64,000 bases of DNA from Thermoanaerobaculia bacterium. Lineage in GTDB: Bacteria > Acidobacteriota > Thermoanaerobaculia > Multivoradales > JBJKRB01. The stretch is from assembly GCA_046704885.1 (NCBI GenBank), contig JBJKRB010000150.1, positions 32,527 to 96,526 of the forward strand, written 5' to 3'. A model generated the notes under the pieces. The model was not told the DNA's origin. It made no database searches and saw nothing but the letters and a program-made list of their open reading frames with translations. The translations under genes and the position numbers were made by a program. Every line of letters begins with the position of its first letter. Positions within the stretch are counted from its first letter, which is position 1. Below, piece by piece: positions 1 to 64,000 of this stretch.

Positions 1-2
1 GG

Positions 3-1505
3 TCAGCTCCACGGGCTTGTCTCGAGCTCCAGGGTCGCCCGGATCCCGGGCGGATTGGACTGCTCGATCGGGATCGAAAAACGGTAGCGGCCCGGCCCGA
101 GCTTGACTCTCTTCGCTTCGGGCTCCGTCTGATTCGGACACTTGGAGTCGAAGCCATAGAGGAGCCTCCAACCTCCGCCCCTGAGCGGCACTGCCTCCAG
201 GTTCACCTTGTCGCGAAAGATGTAGCCGCCCTCGTAGTGATTCTTGGCGAACCACACCCCGTCGACCACGTACTCGGGCACCTGCACGCCGAGATCGAGC
301 GCGAACCCCAAGCTCTTGCGGCTCTCATCCACCCGCGCCGCCTTGGCCAGAAAGCTCGAAGCAAGATGCAACCGTCCTCCCGCCCCATCGCCTGACCCGC
401 CGACCAGGTCGTCATACCTGGCGAAGATGGCGGACTCCTCCGAGACCAGGCGACGGTGGAGGTCCCAGCGGGCGCCGCGCACGCGAGCCACGACCTCGAC
501 GTGGTACGACGCGCGCACCTGCTTGCCCTCTTCCTTCTGAGCCTTCACCTCCGGTGGCAGCGTGATCTCCTCCACCGCCAGGAAGGCATCGACGCGAACG
601 TCGCCAAAGAGGAAGCGGCGCAGGTTCTGGTAACCCTCCTCCGAGTTGACGATTCCGTACTGACCGGAATGAGCGCGGTGGACGAAAGCGCGCGGGCTGC
701 CCTTGGTGTAAGCGTTGGCGATTTGCACGAGGCCGTCGCTCATCGGACCCACCGCGACCCTGGCGAGACCGTAGTCGCGATGATCCGTACCGACCAGACA
801 GAACACCCGCTCGGGCGCGAACTTGCCGCCGAGGGCATTGACCGGCTGCTTCTTACCCAGCTTCAGGTACTCGCGCATCCGTTCCACGTTGAAGTTCTCG
901 CTGTTGTTGACGCGCAGAAACTCGGGAACGTTGCCCACCCAGCGAAAGTCGATCCCGCCGTGCGGCGTCGCATAGGTGAAGACCTTGTCGACACGCGGGT
1001 CGTCGGGGGAGATGTTCTGCAGCAGGCAACGGGCGATCAAGCCGCCCATCGAGTGCGCAACCAGGTAGACGCGAAAGCCGCTGTCACCCTGCGAGCCGTT
1101 CTCGGACGACGGACCACTTGACCCCACGAAGCGCATTTCCATGTCGTCGAGGAGCTTCTTCAAGCCGCGCGCGTAGTCTTCGATCTCGGGCCGCTTGCCA
1201 CTGCCCAGGTCCTCGGAGACCGGCTCGTAGTACCGGTAGATCCAGACGCTCTTCACCGGCGGCCTCGTGCCCTCCGGAATCTCGGCTCCATGCCGGTAGA
1301 CGTCCTGATACCCACCGTCCTTCATCAGGCGTACGAGGGGCGACTCGAAGATGTGGCGGGTGATGTCCTGAGTGTAGAGCTGCCGAATCTTGGTCGAGCC
1401 GAGATTGAAGCCCATGTAGGGATCGGAAACGGTGTCCTCGACCGCGGCCTGGGTTCCGGCGTAACCGCGGATGTAGACGATGGGAAAGTAGGGTCGCTTG
1501 AACAT
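3..1505 (-). CDS. alpha/beta-fold hydrolase (esterase/lipase, PGAP1-like) with C-terminal extension
   Basis: Nucleophile elbow AHSMGG and TYATPHGG motif. Start moved to MFKRPYFP (ATG 1505), which follows an AAGGAG RBS. Confidence 0.7.
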   Translation of the reverse strand: MFKRPYFPIVYIRGYAGTQAAVEDTVSDPYMGFNLGSTKIRQLYTQDITRHIFESPLVRLMKDGGYQDVYRHGAEIPEGTRPPVKSVWIYRYYEPVSEDLGSGKRPEIEDYARGLKKLLDDMEMRFVGSSGPSSENGSQGDSGFRVYLVAHSMGGLIARCLLQNISPDDPRVDKVFTYATPHGGIDFRWVGNVPEFLRVNNSENFNVERMREYLKLGKKQPVNALGGKFAPERVFCLVGTDHRDYGLARVAVGPMSDGLVQIANAYTKGSPRAFVHRAHSGQYGIVNSEEGYQNLRRFLFGDVRVDAFLAVEEITLPPEVKAQKEEGKQVRASYHVEVVARVRGARWDLHRRLVSEESAIFARYDDLVGGSGDGAGGRLHLASSFLAKAARVDESRKSLGFALDLGVQVPEYVVDGVWFAKNHYEGGYIFRDKVNLEAVPLRGGGWRLLYGFDSKCPNQTEPEAKRVKLGPGRYRFSIPIEQSNPPGIRATLELETSPWS

Positions 1506-1702
1506 CGGGTCTCCTTTCGACGCCTCGGCGACATTCGAACGAGCTGTTGGGGACCGAGGCGGGAAACCGCCAACAAGGGTGAGGCTCCATTCACTCTCGT
1601 TGCCGCGCAGTCCCGAGATCTGACAAGAAAGGGAGACACCTACAGCAAGCTCCAGGGGAGAGCCTGGAGCGCCGCGCCCGATCTCCATCGAGCGTAGAAG
1701 GC

Positions 1703-2680
1703 TCAGTCTTCGAAGGCCTGGGCGATCGAACGGTCGACGTCGAGCGCGGTCGCGACCGCGACGATTACCACCATTCCGGTCTTCTGTTGGACCTCGTCGC
1801 GAGCGCTCGGGTCCCCGGGATCGGTAACCACAATCGTGAGCACTCCCTGTTGAGCGCTCAGCGGAACGAATCTCAAACGTTCCATCATCTCCTTGGTCAC
1901 GATCGGGCGCAGACGAGAGTCCGGAACCTGCACCGAAAGATCGATGAACGGCACGTTGTACTGGATGGCGAGAGCGATGCCGATCATCTTATGCGTGGCG
2001 AAGCCGAGCTCGACGAGAATTTCGCCCAATCTTCTGCTTCGGAAGTGCTCCTGAAGGTCAAGAGCCTCCTCGAGCTCGACCCGGTTGATAAAACCTTGCT
2101 CAAGCAGGATCTCGCCGATCTTCCTGCTCTTCCACTTCTCCTGCAACGCCAGGCCCTTGGCGAGCTGCCCCGAGTCGATCTTGTTCTGTTGGATCAGGAT
2201 ATCGCCGAGCTTCTGGTCGCGAAGCCCACTCTGGTGCCGCAACGCCTCGGCCACCATTCGAGGAGTGACCATTCCTTCAGAGGTGAGAATCTCCCCCAGG
2301 CGCTGTACCGAAATCACCTCGCGAACCGCGTCGATCGGGAGAAAGACCCGTTCGACATTGGGGAGCTCGGTGGGAATGAGAAAGATTCCGTGCGGCGTGC
2401 CGACCGAGCTCTCCGTGATCCCCTGCAGAGTTTCGCCGTCGGTGAAGCGTACGGTCACGAGACGGGACGACGACTGCACCTTCACTTCATCCTCGGGGTG
2501 ACGCCGGCGCTCGATGAAGGCCAAAATCTTGACCTCGTTCAGTGGAATGGCCCTGACCTGCGCCGCCGTTCCCGCGCCTCCGGTCTGCACGTGGAAGACG
2601 GTCCGTGCGGGATTGAAGACCTCGAGCCGCCCGCTGAAGCGCTCACCGTCCCGCAAAGTGACCTCAACCTCCCGAGACAT
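1703..2680 (-). CDS. MshEN / GspE-PilB N-terminal repeat protein without ATPase domain; N-terminal DUF6982-like region
   Basis: Four [RK][LI]G[ED]IL...L..Q repeats (RLGEILTSEG, KLGDILIQQ, KIGEILLEQG, RLGEILVELG), then a T2SSE_N-like segment (YNVPFIDL...FVPL...DP). No Walker A motif. Confidence 0.75.
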   Translation of the reverse strand: MSREVEVTLRDGERFSGRLEVFNPARTVFHVQTGGAGTAAQVRAIPLNEVKILAFIERRRHPEDEVKVQSSSRLVTVRFTDGETLQGITESSVGTPHGIFLIPTELPNVERVFLPIDAVREVISVQRLGEILTSEGMVTPRMVAEALRHQSGLRDQKLGDILIQQNKIDSGQLAKGLALQEKWKSRKIGEILLEQGFINRVELEEALDLQEHFRSRRLGEILVELGFATHKMIGIALAIQYNVPFIDLSVQVPDSRLRPIVTKEMMERLRFVPLSAQQGVLTIVVTDPGDPSARDEVQQKTGMVVIVAVATALDVDRSIAQAFED

Positions 2681-2818
2681 CGCGTGGCCCTTCTTTGATC
2701 TGCCTTCGGTCAAGTCCTCTCCTCAGCGCGTCTTCCCGGCGAAGCAACGCCCCCCGTTCCGCTCGCGACGGCCACAAGCATTCTTGCATTCGTCCCAATG
2801 AAACTCAAAGTGTCGGGG

Positions 2819-3949
2819 TCACAATGAGCGAGTTCGACGCGCCGTAGCTGGATTCCCGGCGCGGGCCTCGGCCAACCGCCGCTTCGTCGTGCGCTCGATA
2901 GTGGGATCGGCGGCTTCCGCGGCGGCGTAGTGGCGGGCACTCTCGGCGTAGCGTCCGAGCTTGAAGTAGCAGAGCCCCAAGGCGTCCTGCGACCAAAGGC
3001 GGAAGAGCCGCTCGTCATGGGAGAGACCGGCGTCGAGATAGGTCTCCGCGTCGACCGCGGCCAGGGGCTCGAGAATGCTCGCGGCCTCGGAATAGCGCTC
3101 ATCCCGCACCAGGGCCTTAGCCCGCAGCCAGACCACCTCGGGCACGCCCGGGAAGAGCTCCCAGGCTTCGTCGAGAATCTGCACGTCTGACGCGCCCGAC
3201 ATCTCGAGAAACGTGAGAAGCGCGACGAAGGGGAGGCAGTCCACGTTCGTCGCGACCTGGCGCGAGCGAACGACGGCGATCCCTTTGCGCCAAGCGGCTT
3301 CGGCCTCGTCGCCCCGTCCGAGCCCCGCCAGCGTCATCCCCAGGTGGTACCAGCTGTAGACGTGATCGGGCTCGCTCGCGAGCCGCGCTTCGAGGAGAGG
3401 CAGGTTCCTCGGGTGCTTGTGGCTGATGTCTCCCTCGTAGCCCAGATGCTCGAGCTCGAGGTTGCTCTCGCCGATCCGCAGGTGATCGCTCGCCAGCACC
3501 TCGCGCAGGGCCGGAAGGTGGGACTCGTGGATCACGCCGCGGAAACGCAGCCGAGGATCGTTATGAAAGAGCCGATGCTCGCGAAAGCGGGTAAAGCCGG
3601 TGATCGGGCGGAAGAGGACGGTGGCCGCCGCGAGCCGCGGATCCCCGAGCAACGCTTCGAGCGCAGACCGATCGGCGCAGCGCGCCCGCTCATCGGCATC
3701 GATGTAGAGGATCCAGGCACCGGTGGCGAGGTCGAGGGCGCGGTTGCGCGCCGCGGCGAAGTCGCCTTGCCAAGGGAAGAGGTCGAGCTTGGCACCGTGC
3801 TCGCGCGCGATCTCGCGGCTCCGGTCGGAGGAGCCCGTGTCGACCACGACCACCTCGTCCGCGATGCCGCGAAGCGAGGCGAGACAACCGGCGAGGAATC
3901 GCTCTTCGTCCCGCACGATCATGGCGGCGGAGAGGAGCGGCTGAGGCAT
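2819..3949 (-). CDS. glycosyltransferase family 2 with C-terminal TPR repeats (SunS-like architecture)
   Basis: MIVRDEE, VVVDTGSSD, DFAAARN, IDADE, FRGVIHE and HLGY motifs; TPR helices (SWYHLGMTL, LGLCYFKLGRY). Confidence 0.9.
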   Translation of the reverse strand: MPQPLLSAAMIVRDEERFLAGCLASLRGIADEVVVVDTGSSDRSREIAREHGAKLDLFPWQGDFAAARNRALDLATGAWILYIDADERARCADRSALEALLGDPRLAAATVLFRPITGFTRFREHRLFHNDPRLRFRGVIHESHLPALREVLASDHLRIGESNLELEHLGYEGDISHKHPRNLPLLEARLASEPDHVYSWYHLGMTLAGLGRGDEAEAAWRKGIAVVRSRQVATNVDCLPFVALLTFLEMSGASDVQILDEAWELFPGVPEVVWLRAKALVRDERYSEAASILEPLAAVDAETYLDAGLSHDERLFRLWSQDALGLCYFKLGRYAESARHYAAAEAADPTIERTTKRRLAEARAGNPATARRTRSL

Positions 3950-3968
3950 GGAAGCTTTGGAGAAGAGG

Positions 3969-4352
3969 CTACGGAGAAGCGGACCGTCGCCGGCTCAAAT
4001 ACCAGGCGAAACCGGCGAGAAAGAGGATGAGCGCGATCGCTCCCACCGGCGAGAGAGTGGGGATCTCCGTCACCGGAATCAAGACCGTCGAGCTGACGGA
4101 GGCGTGGTTCCCCAAGTGGGAGACAACAAACGCATACTGGGGCAAAGGTTCCGCTCCGGGGTTCTTGAACACCAACTCCACGGCATTGTGCAGGACGGGT
4201 TCCGAGATCTCCACCGTGACCGTGTTTGTGATCGTCTTGGTGACGAACGCAGACGCTCCGCTCGAGATCGAGAGAACGACGAAGACGACGGCAAGAACCG
4301 TAAGGATCCGTACTCTGACGGCACGTCTAGGAGAGCTGGACATCACCCGCAT
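3969..4352 (-). CDS. small secreted protein with IPTL-CTERM sorting signal
   Basis: N-terminal basic + hydrophobic Sec signal ending ASA. C-terminal EIPTLSPVGAIALILFLAGFAWYLSRRR = IPTL motif, TM helix, basic tail. Confidence 0.8.
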   Translation of the reverse strand: MRVMSSSPRRAVRVRILTVLAVVFVVLSISSGASAFVTKTITNTVTVEISEPVLHNAVELVFKNPGAEPLPQYAFVVSHLGNHASVSSTVLIPVTEIPTLSPVGAIALILFLAGFAWYLSRRRSASP

Positions 4353-4354
4353 CT

Positions 4355-4852
4355 CTAGTCGACCGTGACCACGATCTGGACGACGCTGGTGGCGCCCACG
4401 ACCATCGAGATGAGTGAGCCACTCACCACACCGCCTTGGCTACCCACCGGCGGAGTACTGAGAGTAAAAGCCGGACCCGAAACGTTGCTCGCCGAAACGA
4501 ACTTCGTTCCAACGGGCAGAGCATCCTGAAAAACCACGCCTAAAGCCGGATCGGGGCCACAGTTGTAGATGGTGATCGTGTAGGTCAGGTCTTGCCCTGA
4601 GGCGACCGGCTCGGGGCTCGCCGTCTTGTTGATGACCACATTCGCGATATTCGAACCCACTCCGAGGTTCGAGGGACAGAGGTATTGGATGTTCGATCCC
4701 TGGGCGCGGGCCGGAGCGACGAACAGGTTGTCGAGAGAGAAAGAGGCGACGAGCGGTGCCGCGTACGCGGCGCCGAGTAGTAGGCGGCGAAAGAACTCTC
4801 GCCGCGACGAATCGATCTTCTCCAAGTGACGGTCAAGCTCTCGTGGGGACAC
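4355..4852 (-). CDS. Tat-signal protein with Ser-Asn repeat segment and DUF11 (Ig-like) domain; candidate modification substrate
   Basis: SRREFF twin-arginine motif and ARA cleavage site. DUF11 signature INKTASPEPVASGQDLTYTITIYNCGPDPA.GVVFQDALP.GT.FVS. AAGGAGG RBS before GTG. Confidence 0.8.
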   Translation of the reverse strand: MSPRELDRHLEKIDSSRREFFRRLLLGAAYAAPLVASFSLDNLFVAPARAQGSNIQYLCPSNLGVGSNIANVVINKTASPEPVASGQDLTYTITIYNCGPDPALGVVFQDALPVGTKFVSASNVSGPAFTLSTPPVGSQGGVVSGSLISMVVGATSVVQIVVTVD

Positions 4853-4908
4853 TCAGCCCTCCTTCTTTCGCTCAGTCTTGCCTTGAGCTGTCTTCGTGCA
4901 ACCGACCC

Positions 4909-4937
4909 ATTGTAGCCGCCCAGTCCCCCCCTCGCAA
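4909..4937 (-). promoter_or_regulatory. sigma70-type promoter for the Tat-DUF11 / IPTL-CTERM / GT2 operon
   Basis: Minus strand reads TTGCGA (4937-4932), 17-nt spacer, TACAAT (4914-4909); the -10 box lies about 57 nt upstream of the 4852 start. Confidence 0.55.
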
Positions 4938-4987
4938 GCAATCGCGGACAACCGCTTGCCGGCTGGACGGTAGACATCCCGCTATCA

Positions 4988-5764
4988 TTGTGGATGAAAG
5001 ACTCAGTTGCGATCATGACCTATCTCCGCCGCGGCACGCTCGACAGCTCCATCTGGCGGACCGTGCTTCATGAGTACGCCGCGCTCCCCCTCCGTTTCGA
5101 GCCCGGCGAGGTCGCCCTCGATATCGGATGCCACGTGGGTAGCTTCGCCCTCTTCGCCGCCGAGCGCGGCGCCAGGGTCCTCGCCTTCGAGGCCAACCGG
5201 GAGAACTATGCCCTCGCCTGCATCAACACTCGAGACTATGAGCAGGTGGAGATCCACCTTTCCGCAGTCTGGCGCTCCGACCGGCCTTCGGGGGAGCTCA
5301 TCTTCACCCCGCATCCGGATGGACAAAATACCGGGGGCGGCTCGGTTCTCTTTCGCCACCTCGACGACCATCGCGCCTACCTCGAGCTGGGCAATCTAGC
5401 CGCCTCATTGGGCGATCCTTCGCATCCGATCCTTCTCACTTCCCACCCGGTGCCGTCAGTCGGTCTCGACGCGATCCTCTCGGATATCGACAGAGAGGTC
5501 CGTTACCTCAAGATCGACGTCGAAGGGGCCGAATTCCCCGTTCTCGCGACGGCCACGATGCTGCGGAGGATCGAGACGATCGGTGGGGAGTACCACGAGC
5601 TCAACGATGCCCAGATGCGACGCCTGCCGGAGGAGGCTAGGGTGGGTGAGCAGCTCTACGACCGCCGCTTCTTGCTTGCCCTCCTGGAAGCCGCGGGTTT
5701 CGACGTCGACCTCCATCCGACCGCCCCGAACCAGGGCCTCTTCGTGGCTCAACGTCGATCTTGA
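4988..5764 (+). CDS. FkbM family SAM-dependent methyltransferase
   Basis: LDIGCHVGSF (motif I), VLAFEAN, YLKIDVEGAEF, GEYH. Exact start uncertain. Confidence 0.9.
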   Translation: MWMKDSVAIMTYLRRGTLDSSIWRTVLHEYAALPLRFEPGEVALDIGCHVGSFALFAAERGARVLAFEANRENYALACINTRDYEQVEIHLSAVWRSDRPSGELIFTPHPDGQNTGGGSVLFRHLDDHRAYLELGNLAASLGDPSHPILLTSHPVPSVGLDAILSDIDREVRYLKIDVEGAEFPVLATATMLRRIETIGGEYHELNDAQMRRLPEEARVGEQLYDRRFLLALLEAAGFDVDLHPTAPNQGLFVAQRRS

Positions 5765-6940
5765 TCACTCCGAGCAGCGCTCGAGCTCGGCGCGCAGGAG
5801 CCGGCCGACCACCTCCGGCGCGTAGTCGGCGCGCAGGCGCTCGGCGAGCAGGGAGCTCTGCTCCCGCGCCTCGTCCCGATGCTCGAAAACCCAGCGCATC
5901 AAGGTCCGCGCGGCCTCCGCGTCGGCCCTGGCCCATGAGGCTTCATCGCTCAGCTCCATCCAGCCGTCGGGCCGCGAGCGGGACGTCGCTTCGAGCTCGT
6001 AGGGAACGAGGAGAGGATAGTCCTCTCTGAGGTAATCGAGCGGCCCGGACCAACCGGTCACGACCACTGGATTTTCGGCAAGCACCGCTTCGAAGCAGCC
6101 CAACCCCCACCCCTCACCATGCGATAGCGAGACGAAGCAGTCGCCACGCTGGTGCAGTGCGGCGATCTCCGCTCGCGACAGCTCTCTCGTCAACAGACAG
6201 ACCCTGGCCGCCTTCCGATAGTCGGCAAGGATGCGCGCCATGCTCCACCAGGTCTGTCCCTCTTCCGGGGCTGTAGCCCCTGGCGATCCGGCGGCGGCGT
6301 ACGCCGCGATCTGATCCGTGGTGCCAGTCTTGACCACGAGGACGACGGGGTCTTTCTCGCTGAAAGCCTCGAGGTAGGCTCGGATCGTCTCCTCGAGCGC
6401 CTTGCGTGTCGTCCACGAACCGATCGTGTAGAAGACATAGTCGCCGGGGTCAACCGAGGCCAGATCGAGCTCACCTCCTTCGACGGGGCGCGGGGCGCAG
6501 TGGGGGACGACGCCGATACGAGCGGTCACGCCGCTCGCGGCGAAGGCGCGCTGGTTGAAGGTCGACGGGACCAACACGCGCTCGAACCGATTGAGATTGC
6601 TCACCCAGACTTCCGGTAGCCGGTCCGCCTCCCAGGTCGTGTAGACGGCCGCCGCAACCGAAGGCTCCACAAGCCGCCAGGGAAGTTGCCAGGCAGGCGG
6701 AACGTGGACGAGGAGGCGATCGTAATCGAGGGGCCGGTTGCAGAGATCGTCATGCTCGCCGCCCGAACGGCTTCCCAGAAATGGGGCGATTCCGAAGCTC
6801 GGGCCCCAGGCCTCGCTTCCCTCGACCATCGGCGTCCAGGTAATGGGCACCCCGAGGCGGCGAAGGGCGGAGAGATAGGCGAGGCCGGCCTCTCCGTATC
6901 CCGTACAGGGCATCATCGTGACCATCTTCAAGCCGCGCAC
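5765..6940 (-). CDS. glycosyltransferase family 4 (GT-B)
   Basis: TGYG, YTTWEADRLP, VLVPSTFN, RKA and SHGEGWGLGCFEA (E-X7-E) motifs. Confidence 0.9.
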   Translation of the reverse strand: MRGLKMVTMMPCTGYGEAGLAYLSALRRLGVPITWTPMVEGSEAWGPSFGIAPFLGSRSGGEHDDLCNRPLDYDRLLVHVPPAWQLPWRLVEPSVAAAVYTTWEADRLPEVWVSNLNRFERVLVPSTFNQRAFAASGVTARIGVVPHCAPRPVEGGELDLASVDPGDYVFYTIGSWTTRKALEETIRAYLEAFSEKDPVVLVVKTGTTDQIAAYAAAGSPGATAPEEGQTWWSMARILADYRKAARVCLLTRELSRAEIAALHQRGDCFVSLSHGEGWGLGCFEAVLAENPVVVTGWSGPLDYLREDYPLLVPYELEATSRSRPDGWMELSDEASWARADAEAARTLMRWVFEHRDEAREQSSLLAERLRADYAPEVVGRLLRAELERCSE

Positions 6941-7013
6941 TCTCGTCGCCCCTCTCCGTTCGTGGTCAACTTACTTAATGTCCAGTGCCATCTGAGCTCT
7001 GGCCTATTATCTC

Positions 7014-8264
7014 TTGGTGACTTGTGATCGCCTCCCCGCGCTGTCCATGGTCTCGTACGCTGAGCCGACCGGCTACGGCCTCTCCACGCTGGCCTATCTC
7101 GACGCCCTGATCAGTGCCGGGGCCTCGGTGACCTGGGTGCCCTTACTTCCCGAAATAGATCGTTGCGAGCCGCTCGCAAGATCCCAGTTTGCAGCGGACT
7201 CGGATCTAGCCCAACGCCTGTTCGCCGATCCTGGGGGAAAAGCCTTCGGACGCGCCCTAACGGCATGCGGCACCGAGCTGGAACCGGATCTGACGTTCCT
7301 CCACATCCTTCCCGAGCTCTGGCCTTTATGGCGGCACCCACTGAAGCCTACGATCGGTTACACGGCTTGGGAGTATGACCGTCTGCAGCTCCGCTGGACG
7401 CCGCTCCTGAATGCGGTCGATCGGGTCCTCGTACCGAGCGAGCACTGCCGCCGCGCCTGCCTGGCTAGCGGCATCACCACGGCGGTGGAGGTACTGCCGC
7501 ATCTGCCCCTCTCCCGCAAGGTCGCGAGATCGCCAGACCGCGAAGAAGGCCGCAGGCGCTTTGGCATTCCGGAAGGGCACTTCGCCTTCTACTCGATCGA
7601 GGAGGGCAGACCACGAAAGGCGATCGAGGACACGGTCGAAGCCTACCTGGAGGCGTTCTCCGCGCATGATTCGGTCGTTCTCGTCCTCAAAACAACCAAG
7701 ACGATAGAGCTCGGGAGCGGCGGTCCAGGAGCTCACGCTTTGACCGAGGCTCGCATCCAGAGAATCCTGGCCCGCCACAGGTCCCCCGCTCGAATCGAGC
7801 TCATCGACCAGATCTTGCCGCGGCGGGAGATCGAGCTCCTGCATGCGGCGGGCGACTGCTACGTAACGCTTTCTCGAGGTGAGGGTTGGGGATTGAGCAT
7901 CTTCGAGGCGGCACGCCGGGAAAAGCCGGTGGTGGCCACCGGCTGGGGCGGGCAGCTCGACTACTTGACCCCGGAGACGGCGTTCCTCGTCGACTTCGCC
8001 CTCGAGCCAATTGCGCGAACGATCCCGCCCATGGTCTGGGCGGTCGCCGATCGAGCACAGGCGGCCCGGCTTCTCCAGCGTGTCATCGAGCATCCGCAAG
8101 AAGCCGCCGCGCGAGGGCGCCAGGCGAGCGAAGCGATCGCCCGTGACTTTGCCTACGACAGGATCGTGGAGCGCCTTCTCGCCATCTTGATCGAAACGGG
8201 TTCGGCCGGCCTCAAGCGCTCGCAGATCATCGGGAGTCACCCGAGATCGAGCGGCGGAAGATAA
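7014..8264 (+). CDS. glycosyltransferase family 4 (GT-B), paralog of 5765-6940
   Basis: TGYG, YTAWEYDRL, VLVPS, RKA and SRGEGWGLSIFEA motifs. Start may be the ATG at 7047. Confidence 0.9.
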   Translation: MVTCDRLPALSMVSYAEPTGYGLSTLAYLDALISAGASVTWVPLLPEIDRCEPLARSQFAADSDLAQRLFADPGGKAFGRALTACGTELEPDLTFLHILPELWPLWRHPLKPTIGYTAWEYDRLQLRWTPLLNAVDRVLVPSEHCRRACLASGITTAVEVLPHLPLSRKVARSPDREEGRRRFGIPEGHFAFYSIEEGRPRKAIEDTVEAYLEAFSAHDSVVLVLKTTKTIELGSGGPGAHALTEARIQRILARHRSPARIELIDQILPRREIELLHAAGDCYVTLSRGEGWGLSIFEAARREKPVVATGWGGQLDYLTPETAFLVDFALEPIARTIPPMVWAVADRAQAARLLQRVIEHPQEAAARGRQASEAIARDFAYDRIVERLLAILIETGSAGLKRSQIIGSHPRSSGGR

Positions 8265-9076
8265 GGACGAAGCAGCCTGTTCAAGGCGGTGTCGCGCGCG
8301 CGGATCGACTCGATCGTGAAGTCGGCACCGCTCACGCGGCTGAAGTCGCGCCGCCACTCGCTCCACCACAGGTGACTCCAGAGATGCAGCGTGAAGCTCT
8401 CCGAGAGATCGAGCTCTTCCGGCGAGAAGAGGCGTTCCAGACCCTCGGCGCTACAGAGCACCGGAAAGAACGAGCGTTCGGGCTCGATCCGAACCTCGTC
8501 CGGGAGCTCGCCACTGAGACTCTCGGCGAGGAACCCAGAGTGGTTGCTCCAGGTACCGTCGAGCTCGCTTCCCATTCGTTGCCTCCAGACGGAAGCGAAG
8601 GCGGAGCCCGGGGCCGCGAGCATCAGCGCGTTGCACAGCGAGGGACGAAGCTCGCCGCTTCGCTCGTCGCGCACCGGGCCCTCGCGGCCGATGACGAACG
8701 GAGCGGCAAGTATCGCCTTGGGAAACGGCCGCAGGAACACCGTGTCGATGTCGGCGTAGACGCCACCGTGCTCGATCAGCGCGTCGAGGCGCACGAAGTC
8801 GGCGTGGTGGGCATAACGGTAGACTTCCGGCACGAGTCCGTCCCCGTAGTCGGCGGCCAGCACCTCGGCCGAGAGCCTGACCGGAATGAGCGTTAGATGA
8901 GGCCGAGCGAGCTCCCAGAAGATGCCGTAGGGGAGATGGAGATAGTGGAAGTAGATCGTCTCGGGCCGTAGGACCCGGCGGCACGACTCGATCGCTATGT
9001 AGTGCAGGAGATGAAACGGCTCGGTTTGAGCCTTGAGGCCGAAGACGAAATGGACGATCGGCGGAATTCGCCGCAT
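8237..9076 (-). CDS. glycosyltransferase family 32 (DXD sugar-binding, OCH1-like)
   Basis: IPPIVHFVF, ADFVRLDALIEHGGVYADID, CNALMLA and LHLWS motifs. Confidence 0.9.
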   Translation of the reverse strand: MRRIPPIVHFVFGLKAQTEPFHLLHYIAIESCRRVLRPETIYFHYLHLPYGIFWELARPHLTLIPVRLSAEVLAADYGDGLVPEVYRYAHHADFVRLDALIEHGGVYADIDTVFLRPFPKAILAAPFVIGREGPVRDERSGELRPSLCNALMLAAPGSAFASVWRQRMGSELDGTWSNHSGFLAESLSGELPDEVRIEPERSFFPVLCSAEGLERLFSPEELDLSESFTLHLWSHLWWSEWRRDFSRVSGADFTIESIRARDTALNRLLRPYLPPLDLG

Positions 9077-10393
9077 GAGGACCCGAAGAAGGAGCGCCGC
9101 GCAGCTTCCGCTGCCGACGCGGACGGCAAGATCCTAGCATCGGGACGGCGGGTCCTCTTCGTCGCGCCGATCGCTCCCGCTCCGACTGGCAACGGATTGG
9201 CCATGCGCGCCGGGGTTGCGCTTGACGCTCTCGCCGCTGAATCCCAGGTCGATCTGGTGATACTCCCCGTCGCGGGTCCCTTTCCGGAGGGCGCCGCGCT
9301 CGACTGGCTGAGAGAGCGCGCGCGGCAGGTGGATATCCTTCCCCTGCCGAGCCTCCAGGACAGCACCGCGGCCTGGTTGGGCGATCCGGCGAGCAGGGAG
9401 TTGCTCCAGGGGCTCGCGCCGCTCCCGCGCCTGGCGCGCTTTGCGCACCCGGGGTTGCTCGCACCCCACCTCGATACGGGCGAGCCTCGCTTCGATCTCG
9501 TCTACGTCCTTCGCCTCTATCTCGCGCCACTGGTCGCGCCGGGTGTCGCCCGGCAAGAGCGGCCACGCCTCGTCCTCGACGCCGACGACGACGACGCTTC
9601 GACCCTCGCCGCGCTCGCCGCGCTCGAAGAGGCAACGGGAAACCTGGACAGCGCTCGCAACCTTCGTGAAGAGAGCGATGCCTTTGCCCGTCTCGCGTCG
9701 CGCTGCCTCCCCTGGTTCGACAGCGTGCTGGCGGCAAGCGAGATCGACGCTCGGAAGCTCGAGGAGCGTTCTCGAAGGCCGGTGGACATTCTTCCCAACG
9801 CGGTGCCAATACCTCCCGAGGGGCGGCGGGCGGTGACAACCGGACCGTTTCGAATTGTCTTTGTCGGCAACCTCACGTACCTCCCCAACCGCGTTGCCGC
9901 AGAGCGGCTCGCCCGCTCGATTCTTCCCCGGGCACGAGCAAGGCTCGCTCGCGACGTCGAGCTCGATCTGGTCGGCCCGAACGGCCCCGAGATCGACCAG
10001 CTCGGGGACGAGGCCGGGGTCAGCGTGCGGGGCGCGGTTCCCGACCTCGCCCCCTTCTACCGCGCCGCCGACTGCTTCGTCGCGCCGCTCGCGGCGGGGG
10101 GAGGAAGCCGGATCAAGCTGCTCGAGGCATTCTCATACCGGCTTCCCGTGGTGGCCACGTCGAAGGCGGCGGCGGGCCTCGAGGTCGAAGCTGGCAGGCA
10201 CCTGCTTTTGGCCGAGTCGGACGCGGAGATCAGCGAAGCGATCGCTCGCTTCGGCGATGACGAAGAGCTCGGGGTAGAGATCGCCAGCGAAGCCTTCGCC
10301 TTCGTCACGCGTTACCACGACCGCACCGAGATCGTAGCCGCGCTGCCGCGAATGATCGGTCTCCAACGCAACTGCGAGGAGAGCCGCGCTTGA
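9050..10393 (+). CDS. glycosyltransferase family 4
   Basis: VLFVAP..P.PTGNG.AMR, ILPNAV, FVGNLTYLPN, GGGSRIKLLEAF...PVVAT. Start uncertain. Confidence 0.88.
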   Translation: MDDRRNSPHEDPKKERRAASAADADGKILASGRRVLFVAPIAPAPTGNGLAMRAGVALDALAAESQVDLVILPVAGPFPEGAALDWLRERARQVDILPLPSLQDSTAAWLGDPASRELLQGLAPLPRLARFAHPGLLAPHLDTGEPRFDLVYVLRLYLAPLVAPGVARQERPRLVLDADDDDASTLAALAALEEATGNLDSARNLREESDAFARLASRCLPWFDSVLAASEIDARKLEERSRRPVDILPNAVPIPPEGRRAVTTGPFRIVFVGNLTYLPNRVAAERLARSILPRARARLARDVELDLVGPNGPEIDQLGDEAGVSVRGAVPDLAPFYRAADCFVAPLAAGGGSRIKLLEAFSYRLPVVATSKAAAGLEVEAGRHLLLAESDAEISEAIARFGDDEELGVEIASEAFAFVTRYHDRTEIVAALPRMIGLQRNCEESRA

Positions 10394-11106
10394 GCCCGTC
10401 ACCCAGCGAGAGCGTGAAGACGATCGTTCTCGATCTCTCGATCTGCCGGATTGAGATCGCGGTCCAGGACCCCACGCTCCAGCACAGACTGGCGGCGCTG
10501 AGCAGCGCCCCTGAAGAAGCGAGCCAGTCAAAGCGCACTCTGCGTTACCGGATTCGCGGCTCGGGTCCCCTCGAGATCCACGAGGAACGAGATCGATTGG
10601 CGCAGGTCGATGGAGTGGAGACAGCCGTCGCCATGGTCCTCGAGCGCGGCCTGCGACGAGCGGCCGAGCTTCTCGCCCTAAGCGCCTGGGCTCCCTTCAC
10701 GGGCAGGATCGAACGCGAAGAGACCCGCCTCTTCGCTCTGATCGAACCGGCGAGCCATGGGCCCGATCTCCTTCCAGCGCGCCAGCTCTGGGTCCGCGGC
10801 GAGGAGCTCCTCGCCATGGACGTCTCCACCTCGGCGCTGACCTGTAGAGTGCTCGATCTGCGCTCAATCGCGGGCGTTGTGGTCGTGGGTCCAGCGGCCG
10901 GCCACGACCAATCCAAAGACCCTCAGCCCGCCGAGCTCATCGCACATCTTCTGCGAAGCTCTCCGCGCCTGGGGGCGCCCCGTTCCGCCCTCATTCGCGC
11001 CGCGAGCCGCCTGGCATCGCTCCCATCGCTCGTGAGCGCCGAGGGCTCGATCGATGACGCCCTGGATAGACTCCTCTCGCCCTCGCCGCCTGACGGGGCG
11101 ATGTAA
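10390..11106 (+). CDS. hypothetical protein; resembles a degenerate HprK-related kinase (no P-loop)
   Basis: Overlaps the upstream GT4 stop by 4 nt and directly precedes PqqD. The N-half layout recalls the HprK-related kinase N-domain, but GxxGxGK[ST] is absent. Confidence 0.5.
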   Translation: MSPSPSESVKTIVLDLSICRIEIAVQDPTLQHRLAALSSAPEEASQSKRTLRYRIRGSGPLEIHEERDRLAQVDGVETAVAMVLERGLRRAAELLALSAWAPFTGRIEREETRLFALIEPASHGPDLLPARQLWVRGEELLAMDVSTSALTCRVLDLRSIAGVVVVGPAAGHDQSKDPQPAELIAHLLRSSPRLGAPRSALIRAASRLASLPSLVSAEGSIDDALDRLLSPSPPDGAM

Positions 11107-11130
11107 TATCGTCCTCTCCCGAGCATAGCC

Positions 11131-11388
11131 ATGCCGCCGATCAAGAAAGAAGGACTGGAGCTGAGCGAGGTCAAGGACGGGTTTATCGTCTACGACCCAG
11201 AGAACGAGAGGGTCCATTACTTGAACGCGACGGCAAGCGTCATTTTCGAGCTCTGCGACGGCAAGCACGGGGAGAAAGAGATCGCCGCGTTCGTGGCCAC
11301 CACGTTTGGCTTGAGCGAGCCACCGCTCGCCGACGTCCGCCAGACCCTCGAGCAGCTCACCTCCGAGGGCGTGCTGCTCGACTCCTGA
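11131..11388 (+). CDS. PqqD family peptide chaperone (RiPP recognition element)
   Basis: 85 aa with the typical pattern EVKDGFIVYD...VHYLNATASVIFELCDG...IA...DV...LEQL..EGVL. No other pqq genes nearby. Confidence 0.92.
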   Translation: MPPIKKEGLELSEVKDGFIVYDPENERVHYLNATASVIFELCDGKHGEKEIAAFVATTFGLSEPPLADVRQTLEQLTSEGVLLDS

Positions 11389-11409
11389 GGAGGAAGGAGC
11401 TCCCAGCTC

Positions 11410-12087
11410 TCAGGCCGCCACCGATTGCCGCGATCCAGCTCGCGGCCGGCGGTGGCGATCGATCCAGTAGCCCCAGACAACGAGTAGCCACATCGCCTCT
11501 CCCGCCCAGCCGATCGCCTTGACGCTCGGCGGCGGCGGTCCGAAGAGGTTGACCAAGTAAACGGCGAGCAGGAAGCCGACCAGGGCCCAGAGGCTCCAGC
11601 TGCCGATCCGGTCACGCGGCGTCGTGGCGGCGACATAGACCGCGAGACCGACGGCGAAGATCGAGAGCTCGACGATCAGGGTCCCCGCGACCGAGTTCCA
11701 CAAGCCGAAGCCGAAGCGCAGGGGCGAGCCCCAAATGAGCGGCAGGTCGGGACGATGAACGAGGAGATCGAGAAACCAGTGGCTCGTCACTAGAACCCCC
11801 GCCACCACCGCCGGGGCCACCTTGCGCTTGGCCCACAAAACCAGGAGAGCGATCAGGACCGACCAGCAAACAGCGGCGGCCAGGCTGTGACTGATCGGGT
11901 AATGGTAGAAGTCGAGAGGAGTCAGCCGCGTGATGCCGGGCACAATCCTCACCTTCTCGACCCCCAAGAGGATGAGCGTCGGCCAGAGCAGGTCGAGAAA
12001 CTGGGCCGCTAGAAAGAGCGTACCGAGCGACAGGGATGGCGCGAATCGCTTGCCGGCAAAGCCCACTCCGAAGTGCCCGATGAACAT
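11410..12087 (-). CDS. membrane-bound metal-dependent hydrolase family protein
   Basis: MFIGH, FLDLLWP, SHSL and SHWFLDLLVH motifs; several TM helices. Confidence 0.75.
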   Translation of the reverse strand: MFIGHFGVGFAGKRFAPSLSLGTLFLAAQFLDLLWPTLILLGVEKVRIVPGITRLTPLDFYHYPISHSLAAAVCWSVLIALLVLWAKRKVAPAVVAGVLVTSHWFLDLLVHRPDLPLIWGSPLRFGFGLWNSVAGTLIVELSIFAVGLAVYVAATTPRDRIGSWSLWALVGFLLAVYLVNLFGPPPPSVKAIGWAGEAMWLLVVWGYWIDRHRRPRAGSRQSVAA

Positions 12088-12097
12088 CGCGCTCTCC

Positions 12098-12583
12098 CTA
12101 TAGAAGCTTGATGAAACGAAGGGTCTCGGGGACGTAGCCCAAGTGGTCATAGAGCGCCAAGGCGCGATGATTGGTGGCGAAGACGTTGAGGCTCAAGCGG
12201 TCGAACTCGTGCTGCCGTCCCCACTCCTCGGCGGCGCGCATCAGGGCGCTCCCCACGCCCTGTCCTTCGGCGTCTTCGCTCACCACCAGCATTCCCACGT
12301 GCCCGTGACGGGAGCCGGTGAAATAGTCCTCCACCGTTTCGAGGTAGACGAAGCCGCGCACCGCTCCGCCTTCGCCTTCGGCGACCAGCAGCCAAGTTCC
12401 CTCCGGCCCCTCCGTGAAATAGCGCTCGAGGGTCCGCCGCTCCCCGGCGATGATCTCTTCCTCGGGGCGCCAGGGCGGTACCTCGAAGCTCGCCAAGCGG
12501 GCCGCCTCGCGCAAGAGGACCTCCTTATCCTCTGGCTGCGCCGAGCGAACCTTCAGAGGCTCAGGCACGCCTTCTCCTCGCAA
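12098..12583 (-). CDS. GNAT family N-acetyltransferase
   Basis: Motif A LVVSEDAEGQGVGSALM; N.RALALY..LGY. Confidence 0.9.
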   Translation of the reverse strand: MRGEGVPEPLKVRSAQPEDKEVLLREAARLASFEVPPWRPEEEIIAGERRTLERYFTEGPEGTWLLVAEGEGGAVRGFVYLETVEDYFTGSRHGHVGMLVVSEDAEGQGVGSALMRAAEEWGRQHEFDRLSLNVFATNHRALALYDHLGYVPETLRFIKLL

Positions 12584-12604
12584 GGTTTCTAATTGCGCTC
12601 CGCT

Positions 12605-13975
12605 TCATAGCCGCTCCAGCCGGGCGGTGAAGTGCCTGAGGTGCTGACTCTCGTCGACTATGCGAAAACCGCGGAGCTCCGGGCTGCGCTTCGCTACCTC
12701 GCCCGCGACCTCGACGACGTAGTCGACGTGGCTCTGGGTATAGACCCGGCGCGGCACCGCCAGGCGAAGGAGCTCCAAGGGGGCGATTCGCTCCTCCCCC
12801 GTCTTCGGATCCTTTCCACCGAACATCAAGGTACCGATCTCGACCCCTCGCACTCCTCCCAGCTCGTAGAAGGCGCAGGCCAAGGCTTGGCCGGGGAGCT
12901 CGCGGGGTGGAATATGACGAAGAAAGCTGCCCGCATCTAGATAGACCGCGTGCCCTCCGGGCGGCTGGATGATGGGAATCCCGTGGCGGACCAGACCCTC
13001 GCCGAGGTAGCGGACCGAAGCCAGGCGATAGCGCAGATAGTCCTCATCGACCACCTCCTTGAGCCCTACCGCGATGGCTTCGAGATCGCGACCGGCGAGG
13101 CCGCCGTAGGTCGGAAAGCCCTCGGTCAGGATCAGGAGCTCTTGCTCGCTGCGCGCCAGGGCGTCGTCGTTGCCGGCGAGAAAGCCCCCAATGTTCGCCA
13201 GTCCGTCCTTCTTGGCGCTGAAGGTGGCGCCGTCGGCCAGAGAGAACATCTCCTGCGCGATCGATTCGACCGACCGCTCGCTGTAACCCTTCTCGCGCAG
13301 CTTGATGAAGAAGGCGTTCTCGGCGAATCGGCAGGCGTCAAGATAGAAGGGTACTTTCTGCCGGTGACAGATCTCGCTCGCCAGGCGCAAGTTGGCCATC
13401 GCCGCCGGCTGTCCACCGCCGGAGTTGTTGGTTATGGTGACGATGACGCAAGCGACCGAGGATCCCCGTTCGTCGAGCTGGCGCTCTAGCGCTTCGAGGT
13501 CGATGTTCCCTTTGAACGGGTGCTCGAGGCCGGGGTGGAGCGCCTCCGGCACCGGAATGTCGACCGCTTCGCCCCCGGCCGCTTCGACGTTGGCGCGAGT
13601 CGTATCGAAATGCGTGTTCGACAGTACGACCTTGCCCGCGACCCCGAGGGAAGCGAAGAGGATCCGTTCCGCCGCGCGCCCCTGATGCGTGGGAATGATG
13701 TGCTTGAAGCCGGTGAGCTCCCGCACTCGTGCCTCGAAGCGGAACCAGGACTCGGCGCCGGCGTACGACTCGTCGCCGCGCATGATGCCGGCCCACTGCT
13801 CGGAGGACATGGCGCCCGTGCCCGAATCAGTCAGGAGGTCGATCAGGATATGTCGCGCCGGGATGCGAAAAAGGTTCCAATCGGCCTGGCGGAGAAACTC
13901 CAGGCGTTCCGCGGCCGTCGTCATGTGCAAGGGCTCGACCGATTTGATGCGAAACGGCTCGATGATCGTCTTCAT
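12605..13975 (-). CDS. tnaA: tryptophanase (PLP beta-eliminating lyase)
   Basis: EPFRIKSVE, DLLTDSGT, THQGR, SAKKD (PLP lysine), GFPTYGGL. C-terminal LRHFTA has His as in tryptophanase, not Phe as in tyrosine phenol-lyase. Confidence 0.88.
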   Translation of the reverse strand: MKTIIEPFRIKSVEPLHMTTAAERLEFLRQADWNLFRIPARHILIDLLTDSGTGAMSSEQWAGIMRGDESYAGAESWFRFEARVRELTGFKHIIPTHQGRAAERILFASLGVAGKVVLSNTHFDTTRANVEAAGGEAVDIPVPEALHPGLEHPFKGNIDLEALERQLDERGSSVACVIVTITNNSGGGQPAAMANLRLASEICHRQKVPFYLDACRFAENAFFIKLREKGYSERSVESIAQEMFSLADGATFSAKKDGLANIGGFLAGNDDALARSEQELLILTEGFPTYGGLAGRDLEAIAVGLKEVVDEDYLRYRLASVRYLGEGLVRHGIPIIQPPGGHAVYLDAGSFLRHIPPRELPGQALACAFYELGGVRGVEIGTLMFGGKDPKTGEERIAPLELLRLAVPRRVYTQSHVDYVVEVAGEVAKRSPELRGFRIVDESQHLRHFTARLERL

Positions 13976-13978
13976 GTC

Positions 13979-14650
13979 TTAGGGAGTCTCCTCCTCGAGA
14001 AGGATAGTGGTGACAGCACGCGCGAAAAAGCGTATCAGCGTTTCTCCCGCCTCTTCGGCGCTCGCGCCGAAGCTCACCACGCCGTCTTCATGGCCTCCCA
14101 TGGCGAGGATGCGGAGATCGGGGAGCGGCGAATAGCGATAGAGGCGCGCGACCTCGTCCGCCATTCCCGGCGACCCGTAGGGAATCTCGGGAGCGGAGGT
14201 CGGGAGAAGGAGCGCCGCGCGGCGGCGCCAGACCTCGGGGCTGTGGACATGGAACACCCATCCGATGCTCGCATCGAGACGATAGACGGCATCGTGGGTG
14301 AGCGATTCGGAGGAAGGCGAAGCGAGACCGACGCTCCTAACCCGATTGGCCGCCGCATCGGACGCCTCGACGATGCAGAAGTCGGCGAGGGTCAGGCCCT
14401 CCTTGCCCCCGGTCTGCGACCCGGTGATGAGAAAGCGGGGAGCGCCTCCGTCGTCCTCGCCCTCCAGACGAGCGCTCAAGTTGCCGAAGGCAAAGCCCTC
14501 GTAGCGTCCAGGGTCGCGACCCACCATCCCCAGCCGGCGCAAGATCGCGCGCCAGGCCATGAGCCCCGCCGCCAGCGTGTCGACTCCTTCTGACCCGAGG
14601 CTCGCGCTACGGTGGTCGGAGTGAAACTTGATGACACCCTCGCCGCTCAC
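13979..14650 (-). CDS. class II aldolase/adducin family protein
   Basis: GNLSAR, FLITGS, SSESLTH, FHVHS and GHEDG metal-binding motifs. Confidence 0.85.
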   Translation of the reverse strand: MSGEGVIKFHSDHRSASLGSEGVDTLAAGLMAWRAILRRLGMVGRDPGRYEGFAFGNLSARLEGEDDGGAPRFLITGSQTGGKEGLTLADFCIVEASDAAANRVRSVGLASPSSESLTHDAVYRLDASIGWVFHVHSPEVWRRRAALLLPTSAPEIPYGSPGMADEVARLYRYSPLPDLRILAMGGHEDGVVSFGASAEEAGETLIRFFARAVTTILLEEETP

Positions 14651-17004
14651 GAGTCGCTCCAGCGCCAGTCCCGCACCTCGGGGAGATCGAGGCCGTGGGC
14701 GTCGATGTACGCGCGATGTGCGATGAGGCGCTCGTTGAGGGCATCGATCGCATCGCCGGCCACGGACCCTAGCCGCGCCACCCGCTCGAGCGCCGCGATC
14801 GCCAAATGGAAACGGCTCATCTTGTTCAGGACCAGCATGTCGAACGGAGTCGTCGTCCGACCTTCCTCGATATAGCCGCGCACGTGAAAGCGCTCCGGAT
14901 CGGGGCGATGGTGGAGAAGCTCGTGAACGACACGCGGGTAGCCATGAAAGGCGAAGACCACGGGACGGTCCGCCGTGAATAGATCGATGAAAGCGCGATC
15001 GTCGAGGCCGTGAGGATGGTGGTGATGTGACACCAGGCTAAAGAGATCGACGACATTGACCACCCGCAAGCGGAGCTCGGGCAGGTTGTGGCGCAGCCAC
15101 CAAGCGGCCCCCAGGACCTCCTCGGTCGGAACGTCCCCGGCCGCGGCCAGAATGACGTCGGGATCCTCTCCCCCGTGGCTCGCCCAGCTCCATTCCGAGG
15201 CGCCGCGGGCGCAGTGCTCGGCCGCCGCCTCGATGTCGAGCCACTGCGGGATTCTCTGCTTGGAAGCGACGATGAGGTTGACGTAGTCCTTGCTTTGCAG
15301 ACAGTGGCTCATCACCGACAGCAGGCAGTTGGCGTCCGGCGGCAGGTAGATCCGCGCCACCGAGCTCTTCTTGTTGACCAGGTTGTTGATGAAGCTCGGC
15401 ACCTGGTGGGTGTAGCCATTGTGGTCCTGGCGCCAGACGTGCGAGGTCAGCAGGTAGTTGAGCGAGGCGAGCGGCGCCCGCCACGGCGTCTCGCGCGAGA
15501 CCTTGAGCCATTTCGCGTATTGATTGAGCATCGAGTCGACGATGGGAACGAACGCTTCGTAGCAGGCGAAGAGGCCGTGGCGCCCGGTGAGGAGATAGCC
15601 CTCCAGCCATCCTTCGCACGTGTGCTCGCTCAGGATCTCCATGACGCGTCCGTCGCGCGCCAAGAACTCGTCCGTCGCGACCAGCGGCCAGAGAAAGGCT
15701 CGGCTGGTCGCCTCGAAGACCGCGTCGAGACGGTTCGACGTAGTCTCATCCGGGCAGAAGAGACGGAAGTTGCTCTCCTCGTCATTGGCCCGGAAGATGT
15801 CCCGCAAGAAGGCGCCCGTGGCGCGCGTACCCTCGGCCTTGACGTCGCCCGGACGAGGCACCGCGACTGCGTAGCGTCGGAAGTCGGGAAGCGAGAGCGG
15901 ATGGAGCAAGCGGCCGCCGTTGGCGAACGGGCTCGCCCCGAGCCGCAGATCCCCGTGCGGACACACCGATAGAACGCTCGTCCGCGCTCTCCCTTGCTGA
16001 TCGAAGAGCTCCTCGGGCCGGTAGCTCCGGAGCCATTCTTCGAGGGCCGCCAAGTGGGATGGGTTCGAAGCCGGGTCGGGGATCGGGATCTGGTGAGCGT
16101 GGAAGGTACCTTCGATCGGCTTGCCATCGAGCTCTTTGGGGCCGGTCCAGCCCTTCGGGGTGCGAAGGACGATCATCGGCCACACGACCCGCTCGGGGAT
16201 CGAGCCCGCCCGCGCTTGACTCTGGATGTGACGGATCCGTTCGTAGGCCCAGTCGAGCGCGGCCCAGAGCTGGCGGTGTACGGGAAGCGGTTGATCGCCC
16301 GACACCAGACGCATCTCGTAGCCGTACCCGGTAAAGAGCGCCGTGAGCTCCTCCTCGCTCATCCTGCCGAAGATTGTCGGACCGGAGAGCTTGTAGCCAT
16401 TCAGATGGAGGATGGGAAGGACCGCGCCCGAGGTCGCCGGATCGAGGAACTTTCCCGAATGCCAGGCAGTGGCGAGCGGCCCCGTCTCCGCCTCGCCGTC
16501 GCCGACGACGCAAGCCGCGATCAAGTCGGGGTTGTCGAGCACCGCGCCGAAGGCATGGGTCAGGCAGTAGCCGAGCTCGCCCCCCTCATGGATCATCCCG
16601 GGGGTGCCGGGAAAAAGGTGGCTGGGAAAGCCGTCGGGCCAGGAAAACCGGCGCACCAGCTCAGCCACTCCCTTCTCGTCTCGAGACAGCTCTGGGTAGT
16701 ACTCCTCGAGAGTCCCTTCGAGATAGAGGTTGGAGATGATCGCGGGCGCCCCGTGACCCGGACCTACGACCAGCAAGAAGCGTGCTCCCGTGTCCTGAAT
16801 CAAGCGGTCGAGGTGTGCGTAGAGGATGTTCAGGCCGGGCTGCGTTCCCCAATGCCCCAGGAGGCGAGGCTTGATCTGCCCCGCGGCCAGGGGCACGCGC
16901 AGTAGAGGGTTCTCCTTGAGGTAGAGCTGCGCCGCTCCCAGGTAGTTGGCGGCGCGCCAGTAGCTATCGAGCCGGCTCAAGCGTTCTTCGTCGATGTCCT
17001 TCAC
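14647..17004 (-). CDS. xfp: xylulose-5-P/fructose-6-P phosphoketolase
   Basis: LLGHWGT, GPGHG, HEGGELGY, GDGEAETGPLA, SEHTCEGWLEGYLLTGRHG, QDHNG. Likely GTG start at 17004, just after the ackA stop. Confidence 0.95.
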   Translation of the reverse strand: MKDIDEERLSRLDSYWRAANYLGAAQLYLKENPLLRVPLAAGQIKPRLLGHWGTQPGLNILYAHLDRLIQDTGARFLLVVGPGHGAPAIISNLYLEGTLEEYYPELSRDEKGVAELVRRFSWPDGFPSHLFPGTPGMIHEGGELGYCLTHAFGAVLDNPDLIAACVVGDGEAETGPLATAWHSGKFLDPATSGAVLPILHLNGYKLSGPTIFGRMSEEELTALFTGYGYEMRLVSGDQPLPVHRQLWAALDWAYERIRHIQSQARAGSIPERVVWPMIVLRTPKGWTGPKELDGKPIEGTFHAHQIPIPDPASNPSHLAALEEWLRSYRPEELFDQQGRARTSVLSVCPHGDLRLGASPFANGGRLLHPLSLPDFRRYAVAVPRPGDVKAEGTRATGAFLRDIFRANDEESNFRLFCPDETTSNRLDAVFEATSRAFLWPLVATDEFLARDGRVMEILSEHTCEGWLEGYLLTGRHGLFACYEAFVPIVDSMLNQYAKWLKVSRETPWRAPLASLNYLLTSHVWRQDHNGYTHQVPSFINNLVNKKSSVARIYLPPDANCLLSVMSHCLQSKDYVNLIVASKQRIPQWLDIEAAAEHCARGASEWSWASHGGEDPDVILAAAGDVPTEEVLGAAWWLRHNLPELRLRVVNVVDLFSLVSHHHHPHGLDDRAFIDLFTADRPVVFAFHGYPRVVHELLHHRPDPERFHVRGYIEEGRTTTPFDMLVLNKMSRFHLAIAALERVARLGSVAGDAIDALNERLIAHRAYIDAHGLDLPEVRDWRWSDS

Positions 17005-17008
17005 GGTT

Positions 17009-18256
17009 TCAACCCTTCTCGTTTCGTTGCGCGCTTGCTCTCGCGGCGGCCTCACCGAGACTTGCCCGCGAGGTGAGGAGCTCAGCGGTGTGGCGGGCGA
17101 TGATCAACTCCTCGTTGGTGGGAATGACGCGAACCGTCACGGCGCTTTGATCGCTCGAGATCCGTCCATCGTCACGTTCGTTGCGCGCGGAGTCGAGCTC
17201 GATGCCGAGAAACCCGAGGCCCTGGGCGATGCGCTCCCGGATCGCCGGGGAGCGCTCGCCGATGCCGCCGGTAAAGACCAGATGGTCGAGGCCCCCCATC
17301 ACGGCCGCGAGCGCCGCCACGTTCTTGCGCGCTTGATAGCAGAAGAGCTCGATCGCGAGCCGCGCCCGCGGGTCGCCTGCCTCTCGACCCAGGAGATCGC
17401 GCATGTCGGAGCTCGTGCCCGAAACGCCGAGGAGCCCCGAGCGACGATTGACAAGCTCGTTGAGCGCATCAGGGTCGAGCTTCAGGTGGCGCACCAGATA
17501 GACCAGGACGCCGGGATCGAGGTCTCCGGAGCGAGTGCTCATCACCAGGCCTCCCGCCGGCGTCATCCCCATCGTGGTCTCGACGCTCGCCCCGTTCTCG
17601 AGCGCCGCCATGCTGGCGCCGTTGCCGAGATGGGCCACGACGGCCCGACCCGACTTCTCTCCCTTGCCCACCAATCGCGCCAGCTCGCGGGCGATGAACT
17701 CGTAAGAAAGACCGTGAAAGCCGTAGCGTTGAACGCCGCGCTGTTCGAGCTCGCGCGGCAGCGGCAGGACCTCGGCGACGCGCGGCATGGTGCGGTGGAA
17801 CGCGGTGTCGAAGCAGGCGACCTGTGGAGTCTGGGGGAAGCGACGGGCGACGGCGTCGATCCCCTCGATCTCACGCGGCAGATGCTCGGGGGCGAGGGGA
17901 ACGAGGTCGTCCAACGCCCGCCGCAGCTCGTCGTCGATCCGCCGCGGGCTGCGGTAGGCGGCGCCGCCATGGACCAGGCGGTGCCCGACGCCGTCCGGCG
18001 GGCGGCCGAGCCGATCCTCGACCCAATCGAACAGCCGGCCCCGCGCCGCCTCGTGGCCTCTGAGAGTCGCCACCTCGTCGACGATCAGCTCGCCGGTCGC
18101 GTCGCGCACCCGGAAACGGGCGCTGCCGGTCTCGCTCTCGAGCAGGCGGTCGAGCTTGCCGGCACAAACGAGGTTCTCGGCCTCACCCATCCGATAGAGG
18201 GCGAACTTGAGGCTCGAGGAACCGGTGTTCAGAGTGAGGATCGCGAGCGCCGCCAT
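17009..18256 (-). CDS. ackA: acetate kinase
   Basis: LNTGSSSLK, GHRLVHGG, FDTAFH, RYGFHGLS, HLGNGAS, FTGGIGE, TNEE. Confidence 0.95.
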   Translation of the reverse strand: MAALAILTLNTGSSSLKFALYRMGEAENLVCAGKLDRLLESETGSARFRVRDATGELIVDEVATLRGHEAARGRLFDWVEDRLGRPPDGVGHRLVHGGAAYRSPRRIDDELRRALDDLVPLAPEHLPREIEGIDAVARRFPQTPQVACFDTAFHRTMPRVAEVLPLPRELEQRGVQRYGFHGLSYEFIARELARLVGKGEKSGRAVVAHLGNGASMAALENGASVETTMGMTPAGGLVMSTRSGDLDPGVLVYLVRHLKLDPDALNELVNRRSGLLGVSGTSSDMRDLLGREAGDPRARLAIELFCYQARKNVAALAAVMGGLDHLVFTGGIGERSPAIRERIAQGLGFLGIELDSARNERDDGRISSDQSAVTVRVIPTNEELIIARHTAELLTSRASLGEAAARASAQRNEKG

Positions 18257-18295
18257 CCTTCCGATCCTATCGGAGCGGCAAACAGGGAACGCTAT

Positions 18296-18520
18296 CTATA
18301 GAGGTGGGAGGCGATGAAGAGGCTTCCCGGCACCCGTCTGACCAGACAGATCCCTCGTAGTGCCGGGGACGGCCGGCATCGCTCTCTGGCTCGAGACCTC
18401 CCAAGGCCACGGCACGCTCTTGACCGTCGTCCCCGCCGGCCCCGCCGTGTAGCTCGAGCAGCCGACGGCAAGGAGCGCAGCTCCCAAAAAGACCGCGCTC
18501 AAGTTCAATCGCCGCTTCAT
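18296..18520 (-). CDS. putative small lipoprotein (74 aa)
   Basis: MKRR + hydrophobic stretch + lipobox LAVG-C; fills the gap between the SDR and ackA on the same strand. Confidence 0.55.
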   Translation of the reverse strand: MKRRLNLSAVFLGAALLAVGCSSYTAGPAGTTVKSVPWPWEVSSQRAMPAVPGTTRDLSGQTGAGKPLHRLPPL

Positions 18521-18625
18521 CACCAACAGTCTGCCACACCCTTCCGTATAGAGGTGCCAGGCACATTTGGTGGGGCGGCTTGGCACCGGTCCCCGAAGGC
18601 GCTAAGTACCTTCGTGGACCGGTTG

Positions 18626-19375
18626 CTAGCGGGCCAGATAGCCACCGTCGACCGCGTAGTACGAGCCGGTGATGAAGGAGGCCTGGTCTGAGCTCAGCCA
18701 GACGATGAGCTCGGCGACCTCCTCGGGCCTGCCGAGGCGACCCATGGGATGGAGCGAGATCAGCCACTTCTCGATCTCCGGGTCCTTCTTGAGGCCGGCG
18801 ATCATGGGGGTCTCGATGAAGGCCGGGCCGATCGCGTTGATCCGGATCCCCTCCTTCGCGTACTCGATGGCAGCAGTCTCGGTCAGCCCCAGGAGGCCGT
18901 GCTTGCTGGCCACATAGGCGGGGGACTTCGAGAACGCCACACGCCCAAGAATGGAGGAGACGTTGACGATCGCGCCGCCCCCCGCTTCCAGCATCGCCGG
19001 GATCTCGTATTTCATACAGTAGAAGACCCCCGAGAGGTTGATCGCGATCACCTTCTCCCAACCCTCGACGCTGTAGTCCGCGGTGCGATTCGCTTCCCCA
19101 CCGACGCCCGCGTTGTTGCAGGCGACGTCGAGCCGGCCAAAGGTCTCCTTTGCGCGTCGCACCAGCTCCGCGCACTGCTCGGGATCGGACACATCGGCGC
19201 AGACGAACGCGGCCTCGCCGCCGGCCTCGTGGATTCTCTCGACGGTCTCCTCGCCGCCTTCAACGACGAGATCGGAGACCACGACACGCGCTCCTCGCTG
19301 GGCAAAAATCTTCGCCGCGGCGCGCCCGATACCGGATCCCGCGCCGGTCACGATTACGACTCTGCCGTCGAACAT
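18626..19375 (-). CDS. short-chain dehydrogenase/reductase (glucose 1-dehydrogenase-like)
   Basis: TGAGSGIG, NNAG, catalytic YVASK, ITG...VDGG. Confidence 0.93.
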   Translation of the reverse strand: MFDGRVVIVTGAGSGIGRAAAKIFAQRGARVVVSDLVVEGGEETVERIHEAGGEAAFVCADVSDPEQCAELVRRAKETFGRLDVACNNAGVGGEANRTADYSVEGWEKVIAINLSGVFYCMKYEIPAMLEAGGGAIVNVSSILGRVAFSKSPAYVASKHGLLGLTETAAIEYAKEGIRINAIGPAFIETPMIAGLKKDPEIEKWLISLHPMGRLGRPEEVAELIVWLSSDQASFITGSYYAVDGGYLAR

Positions 19376-19452
19376 GGACGAGCCTCCCTTCGCAGCGGCC
19401 ACCGCCGCCTACGACAGGCCTTCACGAGCCGCCGGCGCGGGCCGACCAAAGA

Positions 19453-20514
19453 TCATTCGGGCGTGATCTTGATGATGGCGCCCGCCCGCGGATCGCAAAC
19501 GAAGGCATCACCCGCGGGATCCGTGGCCACGCAGTGACCGCCGCGCGCCGTCGCGTACGTCCCCTCCGGCGTGAGCTTCCCATTGGTGGCGACCGAGAAC
19601 ACCGTGAGGGTAGCGCTCCTCGCGCCCGGAACGAAGAGGCGACGGTGGGCGTCGTTGAACGCGACGATGTCGACCCCGGCCCCCGCCGCGGCGTGCGCCA
19701 GGACCTTGCCGTGGTCGTCGAGGCCGAGAACCGAGACTCCTCCTTCGCTACAACCGACGAAGAGGAGACCGTGCGCGGGATCCTCGGCCAAGCCGCGTGA
19801 ACCCGAGCAGCCATTCTTCCAGTGGTCGACGACCTTGAGCGAAGCGAGATCGATCACCGCCGTTTCCTCTTTCCACAGGTTGGCGTAGGCGCGGCCGCGG
19901 CCCGCATCGACGACCAGGGACTCCGGTCCCCCGGCGACATGGATCGTGCTCTTCGAGGTCAGATAGCTCGGGCCGGAAGGAGAGAACGCGAAAAGCTCGA
20001 TCTGCTCGGCGCGAGGCTCGGTCACCCAGATCTCGTGCCGGGAGGGGACGTAACGGACGTAGTCGGGCCCGGACTTGAGTGCAGCCTTAGCCAACACGTG
20101 GTGGCTCTTGGCGTCGACCACCACCAATGCGGGACCGCCATGGTCGCTCGCCACGAAGCGCCCGTCGACATAGACCGCCGAGGTCGTGCCGCCGCCCCGA
20201 TGCCGGCCCCGGGTGCCGCGCGGAGCGGGAGATGACGACGCCGTCACCTTGGGTATCACCGTCACCTCGTTGCTCTTGGGATCGATCAGAGCCAGGGCTC
20301 CGGTCCTGCCCGCGGGAACCAAGATCTTCCCCAGCTCGGGCACGAAAGCCAGGTCATCGAAGCCTACGCCGCCACCTCCGCCCGGAATCGCGATCAGAGT
20401 TCGCTCTCCCTTGGCGGCGGCGCTCGCCGGTCCGGCGGACACCAGACCTACGAAAAGGCTCAGCACCAACGGAATCGAAATGGACATCACACTAGGCCTA
20501 CGAAGGGACCTCAT
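19453..20514 (-). CDS. secreted YVTN/YncE-like beta-propeller protein
   Basis: Signal peptide ending ASA; repeated propeller blades (GFDDL, GPDYV, GPESL, GVDIV). Confidence 0.7.
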   Translation of the reverse strand: MRSLRRPSVMSISIPLVLSLFVGLVSAGPASAAAKGERTLIAIPGGGGGVGFDDLAFVPELGKILVPAGRTGALALIDPKSNEVTVIPKVTASSSPAPRGTRGRHRGGGTTSAVYVDGRFVASDHGGPALVVVDAKSHHVLAKAALKSGPDYVRYVPSRHEIWVTEPRAEQIELFAFSPSGPSYLTSKSTIHVAGGPESLVVDAGRGRAYANLWKEETAVIDLASLKVVDHWKNGCSGSRGLAEDPAHGLLFVGCSEGGVSVLGLDDHGKVLAHAAAGAGVDIVAFNDAHRRLFVPGARSATLTVFSVATNGKLTPEGTYATARGGHCVATDPAGDAFVCDPRAGAIIKITPE

Positions 20515-20530
20515 CGCAGCTACCTCCTTC

Positions 20531-21163
20531 TCATTCCACGAGGCCGCGCTGAATCGCGTAGTGCATCAGCTCGGCGTTGTTCTTGAGTTGCATCTTTTCG
20601 AGAATGCGGCTGCGATAGGTGCTGATCGTCTTGACGCTCAGCGCCAGCTCTTCGCCGATCTCCGAAACCGTCATGCCGCGCGCGATCATGCGCAGCACCT
20701 GAAACTCTCGATCCGACAGGTTCTCGTGCGGCGCCCGGTCGAAGTTGGCGTCCAGACTGAACGCCATCTTCTCGGCGAGCGCCGCGCTCACGTACTTACC
20801 CCCCTGCGAGATCTTGTGGATCGCTCCAATCAGCTCTTCGGGAGCGCTCTCCTTGGTCATGTAGCCATCGGCGCCGTCGCGTAGGCAGCGCAACGCGAAC
20901 TGATCCTCGGGATGCATGCTGAGCATCAGCACGTGAATCTGCGGCCGCCGTGCCTTGATCTCCTTGAGCGTCTCGATCCCTCCTCGGCCCGGCATCGAGA
21001 TATCGAGCAGAATCACATCGGGCTCGGCTTTCTTCGCTAGGTCGAGCGCCTCCTGGCTGTCGGCCGCTTCGCCTACCACTTCGAAAAAGGGCTCCTCCGA
21101 CAGGATCCGGCTCAGCCCCTCACGCACGATTGCATGATCATCGGCGATCATCACCCGAACCAT
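20531..21163 (-). CDS. NarL/FixJ family response regulator (REC + LuxR HTH)
   Basis: IADDH, LLDISMP, LSDREFQVL, LSVKTISTYR. Confidence 0.95.
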   Translation of the reverse strand: MVRVMIADDHAIVREGLSRILSEEPFFEVVGEAADSQEALDLAKKAEPDVILLDISMPGRGGIETLKEIKARRPQIHVLMLSMHPEDQFALRCLRDGADGYMTKESAPEELIGAIHKISQGGKYVSAALAEKMAFSLDANFDRAPHENLSDREFQVLRMIARGMTVSEIGEELALSVKTISTYRSRILEKMQLKNNAELMHYAIQRGLVE

Positions 21164-21164
21164 T

Positions 21165-22643
21165 TCAGCTGCTCCCCGGACCTTCTAGCGGCATCTCGAG
21201 ATGCACTTCGGTCCCCACGCCCGCGTTGCTCGTCACCTCGACCGTACCCCCCAGCATCAGAGCTCTCTCTCGCATTCCCAGCAACCCAAATGACTTGACT
21301 CGGGTAATGCCGCCGGGGTCGAAGCCTCGCCCATCATCGGCGATGTGCAGGCTAAGCCGACCGCCCCTGACCACCAATGACACCCGTACACGTCTCGCCT
21401 CGGCATGCCGAGCGACATTGGTCAGTGCTTCCTGAAGGATGCGGAAAACCGCGCTCGAGCGGTCGCGATCGATCTCGAGCGCTACGCCTGAGGTCACGAC
21501 CTCCGTGGCGATGCCGGTCCGCTCTCCAAAATCGCCCGCTTGCCATTCGATCGCCGCCTCCAGACCGAGATCGTCAAGTACGCTCGGACGCAGTTCCGTG
21601 GCGATACGTCGCACGGTGGCGATCGTCCGATCGAGCAACTCGCTCATCGAGCGCGTTCGGTCAGCCAAGGAGTCTCCTCCCTGGTCGCGGTGACGATCTA
21701 CCCAAGAGACTTCCATCTTCAGGGCGGTCAGTGCGTGCCCGAGCTCATCATGAACCTCACGCGCGATCCGCGCTCGCTCTTCTTCTCGCACCGATTGCAA
21801 GTGCGACGAGAGATCCCGCAGCTGCCTCAGCGAAGTGCGAAGCTGCTGCTCGGCACGCTTGCGCTCGGAGACATCGCTGATGAAGACCACGCAACCCGTG
21901 AGCTCGTCTCCCTCACCAAAGGTGGGGTCGAGTGAACAACGAACCCAGATGTCGCGATCGGGGAGATGTACCTCCTCCTCGATGTGGCCAGGCGCTCCCT
22001 GCAGCCTAGAGACGTCGAACAACGGCGCCGGTTGGGCGACACCTAGCAGCTCCTCCAGCTTTCGCCCCAGAATGCCTTGGAAGGGAAGGGCGAAGAGCTC
22101 AGTCGCTGCCCTATTGGCGCGAATCACGCGGAGCTCGTGGTCCAGCATCACGATGACGTCCTGCGCCGAGTCGAAGGTCTGTCGCCACTCTCGGGCCACC
22201 TTTTCGATCGCCTTCTCGATCCTCTTGTATCGGGTGACGTCGCGCGAGACGCAAAGGAACTCCGCCACCCCAGAAGAGCGAGGCGGAAGAATCGCGGAAA
22301 GGTCGCTCTCAAGCCAGACGAATTCCCCGTCGCCTCTCTTCAGTCGGTAGACGACCGAGGCAGATTCCTTGGCGTCCTCCTGAAGAGCAAACGCGGTGAG
22401 AACCGCCGCAAGATCCTCGGAGTGAACCAGATCGTCGAGACGGCGCCCGATGAGATCATCGGCAGAGTAACCGATGATGCGTCCAGCGGATGGCGAAGAA
22501 AAGAGAATCCTCCGATCGGGAGCCAGACGGAGCAGAATCTCGCTCGAGCTCTCGGCCAGGAGCTCATAGAGATTTGGCGAATCATCCGCCGGGTCAGCCA
22601 TGGGTGGCGACGCAGCCGTGGGTCTCATCGCTCTCTTGCTCAT
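21165..22643 (-). CDS. two-PAS sensor histidine kinase (HisKA_3)
   Basis: Two PAS/PAC domains, EERARIAREVHDELG, QEALTNVARHA, DDGRGF, GLLGMRER. No TM helix. Confidence 0.93.
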   Translation of the reverse strand: MSKRAMRPTAASPPMADPADDSPNLYELLAESSSEILLRLAPDRRILFSSPSAGRIIGYSADDLIGRRLDDLVHSEDLAAVLTAFALQEDAKESASVVYRLKRGDGEFVWLESDLSAILPPRSSGVAEFLCVSRDVTRYKRIEKAIEKVAREWRQTFDSAQDVIVMLDHELRVIRANRAATELFALPFQGILGRKLEELLGVAQPAPLFDVSRLQGAPGHIEEEVHLPDRDIWVRCSLDPTFGEGDELTGCVVFISDVSERKRAEQQLRTSLRQLRDLSSHLQSVREEERARIAREVHDELGHALTALKMEVSWVDRHRDQGGDSLADRTRSMSELLDRTIATVRRIATELRPSVLDDLGLEAAIEWQAGDFGERTGIATEVVTSGVALEIDRDRSSAVFRILQEALTNVARHAEARRVRVSLVVRGGRLSLHIADDGRGFDPGGITRVKSFGLLGMRERALMLGGTVEVTSNAGVGTEVHLEMPLEGPGSS

Positions 22644-22747
22644 CCTCGAGTCCTGCTCTCATTGTATGCTCCTCTCGAGAGCCGTGGCTCCCAAGCGGCC
22701 CTCCGATCACGAGCCTAACGGCCCAGGCACCGCACGAGAAGCGACCC

Positions 22748-23464
22748 ATGGAGAGCCGTCTAGAGCTGCCAATCTCACCCCAGCCTGACGACTTCACCTG
22801 TGGACCGACCTGTCTGCAGGCGGTCTACGGCTACTACGGCGAGAACCTCCCTTTGCGCAAGGTCATTCTGGAGGTGCGGAGCCTCGAGGAGGGCGGCACC
22901 CTCGCGGTTCTCCTCGGTTGCCACGCCTTGCGTCGCGGCTACCGCGCGACCATCTTCACCTACAACCTGCATATCTTCGATCCCACCTGGTTCGCCGACA
23001 AGGGAACCGATCTCCGCGCCCGGCTCGAGCAGCAACGCCGAGCCAAGCGTGGCCCCAAGCTGCGCGCCGAGACCGACGCCTACATCGACTTCCTCGAGCA
23101 CGGTGGCGACATGCGCTACGAGGACCTCACTCCGGCTCTAATCCGACGCTTTCTGAATCGCTCGGTTCCTATCTTGACCGGCCTGAGCGCCACCTACCTC
23201 TACCGCAGCGCCCGGGAGCACGGTCCCGAGAGCGAGCCCGATGACATCCGCGGCAAGCCGGTCGGGCACTTCGTCGTGCTCGCCGGCTATGACCCAGACG
23301 AACGTGAGGTCTTGGTGGCGGACCCTTTGATGCCAAACCCCGTATCCAAGAGCCATACCTACCGGGTCGGAATCGATCGCCTGATCGGCTCGATCCTCCT
23401 CGGGATCGTCACCTCCGACGCCAACCTGTTGGTCATTGAGCCGCCGCGCGAGTCGAAGCGCTAG
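22748..23464 (+). CDS. peptidase C39-like (papain-fold) protein
   Basis: QPDDFTCGPTC (Gln, Cys), GHFVVL (His), VADP (Asp). Start at ATG 22748. Confidence 0.8.
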   Translation: MESRLELPISPQPDDFTCGPTCLQAVYGYYGENLPLRKVILEVRSLEEGGTLAVLLGCHALRRGYRATIFTYNLHIFDPTWFADKGTDLRARLEQQRRAKRGPKLRAETDAYIDFLEHGGDMRYEDLTPALIRRFLNRSVPILTGLSATYLYRSAREHGPESEPDDIRGKPVGHFVVLAGYDPDEREVLVADPLMPNPVSKSHTYRVGIDRLIGSILLGIVTSDANLLVIEPPRESKR

Positions 23465-23468
23465 AGCC

Positions 23469-24938
23469 ATGTCCGTTCTCATCGTCGTCAACGAACCCAA
23501 GCAGTGGCCCCTGACCATCCCCGACGTGGACGTCGTGGCGGCACGCACCTACCTCACGGATCCCCACTACAGCGAGCTCCGCGGCCTCAAGGTTTTCAAT
23601 CTCTGCCGCACCTATCGCTACCAGTCGCTGGGGTACTACGTCTCGCTCCTGGCCGCGGCGCGTGGGCATCGTCCCCTACCCAGCATCGGAACCATCCAGG
23701 ACCTCAAGTCCCAGACCATCATCCGCCACGTCTCCGACGAGCTCGACGAGCTCATCCAGTCTTCCCTCGCGCCGATCCAGTCGCAGCGCTTCGTCCTCAG
23801 CATCTACTTCGGTCACAACGTGGCGAAGCGCCACGATCGCCTCGCCCGCCACCTCTTCAACCTCTTTCCCGCCCCTTTGCTGCGCGCCTACTTCAAGCGC
23901 GGCGAGACCTGGCTGCTCCAGAACATCGATCCGATTCCCGCTTCCGAGATCCCTCCAGAGCACCGCGATTTTGTCGTCGAGGCGGCGGGCGAATACTTCG
24001 CGGGGCGAAGGCGCAGCCGGCCCCGCCGAGCCGCCGCACGCTACGACCTCGCCATTCTGCACAACCCCCAGGAAGCCAATCCGCCCTCCAACGAGAAGGC
24101 GATACAGAAGTTTGTCCGCGCCGCCCAGACGGTAGGCTTCGCCACCGAGCTCATCGAGCGCGATGACTATGGCCGCCTCGCGGAGTTCGACGCGCTCTTC
24201 ATCCGCGAGACGACCAGCGTCAATCACCATACCTACCGCTTCGCCCGCCGCGCCGAGGCCGAGGGACTGGTGGTCATCGACGATCCTGACTCGATCCTGA
24301 AGTGCACCAACAAGGTCTACTTGGCCGAGCTTCTCGACCACCACAAGCTGCCGGCGCCGCGCACGGTCATCGTCCACCGCGACAACATCGACGAGGTCGT
24401 CGCCGAGCTCGGGCTGCCGATCATTCTCAAGCAACCAGACAGCTCGTTCTCCGAAGGCGTAGTCAAGGTGGAGAGCGGGGAGAGCTTTCTCATGACGACC
24501 AGGCGTCTGCTCGAGCGCTCCGAGCTGGTCGTCGCCCAGGAGTTTCTGCCCACCGATTTCGACTGGCGAGTCGGCGTCCTCGCCCGCCAGCCGCTTTACG
24601 TGTGTAAGTACTTCATGGCTCGTCATCACTGGCAGATCATCAAGAGGGACCGCTCCGGCCGCACCCGCTACGGCCAGGTCGACTCGATCCCGCTCGACCA
24701 GGCCCCCGAGCAAGCGGTACGCACCGCGGTCAGGGCGGCGAACTTGATCGGCGACGGCCTCTATGGGGTGGATGTCAAGCAGGTCGGGCACCGATTCAAC
24801 GTGATCGAGATCAACGACAACCCGAGCATCGAGGCGGGCGACGAGGACAGCGAGCTCAAGGACGAGCTCTACCTGCGCATCATGCGCGAGTTCCTGCATC
24901 GCGTCGAAGCGCGCAAGCAGCCAGGGGGAAGGCGATGA
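23469..24938 (+). CDS. RimK-family ATP-grasp ligase with N-terminal RLAN domain
   Basis: NLCRTYRYQSLGYYVSLLA.ARGH (RLAN), CTNKVYL, LKQPDSSFS.GV, QEF, YGVDVK, IEINDNP. Confidence 0.9.
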   Translation: MSVLIVVNEPKQWPLTIPDVDVVAARTYLTDPHYSELRGLKVFNLCRTYRYQSLGYYVSLLAAARGHRPLPSIGTIQDLKSQTIIRHVSDELDELIQSSLAPIQSQRFVLSIYFGHNVAKRHDRLARHLFNLFPAPLLRAYFKRGETWLLQNIDPIPASEIPPEHRDFVVEAAGEYFAGRRRSRPRRAAARYDLAILHNPQEANPPSNEKAIQKFVRAAQTVGFATELIERDDYGRLAEFDALFIRETTSVNHHTYRFARRAEAEGLVVIDDPDSILKCTNKVYLAELLDHHKLPAPRTVIVHRDNIDEVVAELGLPIILKQPDSSFSEGVVKVESGESFLMTTRRLLERSELVVAQEFLPTDFDWRVGVLARQPLYVCKYFMARHHWQIIKRDRSGRTRYGQVDSIPLDQAPEQAVRTAVRAANLIGDGLYGVDVKQVGHRFNVIEINDNPSIEAGDEDSELKDELYLRIMREFLHRVEARKQPGGRR

Positions 24939-26230
24939 ACGCGGCGCCGGCCCTGCCTCTGTTCGGCGCCGTCGGAGTCGAGCTCGAGTACATGATCGTC
25001 GACCGCCAAACGCTCTCCGTTCTGCCCTGCTCGGACGAGCTCTTGCGCTCTGTCGCTGGCCGCTATGAATCCGAGGTCGAGCTCGGCGAGCTCGCCTGGT
25101 CGAATGAGGTCGTACTGCACGTCGTCGAGCTCAAGACCAACGGTCCCCGCGCTTCGCTCGCCGGGCTCTCGGAGCTTTTCGCGCGCGACGTGGAGCGGAT
25201 CAACCGCCTGCTCGAGCCTCTGGGCGGACGCCTGATGCCGACCGCCATGCACCCCTGGATGAAGCCCCTTGTCGAGACCAAGATCTGGCCGCACGACTAT
25301 AGAGCCGTCTACGAAGCGTTCGACCGGATCTTCGGAGTGCGCGGGCACGGTTGGTCGAACTTGCAGAGCGTCCATCTCAATCTTCCCTTCGCGGATGATC
25401 TCGAGTTCGCTCGCTTGCACGCCGCCGTTCGCCTCCTCCTGCCGCTGATGCCGGCGCTGGCCGCGAGCTCGCCGATTGTCGAAGGGAAATCCACCGGCCT
25501 GGCCGACAATCGTCTCGAGGCCTATCGGCACAACGCGCGGCGGATCCCATCGATAACCGGCGCGGTCGTCCCGGAGGCCGTCTTCTCGCGCTCCGAGTAC
25601 GAGGAGAAGATCCTCGCGCCCATGTACTCCGACATCGCGCCGTTCGATCCCGAAGGAATCTTGCGGTACGAGTGGCTGAACGCGCGCGGCGCCATCGCCC
25701 GCTTCGATCGCAACACGATCGAGATCCGGGTCCTCGACATGCAGGAGTGCCCACAAGCCGATCTCGCCGTCGCCGCGGCCGTGATCGTCGTTCTCGAGGC
25801 CATGACCAAGGAGCGATGGATCGATCTCGAGACCCAGAAGGCATGGCCGACGGAGAGGCTCGCCGCGATCTTCCTCGCCACGATCGCGCGAGCCGGGAGC
25901 GCGGTCATCGAAGATTCGGAGTTCCTCGCGGCCTATGGCTGGCGAGAGGCGCGCGCCCCGAGCGCCGCCGAGCTCTGGCGTCACCTGGTCGCGGAGGTCA
26001 CGCCCCAGAACGCGCCGACGGATACGGCCTGGCGCGCACCCCTCGATCTCATCCTCCAACAAGGAACCCTGGCGCAACGGATCGTGCGGGCGCTCGGCGA
26101 GCGTTTCAGCGCCGAGGACCTACACCGGGTCTACGGCGAGCTTTGCCGCTGCCTCGCGCTCAATCACTCCTTTTCTCTCCGTACCGAGCCCGCCGGAGAG
26201 GAAGTGGAAGCAACGAACTCGGGGTCATGA
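24935..26230 (+). CDS. glutamate--cysteine ligase family 2 (GCS2) / carboxylate-amine ligase
   Basis: GVELEY, HVVELKT, MHPW, SVHLN, ASSP, RGAIARFDR.TIEIR..D. Confidence 0.85.
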   Translation: MNAAPALPLFGAVGVELEYMIVDRQTLSVLPCSDELLRSVAGRYESEVELGELAWSNEVVLHVVELKTNGPRASLAGLSELFARDVERINRLLEPLGGRLMPTAMHPWMKPLVETKIWPHDYRAVYEAFDRIFGVRGHGWSNLQSVHLNLPFADDLEFARLHAAVRLLLPLMPALAASSPIVEGKSTGLADNRLEAYRHNARRIPSITGAVVPEAVFSRSEYEEKILAPMYSDIAPFDPEGILRYEWLNARGAIARFDRNTIEIRVLDMQECPQADLAVAAAVIVVLEAMTKERWIDLETQKAWPTERLAAIFLATIARAGSAVIEDSEFLAAYGWREARAPSAAELWRHLVAEVTPQNAPTDTAWRAPLDLILQQGTLAQRIVRALGERFSAEDLHRVYGELCRCLALNHSFSLRTEPAGEEVEATNSGS

Positions 26231-26860
26231 GCGCGTCCTGGAGCGGCGCGCCTTGAGCCGCTGAAGCCGGACGCGTTCCTCGCGCTCGCGCTCATCGAGA
26301 GCCGAGCTCACCCATTTGACCGTCGCTTCCAAACGCGGAGTGACGCGCTGCTCGAGAGTGTTGACCTGTCGCGAGGTCTGAACCAATGCCTCTCCCAGAC
26401 GTCTGAGCAACTGCTCGGTGGACGCAGCGGCGAGCAGCAGGTCGACCATCGCCTCGATCCCGTCCGCCGCCTCGACCGTGGCCAGACCGGCGCTTCCCGG
26501 CGGAGTGCCCCGCGCCGCGGCGGTCCTCGTGACCGCCGGACGCTCGACGATCTCGCTCGTGGATAGGCCCCACACCTGCCCCTCCTCGAGGTCCACGTCG
26601 AGCTCCCGCGCCGGCCAGCCGTAGGTCGCGAGACTCTCTCCACCGGAGATCGCCAGGGCCTCCAGCAATCGCGCATACGTCCTTGAGGCCTGGCGGTCGA
26701 TCTCCTCCCGCGCATCGACCGCCGGGCGCGCGATGCGGAAGAGCTCCCCGACCAGAGCTTCCCGCTTGCGTTTCAGAAGACCGGTGCCCTTCGCCACCCG
26801 ATCCATGCGTCGCCGGGCACGCACCAGATTGAGCCGCGTCGCTGGAATCGATCCGCTCAT
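26225..26860 (-). CDS. atpD: V/A-type ATP synthase subunit D
   Basis: ATR.NL, GLLKRKREAL, T.RQVN.LE, L.EREREE..RL; last gene of the operon. Confidence 0.9.
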   Translation of the reverse strand: MSGSIPATRLNLVRARRRMDRVAKGTGLLKRKREALVGELFRIARPAVDAREEIDRQASRTYARLLEALAISGGESLATYGWPARELDVDLEEGQVWGLSTSEIVERPAVTRTAAARGTPPGSAGLATVEAADGIEAMVDLLLAAASTEQLLRRLGEALVQTSRQVNTLEQRVTPRLEATVKWVSSALDEREREERVRLQRLKARRSRTRS

Positions 26861-28251
26861 AGGTTGCCCGCTCCAGCCTTCGCCGCCTCGCGCGCCTTCC
26901 AGGTCTCCTCGTCGATCCGCTGCAGATCCTCTCTCGGCATCGCCTCAAGGAGCCGCCAGCCGATCTCGATCGTCTCTCCGAGAGTCCGCCGTTCCTCTCC
27001 TTGATGGATGAGCTCGCGCTCGAAGCGCTCCGCCAGCGCCAGCGCCCGCTGGTCGGCTGGCGCGAGACCCGTCTCTCCCACGACGGCGCTCATCAGCCTG
27101 GCCTCGCGCCCGCGCGCATAGATCGCGTAGAGCTGGTCCGACCAGCGCCGGTGCTCCGCAACCGTGCGCCCGGCGCCGATTCCCGAGCTCATCAGCCGGG
27201 AGAGCGAGGGAAGAACATCGATCGGAGGGAAGATCCCGCGGTGGCGCAACTCGCGGCTCAGGACCAGCTGACCTTCGGTGATGTAGCCGGTGAGATCGGG
27301 AATCGGGTGGGTGATGTCGTCATCCGGCATCGTGAGAATGGGAATCTGGGTGAGCGACCCAGCGCGCCCCGTCAAGATTCCCGCCCGTTCGAATAGGCTC
27401 GCGAGGTCCGTGTACATGTAACCCGGGTAGCCGCGACGGCCGGGAATCTCCTCGCGCGCGGTCGCGATCTCTCGTAGCGCCTCGCAGTAGTGCGTCATGT
27501 CGGCGATCACCACGAGCACGTGCAGACCCGCTTCGAAGGCCAGGAACTCCGCCTCCGACAGAGCAAAGCGCGGCGCCAGCAGGCGCTCGATGGTGGGATC
27601 ACGCGCCTCGTTCAAATAGAGCACCGAGCGTCCCAGGACGGCGCTGGTCTCGAAGCGCGCAAGGAAGTCCTCCTTCTCGCGACTGGTGATGCCAATCGCC
27701 GCGAAGACGACGGCGAACGGCTCACCATGAGGAGCCCGGGCATCGACGACGATGCGCGCCGCAAGCTCGAGCGCGGGCAGCCCCGGGCCCGAGAAGACCG
27801 GAAGCTTCTGGCCGCGGACGAGCGTGTTGAGCCCGTCGATCGCGGAGATTCCGGTTTCGATAAAGTTCGAAGGCTTTTCTCTCCGCTCAGGGTTCATCGG
27901 AGCTCCCCAGATGGGGACCAGCTCCTCTCCCACCGGCTCCGGCAAGCCATCCACGGCCCTACCGACGCCATTGAGCGATCGCCCGAGCAGCTCGCGCCCC
28001 ACCACCGCCGTGGCTGTCTCTCCGGTCAGACGAATGGTCGCGCGGTCGGGAACGAGCCCCATGGGATCCTCGAGCAGTTGAACGACCGTCACCTCCCTGC
28101 CGGCGTCGATCACCTGGCCTCGGCGCTCCGCTTGGCCCGGCGAGGAGATCTCCACCCATTCACCGAGGGCCACCCCGGCCGTATTCGCCAGGAAGAGCAG
28201 GGGGCCGGTCGCCCGCTCGGCGCCGCGGTAGAAACGGGAGACTGGAATCAT
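26857..28251 (-). CDS. atpB: V/A-type ATP synthase subunit B
   Basis: TGISAIDGLNTLVRGQKLPVFSG, PGRRGYPGYMYTDLA, DDITHPIPDLTGYITEGQ. ATG 28251 overlaps the subunit A stop. Confidence 0.95.
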   Translation of the reverse strand: MIPVSRFYRGAERATGPLLFLANTAGVALGEWVEISSPGQAERRGQVIDAGREVTVVQLLEDPMGLVPDRATIRLTGETATAVVGRELLGRSLNGVGRAVDGLPEPVGEELVPIWGAPMNPERREKPSNFIETGISAIDGLNTLVRGQKLPVFSGPGLPALELAARIVVDARAPHGEPFAVVFAAIGITSREKEDFLARFETSAVLGRSVLYLNEARDPTIERLLAPRFALSEAEFLAFEAGLHVLVVIADMTHYCEALREIATAREEIPGRRGYPGYMYTDLASLFERAGILTGRAGSLTQIPILTMPDDDITHPIPDLTGYITEGQLVLSRELRHRGIFPPIDVLPSLSRLMSSGIGAGRTVAEHRRWSDQLYAIYARGREARLMSAVVGETGLAPADQRALALAERFERELIHQGEERRTLGETIEIGWRLLEAMPREDLQRIDEETWKAREAAKAGAGNL

Positions 28252-29999
28252 CTCGCCTCTCCTCGCGGCTGACCGATCCGCGCGACCGCCGCTCGTGCTT
28301 CTCGTTCGCTTGCTTCGAGGCGATCTTCGCTCGCGTCCCGCAAGCGGGCGAGAGCGCGGCGGGGCGTTCCCAGGTCGAGCGTCTCCATCGGGACTCCGCT
28401 GGCGAGCAACTCGCCCGCCTCCCGGTGGAGAGTCATCGCCAGCGAGGCAAGGAGATGAGTCTTGGCGATCGATGAGGAAGCATCGTTGGGATCGAAGGCG
28501 TTCTGCCCCAAGACGATCTCGCGTACGAGGCTCGCCGTTTCGAGGGTCAGACGGTCGATCTCCTGCAAGGCCTCGGGACCGACGAGACCGGCGATCTCGC
28601 GAATTTCGGCATCCCGCTCGAGAAGATCCAGTACCTGTCGCCTGAGCTCTCCCCAATCCGGAGCCGCGTTCTCCTCGAACCAGGCGAGGGTTCGCGCCGT
28701 GTACAAGCTGTAACTCGTCTCCCAGTCGACGGCGGGAAACTGACGCTGGTGAGCGAGCCCTGGATCGAGCGCCCAGAGGGCGCCGGCGACCCGCAGAGAC
28801 GCCTGCGTGACGGGTTCCGAAAAGTCACCGCCCGGAGGCGAGATCGCGCTGACCAGGGTGAGGCTGCCGTGACGGCTTGGCCTCCCCAGCACCTCGACTC
28901 GCCCGGCGCGTTCATAGGCGCGTCCCAGGCGACCGGCGAGATAGGTGGGAAAGCCCTCTTCTCCAGGCATCTCCTGCAACCGGCTCGAGATCTCACGCAG
29001 GGCCTCGGCCCATCGAGAAAGGCTGTCCGCCATCACCGCAACGCGATATCCCATGTCGCGGTAGTACTCGGCGATCGTCAAACCCAGGTAGACCGACGCC
29101 TCGCGTGCCGCCACCGGCATGTTCGAGGTGTTGACGATCAAGACGGTCCGGTCCATGAGCGAGCTGCCAGTGCGCGGATCGACGAGGCCGGGAAACTCGG
29201 AGAGCACCTCGGCCATCTCGTTGCCCCGCTCTCCACAGCCGATGAAGACGATCACATCCGCCTCGGCATACTTCGCCAGAGAATGCTCGATGACCGTCTT
29301 GCCGGTTCCGAAACCGCCGGGAACCGCTACCGAGCCGCCCTCGGCAACAGGGAAGAGGAAGTCGAAGATCCGCTGCCCGGTGATCAGAGGGGGCCCTGAC
29401 GCGAGGTGCTTGGTCACCGGCCGTGCCATGCGGATCGGCCAGCGCTGTGACAGGCGCAGGGGAGCGCCGTCGGCGAGCTCCCCAATCGCGTATTCAACCG
29501 TGACCTCTCCAGCTTTCAACCGGGCGAGCGTGCCGCTCACTCCCGGCGGAACGAGGACCCGGTGAACGAAGCCCGGGCGCTCCTCGACGCTCCCCAGGAC
29601 GTCGCCCGGCATGACCTCGACGGATCCCTCGAGGGCGGGAGTAAACGACCAGGTGCGCTCGGGGTCGAGGGTCGGAGCGCTCGCCCCCGCCGCGATGAAC
29701 GGACCCGAACGCTCCGCTAAGCGCTCGAGGGGACGCCCCACTCCATCGAGCACGGAACCGAGGAGACCCGGGCCCAGATTCACGGCGAGGGATTCGCCGC
29801 TCAGCTCCACCGGCTCGCCGACCCGCAATCCCGCCGTCTCCTCGTAGACCTGAATGGTCGCCACCTCGCGCTCGACCCCCACGATCTCTCCCAGGAGCTG
29901 ACGCTCACCCACGCGCACCAGCTCGAAGAGCGAGGCACCGGACACTGGAGAAACCTCGATCAGCGCTCCACTCGCCCGCACTACGGTGGGAGAGGTCAT
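28248..29999 (-). CDS. atpA: V/A-type ATP synthase subunit A
   Basis: Walker A GGFGTGKT, GCGERGNEM, NTSNMPVAAREAS, MPGEEGFPTYL, SPPGGDFSEPVTQ. ATG 29999 overlaps the subunit F stop. Confidence 0.95.
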   Translation of the reverse strand: MTSPTVVRASGALIEVSPVSGASLFELVRVGERQLLGEIVGVEREVATIQVYEETAGLRVGEPVELSGESLAVNLGPGLLGSVLDGVGRPLERLAERSGPFIAAGASAPTLDPERTWSFTPALEGSVEVMPGDVLGSVEERPGFVHRVLVPPGVSGTLARLKAGEVTVEYAIGELADGAPLRLSQRWPIRMARPVTKHLASGPPLITGQRIFDFLFPVAEGGSVAVPGGFGTGKTVIEHSLAKYAEADVIVFIGCGERGNEMAEVLSEFPGLVDPRTGSSLMDRTVLIVNTSNMPVAAREASVYLGLTIAEYYRDMGYRVAVMADSLSRWAEALREISSRLQEMPGEEGFPTYLAGRLGRAYERAGRVEVLGRPSRHGSLTLVSAISPPGGDFSEPVTQASLRVAGALWALDPGLAHQRQFPAVDWETSYSLYTARTLAWFEENAAPDWGELRRQVLDLLERDAEIREIAGLVGPEALQEIDRLTLETASLVREIVLGQNAFDPNDASSSIAKTHLLASLAMTLHREAGELLASGVPMETLDLGTPRRALARLRDASEDRLEASEREARAAVARIGQPRGEAR

Positions 30000-30322
30000 C
30001 GCAGCCTCACCTGGTAGCCGATCGCCTGGCGCAGGAGCTCGACGATATACGCCTCCCGGGGGCCAGGGGCGCCCCAGTCGGGTCGTGGAAACGGAACGAT
30101 CATCGGCAACGTTCGGCGCGCGAGCGAACGCCGCGTCTGCCGCGGAAGGGCGTTGAAGATCTCCTCGTCGACGAGGACGACGGCGCGGCGCCCTGAGCCG
30201 ATCCACTCTCCGAGCTGGCGCGCTCCCTCGACGATCCCGGAAGCGACGCTCGTCGGCAGTCCGATGAGCGCCATCCCCGGCGCCAGCTCGGGACTGCAGA
30301 GCACCTCTACCGGAACCTTCAC
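29996..30322 (-). CDS. atpF: V/A-type ATP synthase subunit F
   Basis: 108 aa, G.AL.G motif, C-terminal LRQAIG; lies between C and A. Confidence 0.85.
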   Translation of the reverse strand: MKVPVEVLCSPELAPGMALIGLPTSVASGIVEGARQLGEWIGSGRRAVVLVDEEIFNALPRQTRRSLARRTLPMIVPFPRPDWGAPGPREAYIVELLRQAIGYQVRLR

Positions 30323-31338
30323 TCCACCGCCTCCAGCGGTGCGCTCGCCGACGCCTGGGGAACCGCCAGGGCGCGCTCCCAGATGGCGCGCGAAAGCGTG
30401 ACCACCTGGGCGCGCAATCGCAGCATGAAACGAAGAAGCGGCGCTCCCCCCAGTGGCTCTGACAACCCTTTGCGCGAGAGCTCGCGAATTCGCTCCCTGA
30501 GCACCGCTTCCTCGAACCGGCTCTCGCTCTCCCCGGTCGCGGCGAGCGCGCGGGCAAAGCTCGAACCCGCCAGCCGGGTTCTCAAGAAGGAATGCAACGT
30601 GGAGAGGTCGGGGGCCGCAACCAGCTCTGAGAGTGTTGCCTCATCGAGCCAGCGACCGCCCGGCAGGAAGAAGCGCGCCGCCTCGTCCCTCTGGCGCTGC
30701 GAGACTAGGACGATGAGGCTGCTGGCGTTGGCGAGGTCGATCGATTCCTCGACGTAGCGCAAGAACTCACCACCAATCCTGCGCCCATCCGCCAAGCCGT
30801 GGTCTCCCCAGCAGCGGTCGAGGGCGAGCTCGATGGCCAGCGGATCCGGGCGCGGGGCAGATCCTAGAGCGAGCAAGGGGGGACCGAATGCGTTGCCCCA
30901 GGCGGTCAGCTGTGTCGCGATCTCCGCCAGTGTGGAGCGGCGGGCGAGCTCTTCCAGAACCTTCTCGGGTAGCTCCGGAGTCGGTAGGGTTCCGGAGATC
31001 CGGAGCGTGGCGGGGGCCCCGGCGAGCGCCCCGCGAATCAACCGGCGCAAGCTGCGGCGATCCTCGTCGCGCAAGAAGATCGCGACCGGCGCCGGATCGA
31101 GGCGGCTCCAGGCGGCCAGCTGGCGTAGCCGGGAGCCTGCCCAGCGCCGGACGCCGCGCTCGAGACGAGCGGCAAGGCTCTCGCCTTCTCGAGCCGTTTC
31201 GAAGCCGAGCTGCGTAAGGCGCCGCTCGAGCTCTTCCAGACTTTCGAGACGTAGGAGCTCCTGCAACACTGAAACGGGAAGGAGACGGGACGTCAAGCCG
31301 GCTCCACGGACGACGAGTGCGTCCCACCGCGGCCTCAT
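30319..31338 (-). CDS. atpC: V/A-type ATP synthase subunit C (V0D/AC39)
   Basis: SRLL, ELALDR, IDLAN and FLPGG motifs; operon position. Confidence 0.8.
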   Translation of the reverse strand: MRPRWDALVVRGAGLTSRLLPVSVLQELLRLESLEELERRLTQLGFETAREGESLAARLERGVRRWAGSRLRQLAAWSRLDPAPVAIFLRDEDRRSLRRLIRGALAGAPATLRISGTLPTPELPEKVLEELARRSTLAEIATQLTAWGNAFGPPLLALGSAPRPDPLAIELALDRCWGDHGLADGRRIGGEFLRYVEESIDLANASSLIVLVSQRQRDEAARFFLPGGRWLDEATLSELVAAPDLSTLHSFLRTRLAGSSFARALAATGESESRFEEAVLRERIRELSRKGLSEPLGGAPLLRFMLRLRAQVVTLSRAIWERALAVPQASASAPLEAVE

Positions 31339-31919
31339 GGCTCCTCGCCAACCTCTCTCGCGAGCTCGATTCTCAGAGCGGGAACCATGGCCTCGAGCCG
31401 TCGCTCGAGAGAGTCGTCGACGAGCAGGGCGCCGGCGCGCGCTTCCACGGCGAGGCTGGTCGAGGACGCCCCGTCCGGCATGACTCCAATGCCATCCTCG
31501 TTTTCGATCGCCTTCTCGATCTCCGGCGCAAGCGCGGGCGAGCAGTGGATCGCGGCTGGCCGGTCCGGCGCGTAGGACAGCAATCGCGCCAACCGCGAGC
31601 GCAGCTCGTAACGCAAAAGCTCGATCGATTCGGGACCCTCGAGGCGCTCCCGCACCACTTCAAAGACGCGTTCGAAGTATCTTTCCCGCGCCGCGAGCTC
31701 GGTCGCCCGACCCTCTTGCTCAGCGGCCACGAGCCGGCGCGCCGCGTCTCGACGCAAATTGGTCTCGGTCTTCTTCAAGCGGGCCTCGAGCTCGCGCGCT
31801 ACCCGCTCCTCGGCCTCGCGAACCAGGCGCCTTGCCTCCTCGCGGGCGTCCGCCAGAATGCCTCGCGCCTGGAGCCTTGCGTCTCGGGCGACCCTCTCCA
31901 ACAATGCTTCAAGGCTCAA
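31335..31919 (-). CDS. atpE: V/A-type ATP synthase subunit E
   Basis: N-terminal coiled coil; C-terminal VDDSLERRL; operon position. Confidence 0.85.
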   Translation of the reverse strand: MSLEALLERVARDARLQARGILADAREEARRLVREAEERVARELEARLKKTETNLRRDAARRLVAAEQEGRATELAARERYFERVFEVVRERLEGPESIELLRYELRSRLARLLSYAPDRPAAIHCSPALAPEIEKAIENEDGIGVMPDGASSTSLAVEARAGALLVDDSLERRLEAMVPALRIELAREVGEEP

Positions 31920-31928
31920 TCCGAGCTC

Positions 31929-32150
31929 CTATCCCCCCGCTCGCAACATGATGAGGACCGCTACGACAAAACCGAGAATGACCATGGTCTCGGGAATCGC
32001 CACCAGGATCACCGCGGTCGCGGAGAGCTCCGGCTTCTCGGCCAGGGCCGCCGCCGTCGCCGGTCCGATGCGTGACTGCGCCCACGCGGTTGCGATCGCG
32101 GGGATCGCCACCGCCAGCGCCGCACTCAATGAAAGCCAAAGAATATCCAT
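31929..32150 (-). CDS. atpK: V/A-type ATP synthase proteolipid subunit K/c (single hairpin)
   Basis: 73 aa, two TM helices, AWAQSRIG and AIPETMVILG with the carrier Glu. Confidence 0.92.
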   Translation of the reverse strand: MDILWLSLSAALAVAIPAIATAWAQSRIGPATAAALAEKPELSATAVILVAIPETMVILGFVVAVLIMLRAGG

Positions 32151-32159
32151 TCTGTTCTC

Positions 32160-34055
32160 CTATCCAGTGATCGTCCCTTTGCCGGCGCCACCTCCGAAGG
32201 GGCGGTATTGAGTGCCGCCGGGACTGTAGAACTTTCCAAAGAATTCGACATAGTGAAGGCGAAGCGCGTGGATGGTCGGGCTGAAGATGCCCAGAGCAAA
32301 GTTGACCAGGTGGAAGAGGAGGGCGAAGATGGCGCCCACCGCCACGCTGCCCATCGAACCGATCATGCGGTTGGCGACCACCGCCAACATCACCGATGCC
32401 GTCCCAAGAGCCATGACACGAGCGTAGGAAAGAACATTTCCGACGGTGGTCAGGAGCTCGAGCGGGGCAAGCAGGCCTTCGGTCGCGACGAGGATGGGGA
32501 AGCCGATCAGGAGCGCCACGACCGCGGGTACGAAGAGAGCCCTGGGGAGCACTTCGAGCACCGCCAGCAGCGCCACCACGATGAGGATCACCATCATGAT
32601 CGCCACCCCCTTCCCCAACGCCTCCTTCCGGCTACGGTGAAGAGCGGTGAGCACACCTAGACCCAGGCCCACGAGTATGTGAACGAATCCGAGCGCTAGA
32701 GCCAGACCGAGAAAGGGAAGAACCGCCTCCGAGCGATCGAACCACAAGGGCCGCAGACCGAACCAGCGATGCCCGAGGTCTCCGAAGAGCTCTCCATAAA
32801 GGGCGCCGAAGATCAAAGTGAAGATCGCGCAAGCGCCGATCACCTCGGCAATCGACCGCCGCATGGAGCCCTCCGTCGACCCGCGGCGCAAAACAAGGGC
32901 GAAGATCACCAAGAGCGCCCCATAGCCCAAATCGCCGAGCATGAGTCCGAAGAACATGGGGAAGAACACGGCCACAAAAGGCGTGGGATCGATGCTCCCG
33001 TACCGGGGAAGAGGGAGCAGGCGGACGACGGCTTCGAAAGGCCGAAAGATCCTGGGATTCGAGAGCACCACCGGTGCGTTCTCGCTCTTCCAGCTTTCAC
33101 GCGCGAGGAGCGAGACGACGACCTCTTCACTGACCGTCTCTTTGAGGTGGCTTTCGAGCCGCGGCACGGCCTCGGTCGGGAGCCAGCCGTCGACGACGAA
33201 GGCATGCCCGGTGCGGCCGGAGGCGGCGAGCGCTTCCAGGCGCTCGCGCCGCCTCGAGACCAGCTCCCGAGCCTGCCGCAATGCGCCGCCCTTTGCTTCG
33301 GCGAGGGCGCGCCGCTCCTTCCCGAGCTTCGCGAGATCACCCTCCACCTGGGAAAGACGATCCAACATGGCGGGGATGGCGTCGGCCAGACCGCGTTCTT
33401 CATACTCCTCGGGCAGCGCCACCTCTTCGAGGCTGCTTGCCTTCAACCACGCCTCAACCCGCTGGCGTAGGCTCTCTGGGACCAAAATCAGAAGGGCGAT
33501 CTCGCCGGAGGACAGGCGGCGCCAACGAAGCTCGAAGCTGTCCCCGATCTCGGCCGCGAGGGCAGCTCGCAGCTTCTCGAGGTCCTTCTCGGCGCTCGCC
33601 CGGATGACGACCTCGAACCCGGCGGTGTTGGCCCACCTCTGTTGACTCGAGAGCACGTCGCGGAAGACGTCGAACAGATCCCGGTACTTGCGTAGGAGCT
33701 CGCGCTCCTCCTCGAGCCCGGCGATCCGCTCCGCCAGCTGGCGTGCCTTCCGGCTCGTCCGACGCGCCGTGCGCACGGCCGAGATCAGTTCCTCCTCGTC
33801 GTTGTCGCCGGCCACGCGCGCCTGTGCGGCCGAGGAGAGGCCGAGCGCCTTCATCGCCAAGTCGATGTCGTTCAGGGCTTCGGCGAGCTGGCGGCTGCGA
33901 CGCTCGTCACGAGGCGAAACGGATCTCTCGCTCAGACCGGTCCGGCGCACCGGGGCGGCGAGGTGAAGCACGGCGAGCTGCTGGATGGCCGTCAGGGTAC
34001 CCGGAAGCTCGGCTTCGGGCCCCATGATCCGCACTTTGGACATCGGCCGAATCAT
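32160..34055 (-). CDS. atpI: V/A-type ATP synthase subunit I/a
   Basis: GWLP, P.YG.IDPT, FFG.MLGD.GYG, LSYAR (essential Arg), HALRLHYVEFF.KFY. Confidence 0.95.
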   Translation of the reverse strand: MIRPMSKVRIMGPEAELPGTLTAIQQLAVLHLAAPVRRTGLSERSVSPRDERRSRQLAEALNDIDLAMKALGLSSAAQARVAGDNDEEELISAVRTARRTSRKARQLAERIAGLEEERELLRKYRDLFDVFRDVLSSQQRWANTAGFEVVIRASAEKDLEKLRAALAAEIGDSFELRWRRLSSGEIALLILVPESLRQRVEAWLKASSLEEVALPEEYEERGLADAIPAMLDRLSQVEGDLAKLGKERRALAEAKGGALRQARELVSRRRERLEALAASGRTGHAFVVDGWLPTEAVPRLESHLKETVSEEVVVSLLARESWKSENAPVVLSNPRIFRPFEAVVRLLPLPRYGSIDPTPFVAVFFPMFFGLMLGDLGYGALLVIFALVLRRGSTEGSMRRSIAEVIGACAIFTLIFGALYGELFGDLGHRWFGLRPLWFDRSEAVLPFLGLALALGFVHILVGLGLGVLTALHRSRKEALGKGVAIMMVILIVVALLAVLEVLPRALFVPAVVALLIGFPILVATEGLLAPLELLTTVGNVLSYARVMALGTASVMLAVVANRMIGSMGSVAVGAIFALLFHLVNFALGIFSPTIHALRLHYVEFFGKFYSPGGTQYRPFGGGAGKGTITG

Positions 34056-34453
34056 CGCGGCTTCCCTCGCGCCAGACGCTCCAGGATCTCCCTCGCGAGG
34101 CGCTGGATCCTCTCTTCGGGGACTTCATCAAACCGCTTCACCCGCGCCCGCGCTCGAGCTTGGAAAGACGCTGTGGTGGCGGCAACCTCGTCTTCGATTC
34201 GTGCTTCGAGCTCGCGCTCTCGCCGCGCCAGTTCCTCGCCTAGGCCCCGCCCCCGCGCCTCAGCCTCCCGCCGCGCCGCTTCCACCCTCTCAGCGGCTCG
34301 GGTCCGAGCCGCGGCCAAGAAGACCTTCAGCTTCGACTCGAGATCGATCAATCGATCGAGGTCGCTTCCCGGCCGGTCTCTCTCTTCGCGGGTGCTCGAA
34401 GGATCGGTGGACACCGGTGTGACTCCCTGGACTTGGAGCGAGCGGCTGGGCAT
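34052..34453 (-). CDS. V/A-type ATP synthase peripheral stalk subunit G/H
   Basis: Charged coiled coil; first gene of the operon; overlaps the subunit I start. Start uncertain. Confidence 0.65.
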   Translation of the reverse strand: MPSRSLQVQGVTPVSTDPSSTREERDRPGSDLDRLIDLESKLKVFLAAARTRAAERVEAARREAEARGRGLGEELARRERELEARIEDEVAATTASFQARARARVKRFDEVPEERIQRLAREILERLARGKPR

Positions 34454-34543
34454 ACAGCCGCCGGCGTCGGACTTGAAAAGAGCCTCGCATAGGAACTAAC
34501 GTTTTCCGCCACCCTCGAAGGCAGGCGCCGTCCGTGCGGGCAG

Positions 34544-34559
34544 CTACCCGTTTGGGTAG
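34544..34559. promoter_or_regulatory. palindromic putative transcription-factor site CTACCC-GTTT-GGGTAG
   Basis: Perfect 6-4-6 inverted repeat in the divergent ATPase/hydrogenase intergenic region; related copies at 63661 and 63746. Confidence 0.5.
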
Positions 34560-34666
34560 GGCGGCTCCCCGCCCCGCGGCGGGCGCCATCGCCACCCTGC
34601 CGGATATCGCGCCCCATCGGTAGCGGAGGAAACATTCCTTCAAATAGCTCTCGTGGAGGAGAACTT

Positions 34667-35791
34667 ATGAGACGAGATGAGAATTGGCTAGCAGCTGAGC
34701 TAGAACGGCGCGGCGTGTCGCGCCGTGATTTTCTGGGCTTTTGCGGCGTGATGGCTTCCGTCCTCGCCCTGCCCGCGTCCGCCGGGGCGAAGATCGCCTC
34801 GGCAGTGTTGAAAAAGGAGAAGCCGGTGCTGGTCTGGCTCGAATTTCAGGACTGCGCCGGCAACACGGAGTCGTTCCTGCGTGCCGGCCGCCCCACCACC
34901 GCCGACATCATCCTCGACATTCTCTCCGTGGACTACCACGAAACGATCATGGCGGCAGCCGGGCACCAGGCGGAGCAAGCCCTGGCTCAGACGATCGAAA
35001 AGAACAAAGGCAAGTACATCGCCGTGGTCGAAGGATCAATCCCCACCGGGGCGAACGGGGCCTACTGCACGATCGGCGGCCGCTCGGCGCTTTCCATCGC
35101 CCGCGAGGTCTGCGGCGGCGCCATGGCCACCGTCGCCATCGGCACCTGCGCCGCGTTCGGGGGCATTCCCGCGGCGGCGCCCAATCCGACCAGCGCGCTG
35201 AGCGTCGGTGACGCGGTTCCAGGCATCAACAAGCTGATCAATCTGCCGGCCTGTCCGGCCAACGCGGCGAACATCGCGGCCTTGATCGTCTACTTCTTGA
35301 CCTACAATCGCTGGCCGCCTCTCGACCAGTATCGCCGTCCCCTGTTCGCCTACGGCAAGGCGATCCACGACAGTTGCGAGCGTCGCGCCCATTATGACGC
35401 TGGCCAATATGTTGAGGAGTGGGGCGACGAAGGCCACCGCACCGGCTATTGCCTGTACAAGATGGGGTGCAAAGGTCCCGTCACCTTCCAGAACTGCCCT
35501 GACGTCGGCTGGAATCAGCACACCAACTGGCCCATCGGCTGCGGCCACCCCTGCGTGGGATGTGCCGAGCCCGACTTCTGGGACAAGATGACCCCCTTCT
35601 ACGCTCACCTCGAGGGGATTCCCGGCTTTGGCGTTCAATCCAACGTCGATCGCGTCGGCCTCTGGGCGGCGACCGGCGTCGCGGCGGCCTTCGCCGCGCA
35701 TGGCTTGATTCAAATCGGTAAGCACTGGGTGCAAGGCGGCGGCGATGACAGCGAGTCCAAGCCGACGCATCACGAAGGAGATCAGGTATGA
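34667..35791 (+). CDS. hyaA: group 1 [NiFe]-hydrogenase small subunit
   Basis: Tat motif SRRDFL, WLEFQDCAGNTES, GTCAAFGG, PACP, HDSCERR, CLYKMGCKGP, GHPCVGC, C-terminal TM anchor; GGAGGAG RBS. Confidence 0.95.
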   Translation: MRRDENWLAAELERRGVSRRDFLGFCGVMASVLALPASAGAKIASAVLKKEKPVLVWLEFQDCAGNTESFLRAGRPTTADIILDILSVDYHETIMAAAGHQAEQALAQTIEKNKGKYIAVVEGSIPTGANGAYCTIGGRSALSIAREVCGGAMATVAIGTCAAFGGIPAAAPNPTSALSVGDAVPGINKLINLPACPANAANIAALIVYFLTYNRWPPLDQYRRPLFAYGKAIHDSCERRAHYDAGQYVEEWGDEGHRTGYCLYKMGCKGPVTFQNCPDVGWNQHTNWPIGCGHPCVGCAEPDFWDKMTPFYAHLEGIPGFGVQSNVDRVGLWAATGVAAAFAAHGLIQIGKHWVQGGGDDSESKPTHHEGDQV

Positions 35792-37494
35792 CGCATATCG
35801 TAGTCGATCCCATCACTCGCATTGAAGGGCACCTGCGTATCGAGGCCGAGGTCGACGGCGGTGCCGTCAAGGACGCTTGGTCCTCCTCGACGATGTTCCG
35901 CGGCATCGAGCTCATCCTCAAGGGCCGCGATCCCCGCGACGCTTGGGTCTTCACTCAGCGCATCTGCGGCGTGTGCACCACGGTTCACGCCATCGCCTCG
36001 ATTCGTGCCGTCGAGCATGCCATCGGCGCTGAGCCGCCGACCAACGCTCGCTTGCTCCGCAACCTGGTCATGGCGGCGCAGATGATCCAGGATCACGTCA
36101 TCCACTTCTACCACCTGCACGCCCTCGACTGGGTGGACGTGGTTTCGGCCCTCTCGGCCGATCCCGCCAAGACCTCCGCTCTCGCCCAGTCGATCTCCGA
36201 TTGGCCGCTTTCCTCGGAGAAGTATTTCGCGGGCGTCGCCAAGCGCTTGAAGGACTTTGTCAACGAGGGCCAGCTCGGACCGTTCGCCAACGCATACTGG
36301 GGGCACCCGGCGTACAAGCTTCCCCCTGAGGCCAACCTCCTAGCCGTTGCTCACTATCTCGAGGCCCTCGATTGGCAGCGCGAGTTCATCCGCATCCACG
36401 CCGTTCTCGGCGGCAAGAACCCGCACCTGCAGAGCTTCCTCGTGGGAGGAATGGCCACTCCGGTCGATCCCGACAAGCAGTCCTCGATCAACCTCGATTC
36501 GATCAGCTTCATGCGTGAGCTGATCGACAAGGCGAAGGCCTTTGTCACCCAGGTCTACCTGCCGGATCTTCTTGCCGTGGCCTCCTTCTACAAGGATTGG
36601 GCCGGTTACGGCGGCGGCGTCGGTAACTACCTGGTCTTCGGCGAATACCCGGAGAAGGATGGGCCCAACCCGCCCCTCTTCCTGCCCTCCGGAGTCATCC
36701 GCGCCAAGGACATCGGCCATATCGAGGACCTCGACACCTCGAAGATCAGCGAGTTCGTCACCCATTCCTGGTACGACTACAAGGGCGGTGACGATAAGTC
36801 CCTGCACCCCTTCGACGGCGAGACCAATCCCAATTACACCGGCCCGAAGCCTCCCTACGAGCGCCTCGACACCGACGGCAAGTACAGCTGGCTCAAGTCG
36901 CCGCGCTACGACGGCCTGGCGATGGAGGTGGGACCGCTCTCGCGGATGCTGGTGGCCTATGGCCGCGGCCAGGAGCGGGTCAAGGAGCTCGTCAACGCCG
37001 TTTTGGGCAAGCTGAGCGTCGGACCCGCGGCCCTGTTCTCGACCCTGGGTCGAGTCGCCGCCCGCGGCATCGAGACTCAGGTCCTGGCGGAGAAGATCGG
37101 CGACTGGCTGACCCAACTGGAAATGAACATCGGTGCTGGCGACCTGCGGATCGCCGACAACGCGAAATGGGATCCCTCCAACTGGCCCGAGGACGCCTCC
37201 GGCGTCGGTCTGCACGAAGCCCCGCGCGGCGCGCTCAGCCACTGGGTCCACATTCACAAGGGTCAGATCGCGAATTATCAAATCGTCGTTCCCAGCACCT
37301 GGAACGCCGGACCGCGCGACGCGAGCAAGCAGCCGGGCCCCTATGAAGCGGCTCTGCTCGGAACCCCGATCGCCAAGCCCGAACAGCCGATCGAGATCCT
37401 GCGTACGGTCCACTCCTTCGACCCCTGCATGGCTTGCGGCGTGCACGTGCTCGACGCGACAGGCGAGGAGGTCGTGAAAGTGAGGGCAGTATGA
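35788..37494 (+). CDS. hyaB: group 1 [NiFe]-hydrogenase large subunit
   Basis: DPITRIEGH, L1 TQRICGVCTTVH, L2 SFDPCMACGVH followed by a 15-aa cleavable tail. Confidence 0.97.
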   Translation: MTHIVVDPITRIEGHLRIEAEVDGGAVKDAWSSSTMFRGIELILKGRDPRDAWVFTQRICGVCTTVHAIASIRAVEHAIGAEPPTNARLLRNLVMAAQMIQDHVIHFYHLHALDWVDVVSALSADPAKTSALAQSISDWPLSSEKYFAGVAKRLKDFVNEGQLGPFANAYWGHPAYKLPPEANLLAVAHYLEALDWQREFIRIHAVLGGKNPHLQSFLVGGMATPVDPDKQSSINLDSISFMRELIDKAKAFVTQVYLPDLLAVASFYKDWAGYGGGVGNYLVFGEYPEKDGPNPPLFLPSGVIRAKDIGHIEDLDTSKISEFVTHSWYDYKGGDDKSLHPFDGETNPNYTGPKPPYERLDTDGKYSWLKSPRYDGLAMEVGPLSRMLVAYGRGQERVKELVNAVLGKLSVGPAALFSTLGRVAARGIETQVLAEKIGDWLTQLEMNIGAGDLRIADNAKWDPSNWPEDASGVGLHEAPRGALSHWVHIHKGQIANYQIVVPSTWNAGPRDASKQPGPYEAALLGTPIAKPEQPIEILRTVHSFDPCMACGVHVLDATGEEVVKVRAV

Positions 37495-38288
37495 GTACCA
37501 GCGCTGCTTCTCTCGAGCTTCCGGTCCCCGAACGCGGTGACGACCATGTCGGAGGCACCTCTCCGATCCCGCGCTCGGCTGCCGACCTGACTCGCGTCTA
37601 CGTCTGGCAGATCCCGGTGCGCATCACCCACTGGCTGATCGCCTTGTCCATCTTCGTCCTGGCGGCGACCGGCTTTTACATCGGGCACCCGTTCTGGACG
37701 GTTACCGGCGAGGCGCGACAGCATTTCTTCACCGGGACCGTGCGAGTCGTCCATCTCTATGCCGCGATCGTCTTCATCCTGGCGGTGCTCGCGCGCGTTG
37801 TCTGGATGTTCATGGGAAACCGCTACGCCTCTTGGCGGATCTTCATCCCCATCGAGAAGAAGCGGTTACGGGGTATCTGGCCGACCGTCAAGTTCTATCT
37901 CTTCGGGCTCAGGAAGCCGCCCGGTTTCCTCTCCCACAATCCGGTCGCGGCGCTCGCCTACGTGGCGATCTTCGGCCTCTATTTTCTGGAGATCGCAACC
38001 GGTCTGGCGCTCTATTCGATCCAGGCCCCGGTCGGGTCCCCTCTGCACGGTTTCCACGTACTGCTGCCGGTTCTCGGTGGGGCCCAGATTGCCCGTTGGA
38101 TCCACCACATCATCATGTGGCTGCTGCTCGGTTTCGTCGCTCACCATGTCTACAGCGGCATCCTGATGTCGATCGTCGAGGGCAACGGAACCATGGGCTC
38201 GATCTTCGACGGTTTCAAGTTCGTTCATCGCGACGATCTCGTCTACTCGGGCTACCGCTTCTTGCATCGGAGAGATCGGAGTGAGTGA
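37491..38288 (+). CDS. hyaC: Ni/Fe-hydrogenase b-type cytochrome subunit
   Basis: YVWQIPVRITHW, HNP.A, RWIHH and HHVY heme histidines; 4 TM helices. Confidence 0.92.
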   Translation: MSTSAASLELPVPERGDDHVGGTSPIPRSAADLTRVYVWQIPVRITHWLIALSIFVLAATGFYIGHPFWTVTGEARQHFFTGTVRVVHLYAAIVFILAVLARVVWMFMGNRYASWRIFIPIEKKRLRGIWPTVKFYLFGLRKPPGFLSHNPVAALAYVAIFGLYFLEIATGLALYSIQAPVGSPLHGFHVLLPVLGGAQIARWIHHIIMWLLLGFVAHHVYSGILMSIVEGNGTMGSIFDGFKFVHRDDLVYSGYRFLHRRDRSE

Positions 38289-38826
38289 GACCGGATCACT
38301 GCTGATCCTCGGTTTGGGCAACGTCCTCTGCGGCGACGACGGGCTCGGCGTCGCCGCAGCGGGACGCCTGGCACGAGGCTACGAAGCCCCTGCTGGAGTC
38401 AGAATTCTGGACGGAGGGACCCTCGGCCTCTCGCTCCTCGCGCTGCTCGAAGAGTCCAACAACATCGTTCTCCTCGACGCCGTACGAATGGATGAGAAGC
38501 CCGGTTCCTTCGTTCGCCTTGAGGGCGAGGATGTGGGGCCGGCGGTTTTTGAACGTCTTTCCCCTCACCAGGTCGGCGTCGCCGATCTGCTGAGCGCCAT
38601 GCGGCTGCGCGAGCAGCTGCCCAAACGACTTCTCCTCTTGGGTCTGGTGCCAGCCACGCTCGAGCTCGGGTTGGGCCGGTCCCCAGAGGTCGAGGCCGCT
38701 CTGCCATTGCTGGTCGAGCGGACAGTCGAGGAGTGCGCGCGCTTGGGCTTTCGCCTCAGCGCTCGCGAGTCTGATGCGTTGGAACCTGGTAATCCTTGGA
38801 ATACTCTCGCTGCTTTTGGCCTGTAA
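38281..38826 (+). CDS. hyaD: hydrogenase maturation endopeptidase
   Basis: GLGNVLCGDDGLG, DGGT, DAV, SPHQ. Confidence 0.93.
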   Translation: MSETGSLLILGLGNVLCGDDGLGVAAAGRLARGYEAPAGVRILDGGTLGLSLLALLEESNNIVLLDAVRMDEKPGSFVRLEGEDVGPAVFERLSPHQVGVADLLSAMRLREQLPKRLLLLGLVPATLELGLGRSPEVEAALPLLVERTVEECARLGFRLSARESDALEPGNPWNTLAAFGL

Positions 38827-39169
38827 GGGCCGCGATAGCGACCTGCCATCGAGCTATCGCCAGCTGACCGTTCCTCGTAAGACCATCGATTCGCCGGCGG
38901 CGATCGCCGCCGGGCGTCGCCTCTTCCTCAAGCACTGCGCCTTGTGCCACGGGAAAGATGCCAAGGGCGAAGGAGAGCGTCACAGCTATCTGTCGAGCCC
39001 GGCGCAGAATCTCACCGATCCGGACTGGCAGAGGAAAGCGACGCCGCGGCACGTCTACTTCTGGATTCGCGAGGGCGTGGAAGGTACCTCCATGCCTTCG
39101 TGGAAATCTCTCAGCGAAGACCAGACCTGGAGCCTCGTGGCCTACGTCTTGTCCTTGGGTGCGGCCTGA
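38774..39169 (+). CDS. monoheme c-type cytochrome lipoprotein
   Basis: Lipobox LLA-C, CALCH heme motif, distal Met in GTSMPSW. Confidence 0.88.
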   Translation: MRWNLVILGILSLLLACKGRDSDLPSSYRQLTVPRKTIDSPAAIAAGRRLFLKHCALCHGKDAKGEGERHSYLSSPAQNLTDPDWQRKATPRHVYFWIREGVEGTSMPSWKSLSEDQTWSLVAYVLSLGAA

Positions 39170-41448
39170 TGGCGCAACTCGAAGGACGGCTCATCTCGAT
39201 TCGCGGAATCGTCCAGGGCGTGGGGTTCCGACCCTGGGTCTATCGCTTGGCGCACCAAGCCGGTATCCGGGGTGGCGTCCGCAACGACTCCACCGGAGTC
39301 TCGATCGAGGCGTTCGGAACCAGCACCGACCTCGCCCACTTCGTGCGCCAATTGGAGAAGACTCCCCCTCCGGCAGCGGCGATCGCCGAGCTGAGCTGGG
39401 AAGCGATTCCAGCGCAAGAACGTAGCGCTTTCGAGATCGAGCAGAGCCAGGCTGGCAACGAGCACCGCGTCTCGATTCCCGCCGACCTCGCCACCTGCGA
39501 GAGCTGTCTCGAGGAGATCTTCGATCCGACCAACCGCCGCTACCGCTATGCGTTCACCAACTGCACCGACTGCGGACCACGATTCACCATCGTGCGCGAG
39601 GTCCCGTACGACCGCCCGGCGACGACGATGGCCGTGTTCGACATGTGCCCTCGCTGCCAGGCCGAATACGATGATCCGTCGAATCGGCGGTTTCACGCCC
39701 AACCCAACGCCTGCCCCGACTGCGGACCACAGCTCCGCCTACTCAACGCTCACGGCAGCGAAGTCCCCACCAAGGATCCCGTGGCGACGACGGCGCGCGC
39801 CCTGCGCGACGGCCACATCGCCGCGATCAAGGGTCTGGGCGGATTCCACCTCGCCTGCGACGCAACCTCGTCGCCTGCCGTCAGCCTCCTGCGTCGGCGC
39901 AAGCGGCGCGATGCCAAGCCCTTTGCGGTCATGGTCCGCAACCTCGAAGCCGCCGAGGCTCTGGCGATCCTGAGCGACGGTGAGCGCGAGCTCCTTCGTT
40001 CCGTGGAGCGGCCGATCGTCTTGGCGCCGCTTCGCGACTCAACCCCCCTCGCGCCCGAGGTCGCTCCGGGGATCTCCCTGGTCGGTCTCATCCTGCCCTA
40101 CACCCCGCTCCATCATCTGCTCCTCGCCGACACCGGCCAGCCCTTGGTGATGACCTCGGCGAATCTGTCGGAGGAGCCGATCGCCTACCGCAATGGCGAG
40201 GCCCTCGAGCGGCTGCGTGGCATCGCCGATCTCTTCTTGCTGCACGATCGCGAGATCGAGACCCGTTGCGAGGACTCCGTCGCCCGAGTGGTCGGCCAAG
40301 CGCCCATGCTGATTCGCCGCTCGCGCGGGTACGTGCCGCGCCCGCTCCGCCTGCGACGCCCGCTGAGCGCTCCGATTCTCGCCTGCGGCGCCCACCTCAA
40401 GAACACCTTCTGCATCGCATTCCGCGACCAGGCTTTCCTCGGCCCCCACATCGGCGATCTCGAGACTCTCGAAGCCGTCGACGCATTCCGCGCCGCCGTC
40501 GATCGCATGGAGCGCTTCCTCGGAGTAAAGCCGGAGATCGTCGCGCACGATCTCCACCCCGAGTATCAATCGACGATCTACGCCCGCTCGCGTAGCGAGG
40601 TCACCAAGGTCGCCGTACAGCACCATCACGCCCACGTCGCCAGCGCCATGGCTGAATATGGCCTCGAGGGCAACGTTTTGGGAGTCGCTTTCGACGGAAC
40701 CGGTTACGGCGGCGACGGCACCGCCTGGGGGGGCGAGATTCTCCTCGCCCGAGGGGCGGAGTTCGAGCGTCTCGCCACTCTGCGCCCTATCGCCTTGCCG
40801 GGCGGGGACCTCGCCATTCGAGAGATCTGGCGCTTGGCCCTGGCCTTGCTCGACGATGCCTTCGGGCAGGACGCCGCCGCGATCGATCTCCCCCTCTTCC
40901 GCGGGCTCTCGGATCACCAGGTCGAGATCGTGCGCACGATGATCCATTCCGGCCTCCACACGCCCATGGCGCACGGTGCTGGTCGCTACTTCGATGCCAC
41001 CGCGGCGCTCGTTCTCGGCCGGGCAAGCGCGCGCTATGAGGGGCAGGCGGCGCTCGAGTGGAACCTCGCTGCCGCCCCCGACGAGCAGGGCGTCTACCCG
41101 TATGAGATCGATGACGCCCTCTCCCCCTGGCAGATCGACTTGCGGCCGATGACCCGCGCCATCGTGGAGGATCTCGCCGCGGCGCTACCGGCGGCGTCGA
41201 TTTCCGCCCGTTTTCACAACACCATCGTCGCAGCGAGCGAAGCCGTGGTCAGAGCCGCCATTCGTCAGGTGGGACGAGTGCCGATCGTCCTCACCGGAGG
41301 CTGCTTCCAGAACCCGATTCTCGCTGCCGGCCTACGCGAGCGGCTGGAGAGCGAATTCGAAGTATTCCTGCCGTCTCGGGTGCCGCCGGGAGACGGTGGC
41401 ATTTCTTTAGGACAAGTTCTCGTCGCAGACTCACAAGCACGCAGTTAA
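39169..41448 (+). CDS. hypF: carbamoyltransferase HypF
   Basis: GIVQGVGFRP, two CxxC zinc-finger pairs, KGLGGFHL, HDLHP, QHHHAH, PGDGGISLGQ. Confidence 0.97.
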   Translation: MAQLEGRLISIRGIVQGVGFRPWVYRLAHQAGIRGGVRNDSTGVSIEAFGTSTDLAHFVRQLEKTPPPAAAIAELSWEAIPAQERSAFEIEQSQAGNEHRVSIPADLATCESCLEEIFDPTNRRYRYAFTNCTDCGPRFTIVREVPYDRPATTMAVFDMCPRCQAEYDDPSNRRFHAQPNACPDCGPQLRLLNAHGSEVPTKDPVATTARALRDGHIAAIKGLGGFHLACDATSSPAVSLLRRRKRRDAKPFAVMVRNLEAAEALAILSDGERELLRSVERPIVLAPLRDSTPLAPEVAPGISLVGLILPYTPLHHLLLADTGQPLVMTSANLSEEPIAYRNGEALERLRGIADLFLLHDREIETRCEDSVARVVGQAPMLIRRSRGYVPRPLRLRRPLSAPILACGAHLKNTFCIAFRDQAFLGPHIGDLETLEAVDAFRAAVDRMERFLGVKPEIVAHDLHPEYQSTIYARSRSEVTKVAVQHHHAHVASAMAEYGLEGNVLGVAFDGTGYGGDGTAWGGEILLARGAEFERLATLRPIALPGGDLAIREIWRLALALLDDAFGQDAAAIDLPLFRGLSDHQVEIVRTMIHSGLHTPMAHGAGRYFDATAALVLGRASARYEGQAALEWNLAAAPDEQGVYPYEIDDALSPWQIDLRPMTRAIVEDLAAALPAASISARFHNTIVAASEAVVRAAIRQVGRVPIVLTGGCFQNPILAAGLRERLESEFEVFLPSRVPPGDGGISLGQVLVADSQARS

Positions 41449-41459
41449 GGAGATTCGCT

Positions 41460-41756
41460 ATGTGTCTAGGAGTTCCAGGAAGGGTGGTCGACGTCACCGG
41501 TTCCGTGGCGACCGTCGACTTTTGGGGCGTTCGGCGCCAAGTACGCTTGGATATCGTCGATCAGCCGGTCGCGCCAGGGGACTACATTCTCAACCACGTG
41601 GGATTCGCCATCCGTCGCATTCCCTCCGAAGAGATCGAGGAAACGCTCTCCCTCTACGAGCTGTTGCTGCGTGAAGCGGGCGCCGACGATCTCATGCTGG
41701 CCGACATGAAGAGCGAAATCGATGCCACCAGCGGGGAAGCGACCGATGAGCGCTGA
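41460..41756 (+). CDS. hypC: hydrogenase assembly chaperone HypC
   Basis: MCLGVPG...GDYILNHVGFAI. Confidence 0.95.
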   Translation: MCLGVPGRVVDVTGSVATVDFWGVRRQVRLDIVDQPVAPGDYILNHVGFAIRRIPSEEIEETLSLYELLLREAGADDLMLADMKSEIDATSGEATDER

Positions 41757-42891
41757 GCTTCCCAAAGCCGCCCGCGAGCTACGCTTCCGCGACACCGAGA
41801 AGGCCCGGGCCTTCGCCGCAACGCTTGCCCGCCTGACACAAGAGGTCGGACATGCTCCGGTCTCGGTAATGCACGTCTGCGGCAGTCACGAGCAGGCCAT
41901 CGCCCGCTTCGGGCTGCGCTCCGCCTTTCCCCCTGGTCTCGACGTCATCATGGGCCCCGGATGCCCGGTCTGCATCACCGACTTGCCCGAGGTCGACGAA
42001 GCCGTGGCTCTCGCCCGGCAGGGGGTCGTCATCGCGACCTATGGCGACATGGTCCGGGTACCGGGGACGGTCAAGTCACTCGCCGATGCCCAAGCCGAGG
42101 GAGCGCGCGTCGAGATCGTCTACAGCGTGGCACAAGCGGTCGAGCTGGCCCGTAGCCGCGACGAGGAGGTCGTCTTCTTTGCCACCGGCTTCGAGACCAC
42201 CGCGGTAGCAACGGCCGCCGTCCTGCGGGCCGATCCCCCGCCCAACTTCAGCGTGCTCTCGGCGCACAAGTACATTCCCCCGGTCATGGAAATCGTCGCC
42301 GAGATGCCGGAGACGAGAATCGAGGGATTCCTCGCCGCCGGACACGCCGCCACCATCACCGGCTGGGGAATCTTCGAGCCCTTCGTCGAGCGTCACGGCA
42401 TCCCGGTGGTGGTCGCCGGGTTCGAGCCTCTCGACATCCTCGCAGGGCTGGTCAAGCTGGTGGAGCTCATCCGCGATCAGAAGGCGGAGGTGGTGAATAT
42501 GTTCCCTCGCTGCGTCACGCGCGAGGGCAACCTCCGCGCTCAGGAGCGGCTATGGAAATTCTTCCGCCCGGTGGGAGGGCGTTGGCGCGGCATCGCGCAT
42601 GTGCCCAACGGAAACCTGCGGCTGCGCGACGAGTGGGCGGCCCTCGATGCCCGTCGACGTTTCGACATCGATGTCTCGAGCCTCTGGGACTACGCCCCTC
42701 CCGCTCTCTCGCAGGCTTGCATCTGCGGCGACATCATGGCGGGAATCGCCTCGCCTCACGACTGCCGGCTCTTCGGGCGCGAATGTCTGCCTGACAGTCC
42801 GGTCGGCGCCTGCATGGTATCGAGCGAGGGGACCTGCAAGATCTGGCATCTCTACGGCGGCCATCCCGACCTGGCGGAGGTAGGATCATGA
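41746..42891 (+). CDS. hypD: hydrogenase formation protein HypD
   Basis: CGSH, GPGCPVC, GFETT, GFEP, GACMVSSEGTC. Confidence 0.96.
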   Translation: MSAELPKAARELRFRDTEKARAFAATLARLTQEVGHAPVSVMHVCGSHEQAIARFGLRSAFPPGLDVIMGPGCPVCITDLPEVDEAVALARQGVVIATYGDMVRVPGTVKSLADAQAEGARVEIVYSVAQAVELARSRDEEVVFFATGFETTAVATAAVLRADPPPNFSVLSAHKYIPPVMEIVAEMPETRIEGFLAAGHAATITGWGIFEPFVERHGIPVVVAGFEPLDILAGLVKLVELIRDQKAEVVNMFPRCVTREGNLRAQERLWKFFRPVGGRWRGIAHVPNGNLRLRDEWAALDARRRFDIDVSSLWDYAPPALSQACICGDIMAGIASPHDCRLFGRECLPDSPVGACMVSSEGTCKIWHLYGGHPDLAEVGS

Positions 42892-43925
42892 CCCAGACCA
42901 TGGTGGCTGACGAGAGGATTACCCTCAAGTACGGGGCGGGAGGGCGCGCGATGCGGCGCCTGATCGAGGAGGTCTTTCTCGATGGATTTGGTCAGGCAGC
43001 GGAAGAAGGTGTGGGGCTCGCCGCGATGGACGACGGCGCGGTCCTGCGCGTCGGCGACCAATGGCTGGTGGTCACCACCGACTCCCATGTCATCCACCCC
43101 GTTTTCTTCCCGGGCGGTGACATCGGACGGCTCGCGGTCGCTGGAACGGTGAACGACCTCGCCATGATGGGCGCCACCGAGGTCCTCGGCCTGACCTGCG
43201 CCGTGGTGATCGAAGAGGGCTTCGCGCGCGCCGATCTCGAACGCATCCAGAGATCCTTGCGCGACACCTGCAGCGAGGCCGGAGCGAGCGTCATTACCGG
43301 TGACACCAAGGTCATGGGTAAGGGTGAGCTCGATGGCATCGTCATCAACACCACCGGCATCGCGCTTACCAAGCGTTTCGTCCCGGATTCGGCCCTTCGT
43401 CCCGGAGACCGCCTCATCGTGACCGGCACCATGGGAGATCACGGGCTCGCGATCATGGCCACCCGCCACGCCCTCGACCTCGAAGGCGATCTCCGCTCCG
43501 ACGTTGCACCCCTCAACGGTCTGATCCGAGCCGCGATCGACGTCGCGGGCGAGGATCTCGTAGCGATGAAGGACCCGACTCGTGGCGGCCTGGCGAGCGC
43601 CCTTCACGAGATGGCGGGGAAGAGCGAAGTGGGAATCGTCCTCGAGGAGACCAAGGTACCGGTAAGCGCCCAAGTACGGGCCGCCGGCGAGCTGCTCGGC
43701 ATCGATCCCCTGCATATCGCCAACGAGGGGAAGGCGTTGCTCGGCGTGCGACCGGAAGCCGCCGACGCCGTGCTGGAGGCGCTCCACGCGCACCCCCTGG
43801 GACGATCCGCCGCCGTGGTCGGCACGGTCATCGCCGAGCGGCCCGGCTCGGTAATTCTCGACACCGGTTTCGGCCGTCGTCTCCTGGCCGAACCGGAGGG
43901 CGAGCCCTTACCGCGGATCTGCTGA
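42888..43925 (+). CDS. hypE: carbamoyl dehydratase HypE
   Basis: FFPGGDIG, GTVNDLA, TGDTKV, DPTRGG, NEGK, C-terminal PRIC. Confidence 0.97.
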   Translation: MTQTMVADERITLKYGAGGRAMRRLIEEVFLDGFGQAAEEGVGLAAMDDGAVLRVGDQWLVVTTDSHVIHPVFFPGGDIGRLAVAGTVNDLAMMGATEVLGLTCAVVIEEGFARADLERIQRSLRDTCSEAGASVITGDTKVMGKGELDGIVINTTGIALTKRFVPDSALRPGDRLIVTGTMGDHGLAIMATRHALDLEGDLRSDVAPLNGLIRAAIDVAGEDLVAMKDPTRGGLASALHEMAGKSEVGIVLEETKVPVSAQVRAAGELLGIDPLHIANEGKALLGVRPEAADAVLEALHAHPLGRSAAVVGTVIAERPGSVILDTGFGRRLLAEPEGEPLPRIC

Positions 43926-44776
43926 TGTCCAACGAGTCCAGCAAGCACATCCGCGTGTCCCGCGAGGGCGACGTCGCGACTCTGATCATCGATCGGCGCG
44001 AGCGTTTCAACTCCTTCGACGTCGAGACGGCACGGGACTTCCGCCGCGCCGGCTTGCAGCTCGCGCGCGATCCGGAGGTCCGGGCGGTGGTCGTCACGGG
44101 AAGCGGCGGAGTCTTCTCGAGCGGTGCGGACTTGAAGTACATCCGTGGCGGCGGCGATGCATCCGATCTCGGGTATCTCAGCCCGGCGAGCAGCCCGCCC
44201 AAGGCGTCCTACGGTGAGATCTTCAAGCAGATCCTCGAATACCTCCATAGCACCATCTCCGAGATTCGCCGCTCGCCCAAGCCCTTTCTCGCCGCGGTCG
44301 ACGGCATCGCCGCCGCTGGCGGCTTCGGGATCGCCATGTGCTGCGACCTGGTCTATGCCTCGGAGCGCGCGAGCTTCGAGTGGGCCTATGGAAAGACCGG
44401 ACTGACCGGCGCCGAGAGCAGCACCTTCTTTCTGCCAAAGCTCATCGGCTTGCGCCGCGCGATGGAGCTCGTACTACTCAATCCCCGCCTCGACGCCCAC
44501 CAGGCCATGGACCTCGGGCTGGTCACCGCGGTGTTCCCTACAGAGAGCTTCGAGCGCGAGGTCGGCGCGGAGGCGGCGCGACTGGCCGCCGGACCGACGC
44601 GTGCGTGGGGGATCGCCAAAGGACTGCTCAACCAATCGGCGGGAATGGACCGTCTCGACTTTCACCTCGATCGCGAGATCGACGAGTTGGCGCGCATCGC
44701 CGACGGCCCCGATTTCGCCGCCGGACTCGACGCCTTCTTCGCCAAGACCGAGCCCACCTTCTCCGGCAAGGAGTAA
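43925..44776 (+). CDS. enoyl-CoA hydratase/isomerase (crotonase superfamily) protein inside the hyp operon
   Basis: FSSGADL oxyanion motif, KP.LAAVDG.AAAGGF, LP.LIG.RRA.E. Overlaps the hypE stop by 1 nt. Confidence 0.88.
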   Translation: MSNESSKHIRVSREGDVATLIIDRRERFNSFDVETARDFRRAGLQLARDPEVRAVVVTGSGGVFSSGADLKYIRGGGDASDLGYLSPASSPPKASYGEIFKQILEYLHSTISEIRRSPKPFLAAVDGIAAAGGFGIAMCCDLVYASERASFEWAYGKTGLTGAESSTFFLPKLIGLRRAMELVLLNPRLDAHQAMDLGLVTAVFPTESFEREVGAEAARLAAGPTRAWGIAKGLLNQSAGMDRLDFHLDREIDELARIADGPDFAAGLDAFFAKTEPTFSGKE

Positions 44777-44779
44777 CGC

Positions 44780-45121
44780 GTGCACGAATACTCCATCGTC
44801 CAGTCGCTCATCGAGCTCGCCGAACAGCAGGCCCGTGACCATGGCGCGTCGCGCATCGACCGGTTGGAGGTTGCGATCGGCGAGCTCTCGGGCGTCGAGA
44901 CCGAGCTGCTGGCTCGAGCCTACGAGACCTTCCGCGATCGGACCTTGTGCTCGCAGGCGGATCTCGTCATTCACCCAGTTCCGGCTCGTTGGCGGTGCCC
45001 GCGGTGCGGGCGTTCGCCGGAGCGCGGCGCGGCGCTCACCTGCCCTGACTGTGACGTTCCCTTCCGCCTCGAAACGGGCGAGGAGATCATCTTAGAGAGA
45101 ATCGGATTGGAGGTAGCCTGA
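44780..45121 (+). CDS. hypA: nickel metallochaperone HypA
   Basis: MHEYS, GELSGV, two CxxC motifs. Confidence 0.95.
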   Translation: MHEYSIVQSLIELAEQQARDHGASRIDRLEVAIGELSGVETELLARAYETFRDRTLCSQADLVIHPVPARWRCPRCGRSPERGAALTCPDCDVPFRLETGEEIILERIGLEVA

Positions 45122-45867
45122 TGTGTGAAACCTGTGGCTGCGGCGACCCCGAGCTCGTACCGGTCGAGGTCCACGAGGACATCCTGGCGGGAAACAATCG
45201 CACCGCCGCGCACAATCGAGCGCATTTTCGCGCCAGCTCGCTGGTCACGATCAACCTGATGGGCTCCCCGGGATCGGGAAAGACTGCGGTGTTGGAAGCG
45301 ACGGCCCGAAGGCTCGACCGCCCCGGCGCCATTGGTGCTCTGAGCGGCGACCTCGCGACCGAGCTCGACGCGGAACGCTTGCGCAACGCCGGAATTCGGG
45401 CGGCCGCGATCACCACGGGCTCGGCATGCCACCTCGACGCGGAAATGGTGCATCATGCGCTGCACCATTTCGACGCTGATGGTCTCGATTACCTCTTTGT
45501 CGAGAACGTCGGAAATCTGGTCTGCCCGGCGGTCTACGACCTCGGCCAGGAGGTGAACGTGGTGGCTCTCTCCATCACCGAGGGCGAGGACAAGCCGCTC
45601 AAGTATCCGGTCATGTTCCGCCGGGCCGACCTGGTTCTGCTGACCAAGACCGACCTACTCGCCCACCTTCCCGAGGTGAGCCTGGAGCGCATCGAGCAGG
45701 CGCTCGCCCAGGTCATGCCCGAGCCTCGCGTCTTCCCCCTGTCGGCACGCAGCGGAGAGGGGTTCGAGCCGTGGCTCTCCTGGCTCGCGGCGCTCCCTCG
45801 GGGCGCCGAGGAAACAGGCGCCGGGCTCCAAGCCGCCGCGCAACATGCCGATGGAGTCCAAGCATAA
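45121..45867 (+). CDS. hypB: nickel-incorporation GTPase HypB
   Basis: N-terminal CETCGC, GSPGSGKT, CHLDA, ENVGNLVCP, EGEDKPLKYP, TKTDL. Confidence 0.96.
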   Translation: MCETCGCGDPELVPVEVHEDILAGNNRTAAHNRAHFRASSLVTINLMGSPGSGKTAVLEATARRLDRPGAIGALSGDLATELDAERLRNAGIRAAAITTGSACHLDAEMVHHALHHFDADGLDYLFVENVGNLVCPAVYDLGQEVNVVALSITEGEDKPLKYPVMFRRADLVLLTKTDLLAHLPEVSLERIEQALAQVMPEPRVFPLSARSGEGFEPWLSWLAALPRGAEETGAGLQAAAQHADGVQA

Positions 45868-45931
45868 GAAGCCAGCGCTTCTGCGCCCTACTCTTCGACG
45901 GTTCGACTCTCGGCTGGTGGCTGGCGGAAGC

Positions 45932-48900
45932 CTAGAGAATGAGTCGCTCGAGGTCTCTCGGCGGCATCGGCCGGAAGAAAAGATAGCCTTGGCCGTACTT
46001 GTATCCGAGCTCGCGTAGCGCCTTCGCTTGATCATCGCCTTCCACTCCCTCTGCGATCACCCGCAGACCGAGTCGGCGTCCGATCAGGAGAGCCGCTTCG
46101 ACCACCGCCGCGTTGCGTGCGTCCTTGGCCAGCCCCTCGACGATCACCCGGTCGACCTTCAAGGTGTCGATGTGCATCGTGATCAGGTATTCGAGGGAGG
46201 AGTAGCCAGTTCCAAGATCGTCGACCGCGATCCGCACACCCAGGTCCCGTAGCTCGTTAATCCGCGACAGTGAAGTCAAGAGCATGCGCTCGGTCAGCTC
46301 TAGCTCGAGGTTCTTGGAGGGCAGGCCCGCGTCGGCGAGAGCCGTGTTCAAATCGTCCACGAAATCGGCCTCGCGCAAGTGGCGGGCCGAGAGATTGCTG
46401 CTGATCAAGAAATCCTCTCGTCCACTCATCTGAATCCACCGCGCACCCTGCGCGAGGACCGTCTTGACCACCCACTGCTCGATGGGAGTAATGAGTCCGG
46501 ACTCTTCGGCAATGGGAATGAACTCCGCGGGAAGGAGCAAGCCTTCTTGCGGGTGGCGCCAGCGGATCAGGGCCTCGGCACCGATGATCTCGCCGCCGTC
46601 CAGTCGAACGATCGGTTGGTAGTAGATCTCGAACTCCTGCCGCTCGAGGGCGCGCCACAGCTCGGTCTCGCGGCGGAAACGATGCGTCTCGGTCGAGTCC
46701 TCATCGCTATTGAACATGTGGAAGTGCGTGCCAAGGCCACGCTTCGCTTCGTACATCGCCATGTCGCTGAAGCGCATGAGATCATCGGCCCTCTGCACGC
46801 TCTCGCTGCTTACCGTGACGCCCACGCTGGCGCTCGCCTTGACTTCGGTGCCAGCCACCGCAAAGGGGCGATCGAACGCCGCGACGATGCGCTCCACCAC
46901 CGGGGTGACGTCCTGCGGGCCGGAAACGCCCTCAAGAAGCCCAGCGAACTCGTCCCCCCCGAGCCGGGCGAAGGTGTCCTGCTGCCGCATCCTTCCGCGT
47001 AAGCGGCGCGCCACCGCGGCCAAGAGCTCGTCGCCAACCAGATGGCCGAACGTATCATTGACCACCTTGAAGCGGTCGAGATCGATAAAGATCACTCCCA
47101 AAGCTCCACCGTTGCGCGCCACGCGCTCGAGGGCATGCTCGAGGCGATCGCGAAAGAGGATGCGGTTGGGGAGCCCGGTCAGCGGATCGTAGAGCGCCTG
47201 GCGCTCGAGCTCGGCCTGAAAAGCCTTGCGCTCCGAGATATCGGAAACCAGGCTCATCAGGTGCTCGACGCCTTCGACCTCCATCAGCGCAATCGAGACC
47301 TCCACCGGTATGAGCTTGCCGTTCCGTGCTCTCAGCTCGAGCTCGAGCGGCCCGATGCTTCCCGACTGACGAATCTTGCGGATCATCTCGAGGCGATCCT
47401 CTTCCCCGCGCCAGACTCCAAGGTCGAGCGCGCTTCGCCCCACGAGCTCCTCGCGACTGTAGCCCAACAACCTGGCGATCGCCGGGTTGACCTCGATCAA
47501 CTCGCCATCCTCGAGGCGGCTCATGGTGATTCCAAGTGGACTGATCTCAAAGAGTCGAGCGAACTTCTCCCGCTCGCGGCGCAGGTCCTCTTGCCCCTTC
47601 TTGCGCTCGGTCACGTCCTGGATCTGGGCGATGAACTGGAATGGCGCGCCGCCCTCGACGCGCAGCACCGAGGCGCTCACCTGCCCCCACACCACCCTGC
47701 CGTTTCTCCTCAGGTAGCGTTTCTCGGTCACGAGCTCCGTTGTCCGACCCTCCGCAAGGTCCGCGACGAGCTCGCGAGAAAGCTCGACGTCGTCTGGATG
47801 GGTCACCTCCAGAATCGACCGGCCCGCGAGCTCATCGGGGGGGTAGCCCAGCATCTCGCCGAAGGAGGAGTTGACCTGAATGAAGCGGCCGTCGCGGTCG
47901 TAGATCACCATCCCGGTGGCCGCCTGGTGGAAGGCGCCCCGAAACCTCCTCTCGCTTTCGCTCAAGGCTTCCTCGATCCGTACTTGGTCGCTTACGTCGT
48001 AGAGCACCCCAGCTAGCCGGATGATCCGCTTGCCGTCCCGCTCCGCCACCTCGGCGCGAGAGATGACCGTCCGCACGGCCCCGTCCGTGCGAAGGATCCG
48101 GAAACGGCTCTCGAGCGGTCCTGAGCCGCGAAGCAGTCTCCGCGCGATCGCCTCCAGCTCGTCTCGTTCCTCGGGGTGCACGAACTTGAGAGTGCTCTCC
48201 AGCCCGAGGGTGACCTTCTCGGCTGGCAGACCGAGAATCGCGGCCATCTGGGCGGAAAGGTGGAATCGGTTGCGTGGAAGCTCCCGCTCCCAGTAGCCGA
48301 GCCCGGCGATGCGCTGCGCCTGCTGCAGGCGCCGCTCGTTTTCCCGCAGATGGGCATCGGCGCGCACCCTCTGGCTGATGTCGATCAGACTGCCAATGAC
48401 AAGCGTCTTGTCATCTTCGACCATCGGGCTCAGCCGGAGATCCACGTCGATGACCGACCCATCCTTGCGCCGCGCCTTGAGGGGACGCTCGCCAAAAGTC
48501 GGAAGTGGCGAGGTCTGGTAGTTCTTGCGGCAGCGCTCATGCCTCTCGCGCGACTCCTCCGGCACGATGAGCTCGACCGGTTTGCCAAGCAGCTCTTGGC
48601 GCTCGTACTGTAAGAGGCGCTCCGCGAAGGGATTGAGGCCAACGATTCGCCCATTCTCGTCGGTCAGCACGATCCCCGCCGGCGCCGCCTCGAAAAGAAT
48701 CCGGTAACGCGCCTCGGCTTCGAGCCGGGCGCGCTCGCTCTTGACGTGCTCGATGCAGGCGTGAATTCCCCTATCGAGGAGCGCGGCCGACAGGTCGTTC
48801 TCGGCGATATAGTCCTGGGCGCCCTTGAGCAGCATTGAGCGGGCCGTGGCGGCCGACCCACTAGCGCCGATCGCGATGAGTGGCACGGGCTCCGGGCCTT

Positions 48901-49189
48901 CATCTTGATCAAACAGGTCGACCATCGATTCGAGCGCGGAACCAGCGGCGTCCACTCTGACGAGAATCGCATCCGGGGCCCGATCCCCCTCGAGCGCGCG
49001 GACCAATTCCTGCCGCGAGTCACAGGTACGCACCCGATATCGCGCCTTCCTCGCGTGATCGAGCAGATCTGCCAATCGGCCCGCCGCGGCCTGATCACCG
49101 CAGACAAGCAAGATATCCAGCGTCTCGAGTGGCAAGGTCGGCCCTTCGGAATCAGTCTGGCGATGGCTCGTCATCACAGCAGCGCCCAC
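45932..49189 (-). CDS. pseudo-REC + 4xPAS + GGDEF + EAL diguanylate cyclase/phosphodiesterase
   Basis: DPLTGLPNR, RLGGDEF, YQP...AEALIRW, DDLGTGYSSL, AEGVE, QGY; four PAS/PAC units. Start uncertain. Confidence 0.93.
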   Translation of the reverse strand: MGAAVMTSHRQTDSEGPTLPLETLDILLVCGDQAAAGRLADLLDHARKARYRVRTCDSRQELVRALEGDRAPDAILVRVDAAGSALESMVDLFDQDEGPEPVPLIAIGASGSAATARSMLLKGAQDYIAENDLSAALLDRGIHACIEHVKSERARLEAEARYRILFEAAPAGIVLTDENGRIVGLNPFAERLLQYERQELLGKPVELIVPEESRERHERCRKNYQTSPLPTFGERPLKARRKDGSVIDVDLRLSPMVEDDKTLVIGSLIDISQRVRADAHLRENERRLQQAQRIAGLGYWERELPRNRFHLSAQMAAILGLPAEKVTLGLESTLKFVHPEERDELEAIARRLLRGSGPLESRFRILRTDGAVRTVISRAEVAERDGKRIIRLAGVLYDVSDQVRIEEALSESERRFRGAFHQAATGMVIYDRDGRFIQVNSSFGEMLGYPPDELAGRSILEVTHPDDVELSRELVADLAEGRTTELVTEKRYLRRNGRVVWGQVSASVLRVEGGAPFQFIAQIQDVTERKKGQEDLRREREKFARLFEISPLGITMSRLEDGELIEVNPAIARLLGYSREELVGRSALDLGVWRGEEDRLEMIRKIRQSGSIGPLELELRARNGKLIPVEVSIALMEVEGVEHLMSLVSDISERKAFQAELERQALYDPLTGLPNRILFRDRLEHALERVARNGGALGVIFIDLDRFKVVNDTFGHLVGDELLAAVARRLRGRMRQQDTFARLGGDEFAGLLEGVSGPQDVTPVVERIVAAFDRPFAVAGTEVKASASVGVTVSSESVQRADDLMRFSDMAMYEAKRGLGTHFHMFNSDEDSTETHRFRRETELWRALERQEFEIYYQPIVRLDGGEIIGAEALIRWRHPQEGLLLPAEFIPIAEESGLITPIEQWVVKTVLAQGARWIQMSGREDFLISSNLSARHLREADFVDDLNTALADAGLPSKNLELELTERMLLTSLSRINELRDLGVRIAVDDLGTGYSSLEYLITMHIDTLKVDRVIVEGLAKDARNAAVVEAALLIGRRLGLRVIAEGVEGDDQAKALRELGYKYGQGYLFFRPMPPRDLERLIL

Positions 49190-49242
49190 GAGGAGCGACG
49201 GTCCGGCAGCAAACCAGGCTCATCTTGGAGGATTCAACGCCC

Positions 49243-49440
49243 ATGAGACTCTCCACAGCGATGGGTTCCAGGCGATTCGCTCCTCTCCTCGCCGTCGCCG
49301 CCGTCAACGCTATCGCAAAGGCCACGAACCAAGGAACCGGAAGCGTCAAGCAGACGGTCTTCACCGAGGTCCTGGCCCACCGTAACGGAGGTTGGCTGGC
49401 GGTAAACGCCCACGCGGACCTCGTCGGCAACCGACGAATC
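49243..49440 (+). pseudogene. possible remnant of a secreted NTF2-like/DUF4440 gene
   Basis: GGAGG RBS, ATG and signal-like sequence joined almost directly to TVFTEVLAHRNGGWLAVNAHA, which resembles a DUF4440 C-terminus. The frame runs on into the convergent gene. Confidence 0.35.
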
Positions 49441-51205
49441 AGCGGTAAAGCCTCTCGATCACATCCCGCTGGCGCTCGTAGACGACGCGACGGCGAATCT
49501 TCTGCGAGGGCGTGAGCTCGCCGCTCTCGACAGTGAGCTCTCGGTTCAAGAAGGCAAAGCGACGGATCTGTTCCGAGCGCGCGAGCCGCCGGTTGACGGC
49601 CGCGACGTGGATCTCGATGTGGGCGCGGAAGATTGTGCACTCGACGGCCTCCTCGACGCTGCGCGCCGGGCTGCCGGCTGCGATCGCCACCCGCTCTACG
49701 GCTAGCGGGTCGAGCGCCAGCAGCGCTCCGATGAAGCGCTGGCGGTCGCCAAGCACAACGGCCTGAGAGACCCCAGGGAGACCTCGGAGCAGGCCTTCGA
49801 GCTTTTGCGGTGCGACGTTCTTTCCCCCCGCTGTAATGATCAGATCTTTCTTGCGGTCGGTGATCGTCAAGAACCCTTCCTCATCGATGTCGCCGATATC
49901 GCCGGAATGGATCCACCCGTCCTCATCGACCGTCTCCCGAGTCGCGGCTTCGTCCTTGAAATAGCCGGCAAATACGTGCGGGCCGCGAATCAGGATCTCG
50001 CCATCCTCCGCCAGCGCCAGCTCGGTTCCCGGGATCGCGAATCCGGCTCTACCGAGGCGAAAACGCCCAGGAAGAGAAAAGGTGGTCGGACCGGTACACT
50101 CGCTCATCCCATATACCTCGAGAATGGGAATCCCGAGACTTGCGAAGAACTCCAAAGTCTCGAGCGCGATGGGGGCCGTGGAGGTGGCGCATACTCGGGC
50201 GCGATCGAGACCAATCCTGCGCCGCACCTTGTTGAACACCAGCCTCCTGGCGAGTCCCGCCGACAACGGCCGACGGCCATGACCTTGCGCGGCCTGCGCT
50301 TCCGCCATCCCCTTCTTCCTGGCCCAGGCGGCAATCCGCCGTTTGAGGGCCGGAGCCTTATGCCCGGCAATCTCGATCGCGGCCTGCATCTTCTCCCACA
50401 CTCGCGGAACCGCAAAGAAAAGGTGGGGGCGCACCTCACGAAGGTTTTCGCCCAGCTGTTCGAGGCTCTCGGCGAACCAGGTGGAGGCCCCCCCCGCCAT
50501 CGGCACGTGTAGCGAGACCACCTGCTCGGCAATGTGGCTGAGTGGCAGGTAGCTGAGAACCGCCTCGCCCGGAGCAATGGCGTAGGTCGCGCGCACTTGC
50601 TCCGCCGTCCAGACGATATTCGTATGGGTGAGCGTGACCGCCTTGGGAGGTCCGGTGGTTCCCGAGGTATAGATCAGAGTCGCCGGCTCACCAGCTCGCA
50701 GTCGCTCCGCTATCGCTTCGATTTCCTTCTCACCTACCCGCTCGGCCAAGGCGATGAGCTCCTCCCATGTCAGAACGTCCGGCGCCGCCGACTCGCCTTC
50801 GATCAGTACGATCGCGCGCAAAGCGGGGAGGCGGTGCCGAACCGCGAGAACCTTGTCCAACTGCTCGTGGTTCTCGACTACGACAAGGCCGGCCTCGGCG
50901 TGGCCCAAAATGTAGGCGCATTCCTCGGCCGGGTTGGTGGTGTAGATGCCAACCGGCAAGGCGCCCGCGGCGATCGCCCCGAGGTAGGTGAGGAACCACT
51001 CTGGCCGATTGAAGCTCAAGATCCCCACGCCAGAACCGCGCTCGATTCCGAGTGCGATCAGGGCTCGGCCCACCTGCAGCGAAAATCGCCGGTACTCGCG
51101 CCAAGAGACAGCCTCCCAGACGCCGTTGCGCTTGGCAACCAGTGCCGGTTGATCCGGTACTCGCTCGGCGGTGGCGGAGAGAACCTGGATAACGGTCTGG
51201 ACCAT
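49439..51205 (-). CDS. long-chain fatty acid--CoA ligase (AMP-binding)
   Basis: IYTSGTTGPPK, SYLPLSHIAE, YGMSE, HSGDIG, ITDRKKDLIITAGGKN, LTPSQK. Confidence 0.93.
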   Translation of the reverse strand: MVQTVIQVLSATAERVPDQPALVAKRNGVWEAVSWREYRRFSLQVGRALIALGIERGSGVGILSFNRPEWFLTYLGAIAAGALPVGIYTTNPAEECAYILGHAEAGLVVVENHEQLDKVLAVRHRLPALRAIVLIEGESAAPDVLTWEELIALAERVGEKEIEAIAERLRAGEPATLIYTSGTTGPPKAVTLTHTNIVWTAEQVRATYAIAPGEAVLSYLPLSHIAEQVVSLHVPMAGGASTWFAESLEQLGENLREVRPHLFFAVPRVWEKMQAAIEIAGHKAPALKRRIAAWARKKGMAEAQAAQGHGRRPLSAGLARRLVFNKVRRRIGLDRARVCATSTAPIALETLEFFASLGIPILEVYGMSECTGPTTFSLPGRFRLGRAGFAIPGTELALAEDGEILIRGPHVFAGYFKDEAATRETVDEDGWIHSGDIGDIDEEGFLTITDRKKDLIITAGGKNVAPQKLEGLLRGLPGVSQAVVLGDRQRFIGALLALDPLAVERVAIAAGSPARSVEEAVECTIFRAHIEIHVAAVNRRLARSEQIRRFAFLNRELTVESGELTPSQKIRRRVVYERQRDVIERLYR

Positions 51206-51271
51206 GGCCCTGCTATCCGACGCGAAATCAGCGGGGATCGCATCGAAATCTAGCAACAGGACCCATGGGTG

Positions 51272-52015
51272 TCAAACGAAGACCGCGGACGGCAATGGCT
51301 CGAAAGCCACGTAGTCGAGCGCATCGTCTGCTGTCGTCCCCCGCGTCCGGAGTCCGCACCCGGCGGCCTTGTTGCGCCCCTCGTTCTTGGCTCGATACAG
51401 TGCTTCGTCGGCCTTCCAGAGAGAGGCCTCGACATCCTCCGCCAGCGGATCGACCTCGGCGACTCCAGTGCTCACGGTACAGCGGACGTCTCTCTCAGCA
51501 ACGGGCACCACTTGCGCCGCAACCGCTGATCGAATTCTCTCCGCCGCGCACATCGCTCCGCGCTGGTCCGCATCTGTCAGCAGCAAGACGAACTGGTCGC
51601 CGCCTCTTCGCGCGACGATGTCGCTCCGGCGCACAACCCTTTCAATCGTACTCGCCACCCGCCGAAGTACCTGATCGCCGGCGCTGTGCCCGAGATCGTC
51701 ATTGACCCTCTTGAGCCCATCGATGTCGATCACCGCCACCGCGATGCGACCCCCGTCACGCCGGATACGCTCAAGCTCAGTCCGACTCGCCTCCATGAAC
51801 CACGCGCGATTTCCAAGACCGCTCACAGGGTCGGTCTTCCTCCGGTGCTTGCCGCGCCCTACCAAAGGGGAGCATCGCACTTGAAGCGGACGCGTGCGTC
51901 CTTCGGCCGGCAAGCCGCCTCCACTCGACGGGCCGATCTTCTCGGTCGCTGCCGCGGTCGCCAGATGTAGCCCGGCGCCCCTATCAGAGTTTGTCGCTCC
52001 TTGGTTTCGTTCCAT
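51272..52015 (-). CDS. stand-alone GGDEF-domain protein with degenerate GGDQF motif
   Basis: TDPVSGLGNR, IDIDGLKRVND..GH..GD, RRSD I-site, RRGGDQF, ADEALYRAK..GRN. Confidence 0.8.
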   Translation of the reverse strand: MERNQGATNSDRGAGLHLATAAATEKIGPSSGGGLPAEGRTRPLQVRCSPLVGRGKHRRKTDPVSGLGNRAWFMEASRTELERIRRDGGRIAVAVIDIDGLKRVNDDLGHSAGDQVLRRVASTIERVVRRSDIVARRGGDQFVLLLTDADQRGAMCAAERIRSAVAAQVVPVAERDVRCTVSTGVAEVDPLAEDVEASLWKADEALYRAKNEGRNKAAGCGLRTRGTTADDALDYVAFEPLPSAVFV

Positions 52016-52049
52016 GGCTCACCAGCCTCCGAGGCCTGCGGCCTTCGTC

Positions 52050-53195
52050 CTATCCACCCGATCCCCCAGCCATCAGCCTGAAATCTGGACGGGCGTTCGA
52101 GATAACGCGATTGCGGCCCGTCCGCTTTGCCCTGTAGAGCGCCCTGTCAGCCTCAGCGAGAAGAGCGTCGAGTTCGGTGCAGCTCGAGCCGAGAGTCCCG
52201 ATTCCAAGGCTCACGGTAACCGGAACGTCGAAGGAACCGGCGAACACCGGGGCCTCGGCTATGACACGCCGGAGCTTTTCCGCCACATGCAATGCCATCA
52301 CTTCGCTTGTGTCTGGAAGCAGAACCCCCAACTCCTCACCCCCGGTACGTGCAACGAGATCTCCTTCTCGCACTGCCTCTACCAACCTCTTCGCGAGCTC
52401 GCGCAAAACCGCGTCACCGACCGCGTGCCCGTGGGAGTCGTTGATCCGCTTGAAGTTGTCGACGTCGATGGCCACGACACTCACTGGCCCGCCGCTCCGC
52501 CGAGCGCGCGCCAGCGCGCGCCGGCTGCGGTCGAGAAAGCTACGTCGATTGGCGAGCCCGGTGAGGGCGTCGGTGGTCGCCTGCCTCCTCAATCTCTGGC
52601 TCATCCTCACCTGGCGAAGACGCCCGAGATACTCCCGCCGTTCCGTCCGCATCCTGGCGCGCTGCGAAACGAACGACACCACCAGGGTGGAGAAGAGAAA
52701 GAACTGTTGCTCGAAGACGAGGACCGGCTCCTTGACCTCCATCCAACCGAGCGCCATCGGGGTGAGAAAGGCGCCGTAGAGGAGGCCGTATGCGACCACC
52801 GCCTCGACCGTCGTCCACAGGAAGATCTGACTGACCGCGATGATCGCGATGTAGAGACCCGCCCAATGGGGCGACTCGTAGCCGTCGTGAATGAGCGAGG
52901 TGATCACGATCGACATGCCGACGAGCCAGAACAGGCCAATGCTCGCCTCGCCCGAATAGGGCGCCAGGGACTTTGACCGCCAGCGAGCCAAGGCAGCGAC
53001 CGCAAGAGCGCTGACCATGCACAACGCGCCGAGCACGGCCACCAAGCGAAGCTGATAGCGCATGGTTAGCCAGTCCAGAACCATGAACAGGGGACTGAAA
53101 GCGAGAACCAGCCACGCGGCACGAACCAGGGCGTGGGTGTTCTTGCGCTCGACGTGATCGCGGAAGGAGCGGGCAGGGATCGAAAGTTTCCTCAA
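52050..53195 (-). CDS. membrane-bound diguanylate cyclase
   Basis: About 6 TM helices, TDALTGLANR, DVDNFKRIND, REGD I-site, RTGGEEL. Confidence 0.88.
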   Translation of the reverse strand: MRKLSIPARSFRDHVERKNTHALVRAAWLVLAFSPLFMVLDWLTMRYQLRLVAVLGALCMVSALAVAALARWRSKSLAPYSGEASIGLFWLVGMSIVITSLIHDGYESPHWAGLYIAIIAVSQIFLWTTVEAVVAYGLLYGAFLTPMALGWMEVKEPVLVFEQQFFLFSTLVVSFVSQRARMRTERREYLGRLRQVRMSQRLRRQATTDALTGLANRRSFLDRSRRALARARRSGGPVSVVAIDVDNFKRINDSHGHAVGDAVLRELAKRLVEAVREGDLVARTGGEELGVLLPDTSEVMALHVAEKLRRVIAEAPVFAGSFDVPVTVSLGIGTLGSSCTELDALLAEADRALYRAKRTGRNRVISNARPDFRLMAGGSGG

Positions 53196-53315
53196 GAAAC
53201 GCCTCCGAGCGGAACCGGCACCCGTGGCTGCCGCTCCGCCACTTCGGAGGAACGCTACTCTTCCCTCTCTCCGTGAACCATCGGCTTCGCGCTGAAAGAG
53301 CTGTCAGAGTCTGTC

Positions 53316-54047
53316 CTACGGAAGACTCGAATCGAGCCCTCCAGCTCCCGCCTGTCCACCCACCAAGGCAACGCTCTCACGGTCTCCCGCCACGAGAGCC
53401 CTGCGCAAACGCTCGCTCCACTCGAAGATCCCGTCGGCTGCGAGCCCGCGGGGCACACTCATCGGCTCGCCCGCGACCAGCGCAACACGGGCAAAGGGCC
53501 AGGGAACTTCATGCTGGTCCCAGCGGCGCCGGGCGATCCACTTGCGGTTCGCCGCAACGCAGATCGGAACGATTTTGAAACCGAGCTCCGAAGCAAGCTC
53601 GACGGCTCCACGTTTGACGGCATGGTAGGGACCCTGGGGGCCGTCGACCGCAACTCCGCACACCGGATGGCGTTCCAGAGCCGCTTTCATGATCGCCAGC
53701 GAGTGGGTCCGGCCATGATCCGGAATCTGCACGCATTCATATCCGAACCGCTCGCAAGCCGCGGCGATGACGTCACCTCGTCGCGAGACGCTGGTGAAGA
53801 TCACGGCGTGACGGCCAGCGAGCCAAGGGAAGAGAGCGGCGATCCGTCCATGCCAGAAGGCGGCGATCAGCGGCTCGCGCGCTTCCAGCATGCGATCGAC
53901 CCGCTCGAGACCGCTGGACCTCTTGCGCCAGGTAGCGAAGGAGAAGCGAAGACCCGTGGCGATCAAGAAAGCAACGAGCTTGGCGCGCGGGCTCCGCCTT
54001 CGCTCTTCCTGGAGCCCGTCGCCGGCTTCATCCGCCATCGTATCCAC
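53316..54047 (-). CDS. DUF374 / lysophospholipid acyltransferase family protein
   Basis: AFWHG, S.S.RGD, DGPQGP, WD...VP.PF motifs. Confidence 0.8.
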   Translation of the reverse strand: MDTMADEAGDGLQEERRRSPRAKLVAFLIATGLRFSFATWRKRSSGLERVDRMLEAREPLIAAFWHGRIAALFPWLAGRHAVIFTSVSRRGDVIAAACERFGYECVQIPDHGRTHSLAIMKAALERHPVCGVAVDGPQGPYHAVKRGAVELASELGFKIVPICVAANRKWIARRRWDQHEVPWPFARVALVAGEPMSVPRGLAADGIFEWSERLRRALVAGDRESVALVGGQAGAGGLDSSLP

Positions 54048-55323
54048 CCTCCGTGGCGCGATCCCTTCGCATGGTCTCTCCGGCCGCTACCGCGATGTTC
54101 TTCAGAATGTGCCACTCCTCCTCCGTCCTACGCTTCGCGCTTGCCCAAAGGCTCTCCTCCAACCACTTGGGCGCCGGCCGCTGACCGATGAGCTTCGAAT
54201 AGAGAGCCAGCGACTTCTCCGCGGTGACCGGTCCCGAATAGCTCTTGGCGGTTGCGGCCAATGATGCGGCGACCCGGCCCCGTCGATCGCGGTCGAGATC
54301 AACGACCCATCGCAACGCCGCCGCGAACTCCTCCTCCGAATCGTGCGGAAGCAGCCGACCATTCTTCCTGTCTCTGACCACTTCCCGCACCCCCGGGGCG
54401 TCGACGGCAACCACCGGGACTCCCGCGGCCATCGCCTCTACCAACACGATCCCCTGGGTCTCGCTATGGGACGCGAAGGCGAAAACATCCATTGCGGCGT
54501 AAGCGTTGGCGAGCTCACGCCCCATCAACCGGCCAACGGCAAGCAGGCGATCGGCGAGCCCGCGCTCGGCGAGCTTGCCGGCAATGGTCTCCTGCGCCGA
54601 ACCTTCGCCCACCACCAGGAACCTCGATTCGGCGCGCGAGGCGAGAAAGCGAGCTACCGCCGCGGCGAGAAAGGCGAGGTTCTTCTCCTCCGCGAGCCGG
54701 CCCACGTGCCCGATCACGCAGGCGTTGGCCGCGATTCCACGACGACGCCGAAACGCGGCGCCATCGCCGGCCTGGAAACGCTCGAGGTCGATCCCGGTGG
54801 GGATCACCTTGATCGGCGATGTGACCCCTCTGTGCCTCAGGAGCCGCTCGATCGAGCGGCTTGGCGCGATCACGGCGTCGCACAGGTTGCAGTAGCCGGT
54901 GGTGAGCTCGACCACGAAATGAGCCAAGCGCGACTGATTGACGGGCACATAATGCGTGTAGCGCTCGTACAGCGTGTGGTGGGTAAAGACCACCGGAATG
55001 TCGCGCCACGCGGCGACGCGGAGCGCCGTGTCACCGAGCAGGAAGGGGTGGTGTGAGTGCACGATGTCAGGGTCGAAGGTTTGCACCTCGGCGGCGACCA
55101 GACGAGGGATCGGCATGGGCACCGAAAAATCACTGCCGTTGAAGTGCTGAATCGCCGGTACCCGCACCACTTCCGGATCCTCGCCGTCCTCGCCTTCGAA
55201 GGTCGGGGCAACGACCAGCACTTGATGGCCCATTCTCTTGTACTCGACGGTGAACCGCTCGACGCTGTGGGCGACGCCTCCCACGTGCGGGGTGAAGGTG
55301 TTGGTGACCATCAAGATCCTCAT
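54028..55323 (-). CDS. glycosyltransferase family 4 (monoglucosyl-diacylglycerol synthase-like)
   Basis: TNTFTPHVGGVA, HSHHPF, FTHHTLYE.Y.HY, IPTGID, VGRLAEEKN, SETQGIVLVEAMA. Confidence 0.9.
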   Translation of the reverse strand: MRILMVTNTFTPHVGGVAHSVERFTVEYKRMGHQVLVVAPTFEGEDGEDPEVVRVPAIQHFNGSDFSVPMPIPRLVAAEVQTFDPDIVHSHHPFLLGDTALRVAAWRDIPVVFTHHTLYERYTHYVPVNQSRLAHFVVELTTGYCNLCDAVIAPSRSIERLLRHRGVTSPIKVIPTGIDLERFQAGDGAAFRRRRGIAANACVIGHVGRLAEEKNLAFLAAAVARFLASRAESRFLVVGEGSAQETIAGKLAERGLADRLLAVGRLMGRELANAYAAMDVFAFASHSETQGIVLVEAMAAGVPVVAVDAPGVREVVRDRKNGRLLPHDSEEEFAAALRWVVDLDRDRRGRVAASLAATAKSYSGPVTAEKSLALYSKLIGQRPAPKWLEESLWASAKRRTEEEWHILKNIAVAAGETMRRDRATEGGYDGG

Positions 55324-57575
55324 GTGACCACGACCTCTCGTCTCAAAGCGCCTTCCGGCTCCGGTGTGCTCACGACCGGCTCACGACCGGGAAGGCGAAT
55401 CTCCACCTTCTGCGGCTTCGTCCGCCACTCGACCTTCCAGCGAACCCGCGGCTCGCCGTCCACGCTCGAAATGTCGACGGTGACGGGTCCCCAGCGGCTC
55501 GGTGTCGGCCCGAAAGAAACCTCTTCGCCGCCCTCGAGCCAGCGCGCCGGTACCCCGGAAGCGAGGATCAAGCACTCCCCCTCCTCGCGCACGAAGCTGT
55601 TGCGCATCATCAGCACCCATTCCGCCGCCGCCCAGACATGTTGGCCGTCACCCATGCAACCGCCCAGGGTTCGCGGATGGATGGCCTCTGGCCACTGCCC
55701 GGTCGCGGAGGCGAGCTCGGCCACTCGGTCTCGCAACGCGCCAAAACGCTGATCGCCCGCGCGCAGCAGAACCTGAGCCACCTGCAGGGTCAGATAAGGG
55801 TTGATGCCCGAGTGAATCATGTCCTGGAAGAATCCGCCGGCGACAAAGCAGTGGTCGAGCAGGTAGTCCACCGTCGCGAGCAGGCGTCGATCCGTAGGCC
55901 CCCAGAGCTCGAGTGGATAGCCCGCCGCGAGCGACCCGATGGCACCGGAGTCCAAGCGCCGATAGGGCGAGGCCGGCATGGCCGGGGAGCCGATCCTCGC
56001 CTCCACCTCCTCCAGGTTGTGCTCGATTAGGTCGAGAAATTCCCCGGCTTCGGCGCGCAACCGTTGCGGCAACGAGCTCTGCCCGTAGCGCTCGAGCAGG
56101 CCAGCCGCGGCGCGGAGCCCCGCGACACCCCAGAAGTCGTCCCAGTAGTAGTAGTCGTTGGGGCCGAGATGCTCGGCGCTGAAACCGGCGGGAAGCAGCC
56201 CGGCGTGCGGCGAGTCCGGGCGCAAGGAAAGGCGCTTGCGCAAGATCCAGGACGCTCCCCGTTCGGCCGCGCGCCGCCACTTCTCCTCCGGGGCACGACC
56301 GGTGAGCTCGCAGTAGCGCTCGAGAATCCAGAGCGCCTCGCCGTTGGAGTCCCACTCCCCCTCCTGGGAACGAAAGAATCCATTCGCCAGCTGTCGGCCG
56401 GGGAAGCTCGAGAGAACCCGCCCCACGCGGTCGCTGAATCCGGCCATGATCATGCCGTAGAGAATGAAGGCGGCGTCACGAAACCAGAACCGCTTGTAGG
56501 TATAGGGGCCCGGGTAGACCTCGCCTGGCGCGTGCAACACCAATGTCCGCAACGCCGCTTCATAGAGGCGTTGGCTGAGCGCGTCCGGGACTCGTAAACG
56601 ACAGGCACCGGCGAGGGCTTCCTCCCATGAGCGCAGACGGACGCTCCCGTTCCCGCCTTCCCGCGCGATTGGAATCCTCACCCGGACGTTCCGTGGGCTC
56701 CCGGGCGAGACAGCCCAGAGCGCGGCGGCGCTCGCCATGCCGACCTCGCACTTGACGCCGCGACGCTCGCCACCAGAGGGCAGCTGGGTAAAGACGTCCC
56801 CACCGCGGTAGGTCGAGAAGCGGTGACGATCGGCCGGCGAGGTGAACGCGATCCGTGCTTTGCGGTTCACCTCCCAGCACTGATGTCCCTCGCCGAGGGC
56901 GATCTCATTGATGAAGCTCACTCCCTCCGGGTTGAACGGACGCAGGGCGAGCACCAGCCAGCCTGGAGCGTCACTCTCGGCGCTGAGCTCGAGCTGACAG
57001 CACGCTCCTTCGGCATCCTCGATCATCTCGACCCGCTCGAGCAGGCCCATCGCGCCGTCTTCCGCGGCGGTGACGACGGCAAGTCCGGTGGAGATGTCGA
57101 GATGCTGCTCCACCCGATCGATCCGCGCCGGGACGAGCGTCCTTCCGTCCTCGGCGATCACCCAGACATCGAGCGACCAGCCGTCCCAAAATGGCGTGAG
57201 CAGACCGCGAGCGTCGACGATCGGATAGCTGTCGAGGTCGGGCAGGCCCACGGCCGTCCAGTTGCGATGAGTCAGGTTGATGTGAGTGAGAGAGAAGGCG
57301 CGAGGAATGAAGGCTTCATCGCGCGGGTCGTACTGCCGTTCCACCCAGTAGGGCCAGACCCAATCCAGATTCTGCTGAATGGCCCCGGCGTTAAGCAAGC
57401 CGCGCGCATGAAAGACCATTCCGGCCCGCAGTAGCTCCAGGGGTTCCTTGACCTCGAGCGGCTGCGCGAAGCTCTCGAGGCGCGAAAAGAGCTTGACCGG
57501 ATCGATGAACCCGCGGCCACGGGCGAAGCGGCTGATCACGAACTTCCAAGGGAACCACCTGAGCCAGTTTGCCAT
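55320..57575 (-). CDS. six-hairpin (alpha/alpha)6 glycosidase-like protein
   Basis: Y.RFWFRDAA, GEWDSNGE, YYWDDFW...GL, W.EA.HP, GDGQH.WA pattern. Exact GH family not determinable by eye. Confidence 0.65.
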   Translation of the reverse strand: MANWLRWFPWKFVISRFARGRGFIDPVKLFSRLESFAQPLEVKEPLELLRAGMVFHARGLLNAGAIQQNLDWVWPYWVERQYDPRDEAFIPRAFSLTHINLTHRNWTAVGLPDLDSYPIVDARGLLTPFWDGWSLDVWVIAEDGRTLVPARIDRVEQHLDISTGLAVVTAAEDGAMGLLERVEMIEDAEGACCQLELSAESDAPGWLVLALRPFNPEGVSFINEIALGEGHQCWEVNRKARIAFTSPADRHRFSTYRGGDVFTQLPSGGERRGVKCEVGMASAAALWAVSPGSPRNVRVRIPIAREGGNGSVRLRSWEEALAGACRLRVPDALSQRLYEAALRTLVLHAPGEVYPGPYTYKRFWFRDAAFILYGMIMAGFSDRVGRVLSSFPGRQLANGFFRSQEGEWDSNGEALWILERYCELTGRAPEEKWRRAAERGASWILRKRLSLRPDSPHAGLLPAGFSAEHLGPNDYYYWDDFWGVAGLRAAAGLLERYGQSSLPQRLRAEAGEFLDLIEHNLEEVEARIGSPAMPASPYRRLDSGAIGSLAAGYPLELWGPTDRRLLATVDYLLDHCFVAGGFFQDMIHSGINPYLTLQVAQVLLRAGDQRFGALRDRVAELASATGQWPEAIHPRTLGGCMGDGQHVWAAAEWVLMMRNSFVREEGECLILASGVPARWLEGGEEVSFGPTPSRWGPVTVDISSVDGEPRVRWKVEWRTKPQKVEIRLPGREPVVSTPEPEGALRREVVVT

Positions 57576-57598
57576 GCTCGTTTCCTCCTGCCGCGGCG

Positions 57599-58642
57599 TC
57601 AGCCTCCAGACGCGCTATAGACCAACCACAAGCCGAAGAGATAGACCACGACCATGGTCAGAGCTCCAGCCTCGAACGCGGCGAAGCGTCTCTTGGCGCG
57701 CTGCACGATGGCCGCGATCCCGATGCTCATCAGAACGATCGCGGTCAGCGCCGAAATCGCGTGCGTTTGGCTCGCCACGGCGAGAACCGGACCCCGGCGA
57801 CTGGCGAGGTCGAGAGCCACGAAGATCGCCATGTTGACCGCGTTGCTTCCGAACAGATTCCCCACCGCGAGGTCAAAAGCCTTCAAGCGCACGGCCGCCA
57901 GCGAAGTCACAAACTCCGGGAGAGAAGTGGCGAGCCCCACCAACAAGGTGCCGAAAAAGGTCGCTCCCAAACCGGAGATCTCGGCTAGGCGCTTGGCGCT
58001 TGCGGCGAAGAGCGGCGCCGCCACCAGTATGGCTACGCTCGCGACGAGAAACCCGTAGATCGCCCGACGCAGCGCCTGGCGTCCTTCTTCCCGATCCCGC
58101 CTCCCGTCGTCTTCCTCCTCGGAGGAAGGAGAGGACATCTCTTCCACCGCCGCCGCCTGGCGGGCGGTCACGCTATGGCGAAAGATCGCCTGCGTTCCGA
58201 ACAGATACACCACCACGAGCAGCGCGGAGCCAGCACCTACCCCAAAGAGCTCCGCCTGCGGTCGAATGAGCAGGACCACGGCGGCGATCGCCGAAAGCGC
58301 CATCGCCAGGGAGCCCGAGAGGACCTGGTCGAGCGCCGCGCGGCGAAACAAACCCACTCCCACGGGCAGCAGCGTTAGAACCGCGAGAATCAGCATGTTG
58401 GCCATGCTGCTTCCGAAGAGATCGCCAGCGGCGAGATCGATAGCGCGGAAGCGGACCGCGGCGACGTCGGTGACGAGCTCGGGCAGCGAGGTGGCTGCGG
58501 CGAGGAAGACCGATCCGACCCAAAGATGGCCCAGGCGGGTTCGCGCCGCGATCACGTCGCCCGAGCGCGCCAGGCGAGTCCCGGCGACGATCACCGCCAC
58601 GGCGCTCGCCAGGAAACCGGCCCACAAGAGCCAGATCGTCAT
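57599..58642 (-). CDS. sodium:calcium antiporter (CaCA, YrbG-like)
   Basis: Two alpha-repeats ATSLPE...GDLFGS / GNLFGSN; about 10 TM helices. Confidence 0.92.
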   Translation of the reverse strand: MTIWLLWAGFLASAVAVIVAGTRLARSGDVIAARTRLGHLWVGSVFLAAATSLPELVTDVAAVRFRAIDLAAGDLFGSSMANMLILAVLTLLPVGVGLFRRAALDQVLSGSLAMALSAIAAVVLLIRPQAELFGVGAGSALLVVVYLFGTQAIFRHSVTARQAAAVEEMSSPSSEEEDDGRRDREEGRQALRRAIYGFLVASVAILVAAPLFAASAKRLAEISGLGATFFGTLLVGLATSLPEFVTSLAAVRLKAFDLAVGNLFGSNAVNMAIFVALDLASRRGPVLAVASQTHAISALTAIVLMSIGIAAIVQRAKRRFAAFEAGALTMVVVYLFGLWLVYSASGG

Positions 58643-61395
58643 TGGGCCTCCCCTCTCCGCTCGGTCGCGGGGCGGGAGGGACGCTCACGCGCTATTCGCA
58701 ACCCCTGCCCGATCACCGCCGGCGCCAAGGCCAGCGGCAGGATCACGGACCAGTCGCGCGCGCTCGGCGCCACCACTCCAAGAATCTCGGCCAACGGCTT
58801 CCAGTAGACCGCAGCAAGCTGCAGGGCAATCACGAAGAGCACGGCCGCCAGAGCCCAAGGGTTCGCCGCCGTGCGGCCCCGGTGCAACAAGGAACGGTGG
58901 CTGCGTGCGTTGCCCAAGTGGAAGACCTGGGCCAGGGCGAGTGTCATGAAGGTCACGGTTTGCGCGCGGCGAATTGTCGAGCCGTTGAGAGCGAGCAAGA
59001 AACCAGCAAGAGTGGCGAGCGTGATGAGAACGGCAAAGAACACGATGCTGCGCAGAAACCGTGGGGAGAGAATGGCGTGACCTGGATCTCGCGGCGGGCG
59101 CGACATGACGCCGGGCTCGCCGGGCTCGACCGCAAGCGCCAGGGCCGGAAAGCTGTCGGTCACCAAGTTCATCCACAAGATCTGCAAGGGAAGCAGCGGT
59201 TGAGGGAGCGCGATGACGCTCGCGCCGAGCAGCACGAGGACCTCCGCCAGATTGCAGGAGAAGAGGAAGTAGACGAACTTTCGAATGTTCTCGAAGATGA
59301 CGCGGCCTTCCTCGACCGCGGCCGCGACCGTCGCGAAGCGATCGTCGCGAAGCACGATCGCCGCGGCGTCGCGCGCCACGTCCGTTCCGCGCCGCCCCAT
59401 CGCGACGCCGATATCGGCGCGCTTGAGAGCCACCGCGTCGTTTACACCATCGCCGAGCATCGCCACGATCTCCCCGCGCTTCTGCAGGGCCTCGACCACC
59501 CGCAGCTTCTCCACCGGGCTGATCCTGTCGACGACCGCGATGGCGGGCATGCGGCGCTCGAGCTCCGCATCGCTCATCGCTTCGAGGTCTGGACCGTGAA
59601 CGATTTCGTCCCCCGCCGCCAGCATGCCGACGCTGCGCGCCACCGCCTCGGCCGTGCGCCGCTGGTCGCCGGTCAACATCACGGTGCGGATGCCGGCCCG
59701 ACGGAGCTCATGCACGGTCTCTACGACGCCCGCCGCGACCGGATCCTCGATTCCCACGAGCGCAACGAAGGTCAGCGCGACGAGCTCGCTCGCCGGGCTC
59801 GGCTCTCGCTCCCCCTCGGCTAGCGCCAAGACCCGCAAACCCCGTGTGGCCAGGTGACGGTTCATCTCGAGAATCCGCTGGCGGCCAGCCTCGTCAAGAT
59901 CCTCTTCCTCATGCTCGCCGAGCCTCCGGTCGCAGCGCTCGAGGACCCGCTCCGGCGCTCCTTTGACGCAGGCCAGCGGTGTTCCGTCGGGAGCGCGGTG
60001 AAAGGTCGCCATCCAACCGCGGTCGCTCGAGAAGGGGATGCCTCCGATCTCGGGCCACTGCTCGCGAAGCCGTGCTCGCTCGATACCCGCGCTCGCGGCG
60101 GCCACAAGAAGCGCCCGCTCCGTTGGGTCGCTTCCCTGCACTGCATTCCCGTCCGCAGGGAGGGCGGCGCGATTGGCGAGCGCCGCGATCCTCAACGCCC
60201 GCCGCGGCCCGGCGCCGAGCGTCACGGCGAATGCATCTCTCCTCTCCTTGCCGCCCGCCGGCAGGGAGATCTCGTTGTCGCCGACCACAAGGGTGGTCGC
60301 GACCATCTGGGCGGCGGTGAGAGTTCCTGTCTTGTCGGCACAGACCACCGTGGCCGATCCCAGGGCTTCGACGGCGGGCAGACGCCGCACCAGGGCCTTG
60401 CGCCGGGCCATCCGCCATACCCCTACCGCGAGCGCGATCGTGGCGACGGCTGGAAGCCCCTCGGGGACCGCGGCAATCGCAAGAGCGATGCCGGTCTCGA
60501 TCATGAACATCAACGACTCGCCGCGCGCCAAGCCAAGCGCGATCACGACCACCGCGATTCCCAGAGTCAGCCAGACCAGGCGTCTCCCAAGCGCATCCAG
60601 TCTGCGCTCGAGCGGAGTCGGCTCGGTGGCGATCGTCCCACTCAGAACGCCGATTCGTCCGAGCTCGGTCTTGTCGCCGGTCGCCACCACCAGAGCTTGG
60701 CCTTCACCGGCGACAACCGTGGTTCCCTGGTAGAGCATGTTGGAGCGTTCGGCGACTGGCGTCGCCGCGCTCAAGACCGCGTCGGCACGCTTCTCGACCG
60801 GTAACGACTCGCCCGTCAGGAGCGCCTCGTTGGCCGCCAGCTCGGATGCGGCAAGCAGACGGGCATCAGCGGGCACCGCCTGTCCGGCCTCGATCTCAAT
60901 CAGATCTCCGGGCACGAGGCCAGCAGCCTCGATCTCCTGGCTTTCGCCATCGCGCACCACCCGCGCAAGCGGGACTTCGAGCCCACGCAAGGCCTCGATC
61001 GCGCGATGCGCCCGCAACTCGGTAGCGAAGCCCAGAAGCGCGTTGGCCGCGAGAATGGCAAGAATGACAAGGCTGTCGATCCGCTCTCCGACAAACCAGG
61101 CCGCGCCGCCAGCGACCGCAAGGAGCAGGACCACCAGACTGCGAAACTGATCGACGAACACCCGCCACGCGGCGGTGGCGGGGACGACCCTCAACCGATT
61201 CGCTCCGTACAGCTCGAGGCGACGGCGCGCGGCCTCCGTGGAGAGACCATCTGGGGTCGCCTCGAGGTGGGCAAGAACCCCGGCGGCCGGCACGGCGTGC
61301 CAGAGGAAATGGTGTACGACGGAGACTGGACCGGCTCGAGACTCGCGCGCGGACCCGTCCCCGGCCTGTCTTTGCGGTCTTGCCGTGGCGTTCAT
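58639..61395 (-). CDS. cation-translocating P-type ATPase (type IIA, Ca2+-like)
   Basis: LTGES, VPEGLP, DKTGTLT, KGAPE, TGD, GDGVND, QILWMNLVTD. Confidence 0.94.
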   Translation of the reverse strand: MNATARPQRQAGDGSARESRAGPVSVVHHFLWHAVPAAGVLAHLEATPDGLSTEAARRRLELYGANRLRVVPATAAWRVFVDQFRSLVVLLLAVAGGAAWFVGERIDSLVILAILAANALLGFATELRAHRAIEALRGLEVPLARVVRDGESQEIEAAGLVPGDLIEIEAGQAVPADARLLAASELAANEALLTGESLPVEKRADAVLSAATPVAERSNMLYQGTTVVAGEGQALVVATGDKTELGRIGVLSGTIATEPTPLERRLDALGRRLVWLTLGIAVVVIALGLARGESLMFMIETGIALAIAAVPEGLPAVATIALAVGVWRMARRKALVRRLPAVEALGSATVVCADKTGTLTAAQMVATTLVVGDNEISLPAGGKERRDAFAVTLGAGPRRALRIAALANRAALPADGNAVQGSDPTERALLVAAASAGIERARLREQWPEIGGIPFSSDRGWMATFHRAPDGTPLACVKGAPERVLERCDRRLGEHEEEDLDEAGRQRILEMNRHLATRGLRVLALAEGEREPSPASELVALTFVALVGIEDPVAAGVVETVHELRRAGIRTVMLTGDQRRTAEAVARSVGMLAAGDEIVHGPDLEAMSDAELERRMPAIAVVDRISPVEKLRVVEALQKRGEIVAMLGDGVNDAVALKRADIGVAMGRRGTDVARDAAAIVLRDDRFATVAAAVEEGRVIFENIRKFVYFLFSCNLAEVLVLLGASVIALPQPLLPLQILWMNLVTDSFPALALAVEPGEPGVMSRPPRDPGHAILSPRFLRSIVFFAVLITLATLAGFLLALNGSTIRRAQTVTFMTLALAQVFHLGNARSHRSLLHRGRTAANPWALAAVLFVIALQLAAVYWKPLAEILGVVAPSARDWSVILPLALAPAVIGQGLRIARERPSRPATERRGEAQ

Positions 61396-61457
61396 CGCCG
61401 TCTCGCTAGAGCTCCCGCCGCGGCCGGCGAGGAACGAAGGGCGGCCACCGCCCCTCC

Positions 61458-62411
61458 TCAAGGGGTTGAGGCGTGAGAGGTGAGGACCGGGCATGGCGCG
61501 CACTGCACCACGCGTTCGGCGGTGCTCCCCAGGACGAGGCGCCCCAAACCGGTGCGGCCGCGTGTTCCCATGGCGATGAGATCGACGTCGAGCTCGTCGG
61601 CGGCCGCGAGGATCGCTTCCGGCGCGTACCCCCGACGCACCATGGTCTCGACCTTCAAGCCACGCTTGCGAAGAGCGCTCCCAATGCCCTCGAGCCGTTC
61701 CTCGAACGAGCTCGCCAAGGCCTCCCAGTAGCGAAAGGACATCTGGCTCATCCCTTGGGTCCCATAGACGCCATAGTCAGTGGGTAGCTGAAGGGCGTAG
61801 AGGAGCCAGATCGTCGCGCCGCTCGCAACGAGCGGAAAAAGTCGCAGCGCATCCTCGATCGCCGCCCCCGCGTCGGGGGAGAAGTCGGTGGGCACGAGGA
61901 GCTTGCGTACGCTCGAGGCGAGGCCGTCGTCTTCTTCGTGCACGCTGAGGACGGGGCAGCAGGCGCCGCGCAGCACCCTCTGCGCCGTGCTTCCCAAGAG
62001 GAGGTGCCGGAATCCCCTGAGACCCCGGGTCCCGATCACGCAGAGATCGGCTCCCTCCTTCCGGCAGGTATCCTCGATAAAACTCTCTGGCCGGCCGAAA
62101 CCGACGGTGACGTCGACCTCTCGCCCGCGGGCCCTGAGATCGCTTGCTAAGGCCTCGATCCGCTCGCGAGCCGAGGCCAGGAGTTGATCTCCCATACCCA
62201 GCGGCATCTCGACCGCCGCTCCGAACGAATCGGGTGGCATGACGCAATGGACGAGAAGGAGGCTGGCGCCGTGCAGCTTGGCGAGATCTTGTGCCCAGGC
62301 GAGAGCCTTCTCGGCGGGGACGGAAAGATCGGTGGCAACGAGCAGGCGGCGCGGAGCGCTCGAGCGTTCCCCTCCGGCGCCACGGGCTGTCTTCTTCTTG
62401 GCTTTCGACAC
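61458..62411 (-). CDS. tandem-domain universal stress protein
   Basis: Two USP domains: LLV.TD.S...GTRG.....LGSTA.RV....CPVL. Confidence 0.93.
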   Translation of the reverse strand: MSKAKKKTARGAGGERSSAPRRLLVATDLSVPAEKALAWAQDLAKLHGASLLLVHCVMPPDSFGAAVEMPLGMGDQLLASARERIEALASDLRARGREVDVTVGFGRPESFIEDTCRKEGADLCVIGTRGLRGFRHLLLGSTAQRVLRGACCPVLSVHEEDDGLASSVRKLLVPTDFSPDAGAAIEDALRLFPLVASGATIWLLYALQLPTDYGVYGTQGMSQMSFRYWEALASSFEERLEGIGSALRKRGLKVETMVRRGYAPEAILAAADELDVDLIAMGTRGRTGLGRLVLGSTAERVVQCAPCPVLTSHASTP

Positions 62412-62461
62412 CGGACCTCCTTTCCTTGCGAGCGCCTCTTGGGACGCAGGAGGATGAGCCG

Positions 62462-63061
62462 CTAGGGTTTGTGGCTCTCGGCGCTAGCGACCAGACTTTG
62501 AACCTTCTCGATCAGCTTCGGCTCGTGCAATCCCGCCTTGAGCGCCAGCGGCATCGCTTTGGCGGGCGCCATTCCCTTGTGCTCCACCAAATAGGCGTAG
62601 TAGAGAGCGCCGACCCGATTCGAGCTCGCGCAGTGAACGACAACCGGGCGCTTGGCATCGGCAAAGACTCGAATGAAGCGCTCAATCGTGGCGCGGTCGA
62701 GGAGCTCGAGACTCACCGGTATGTTGACGTAGGTCAGACCTTCCTGCTTGGCAACCTGCGGCTCCTCGAAGCCACGCTCTTCACTGGGACGGCGAAGATC
62801 GATGTCCGTGTTGTACCCAGCCTCGGCCAACCTCTTCATCTGCGCGGCCGTCGGCTGCCCGGCCGCCAGCACCTCGAGCTCGATGAACTTTGCATGATAG
62901 ATGTCGAAAGGTACGCTCGCCTTCGGCGCGGGCTGCGGACCCGCCGCCTGCAGCATGGTGGCCGACAATGCGCAAATAACTAGCAAGACGAGAAACAGCG
63001 CCGGGACTCTTCCCAGCTCTCGTCGCCGCACGCTCTCGAGGTCGATCTTCTTCCAGCTCAT
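62462..63061 (-). CDS. DUF442 / PTP-like sulfurtransferase-family protein with signal peptide
   Basis: AGQP, IDLR..SE, YVNIPV, HCASSNR (Cx5R loop). Confidence 0.75.
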   Translation of the reverse strand: MSWKKIDLESVRRRELGRVPALFLVLLVICALSATMLQAAGPQPAPKASVPFDIYHAKFIELEVLAAGQPTAAQMKRLAEAGYNTDIDLRRPSEERGFEEPQVAKQEGLTYVNIPVSLELLDRATIERFIRVFADAKRPVVVHCASSNRVGALYYAYLVEHKGMAPAKAMPLALKAGLHEPKLIEKVQSLVASAESHKP

Positions 63062-63094
63062 CTTCTGCTCCTCTTCACCTCGCCGTGAACCCGA

Positions 63095-63571
63095 CTACTG
63101 GACCTCCACCAGGAGACCCAAGAGGTCCGAGGTCGAGATGATCCCAGTAGGCTTTTCGTCGTGCGTCACGAGCAGACGGTGGATATGCGAGTCGATCATC
63201 GTCTCAGCGACCTCCGCGATGGGGGTGCTTTCGTCGACCGAGTAAACGGTCGGCGTCATGATCTCGCGTACTAGCACTCCCTCGTCCTCGACGTGAAACC
63301 GACGCATCTCTTCCACCGTGAGCTTCTCTTCCCAACCACGGACGAAGAACTCCGGGTTGGACCGGTCGTTGTCGAACTGCCTGCCCTCGGCTGAAGCTTC
63401 GGCGATGTCGGTCAACGAAAGGACGCCGACCAGCTGACCGTCCCGGTTCTCGACGGGCGCTCCGGAGATCTCGTTGTCGACCAGAACCCCCGCCGCTTCG
63501 TCGACGCTCATGTCGTCGAAGACCGTAATCACGTTGGGATTCATCACGTCCTTGGCTGTCAAGAGCCGCAT
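63095..63571 (-). CDS. CBS domain pair protein
   Basis: AKDVM, ISGAPV, GVLSLTD, VREIMT, IHRLLV, GIISTSD; AAAGGAGG RBS before ATG 63571. Confidence 0.9.
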   Translation of the reverse strand: MRLLTAKDVMNPNVITVFDDMSVDEAAGVLVDNEISGAPVENRDGQLVGVLSLTDIAEASAEGRQFDNDRSNPEFFVRGWEEKLTVEEMRRFHVEDEGVLVREIMTPTVYSVDESTPIAEVAETMIDSHIHRLLVTHDEKPTGIISTSDLLGLLVEVQ

Positions 63572-63660
63572 CTGTCGCCTCCTTTCCGACGGTCGAGTGC
63601 CTCGCGACCAGGGGAGATTTCCGCTGCTAGAAAACATATCGCCGGGCATCGAGAGGCGGA

Positions 63661-63676
63661 CCACCCGCGCGGGTAG
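63661..63676. promoter_or_regulatory. putative operator CCACCC-GCGC-GGGTAG
   Basis: Near-perfect 6-4-6 palindrome upstream of the CBS/USP gene string; matches the 34544 site. Confidence 0.45.
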
Positions 63677-63745
63677 CGACGCCGGACGTGAACGGATGGC
63701 CGTCCTCCCGGGTATGGCGGGAAGAGCCGCGAGGTGGGAACGGCT

Positions 63746-63761
63746 CCACCCCAAAGGGTGG
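63746..63761. promoter_or_regulatory. putative operator CCACCC-CAAA-GGGTGG
   Basis: Perfect 6-4-6 palindrome in the same intergenic region. Confidence 0.45.
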
Positions 63762-63798
63762 TTACAAGCTTCGCCACCGTCCTGTAGAGTGCACCGCG

Positions 63799-64000
63799 AT
63801 GGAACGACGCCGCTTCATCAGCTGGGCCTCTGGGATGCTCGCAACCCTCGTTTTCGGTTTGGGGGCACCGCTCGCTTTCTGCAACGCCACCACCTGCTCG
63901 ATGATGAACGCGCCGCGGGTGGCGGCGGCTCACTCCTGTTGCCAGCAGCCGGACGAGGTGCAGAGCAACTGTTGCGGGTCCATGGAAACCTGCGATCAGG
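63799..64000 (+). CDS. partial Cys-rich small protein (runs off the window; not in the ORF track)
   Basis: Manual translation: MERRRFISWASGMLATLVFGLGAPLAFCNATTCSMMNAPRVAAAHSCCQQPDEVQSNCCGSMETCDQ, with no stop before the window end. Confidence 0.55.
   Translation, partial: MERRRFISWASGMLATLVFGLGAPLAFCNATTCSMMNAPRVAAAHSCCQQPDEVQSNCCGSMETCDQ

Follow-up and report, generated by a model that had tools for sequence, protein, structure and literature searches.

Direct glycosylation of polypeptides is carried out by GmaR, the Listeria flagellin O-GlcNAc transferase, which glycosylates its protein in the cytoplasm ahead of export, and by SunS. Glycocins, as described from Firmicutes, carry single S- or O-linked sugars and are not known to involve an RRE protein. 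In serine-rich repeat adhesin systems, GtfA/B and the accessory Sec system provide stepwise cytoplasmic glycosylation from nucleotide sugars, followed by export, and the HMW1C-type N-glycosyltransferase, also cytoplasmic, acts on N-x-S/T. A Tat signal consists of an S/T-R-R-x-F-L-K-type motif, a hydrophobic region and an A-x-A site, and the Tat proofreading chaperones TorD, DmsD and NapD hold the signal peptide until the cargo has matured. Here we describe a cluster in a 64,000-nucleotide stretch of Thermoanaerobaculia DNA, called the window below, that on balance probably directs PqqD-guided cytoplasmic glycosylation of a leader-bearing polypeptide, followed by its export through Tat. A literature search found no description of such a system.

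Gene content of the cluster

Genes in the window were called from Pfam and NCBIfam profile searches, the Pfam scan covering ORFs of at least 50 aa. Every gene that the original prediction had listed for 2819-11388 was found at its coordinates (Table 1); the start codon of the stp1-like GT4 is uncertain because this gene overlaps that of the GT32. No lipid-carrier gene, flippase, Wzy/Wzz, ABC exporter or priming phosphoglycosyltransferase occurs among the Pfam-scanned ORFs of positions 1-17055, Pfam detects no nucleotide-sugar (sugar-donor), radical SAM or lasso enzyme in the ORFs of the cluster or immediate flanks, and the cluster has no Pfam match to a lasso cyclase (Asn-synthase-like) or leader peptidase. 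Across the related loci, no priming transferase, flippase, polymerase or exporter is recurrent. Nine cluster proteins had no match among the PADLOC defence models, and the FkbM protein gave only a partial match, over the methyltransferase domain, to mad2 (29.6 bits).

Table 1. Features of the cluster, with positions counted from the first letter of the window.
Feature	Position	Strand	Evidence or proposed role
GT2-TPR glycosyltransferase	2819-3949	-	Pfam Glycos_transf_2, 62 bits, plus TPR; proposed primer of polypeptide
Small secreted IPTL-CTERM protein, 127 aa	3969-4352	-	Signal peptide and IPTL-CTERM tail
Candidate substrate, 165 aa	4355-4852	-	Tat-type leader and DUF11
Substrate leader, residues 1-50	4703-4852	-	Tat-type signal, proposed also as recognition sequence
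Substrate core, Q51-G-S-N54 then C-terminally truncated DUF11	4355-4702	-	Pfam DUF11
FkbM-family methyltransferase	4988-5764	+	PF05050, 48.1 bits; TIGR01444, 64 bits; proposed sugar methylation
GT4a glycosyltransferase	5765-6940	-	Glycos_transf_1, 29.4 bits; GT4-conflict, 32.5 bits; proposed extension step
GT4b glycosyltransferase, GT4a paralogue	7014-8264	+	Glycos_transf_1, 31.3 bits
GT32 glycosyltransferase (Gly_transf_sug, DXD)	8237-9076	-	PF04488, 35.6 bits; proposed extension step
stp1-like GT4	9002-10393	+	Glyco_trans_1_4, 76.7 bits; TIGR03087, 96.7 bits, below cut-off
HprK-like protein, 238 aa, degenerate (no P-loop)	10390-11106	+	Alignment to relatives only
Stand-alone PqqD-family protein, proposed RRE	11131-11388	+	PF05402, 42.7 bits

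Among solved structures, the GT2 domain of the GT2-TPR enzyme is nearest to GmaR (22ao, 7.5e-34, profile residues 5-194) and second nearest to SunS (3.1e-24). Its best NCBIfam match is the SunS family TIGR04195, at 60.1 bits against a cut-off of 350, and the enzyme is only a remote relative of that family. Full-length orthologues are present in 22 loci at 39-58% identity, with the DADE motif conserved (alignment A3). The stp1-like GT4, which scores far under the cut-off of 316.65 bits for TIGR03087 (PEP-CTERM/XrtA system glycosyltransferase stp1), is found in 15 of the 22 loci closest by GT2-TPR, mostly just upstream of PqqD; its nearest named relatives belong to polysaccharide loci of PEP-CTERM systems, which speaks against the reading that we favor. 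GT32 orthologues occur in four related loci, each time adjoined by a GT4a homologue, and an FkbM homologue (3e-55) adjoins the leader-DUF11 genes of another. The accessory enzymes that recur in the 24 positive loci are Anp1/GT62 (12/24) and Mannosyl_trans3/GT71 (10/24), together with GT32; these are glycosyltransferases of soluble-type families, best known from the yeast Golgi.

The name HprK-like, also taken from the original prediction, is justified through relatives and not by the protein itself, which matches no Pfam or NCBIfam profile and falls short of the 200 bits and intact Walker A of TIGR04352 (HprK-related kinase A). It aligns with P-loop proteins of two other genomes, G035 and G048 (alignments A1 and A2), in comparison with which its Walker A/P-loop is replaced and an internal segment deleted. 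The family to which it aligns (277 representatives) has the consensus GxxGAGKTT, and weak matches to TIGR04352, below the cut-off, were obtained for 67 of 80 members. A structural model of the window protein (pLDDT 85.8) resembles PEPCK (Z 8.1) and HprK/P (Z 4.8-5.2). Judged by sequence, many of the relatives are active-looking kinases; the window copy is likely a pseudokinase or scaffold, and at most the latter because its ATP-binding loop has been lost.

The small protein encoded next to the candidate substrate scored 20.1 bits with the IPTL-CTERM model TIGR04174 (cut-off 20.5) and 22.0 bits, over the cut-off, in a genome-wide search, which gave 24 IPTL-CTERM matches over cut-off. In two other loci (L006 and L096) the same position is taken by a homologous small ORF, in which ITNT.TV is an invariant motif and the tail is of PTL type.

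A conserved leader and its neighborhood

The leader region of the candidate substrate has an SRREFFRR motif, then a hydrophobic stretch and A-R-A-Q, so that all three elements of a Tat-type signal are present. Neither Pfam nor the curated Tat-signal model TIGR01409 matches the window substrate, and TIGR01409 gave 10.3-12.9 bits, against a cut-off of 16.7, on 5 of 10 substrates tested. TatC is encoded in the genome (235 bits), and from its leader the product may be expected to leave by Tat. In a leader profile of 29 rows (A7), R18, P33 and F38 are invariant and S37 nearly so; of the twin arginines, the second is invariant and the first is R or K. The hydrophobic stretch holds a nearly invariant AP-x-V-A-S-F segment, with the A-x-A site after it.

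Comparison along this profile showed the leader to be much better conserved than the cargo, which ranges from 4 residues up to DUF11 domains and includes pentapeptide repeats and, on several substrates, PEP-CTERM-type tails (profile search, partly by eye). The majority of the family consists of peptides 48-110 aa long whose cores are very short. DUF11 cores form a minority branch of six loci only, leader-DUF11 homologues of the window gene being present in five others, and the original proposal of a modified protein rather than a peptide applies to this branch and not to most members. The window DUF11 domain scores 50.3 bits with PF01345 (gathering score 24.6) over profile positions 2-84 of 114 only.

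Just past the leader, 29 of 37 substrates have an Asn at +15 or +16 from the Phe of the ASF motif (N54, at +16, in the window). N-x-S/T falls within +11 to +30 in 25 of 37, where 2000 shuffles gave 11.1 on average and never more than 20, the 37 rows being related sequences whose counts are not independent. Two points speak against a simple reading of these residues: the conserved Asn of the window is followed by I-Q and not by x-S/T, contrary to an N-x-S/T site, and SunS-type enzymes are known for Cys, Ser and Thr and are not known for Asn.

We compared 80 GT2-TPR loci, the closest 22 of which come from at least four phyla. The original prediction had proposed a search for ORFs with the same leader in homologous GT/PqqD clusters, and such ORFs are there: the closest 22 loci contain the leader in 17 cases by HMM and in two more (L016 and L021) by eye, PqqD in 19 and an HprK-like gene in 12, and the 57 loci with remote GT2-TPR genes contain none of the three, counts that overstate independence since the loci are related to each other. 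All four components (leader, PqqD, HprK-like and stp1-like GT4) are present in L057. Leader and PqqD are both missing from two of the close loci, L010 (on a contig of 5 kb) and L025 (21 kb), and L027 is doubtful. The gene order is stp1-like GT4, PqqD, HprK-like, a 50-aa leader ORF and GT2-TPR, plus GT32, in G035, and PqqD, HprK-like, leader and GT2-TPR in G048.

The association also holds in the reverse direction. Profile A7 has one strong match each in G000, G035 and G048, at the cluster each time. Five further genomes together have 10 matches, of which six fall at known loci and four in three more complete clusters; in the eight genomes, each of the 13 strong matches to the leader is inside such a cluster. 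In the genome of the window, the single strong match is the window substrate. The system is conserved and widespread, with a patchy distribution across phyla, and the constant PqqD/GT neighborhood of the leader gene suggests the assembly of sugars directly on the peptide or protein before export.

Further bearing on recognition, the arrangement is that of a RiPP locus with an RRE, a precursor with a conserved leader and variable core standing beside the candidate RRE and a modifying enzyme. The window PqqD exceeds the gathering score of PF05402 (23.4 bits) and is below the cut-off of TIGR04353, the HPr-rel-A system PqqD chaperone (30.9 bits against 35); its orthologues (n=23, 36-48% identity) share invariant H29, N32, A35 and C42. 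The predicted complex of PqqD and leader scored 0.47, against 0.13 for the best of three controls. That mark is reached by 58 of 80 solved complexes and by 2 of 110 mismatched pairs, but only 7 of the 80 score 0.60 or less; since structures of RRE-leader complexes exist for other families, the result may reflect likeness to those. Contacts agreed between runs to at least 97%, with a partner pLDDT of at least 62, and the model is weakly consistent with PqqD binding the leader as an RRE.

Proposed pathway and alternatives

We suggest that the Tat-type signal, about the first 50 residues of the 4355-4852 product, doubles as a RiPP-style leader. The stand-alone PqqD would bind its conserved segment in the cytoplasm, retaining the substrate and presenting the residues just past the A-x-A site, and the GT2-TPR enzyme would place the initial sugar on or beside the Asn 15-16 residues past the ASF motif. 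The stp1-like GT4, the GT32 and the two other GT4 enzymes would lengthen the glycan directly from nucleotide sugars, and the FkbM enzyme would methylate it. The glycosylated product, by now bulky, would then leave through the Tat translocase and lose its leader to signal peptidase; in the DUF11 branch, it may be tethered by the adjoining IPTL-CTERM protein.

The small size of most family members and the low scores of the curated Tat-signal models would also suit a classical secreted glycopeptide RiPP, in which PqqD and GT2-TPR modify a peptide whose Tat-like N-terminus is a leader only, removed by a protease, and which exits by another route. We consider this unlikely: the conserved pair of an R or K and an invariant R and the A-x-A site would be superfluous for recognition alone, the neighborhoods show no recurrent peptidase or ABC exporter, and the 113-residue DUF11 core would be odd cargo. 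It is very improbable that the locus is an ordinary polysaccharide or glycolipid cluster, building its glycan on a lipid or soluble acceptor, with the leader ORF as an exported accessory and another role for PqqD. The resemblance of the GT4 to stp1 of PEP-CTERM/XrtA polysaccharide loci, the PEP-CTERM-type tails and the close GT2-TPR orthologue in L025 could be so explained, but the locus lacks the priming transferase, flippase, polymerase and exporter among the genes found, its GT2 is nearest to polypeptide glycosyltransferases, and neither the strict two-way co-occurrence of leader and cluster nor the fixed distance of the Asn from the leader motif fits.

The HprK-like gene raises the possibility of a phosphorylation-centred pathway as in kinase-tailored lasso peptides, the kinase phosphorylating Ser/Thr of the precursor and sugars being placed onto the phosphate. 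An intact P-loop in the HprK-like proteins of 12 of the 22 closest loci, NTP_transf_5 genes in 6 of the 24 positive loci and the existence of a canonical PqqD-HprK-NTP_transf_5 cassette agree with it. For the window, however, it is impossible, with Walker A lost and part of the domain deleted, and an HprK-like gene is wholly missing from some 10 positive loci, among them every other DUF11-type locus; as a general explanation we give it very little weight.

Within PqqD-guided glycosylation and Tat export, we tentatively raise the possibility of a new class of ribosomal glycoconjugates, in which a Tat signal is the RRE-recognised leader, an Asn at fixed distance is N-glycosylated in the cytoplasm by GT2-TPR, soluble GT32/GT62/GT71 enzymes extend the glycan on a short mature peptide serving as its primer, and Tat exports the product. 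If so, a mature peptide of 4-10 residues would be little more than a ribosomally made glycan primer that stands in for a lipid carrier; it would pass through Tat folded or bulky and, with a PEP-CTERM/IPTL-CTERM tail or partner, go on to exosortase.

Relation to described systems

As in glycocin biosynthesis (SunS/ThuS), where the enzyme acts directly on a ribosomal peptide, the window enzyme joins a GT2 domain to a helical repeat domain; unlike glycocin loci, this one encodes PqqD, a methyltransferase and four to five glycosyltransferases more, and its substrate has a Tat-type leader and a conserved Asn. The HPr-rel-A system (TIGR04352 and TIGR04353) also pairs PqqD with an HprK-like protein, often with NTP_transf_5, but all scores here are under its cut-offs and the window HprK-like copy has no P-loop; the canonical HPr-rel-A loci compared (n=4) have the PqqD-HprK-NTP_transf_5 cassette with neither GT2-TPR nor leader ORF. 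GmaR has the closest solved GT2 domain, and differs in having no known leader/RRE logic, in adding a single sugar and in the export of its product via the flagellar apparatus. The adhesin and HMW1C systems share the stepwise cytoplasmic addition of sugars before export that is proposed here, and the N-x-S/T preference resembles that of the cytoplasmic N-glycosyltransferases, whereas these systems use GT41, GT4/GT8 enzymes, no known RRE and Sec-type rather than Tat-type export. TorD, DmsD and NapD have folds unrelated to PqqD, and the maturation of their cargo is cofactor insertion, not glycosylation, yet the role we propose for PqqD, holding a Tat signal until the cargo is mature, is the same as theirs.

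The gene cluster and its surroundings

The window has a G+C content of about 65%, and the ORF listing and profile searches found every gene that the original prediction had named in the cluster at 2819-11388 (see the table). Upstream the cluster is flanked by an alpha/beta hydrolase and an MshEN-domain protein, and downstream by a membrane protein, a GNAT protein, a beta-eliminating lyase, an aldolase and a phosphoketolase, all of which appear unrelated to it. Positions 3501-5000, which hold the substrate and IPTL-type genes, fall to a G+C of about 0.60, against 0.64-0.68 around them. Functions unrelated to the cluster also occupy 12605-18256 and 28248-41448, among them a phosphoketolase adjoining an acetate kinase, V/A-type ATPase subunits, a [NiFe]-hydrogenase large subunit with HypF, a PAS-GGDEF-EAL protein and a P-type ATPase. 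PADLOC reported no defence system in the cluster, and the sequencing runs containing the stretch are four DNA runs, all of one study, with no RNA run listed.

Genes of the cluster, from the ORF listing and profile searches
Product	Position	Strand
GT2-TPR	2819-3949	-
127-aa protein, signal peptide and IPTL-CTERM tail	3969-4352	-
165-aa protein: Tat-type N-terminus (SRREFFRR, hydrophobic stretch, A-R-A-Q), then DUF11 domain	4355-4852	-
FkbM	4988-5764	+
GT4	5765-6940	-
GT4	7014-8264	+
GT32	8237-9076	-
stp1-like GT4	9002-10393	+
238-aa protein without family match	10390-11106	+
PqqD	11131-11388	+

Recurrence and anatomy of the leader

A genome of the same order as the source genome but, by taxonomy, of a different family (G035) has a cluster in the order stp1-like GT4, PqqD, HprK-like, 50-aa ORF, GT2-TPR, with GT32, GT4a-like and NTP_transf_5 genes running divergently. 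The 50-aa ORF is 49% identical to the N-terminus of the 165-aa window protein and ends five residues past the A-x-A-Q site; public data gave seven peptide clusters of 50-58 aa, the G035 peptide among them. As the 238-aa protein has so few relatives (only three close ones in a word-based homologue search, with occurrences in 2 of 41 related genomes and 2 of 401 genomes of the phylum), the GT2-TPR gene was taken as the search anchor. Its alignment, scanned over one genome per species, yielded 80 loci, whose six-frame ORFs were searched with profiles from the window and G035 genes. In the 22 closest loci (L006-L027), where GT2-TPR is full length and 39-58% identical, profile matches were found for the leader ORF in 17, PqqD in 19, the HprK-like protein in 12 and the stp1-like GT4 in 15. 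All four also occur at L057, and the first three at none of the 57 other loci, where the stp1-like GT4 was not counted (3 weak matches). The proposal that leader ORFs would recur in homologous glycosyltransferase/PqqD clusters is thus borne out. The leader ORFs of L016 and L021 were recognized by eye and that of L027 is doubtful, while neither profile nor eye revealed one in L010 (a 5 kb contig) or L025. The commonest gene order is GT4-PqqD-HprK-leader-GT2-TPR, gene starts being approximate in high-G+C loci. Recorded hosts include Thermoanaerobaculia, other Acidobacteriota, Casimicrobiaceae, a Deltaproteobacteria MAG, Dongiaceae, Stellaceae, Bradyrhizobium diazoefficiens, Asaia, Phenylobacterium, Solirubrobacterales, Thermoleophilia and Acidimicrobiia. 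At L057 (675-12304, an Alphaproteobacteria MAG), almost all genes of the cluster are broken into 2-4 ORFs each (GT4, HprK-like, GT2-TPR, GT62, NTP_transf_5), and this cluster is either decayed or an assembly with many frameshifts.

Searching from the leader led to the same clusters. A leader profile of 29 rows gave one strong match each in the source genome, G035 and G048, all at the cluster, and a single weak match (18.9 bits) elsewhere in the source genome. Five further genomes gave 10 matches, six at known loci and four at three new places (L094-L096). Each of these places holds a second complete cluster with GT2-TPR, PqqD and stp1-like GT4, and two of them additionally have HprK-like, GT62 and GT71 genes; over the eight genomes, 13 of 13 strong matches lie inside clusters. 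The complete system is present twice in three of the five extra genomes (G429, G433 and G432, with L094, L095 and L096, respectively), every copy having one or more leader genes to itself, which suggests duplication or repeated acquisition. NCBIfam has no curated model for the leader. The full leader alignment being too variable for a metagenome scan, four leader-DUF11 proteins were used instead; they returned six loci, of which two (L088 and L089) are true relatives and four (L090-L093) were rejected as leaderless DUF11 repeat proteins with no kinship to the system.

Within the 29 rows the second arginine, one proline and one phenylalanine of the leader are invariant, and the residue preceding the phenylalanine is almost always serine (S or T in the rows inspected). 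The cargo that follows is highly variable, and comprises tails of 4-10 residues, three tandem peptide genes (L011), Thr-rich or GQNQT-repeat tails, pentapeptide repeats (L009, L012), a PEP-CTERM domain (L017, 22.6 bits; L007 and L026 alike by eye) or a DUF11 domain (the window, L006, L008 with two, L088, L089 and L096). Of 37 substrates, 29 have an Asn at +15 or +16 from the Phe of the ASF motif, and 33 have one at +14 to +18; N-x-S/T occurs within +11 to +30 in 25 of the 37, against a mean of 11.1 and a maximum of 20 in 2000 shuffles of the tails, counts that are descriptive rather than a probability because the rows are related sequences. In the window protein the Asn is at +16 and is followed by I-Q. 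Judged from these alignments, the spacing from motif to Asn appears fixed, as would be expected if a leader-bound enzyme reached one defined site. The tandem leader-peptide genes of L011 (9313-9939) have near-identical leaders and slightly different ends of 4-6 residues, an arrangement typical of RiPP precursor arrays. At L005 (6638-7861, in G048), the GT2-TPR gene has a radical SAM/DUF3463 gene as its neighbour, and the leader peptide is the only one among those inspected without an Asn past the A-x-A site.

The HprK-like and IPTL-type proteins

The 238-aa protein aligns with proteins of 278 and 342 aa from G035 and G048, both with a Walker A loop; in the alignment, the window protein has lost this loop and one further segment, as have the three proteins closely related to it. 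An exhaustive profile search gave 277 representatives of the family, with the consensus GxxGAGKTT, and 67 of 80 members give weak matches to HprK-related kinase A, all well short of the cut-off. A single-sequence fold was not usable (pLDDT 36), and a model built on the family alignment (pLDDT 85.8) resembles PEP carboxykinase (Z 8.1, rmsd 4.9, 215 aligned) and, in its C-terminal half, HprK/P (Z 4.8-5.2, about 100 aligned), all with middling Z; Foldseek found no match to it at E <= 0.001, the best being PEPCK at about 1e-2. The description of the protein as HprK-like thus stands at the level of the superfamily, from its relatives and structural likeness, but the window copy lacks the usual ATP binding because the Walker A loop is lost. 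In L006 and L008 the PqqD ORFs are long, and their upstream parts have no homology to the HprK-like protein of the window; these ORFs are probably over-extended.

In the DUF11 branch, the window, L006 (6284-6562) and L096 (10452-10715) encode, 3' of the substrate gene, a small protein of IPTL type in which the motif ITNT.TV, directly past the signal peptide, is invariant. The DUF11 match of the substrate core ends at profile position 84 of 114, leaving the last 30 or so positions missing, so it might be imagined that the IPTL-type protein completes a split domain by donating the missing strand and anchors it to the membrane; BLAST of this protein against DUF11 repeats gave no significant match (E >= 2). 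Outside the window, some 11 kb upstream, three neighbouring ORFs of 62-68 aa (G000:C150:20978-21554) have IPTL-CTERM-like tails below the cut-off, and the whole source genome has 24 IPTL-CTERM matches over it, with a single weak match to the exosortase family (42.7 bits).

Proposed pathway and relation to known systems

We infer the functions of all the cluster products, and the reading in the original prediction is the most economical: PqqD would bind the leader, GT2-TPR would prime close to the conserved Asn, the remaining glycosyltransferases and FkbM would assemble a methylated oligosaccharide, and Tat, of which the source genome encodes TatC, would export the product. The complex prediction for PqqD and leader scored 0.47 against 0.13 for the best control, which lends this binding weak support, and 23 PqqD orthologues, 36-48% identical to that of the window, conserve the strand motif around H29-N32. 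The nearest solved structures to the GT2 domain are GmaR and SunS, both of which act directly on polypeptides. One accessory glycosyltransferase set, GT32 and GT4a-like, is found in the window, L003, L015, L020 and L022; a second comprises Anp1/GT62 (12 of 24 positive loci) and Mannosyl_trans3/GT71 (10 of 24), and NTP_transf_5 occurs in 6 of 24. In yeast, enzymes of these accessory families use nucleotide sugars to lengthen protein-linked mannan. PqqD may double as a hold-back chaperone, a role resembling that of Tat proofreading chaperones.

We consider it unlikely that the cluster makes a glycopeptide RiPP independently of Tat. Less likely still is an ordinary glycan cluster, and a pathway centred on phosphorylation is equally improbable. 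Lipid-carrier, flippase, polymerase, exporter, radical SAM and lasso genes had been reported absent, and profile searches at the cluster and its immediate flanks likewise found none. The kinase is accessory to the system: the window copy is dead, and the other DUF11-type loci lack the gene.

If PqqD-guided glycosylation before Tat export is correct, RiPP logic (leader and RRE) would reach multi-step glycan assembly and whole protein domains, and Tat would gain a new role in exporting cargo that owes its bulk to glycosylation and not to folding or cofactors. It would account for a recurrent cassette without a curated name in Acidobacteriota, Proteobacteria (including B. diazoefficiens) and Actinomycetota, and the leader of about 50 residues with its fixed-distance Asn would be a compact, portable glycoengineering tag. 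Cytoplasmic glycosylation would also be connected with PEP-CTERM/IPTL-CTERM sorting, for which a tie to glycans is a long-standing suspicion and, to our knowledge, has never been shown.

In the literature covered, including passages from the RRE-mining papers PMC7470986 and PMC12710340, whose supplements may list such clusters, no Tat-type leader with PqqD and GT2-TPR is described, and RRE-glycosyltransferase fusions are the only related case in those passages. The canonical HPr-rel-A cassette (PqqD-HprK-NTP_transf_5) scores over the cut-off in 14 of the 251 Alphaproteobacteria (a tally including the unpublished genome G673), or 74 of 251 in a wider tally (including G473). In the four loci inspected (L109-L112), with PqqD, HprK-related kinase A and an NTP_transf_5-like gene, it differs in lacking GT2-TPR and the leader, and no substrate gene of the leader family is recognizable. 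Glycocins have an enzyme type in common with the cluster and differ in RRE, leader type, glycan length and taxa. We file the system under RRE-dependent peptide modification together with cytoplasmic protein glycosylation, the window holding its protein-cargo form.

Follow-up and report, generated by a model that had tools for sequence, protein, structure and literature searches.

Ribosomal peptide pathways normally require a leader protease and an exporter of their own. Glycocins carry double-glycine leaders, are exported by ABC/C39 exporters and are not known to use a recognition element. Twin-arginine (Tat) signals are bound by small cytoplasmic proteins such as TorD, DmsD and NapD, which hold back export until maturation; these proteins serve cofactor insertion and their folds are unrelated to PqqD. 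Engineered Tat export of lanthipeptides has reportedly been achieved in one study. In the literature searched, we found neither a description of a PqqD-fold protein as a Tat proofreading chaperone nor a report of a natural Tat signal in a pathway that depends on a recognition element.

The closest known system to the locus described here is that of the linear polyphosphorylated peptides (LPP) of Bacillota (Nat Commun 2026; PMC13381572). According to the accessible text of that paper, LPP precursors have 35-200 aa with a conserved N-terminus and a variable C-terminus, their YxxP leader is recognised by a discrete PqqD-like element, which binds YxxPx[V/L] as an added strand, and the leader is removed by a signal-peptidase-I-type (SpI-type) peptidase. 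The same text defines the leader motif of lasso peptides as [Y/W]xxPx[L/V/I/F/A] and describes an HprK-like kinase together with an NTP transferase as the tailoring set of paeninodin and LPP peptides (PMC13381572). Bufferins and MNIO-modified peptides are likewise ribosomal products that, in the accessible parts of the reports, are modified in the cytoplasm with a recognition-element partner and leave by general export and cleavage (PMC11626156, PMC12452194).

In the window, that is, the whole 64,000-nucleotide stretch of DNA analysed, an ORF on the minus strand (4355..4852) encodes a 165-aa protein made of a 50-residue leader or signal and a DUF11 domain; its translation reads MSPRELDRHLEKIDSSRREFFRRLLLGAAYAAPLVASFSLDNLFVAPARAQ, then GSN and onward. 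We propose, with a probability of about 0.6, that these 50 N-terminal residues act as a leader whose two tasks, docking for modification and export, overlap. The codons of residues 1-50 occupy exactly 4703..4852 of the minus strand and specify an acidic helical n-region, a twin-arginine motif S16-R-R-E-F-F21 (4790..4807), an h-region holding the predicted PqqD-docking segment G27-L40 (GAAYAAPLVASFSL; 4733..4774) with Y30-x-x-P33-x-V35, and a predicted type I signal peptidase site A48-R-A50 (4703..4711), where the protein would be cut before Q51. The first-pass annotation had listed SRREFF, Y30-AA-P33-L-V35, D41-N42 and ARA(48-50)/Q51, and the translation contains all of them. It had also suggested that a single leader serves as docking site of a recognition element and as export signal; conservation, gene linkage and a complex model all support this computationally, with binding, Tat export and cleavage as its predicted steps.

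Signal peptides are usually less conserved than residues 17-40 of this leader. Among 32 relatives the mean pairwise identity was 0.69 for these residues versus 0.44 for the mature part, and leader identity exceeded mature-domain identity in 98.8% of the 496 pairs. Seven full-length relatives (46-75% identity) share R17, R18, F20, G27, A29, Y30, A32, P33, S37, F38 and A50 without exception. When 36 relatives were compared, P33 and F38 were invariant and Y30 was at least 90% conserved. The conservation of Y30 and P33 expected at the outset was therefore found, and it extends to S37 and F38. A match to YxxPx[LV] alone could be due to chance, but the conservation of the motif excludes such an origin. 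Moreover, a six-frame search of the bacterium's own genome with the expression RR...Y..P gave 61 matches; all but that of the leader lay within non-signal frames, and no second signal-like N-terminus was among them. The proposed cleavage site is conserved in the same way, as A48 and A50 reach at least 90% in 35 short family members.

Because the precursor gene encodes a DUF11 domain (residues 72-164; PF01345, E 3.5e-13, 50.3 bits, cut-off 24.6; TIGR01451, E 1.8e-15, 56.7 bits, cut-off 24), its product is a 165-aa protein rather than a short peptide. The Pfam match covers only positions 2-84 of 114, and we considered a split domain whose remainder is supplied by a second ORF. This was dropped, since the AF2 model of the precursor (36 sequences) has a complete and confident beta-sandwich at residues 70-165 (pLDDT 93-98). 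The domain is thus predicted to fold autonomously, which would suit Tat; in the same model of the precursor alone, the leader appears as a helix. A Shine-Dalgarno sequence AGGAGG (4858..4863, minus strand) can be read 5 nt before the GTG start at 4852. Further upstream lies a sigma70-like promoter match, TTGCGA-17-TACAAT (4909..4937, minus strand), a consensus match only, with one such match found versus a mean of 0.3 in shuffles. The second gene of the operon (3969..4352, minus strand) starts 2 nt past the precursor stop and encodes 127 aa that begin with an ordinary signal peptide and end in an IPTL-CTERM-like tail (TIGR04174, 20.1 bits, cut-off 20.5); a secreted protein also holds this position in the related loci L002, L003, L004 and L018.

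The predicted recognition element is a discrete PqqD-family protein of 85 aa (11131..11388, plus strand; PF05402, 42.7 bits). In the window it lies 6.3 kb from the precursor gene on the opposite strand, and adjacency is a feature of the relatives: in other Acidobacteriota, orthologous PqqD genes are found 35-2000 nt upstream of the homologous precursor gene. Identity between the window PqqD and the PqqDs adjoining homologous precursors is 43-48% (E 1e-21 to 1e-23), while the other PqqDs of those genomes give E>1. Fourteen distinct loci have a leader match at E<=3e-7 when L018/19/20 (98-99.6% identical) are counted once, and a PqqD domain lies within 6.3 kb of the leader in 13 of them; the sole exception, L017, is a contig of 2,251 nt. 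Spacing is tightest in L002, L004 and L018 (35-83 nt), followed by L033 (386 nt), by L032, L045 and L046 (887-936 nt), and by L003, L034 and L047-49 (1.9-2.6 kb), in genomes that have only 3-5 PqqD matches each. The anticipated linkage of homologues to PqqD genes is borne out by these counts and by the orthology of the window PqqD to those neighbours. Besides, genomes G062 and G214, as well as contig C131 of the window's own genome, have single ORFs in which PqqD is fused to an RR-leader and a secreted-type domain. We found 377 PqqD-leader fusion proteins at E<=1e-3 among 527 candidates, and the profile of the stand-alone leader matches 117 of the best 120 fusion proteins listed.

In the complex model, PqqD and leader residues 1-55 reached a score of 0.61, versus 0.01 for the best of three controls. 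Leader residues 28-41 are placed antiparallel on strand beta3 of PqqD (residues 25-38), the lowest-error pairs joining PqqD 29-35 with leader 33-37, and this interface coincides with R27, H29, Y30, L31, N32, T34 and A35, which are invariant in the PqqD alignment. The runs agreed in at least 96% of contacts with a partner pLDDT of at least 70. The first-pass annotation had expected the leader to add a strand to the PqqD sheet, and docking on beta3 was indeed obtained in the model. Of 80 solved complexes 58 attain this mark, as do 2 of 110 mismatched pairs, counts that apply here only approximately because our own alignments were shallow (5 and 8 rows). Since complexes of recognition elements with leaders have already been solved, the score may show likeness instead of pair-specific binding. 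Docking in cis was looked for in a natural PqqD-leader fusion, where AF2 (111 sequences) left the leader off the PqqD domain as a low-confidence helix (pLDDT 44-51), a result that speaks neither for nor against binding.

Directly downstream of the precursor operon lies the conserved partner enzyme, a GT2 glycosyltransferase with TPR repeats (GT2-TPR; 2819..3949, minus strand; PF00535 and TPR). Its closest solved relatives in the PDB are GmaR (1.1e-23) and SunS (7MSN, 2.4e-15), which are cytoplasmic protein or peptide glycosyltransferases. The glycocin enzymes SunS and ThuS and the flagellin O-GlcNAc transferase GmaR also combine GT2 with TPR, and their cytoplasmic substrates are ribosomal peptides or proteins, but the window enzyme is far under the cut-off of the SunS-family model TIGR04195 (60.1 vs 350 bits). 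Orthologues with 43-56% identity stand directly downstream of the leader gene or operon in L002, L003, L018/19, L032, L045 and L046, and GT2-TPR adjoins the precursor in all seven strong-leader loci that reach at least 2 kb downstream. By sequence comparison, the conserved partners of the leader are thus this GmaR/SunS-like GT2-TPR, a GT4 and sometimes an HprK-like kinase.

An FkbM-family methyltransferase (4988..5764, plus strand; PF05050, TIGR01444) diverges from the precursor gene and has orthologues of 44-47% identity in L003 and L018-20. A block of four glycosyltransferase genes on both strands (5765..10393) separates precursor and PqqD in this genome; it comprises two GT4 genes (5765-6940, minus strand; 7014-8264, plus strand), a GT32-like Gly_transf_sug gene (8237-9076, minus strand) and a last GT4 gene (GT4c; 9002-10393, plus strand), which is conserved beside PqqD in L018/19, L045 and L046 (37-41% identity). 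Directly upstream of PqqD lies a 238-aa ORF (10390..11106, plus strand) with no match in Pfam or NCBIfam and no homologue in the related loci. The idea that it might be a degenerate HprK-like kinase was rejected, as BLASTP against the L046 ORF gave E 8.9 and no family was matched. L046 has the order GT4, PqqD, HprK-like, precursor, GT2-TPR, NTP_transf_5. Its HprK-like P-loop ORF and those of L045 and L038 give weak matches to TIGR04352/TIGR04355 (17-24 bits, cut-offs 200), and its NTP transferase belongs to PF14907. With Pfam and NCBIfam, no HprK-related kinase or NTP transferase was found in the window cluster.

A candidate modification site is suggested by the start of the mature part. After the AxA site the leader family has a conserved Asn and is enriched in N-x-S/T/C (224 observed versus 123 +/- 8.9 in shuffles). 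In 115 parsed cores, the position two residues after the Asn is Ser, Thr or Cys in 71 and a Ser precedes the Asn in 44. The window core, S53-N54-I-Q, departs from this enrichment, having no S, T or C at +2. Judging from these sequences, the acceptor may be N54, by N-linkage, or else an O- or S-linkage may form at the S/T/C at +2 or at S53.

Tag-like conservation and the constant company of PqqD and a peptide glycosyltransferase suggest that modification and export probably depend on a single shared segment. From the anatomy, conservation, linkage, fusions and encoded machinery we infer a scheme for the binding, chemistry and site of modification, the gating by PqqD, the Tat route and the cleavage. 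In the cytoplasm, the discrete PqqD would bind G27-L40, with the consensus [Y/F/W]-A-x-P-x-[V/I/L]-x-S-F-S-x-D/G-L, as an antiparallel strand added to beta3, by analogy with lasso and LPP recognition elements on [Y/W]xxP leaders. This binding would offer the beginning of the mature part, near the conserved S53-N54, to GT2-TPR, and the cluster's GT4, GT32-like and FkbM enzymes would add more sugars and methyl groups. The docking segment would double as the h-region of a twin-arginine-type signal (SRREFF ... ARA/Q51). On release, the leader would direct the folded, modified DUF11 domain through Tat, and housekeeping signal peptidase I would remove it. As Tat and signal peptidase I would do both jobs, no dedicated leader protease or exporter would be needed. 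Neither was found with Pfam and NCBIfam among the 14 ORFs of window positions 1-12600, which is consistent with the earlier claim that the cluster has no leader protease of its own, and neither was found in the L046 operon, the best-resolved relative. The genome encodes TatC (235 bits), two TatA/B proteins and two S26 type I signal peptidases, and the consensus of the leader family combines S-R-R-x-F-L-K with A-x-A.

By analogy, and as far as the accessible text of the paper goes, LPP is a precedent for the combination of a YxxP leader, a discrete recognition element and SpI-type cleavage (PMC13381572). The two systems are alike in the discrete PqqD-like protein, in precursors of 35-200 aa whose C-terminus varies, in the conserved N-terminus with its YxxPx[V/L] strand (predicted here) and signal-peptidase-I-type removal (here probable), in loci rich in sugar genes, and in the HprK-like P-loop ORF and NTP transferase of the window's relatives L045, L046 and L038. 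They differ in that the LPP leader, given there as YxxPxVLxHQxIxFETxxS, lacks both an RR motif and a hydrophobic region, and in that LPP clusters have an SpI-like peptidase and an MsbA-like exporter of their own, neither of which was found here (PMC13381572, accessible text). Moreover, compared with the LPP loci in that text, the window cluster is without a recognisable kinase, its conserved enzyme is GT2-TPR and its phylum is Acidobacteriota (PMC13381572). Unlike the present leader, the signal of bufferins and MNIO-modified peptides is described in the accessible reports as Sec-type, dispensable for modification and not a recognition leader, and the enzymes there are MNIO and DUF2063 (PMC11626156, PMC12452194).

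Lasso pathways share with this locus the PqqD fold, the spacing of an aromatic residue, Pro at +3 and an aliphatic residue at +5, and the docking on beta3 predicted here. Among solved structures, the PqqD profile comes closest in sequence to TfuB1 (6JX3_B, E 0.0046). However, the B2 protease and the C cyclase (lactam synthetase) are absent among the 14 ORFs of window positions 1-12600, and the product here would be a linear exported protein. The genome's B2 homologue (Transglut_core3) is on contig C50, beside a different PqqD. The window PqqD scores 23.8 bits against the lasso B1 model NF033530 (cut-off 70) and 30.9 bits against TIGR04353, the model for the recognition element of LPP/HPr-rel-A-type systems, close to but below its cut-off of 35. 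The window leader fits the lasso motif (Y30-A-A-P33-L-V35) and the wider family does so only partly: the aromatic position is F in 100, Y in 17 and W in 4 of 132 members, and Val or Ile in the PqqD-leader fusions, so that it is not strictly the [Y/W] of lasso leaders. The term lasso-type in the first-pass annotation therefore holds for the mode of leader action but not for family identity, given the missing B2 and C enzymes and the mostly Phe-bearing wider family.

Although PqqD may bind the leader, the RR and hydrophobic segment could be a Sec-type signal or a cleavable membrane anchor instead of a Tat signal, with the twin arginines serving the positive-inside rule or PqqD binding. We regard this as unlikely, yet several observations agree with it. 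Where a cut-off was compared, the curated Tat models stay below threshold: TIGR01409 and PF10518 have no match to the window protein at E<=0.01, and at E<=1 they match 12 and 3, respectively, of 35 short family members, the one short member tabulated for PF10518 scoring 17.3 bits with a cut-off of 22.7. Hydropathy did not separate Tat from Sec, the h-region value of the leader (1.95 +/- 0.27) overlapping those of the neighbouring Sec signals (1.8-3.1). The arginine pair is RR in 128, KR in 20 and KK in 2 of 151 family members examined, the core of many family members is just 5-15 residues long, an unusual Tat cargo, and in the 377 fusions a folded PqqD precedes the segment, which starts some 100 residues into the protein and which AF2 draws as a helix like a membrane span. 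Against a Sec signal or anchor stand the textbook consensus of the leader family, S-R-R-x-F-L-K with conserved F and L/K, the leader length of about 50 residues, R49 in the c-region of the window protein, and a cargo that is predicted to fold stably and, in the proposed scheme, would be modified in the cytoplasm.

A second alternative, which appears quite improbable, limits PqqD to the part of a Tat-signal chaperone, comparable to TorD, DmsD and NapD, that holds the signal until folding or the meeting of a partner; the glycosyltransferases would then make a separate polysaccharide and leave the protein alone. This would fit with the predicted docking of PqqD on the signal's own h-region, with the resemblance of the cluster to a polysaccharide locus, including GT4 matches to the PEP-CTERM-associated stp1/stp2 models, and with the c-di-GMP-binding MshEN protein that adjoins it. 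However, relatives add the HprK-like kinase and NTP transferase that form the paeninodin/LPP tailoring set in the accessible text of PMC13381572. Moreover, GT2-TPR is kept immediately beside the precursor even where the cargo has 11 residues and the rest of the sugar genes are different, its relatives of known structure are glycosyltransferases of proteins or peptides, and the conserved Asn and the N-x-S/T/C enrichment follow directly after the cleavage site. That the protein is an ordinary Tat-secreted DUF11 protein in a glycan locus, with which the YxxP match and the PqqD gene have nothing to do, is already disfavoured and highly improbable: DUF11 proteins are commonly secreted or surface proteins, YxxPx[LV] is short and PqqD lies 6.3 kb off behind four glycosyltransferase genes, but PqqD accompanies the leader in 13 of 14 loci with differing cargo and neighbours, its orthology, the fusions, the higher leader conservation and a complex model with clean controls all connect the two, and weak profile matches that are ordinary Tat substrates (L028, L029, L031, L039) have no PqqD within their 3-kb loci.

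The proposed dual role of leader residues 1-50 in docking and export may reach beyond this locus. A leader-only profile finds at least 113 representative proteins or sequence clusters at E<=1e-10, many of 55-70 aa, and no Pfam or NCBIfam family covers the leader. At E<=1e-3 the profile gives 847 matches, of which the best 150 (E<=4e-10) were examined; the remainder probably includes ordinary Tat signals. The loci whose genomic context was gathered come from Acidobacteriota genomes and a small number of metagenome contigs, and the 113 or more metagenomic family members lie outside that set. We tentatively suggest, at somewhat less than even odds, that these proteins form a widespread, undescribed ribosomal class ranging from 11-residue peptides to folded domains, in which the leader is both twin-arginine signal and PqqD tag. 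In the role of a Tat proofreading chaperone, PqqD would mask the h-region while modifying groups (glycosyl, phosphoryl, methyl or glutamyl) have yet to be added next to the cleavage site. With recognition tag and export signal being one stretch, Tat and signal peptidase I would seemingly replace the protease and exporter of other pathways, and the class would supply the missing substrate of HPr-rel-A-type PqqD/kinase pairs. If true, this would be a natural export route for cytoplasmically glycosylated peptides and folded proteins, and would suggest a built-in gate that enforces modification before export as well as a new role of the PqqD fold. The dual-role reading yields simple testable predictions on binding, a mass shift, an RR-to-KK exchange and the mature N-terminus. 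Lying outside Pfam and NCBIfam models, the leader family can be used for genome mining.

A tblastn search with a short family member against 72,556 plasmids gave no match. A word-index search with the leader profile recovered only the DUF11 subfamily, with 27 proteins. Among sampled Acidobacteriota genomes the leader is rare, with 8 of 401 at E<=1e-3 and 5 of 401 with the wider profile at E<=1e-4; in the order of genome G012 it was present in 6 of 301 genomes.

The precursor is encoded by an ORF of 165 codons with a GTG start (4355-4852, minus strand), which is preceded by AGGAGG at a spacing of 5 nt and by a sigma70-like site at 4909-4937 on the same strand. Its residues 1-50 (4703-4852) read MSPRELDRHLEKIDSSRREFFRRLLLGAAYAAPLVASFSLDNLFVAPARA and are followed by Q51; SRREFF, YAAPLV and the ARA before Q51, on which the first-pass annotation was built, are all present in the translated ORF. 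The remainder of the protein is a DUF11 domain (PF01345, 3.5e-13; TIGR01451, 1.8e-15), modelled by AF2 as a complete beta-sandwich with a pLDDT of 93-98. The annotation had proposed that this one leader serves both as docking site and as export signal. The observation is real and, at the computational level, our analyses support this interpretation as the simplest account: a single segment would act as a docking tag for a PqqD-fold protein and as a twin-arginine-type export signal ending in AxA.

A gene for a second operon protein of 127 aa, whose signal peptide is of the ordinary kind and whose tail resembles IPTL-CTERM (3969-4352, minus strand), follows the precursor after 2 nt, and the gene of the GT2-TPR glycosyltransferase (2819-3949, minus strand) begins 19 nt further on. 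An FkbM methyltransferase gene is divergent from the precursor gene, and on this other side come four genes for glycosyltransferases, an ORF of 238 aa that belongs to no family and the 85-aa PqqD-family gene (11131-11388).

Residues R17, R18, F20, G27, A29, Y30, A32, P33, S37, F38 and A50 are invariant in seven full-length relatives of 46-75% identity. The conservation of Y30 and P33, on which the proposal had been made to depend, extends to 36 relatives, among which P33 and F38 are still invariant and Y30 is at least 90% conserved. In 32 DUF11-type relatives the mean pairwise identity was 0.69 for residues 17-40 vs 0.44 for the mature protein, and the leader segment was the more conserved in 98.8% of 496 pairs. 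Signal peptides usually show the opposite trend. Two cysteines, C59 and C98 of the window protein, are invariant or nearly so in the DUF11-type relatives; C59 is located just past the cleavage site within S-N-(x)-L-C and C98 within Y-N-C-G-P, and they could form a disulfide, or N-x-C could serve as a site of modification. Between N54 and L58-C59, the protein of the window itself carries a three-residue insertion (I-Q-Y).

The suggested modelling of PqqD with the leader gave the docking that had been expected. With input alignments of 5 rows for PqqD and 8 for the leader, the complex with residues 1-55 scored 0.61 vs 0.01 for the best of three controls, and the runs showed at least 96% contact agreement with a partner pLDDT of at least 70. 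In the model, residues 28-41 of the leader dock antiparallel on PqqD 25-38; the lowest-error pairs (30 with 36, 31 with 35, 32 with 34) coincide with R-x-H-Y-L-N-x-T-A, which is invariant in the PqqD alignment. Of 80 solved complexes 58 came up to the mark that this model attained, as did 2 of 110 mismatched pairs (rough counts, as our own alignments were used); since such complexes are already solved, the pass expresses likeness to them rather than proof that this pair binds.

Linkage to PqqD genes, the other point on which the proposal was staked, was found in 13 of the 14 loci with a leader match at E<=3e-7, where PqqD lies within 6.3 kb, although some of the genomes are related and do not represent independent samples (L018, L019 and L020 were taken as one locus). 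The sole exception is a contig of 2.2 kb. Four weaker matches resembling ordinary Tat substrates had no PqqD in their 3-kb loci (+/-1.5 kb). In all three relatives from genome contigs the homologous gene has a PqqD match upstream of it, on its own contig and strand, as is also the case in one metagenome contig group. The window PqqD shares 43-48% identity (E 1e-21 to 1e-23) with the PqqDs adjoining homologous precursors vs E>1 for the remaining PqqD genes of these genomes. The gene order common to these loci is FkbM, PqqD, one or two copies of the leader-DUF11 gene, another secreted protein, GT2-TPR (53-56% identity) and GT4. As conserved partner enzyme we identify a cytoplasmic GT2-TPR glycosyltransferase, whose closest solved structures are GmaR (1.1e-23) and the SunS/ThuS-type peptide glycosyltransferases (2.4e-15, 3.1e-13).

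Leader-only profiles gave few matches in 401 and 301 Acidobacteriota genomes, with a PqqD domain near every good one. Three genomes (G012, G544, G493) encode precursors of 61-66 aa that are flanked on one side by PqqD with an HprK-like P-loop ORF and on the other by a GT2-TPR orthologue (43-53% identity), followed in G493 by an NTP_transf_5 gene. In three others (G584, G532, G626) the leader is found on large Thr/Pro-rich proteins about 2.1 kb from a PqqD gene; such proteins (L047:7702-10191, minus strand; L048:9833-11134 and L049:9835-11142, plus strand) have long Thr/Pro-rich linkers after the leader, and their C-terminal domain is conserved. An RR protein adjoins a PqqD-TPR-methyltransferase fusion in genome G321; at L033:9902-11603 (plus strand) the RR protein preceding such a fusion has (GQGK)n repeats and lacks the aromatic-x-x-Pro motif. 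In G402, a TTL-PqqD-PGA_cap protein is encoded 2.6 kb from an RR...AAYAAP protein. The former, of 961 aa (L034:11317-14199, minus strand), comprises a tubulin-tyrosine-ligase-like ATP-grasp, an internal PqqD domain and PGA_cap, and the latter, of 114 aa, begins with RDRREFLKQLAGAAYAAPLF; the pair may represent a variant of this leader/PqqD logic that glutamylates peptides.

The two elements also occur within single ORFs. Genomes G062 and G214, like that of the window, encode a PqqD domain joined to an SRR...A-x-P-x-V...AxA segment, which is followed by a Cys-rich or collagen-like secreted-type domain. Such fusions comprise 377 proteins at E<=1e-3 among 527 candidates, and the stand-alone leader profile recognises 117 of the 120 best-listed ones. 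For one fusion, AF2 drew the segment as a low-confidence helix that was not docked on the PqqD domain. The 385-aa ORF on contig C131 of the window's genome (L015:1344-2498, plus strand), with an N-terminal PqqD domain, DPSRRAVLRHLVTAAVAIPAIVSISL...AFAQ and collagen-like G-P-T repeats (PF01391, 3e-31), is a natural fusion of chaperone, RR-leader and secreted-type cargo. Members of about 170 aa with a Cys-rich tail after the AxA (L038:1411-1920 and L030:1354-1854, both minus strand) belong to the same family, in which some proteins are named 'PqqD family protein [Pyrinomonadaceae]'; an HprK-like P-loop ORF adjoins the L038 gene.

Within a far larger leader family, the window gene represents the member with DUF11 cargo. 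The leader profile alone matched 847 representative proteins at E<=1e-3 (113 at E<=1e-10), invariably at the N-terminus; the best 150 are 46-429 aa long, many of them 54-70 aa, with the consensus ...VDPSRRxFLKxLxxGTAFAAPxVASFSMDGLxxxxAxA. The pattern x-x-x-P-x-x-x-S-F is present in 132 of 151 members examined, in which it mostly opens with F (100), Y (17) or W (4) and mostly has V (66), I (31), M (17) or L (12) at +5. Pfam and NCBIfam contain no model for the leader and gave just weak Tat-model matches at E<=1, and a protein atlas search returned unnamed clusters of about 60 aa. In 35 short members an Asn 3-4 residues past AxA is at least 90% conserved. N-x-S/T/C is enriched in the family cores (224 vs 123 +/- 8.9 in shuffles) and occurs within the first ten core residues in 82 of 151 members; the modification target is likely just past the cleavage site.

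Since docking tag and export signal would be one segment, general machinery would take the place of a dedicated protease and exporter. The window's genome encodes TatC, two TatA/B and two S26 signal peptidases; curated models gave no support for the Tat call and hydropathy was uninformative. As the docking site overlaps the h-region, PqqD binding and translocation would be mutually exclusive.

The closest described system is that of the linear polyphosphorylated peptides (LPP) of Bacillota, in which a YxxP leader and a discrete recognition element are combined with an HprK-like kinase and an NTP transferase, and with an exporter and a leader peptidase of the SpI type (PMC13381572). A compact operon of GT4, PqqD, HprK-like P-loop ORF, 66-aa precursor (core VGSNFSQQPPG), GT2-TPR and NTP_transf_5 (L046:7577-12685, minus strand) shares its tailoring set with the paeninodin/LPP peptides but encodes neither peptidase nor exporter. 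Bufferins demonstrate that a Sec signal is usable by modified ribosomal products, yet in them it is dispensable for modification (PMC11626156, PMC12452194). In its accessible portion, a 2025 survey describes fusions of recognition elements with PF00535 glycosyltransferases and leaves Tat unmentioned (PMC12710340). A natural Tat-signal/recognition-element system was not found in searches of the full main text of papers.

Among proteins of solved structure, TfuB1, a lasso B1 protein, comes nearest to the PqqD profile (E 0.0046), and the window cluster encodes neither lasso B2 nor C. Elsewhere in the genome, contig C50 (2989-3568, L013) carries a canonical lasso-type B1/B2 pair, in which a separate PqqD (52.3 bits) is followed at once by a Transglut_core3 match (57.5 bits). 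The 127-aa second operon protein ends in IPTLSPVGAIALILFLAGFAWYLSRRR, with an IPTL-CTERM score of 20.1 bits just under the cut-off of 20.5, and its equivalent in locus L003 has VPALSP... Just downstream of the precursor operon, a 336-aa protein (1703-2713, minus strand) combines MshEN-type c-di-GMP-binding motifs (NF053729, 2.4e-23) with DUF6982, which hints at c-di-GMP control of the precursor locus.
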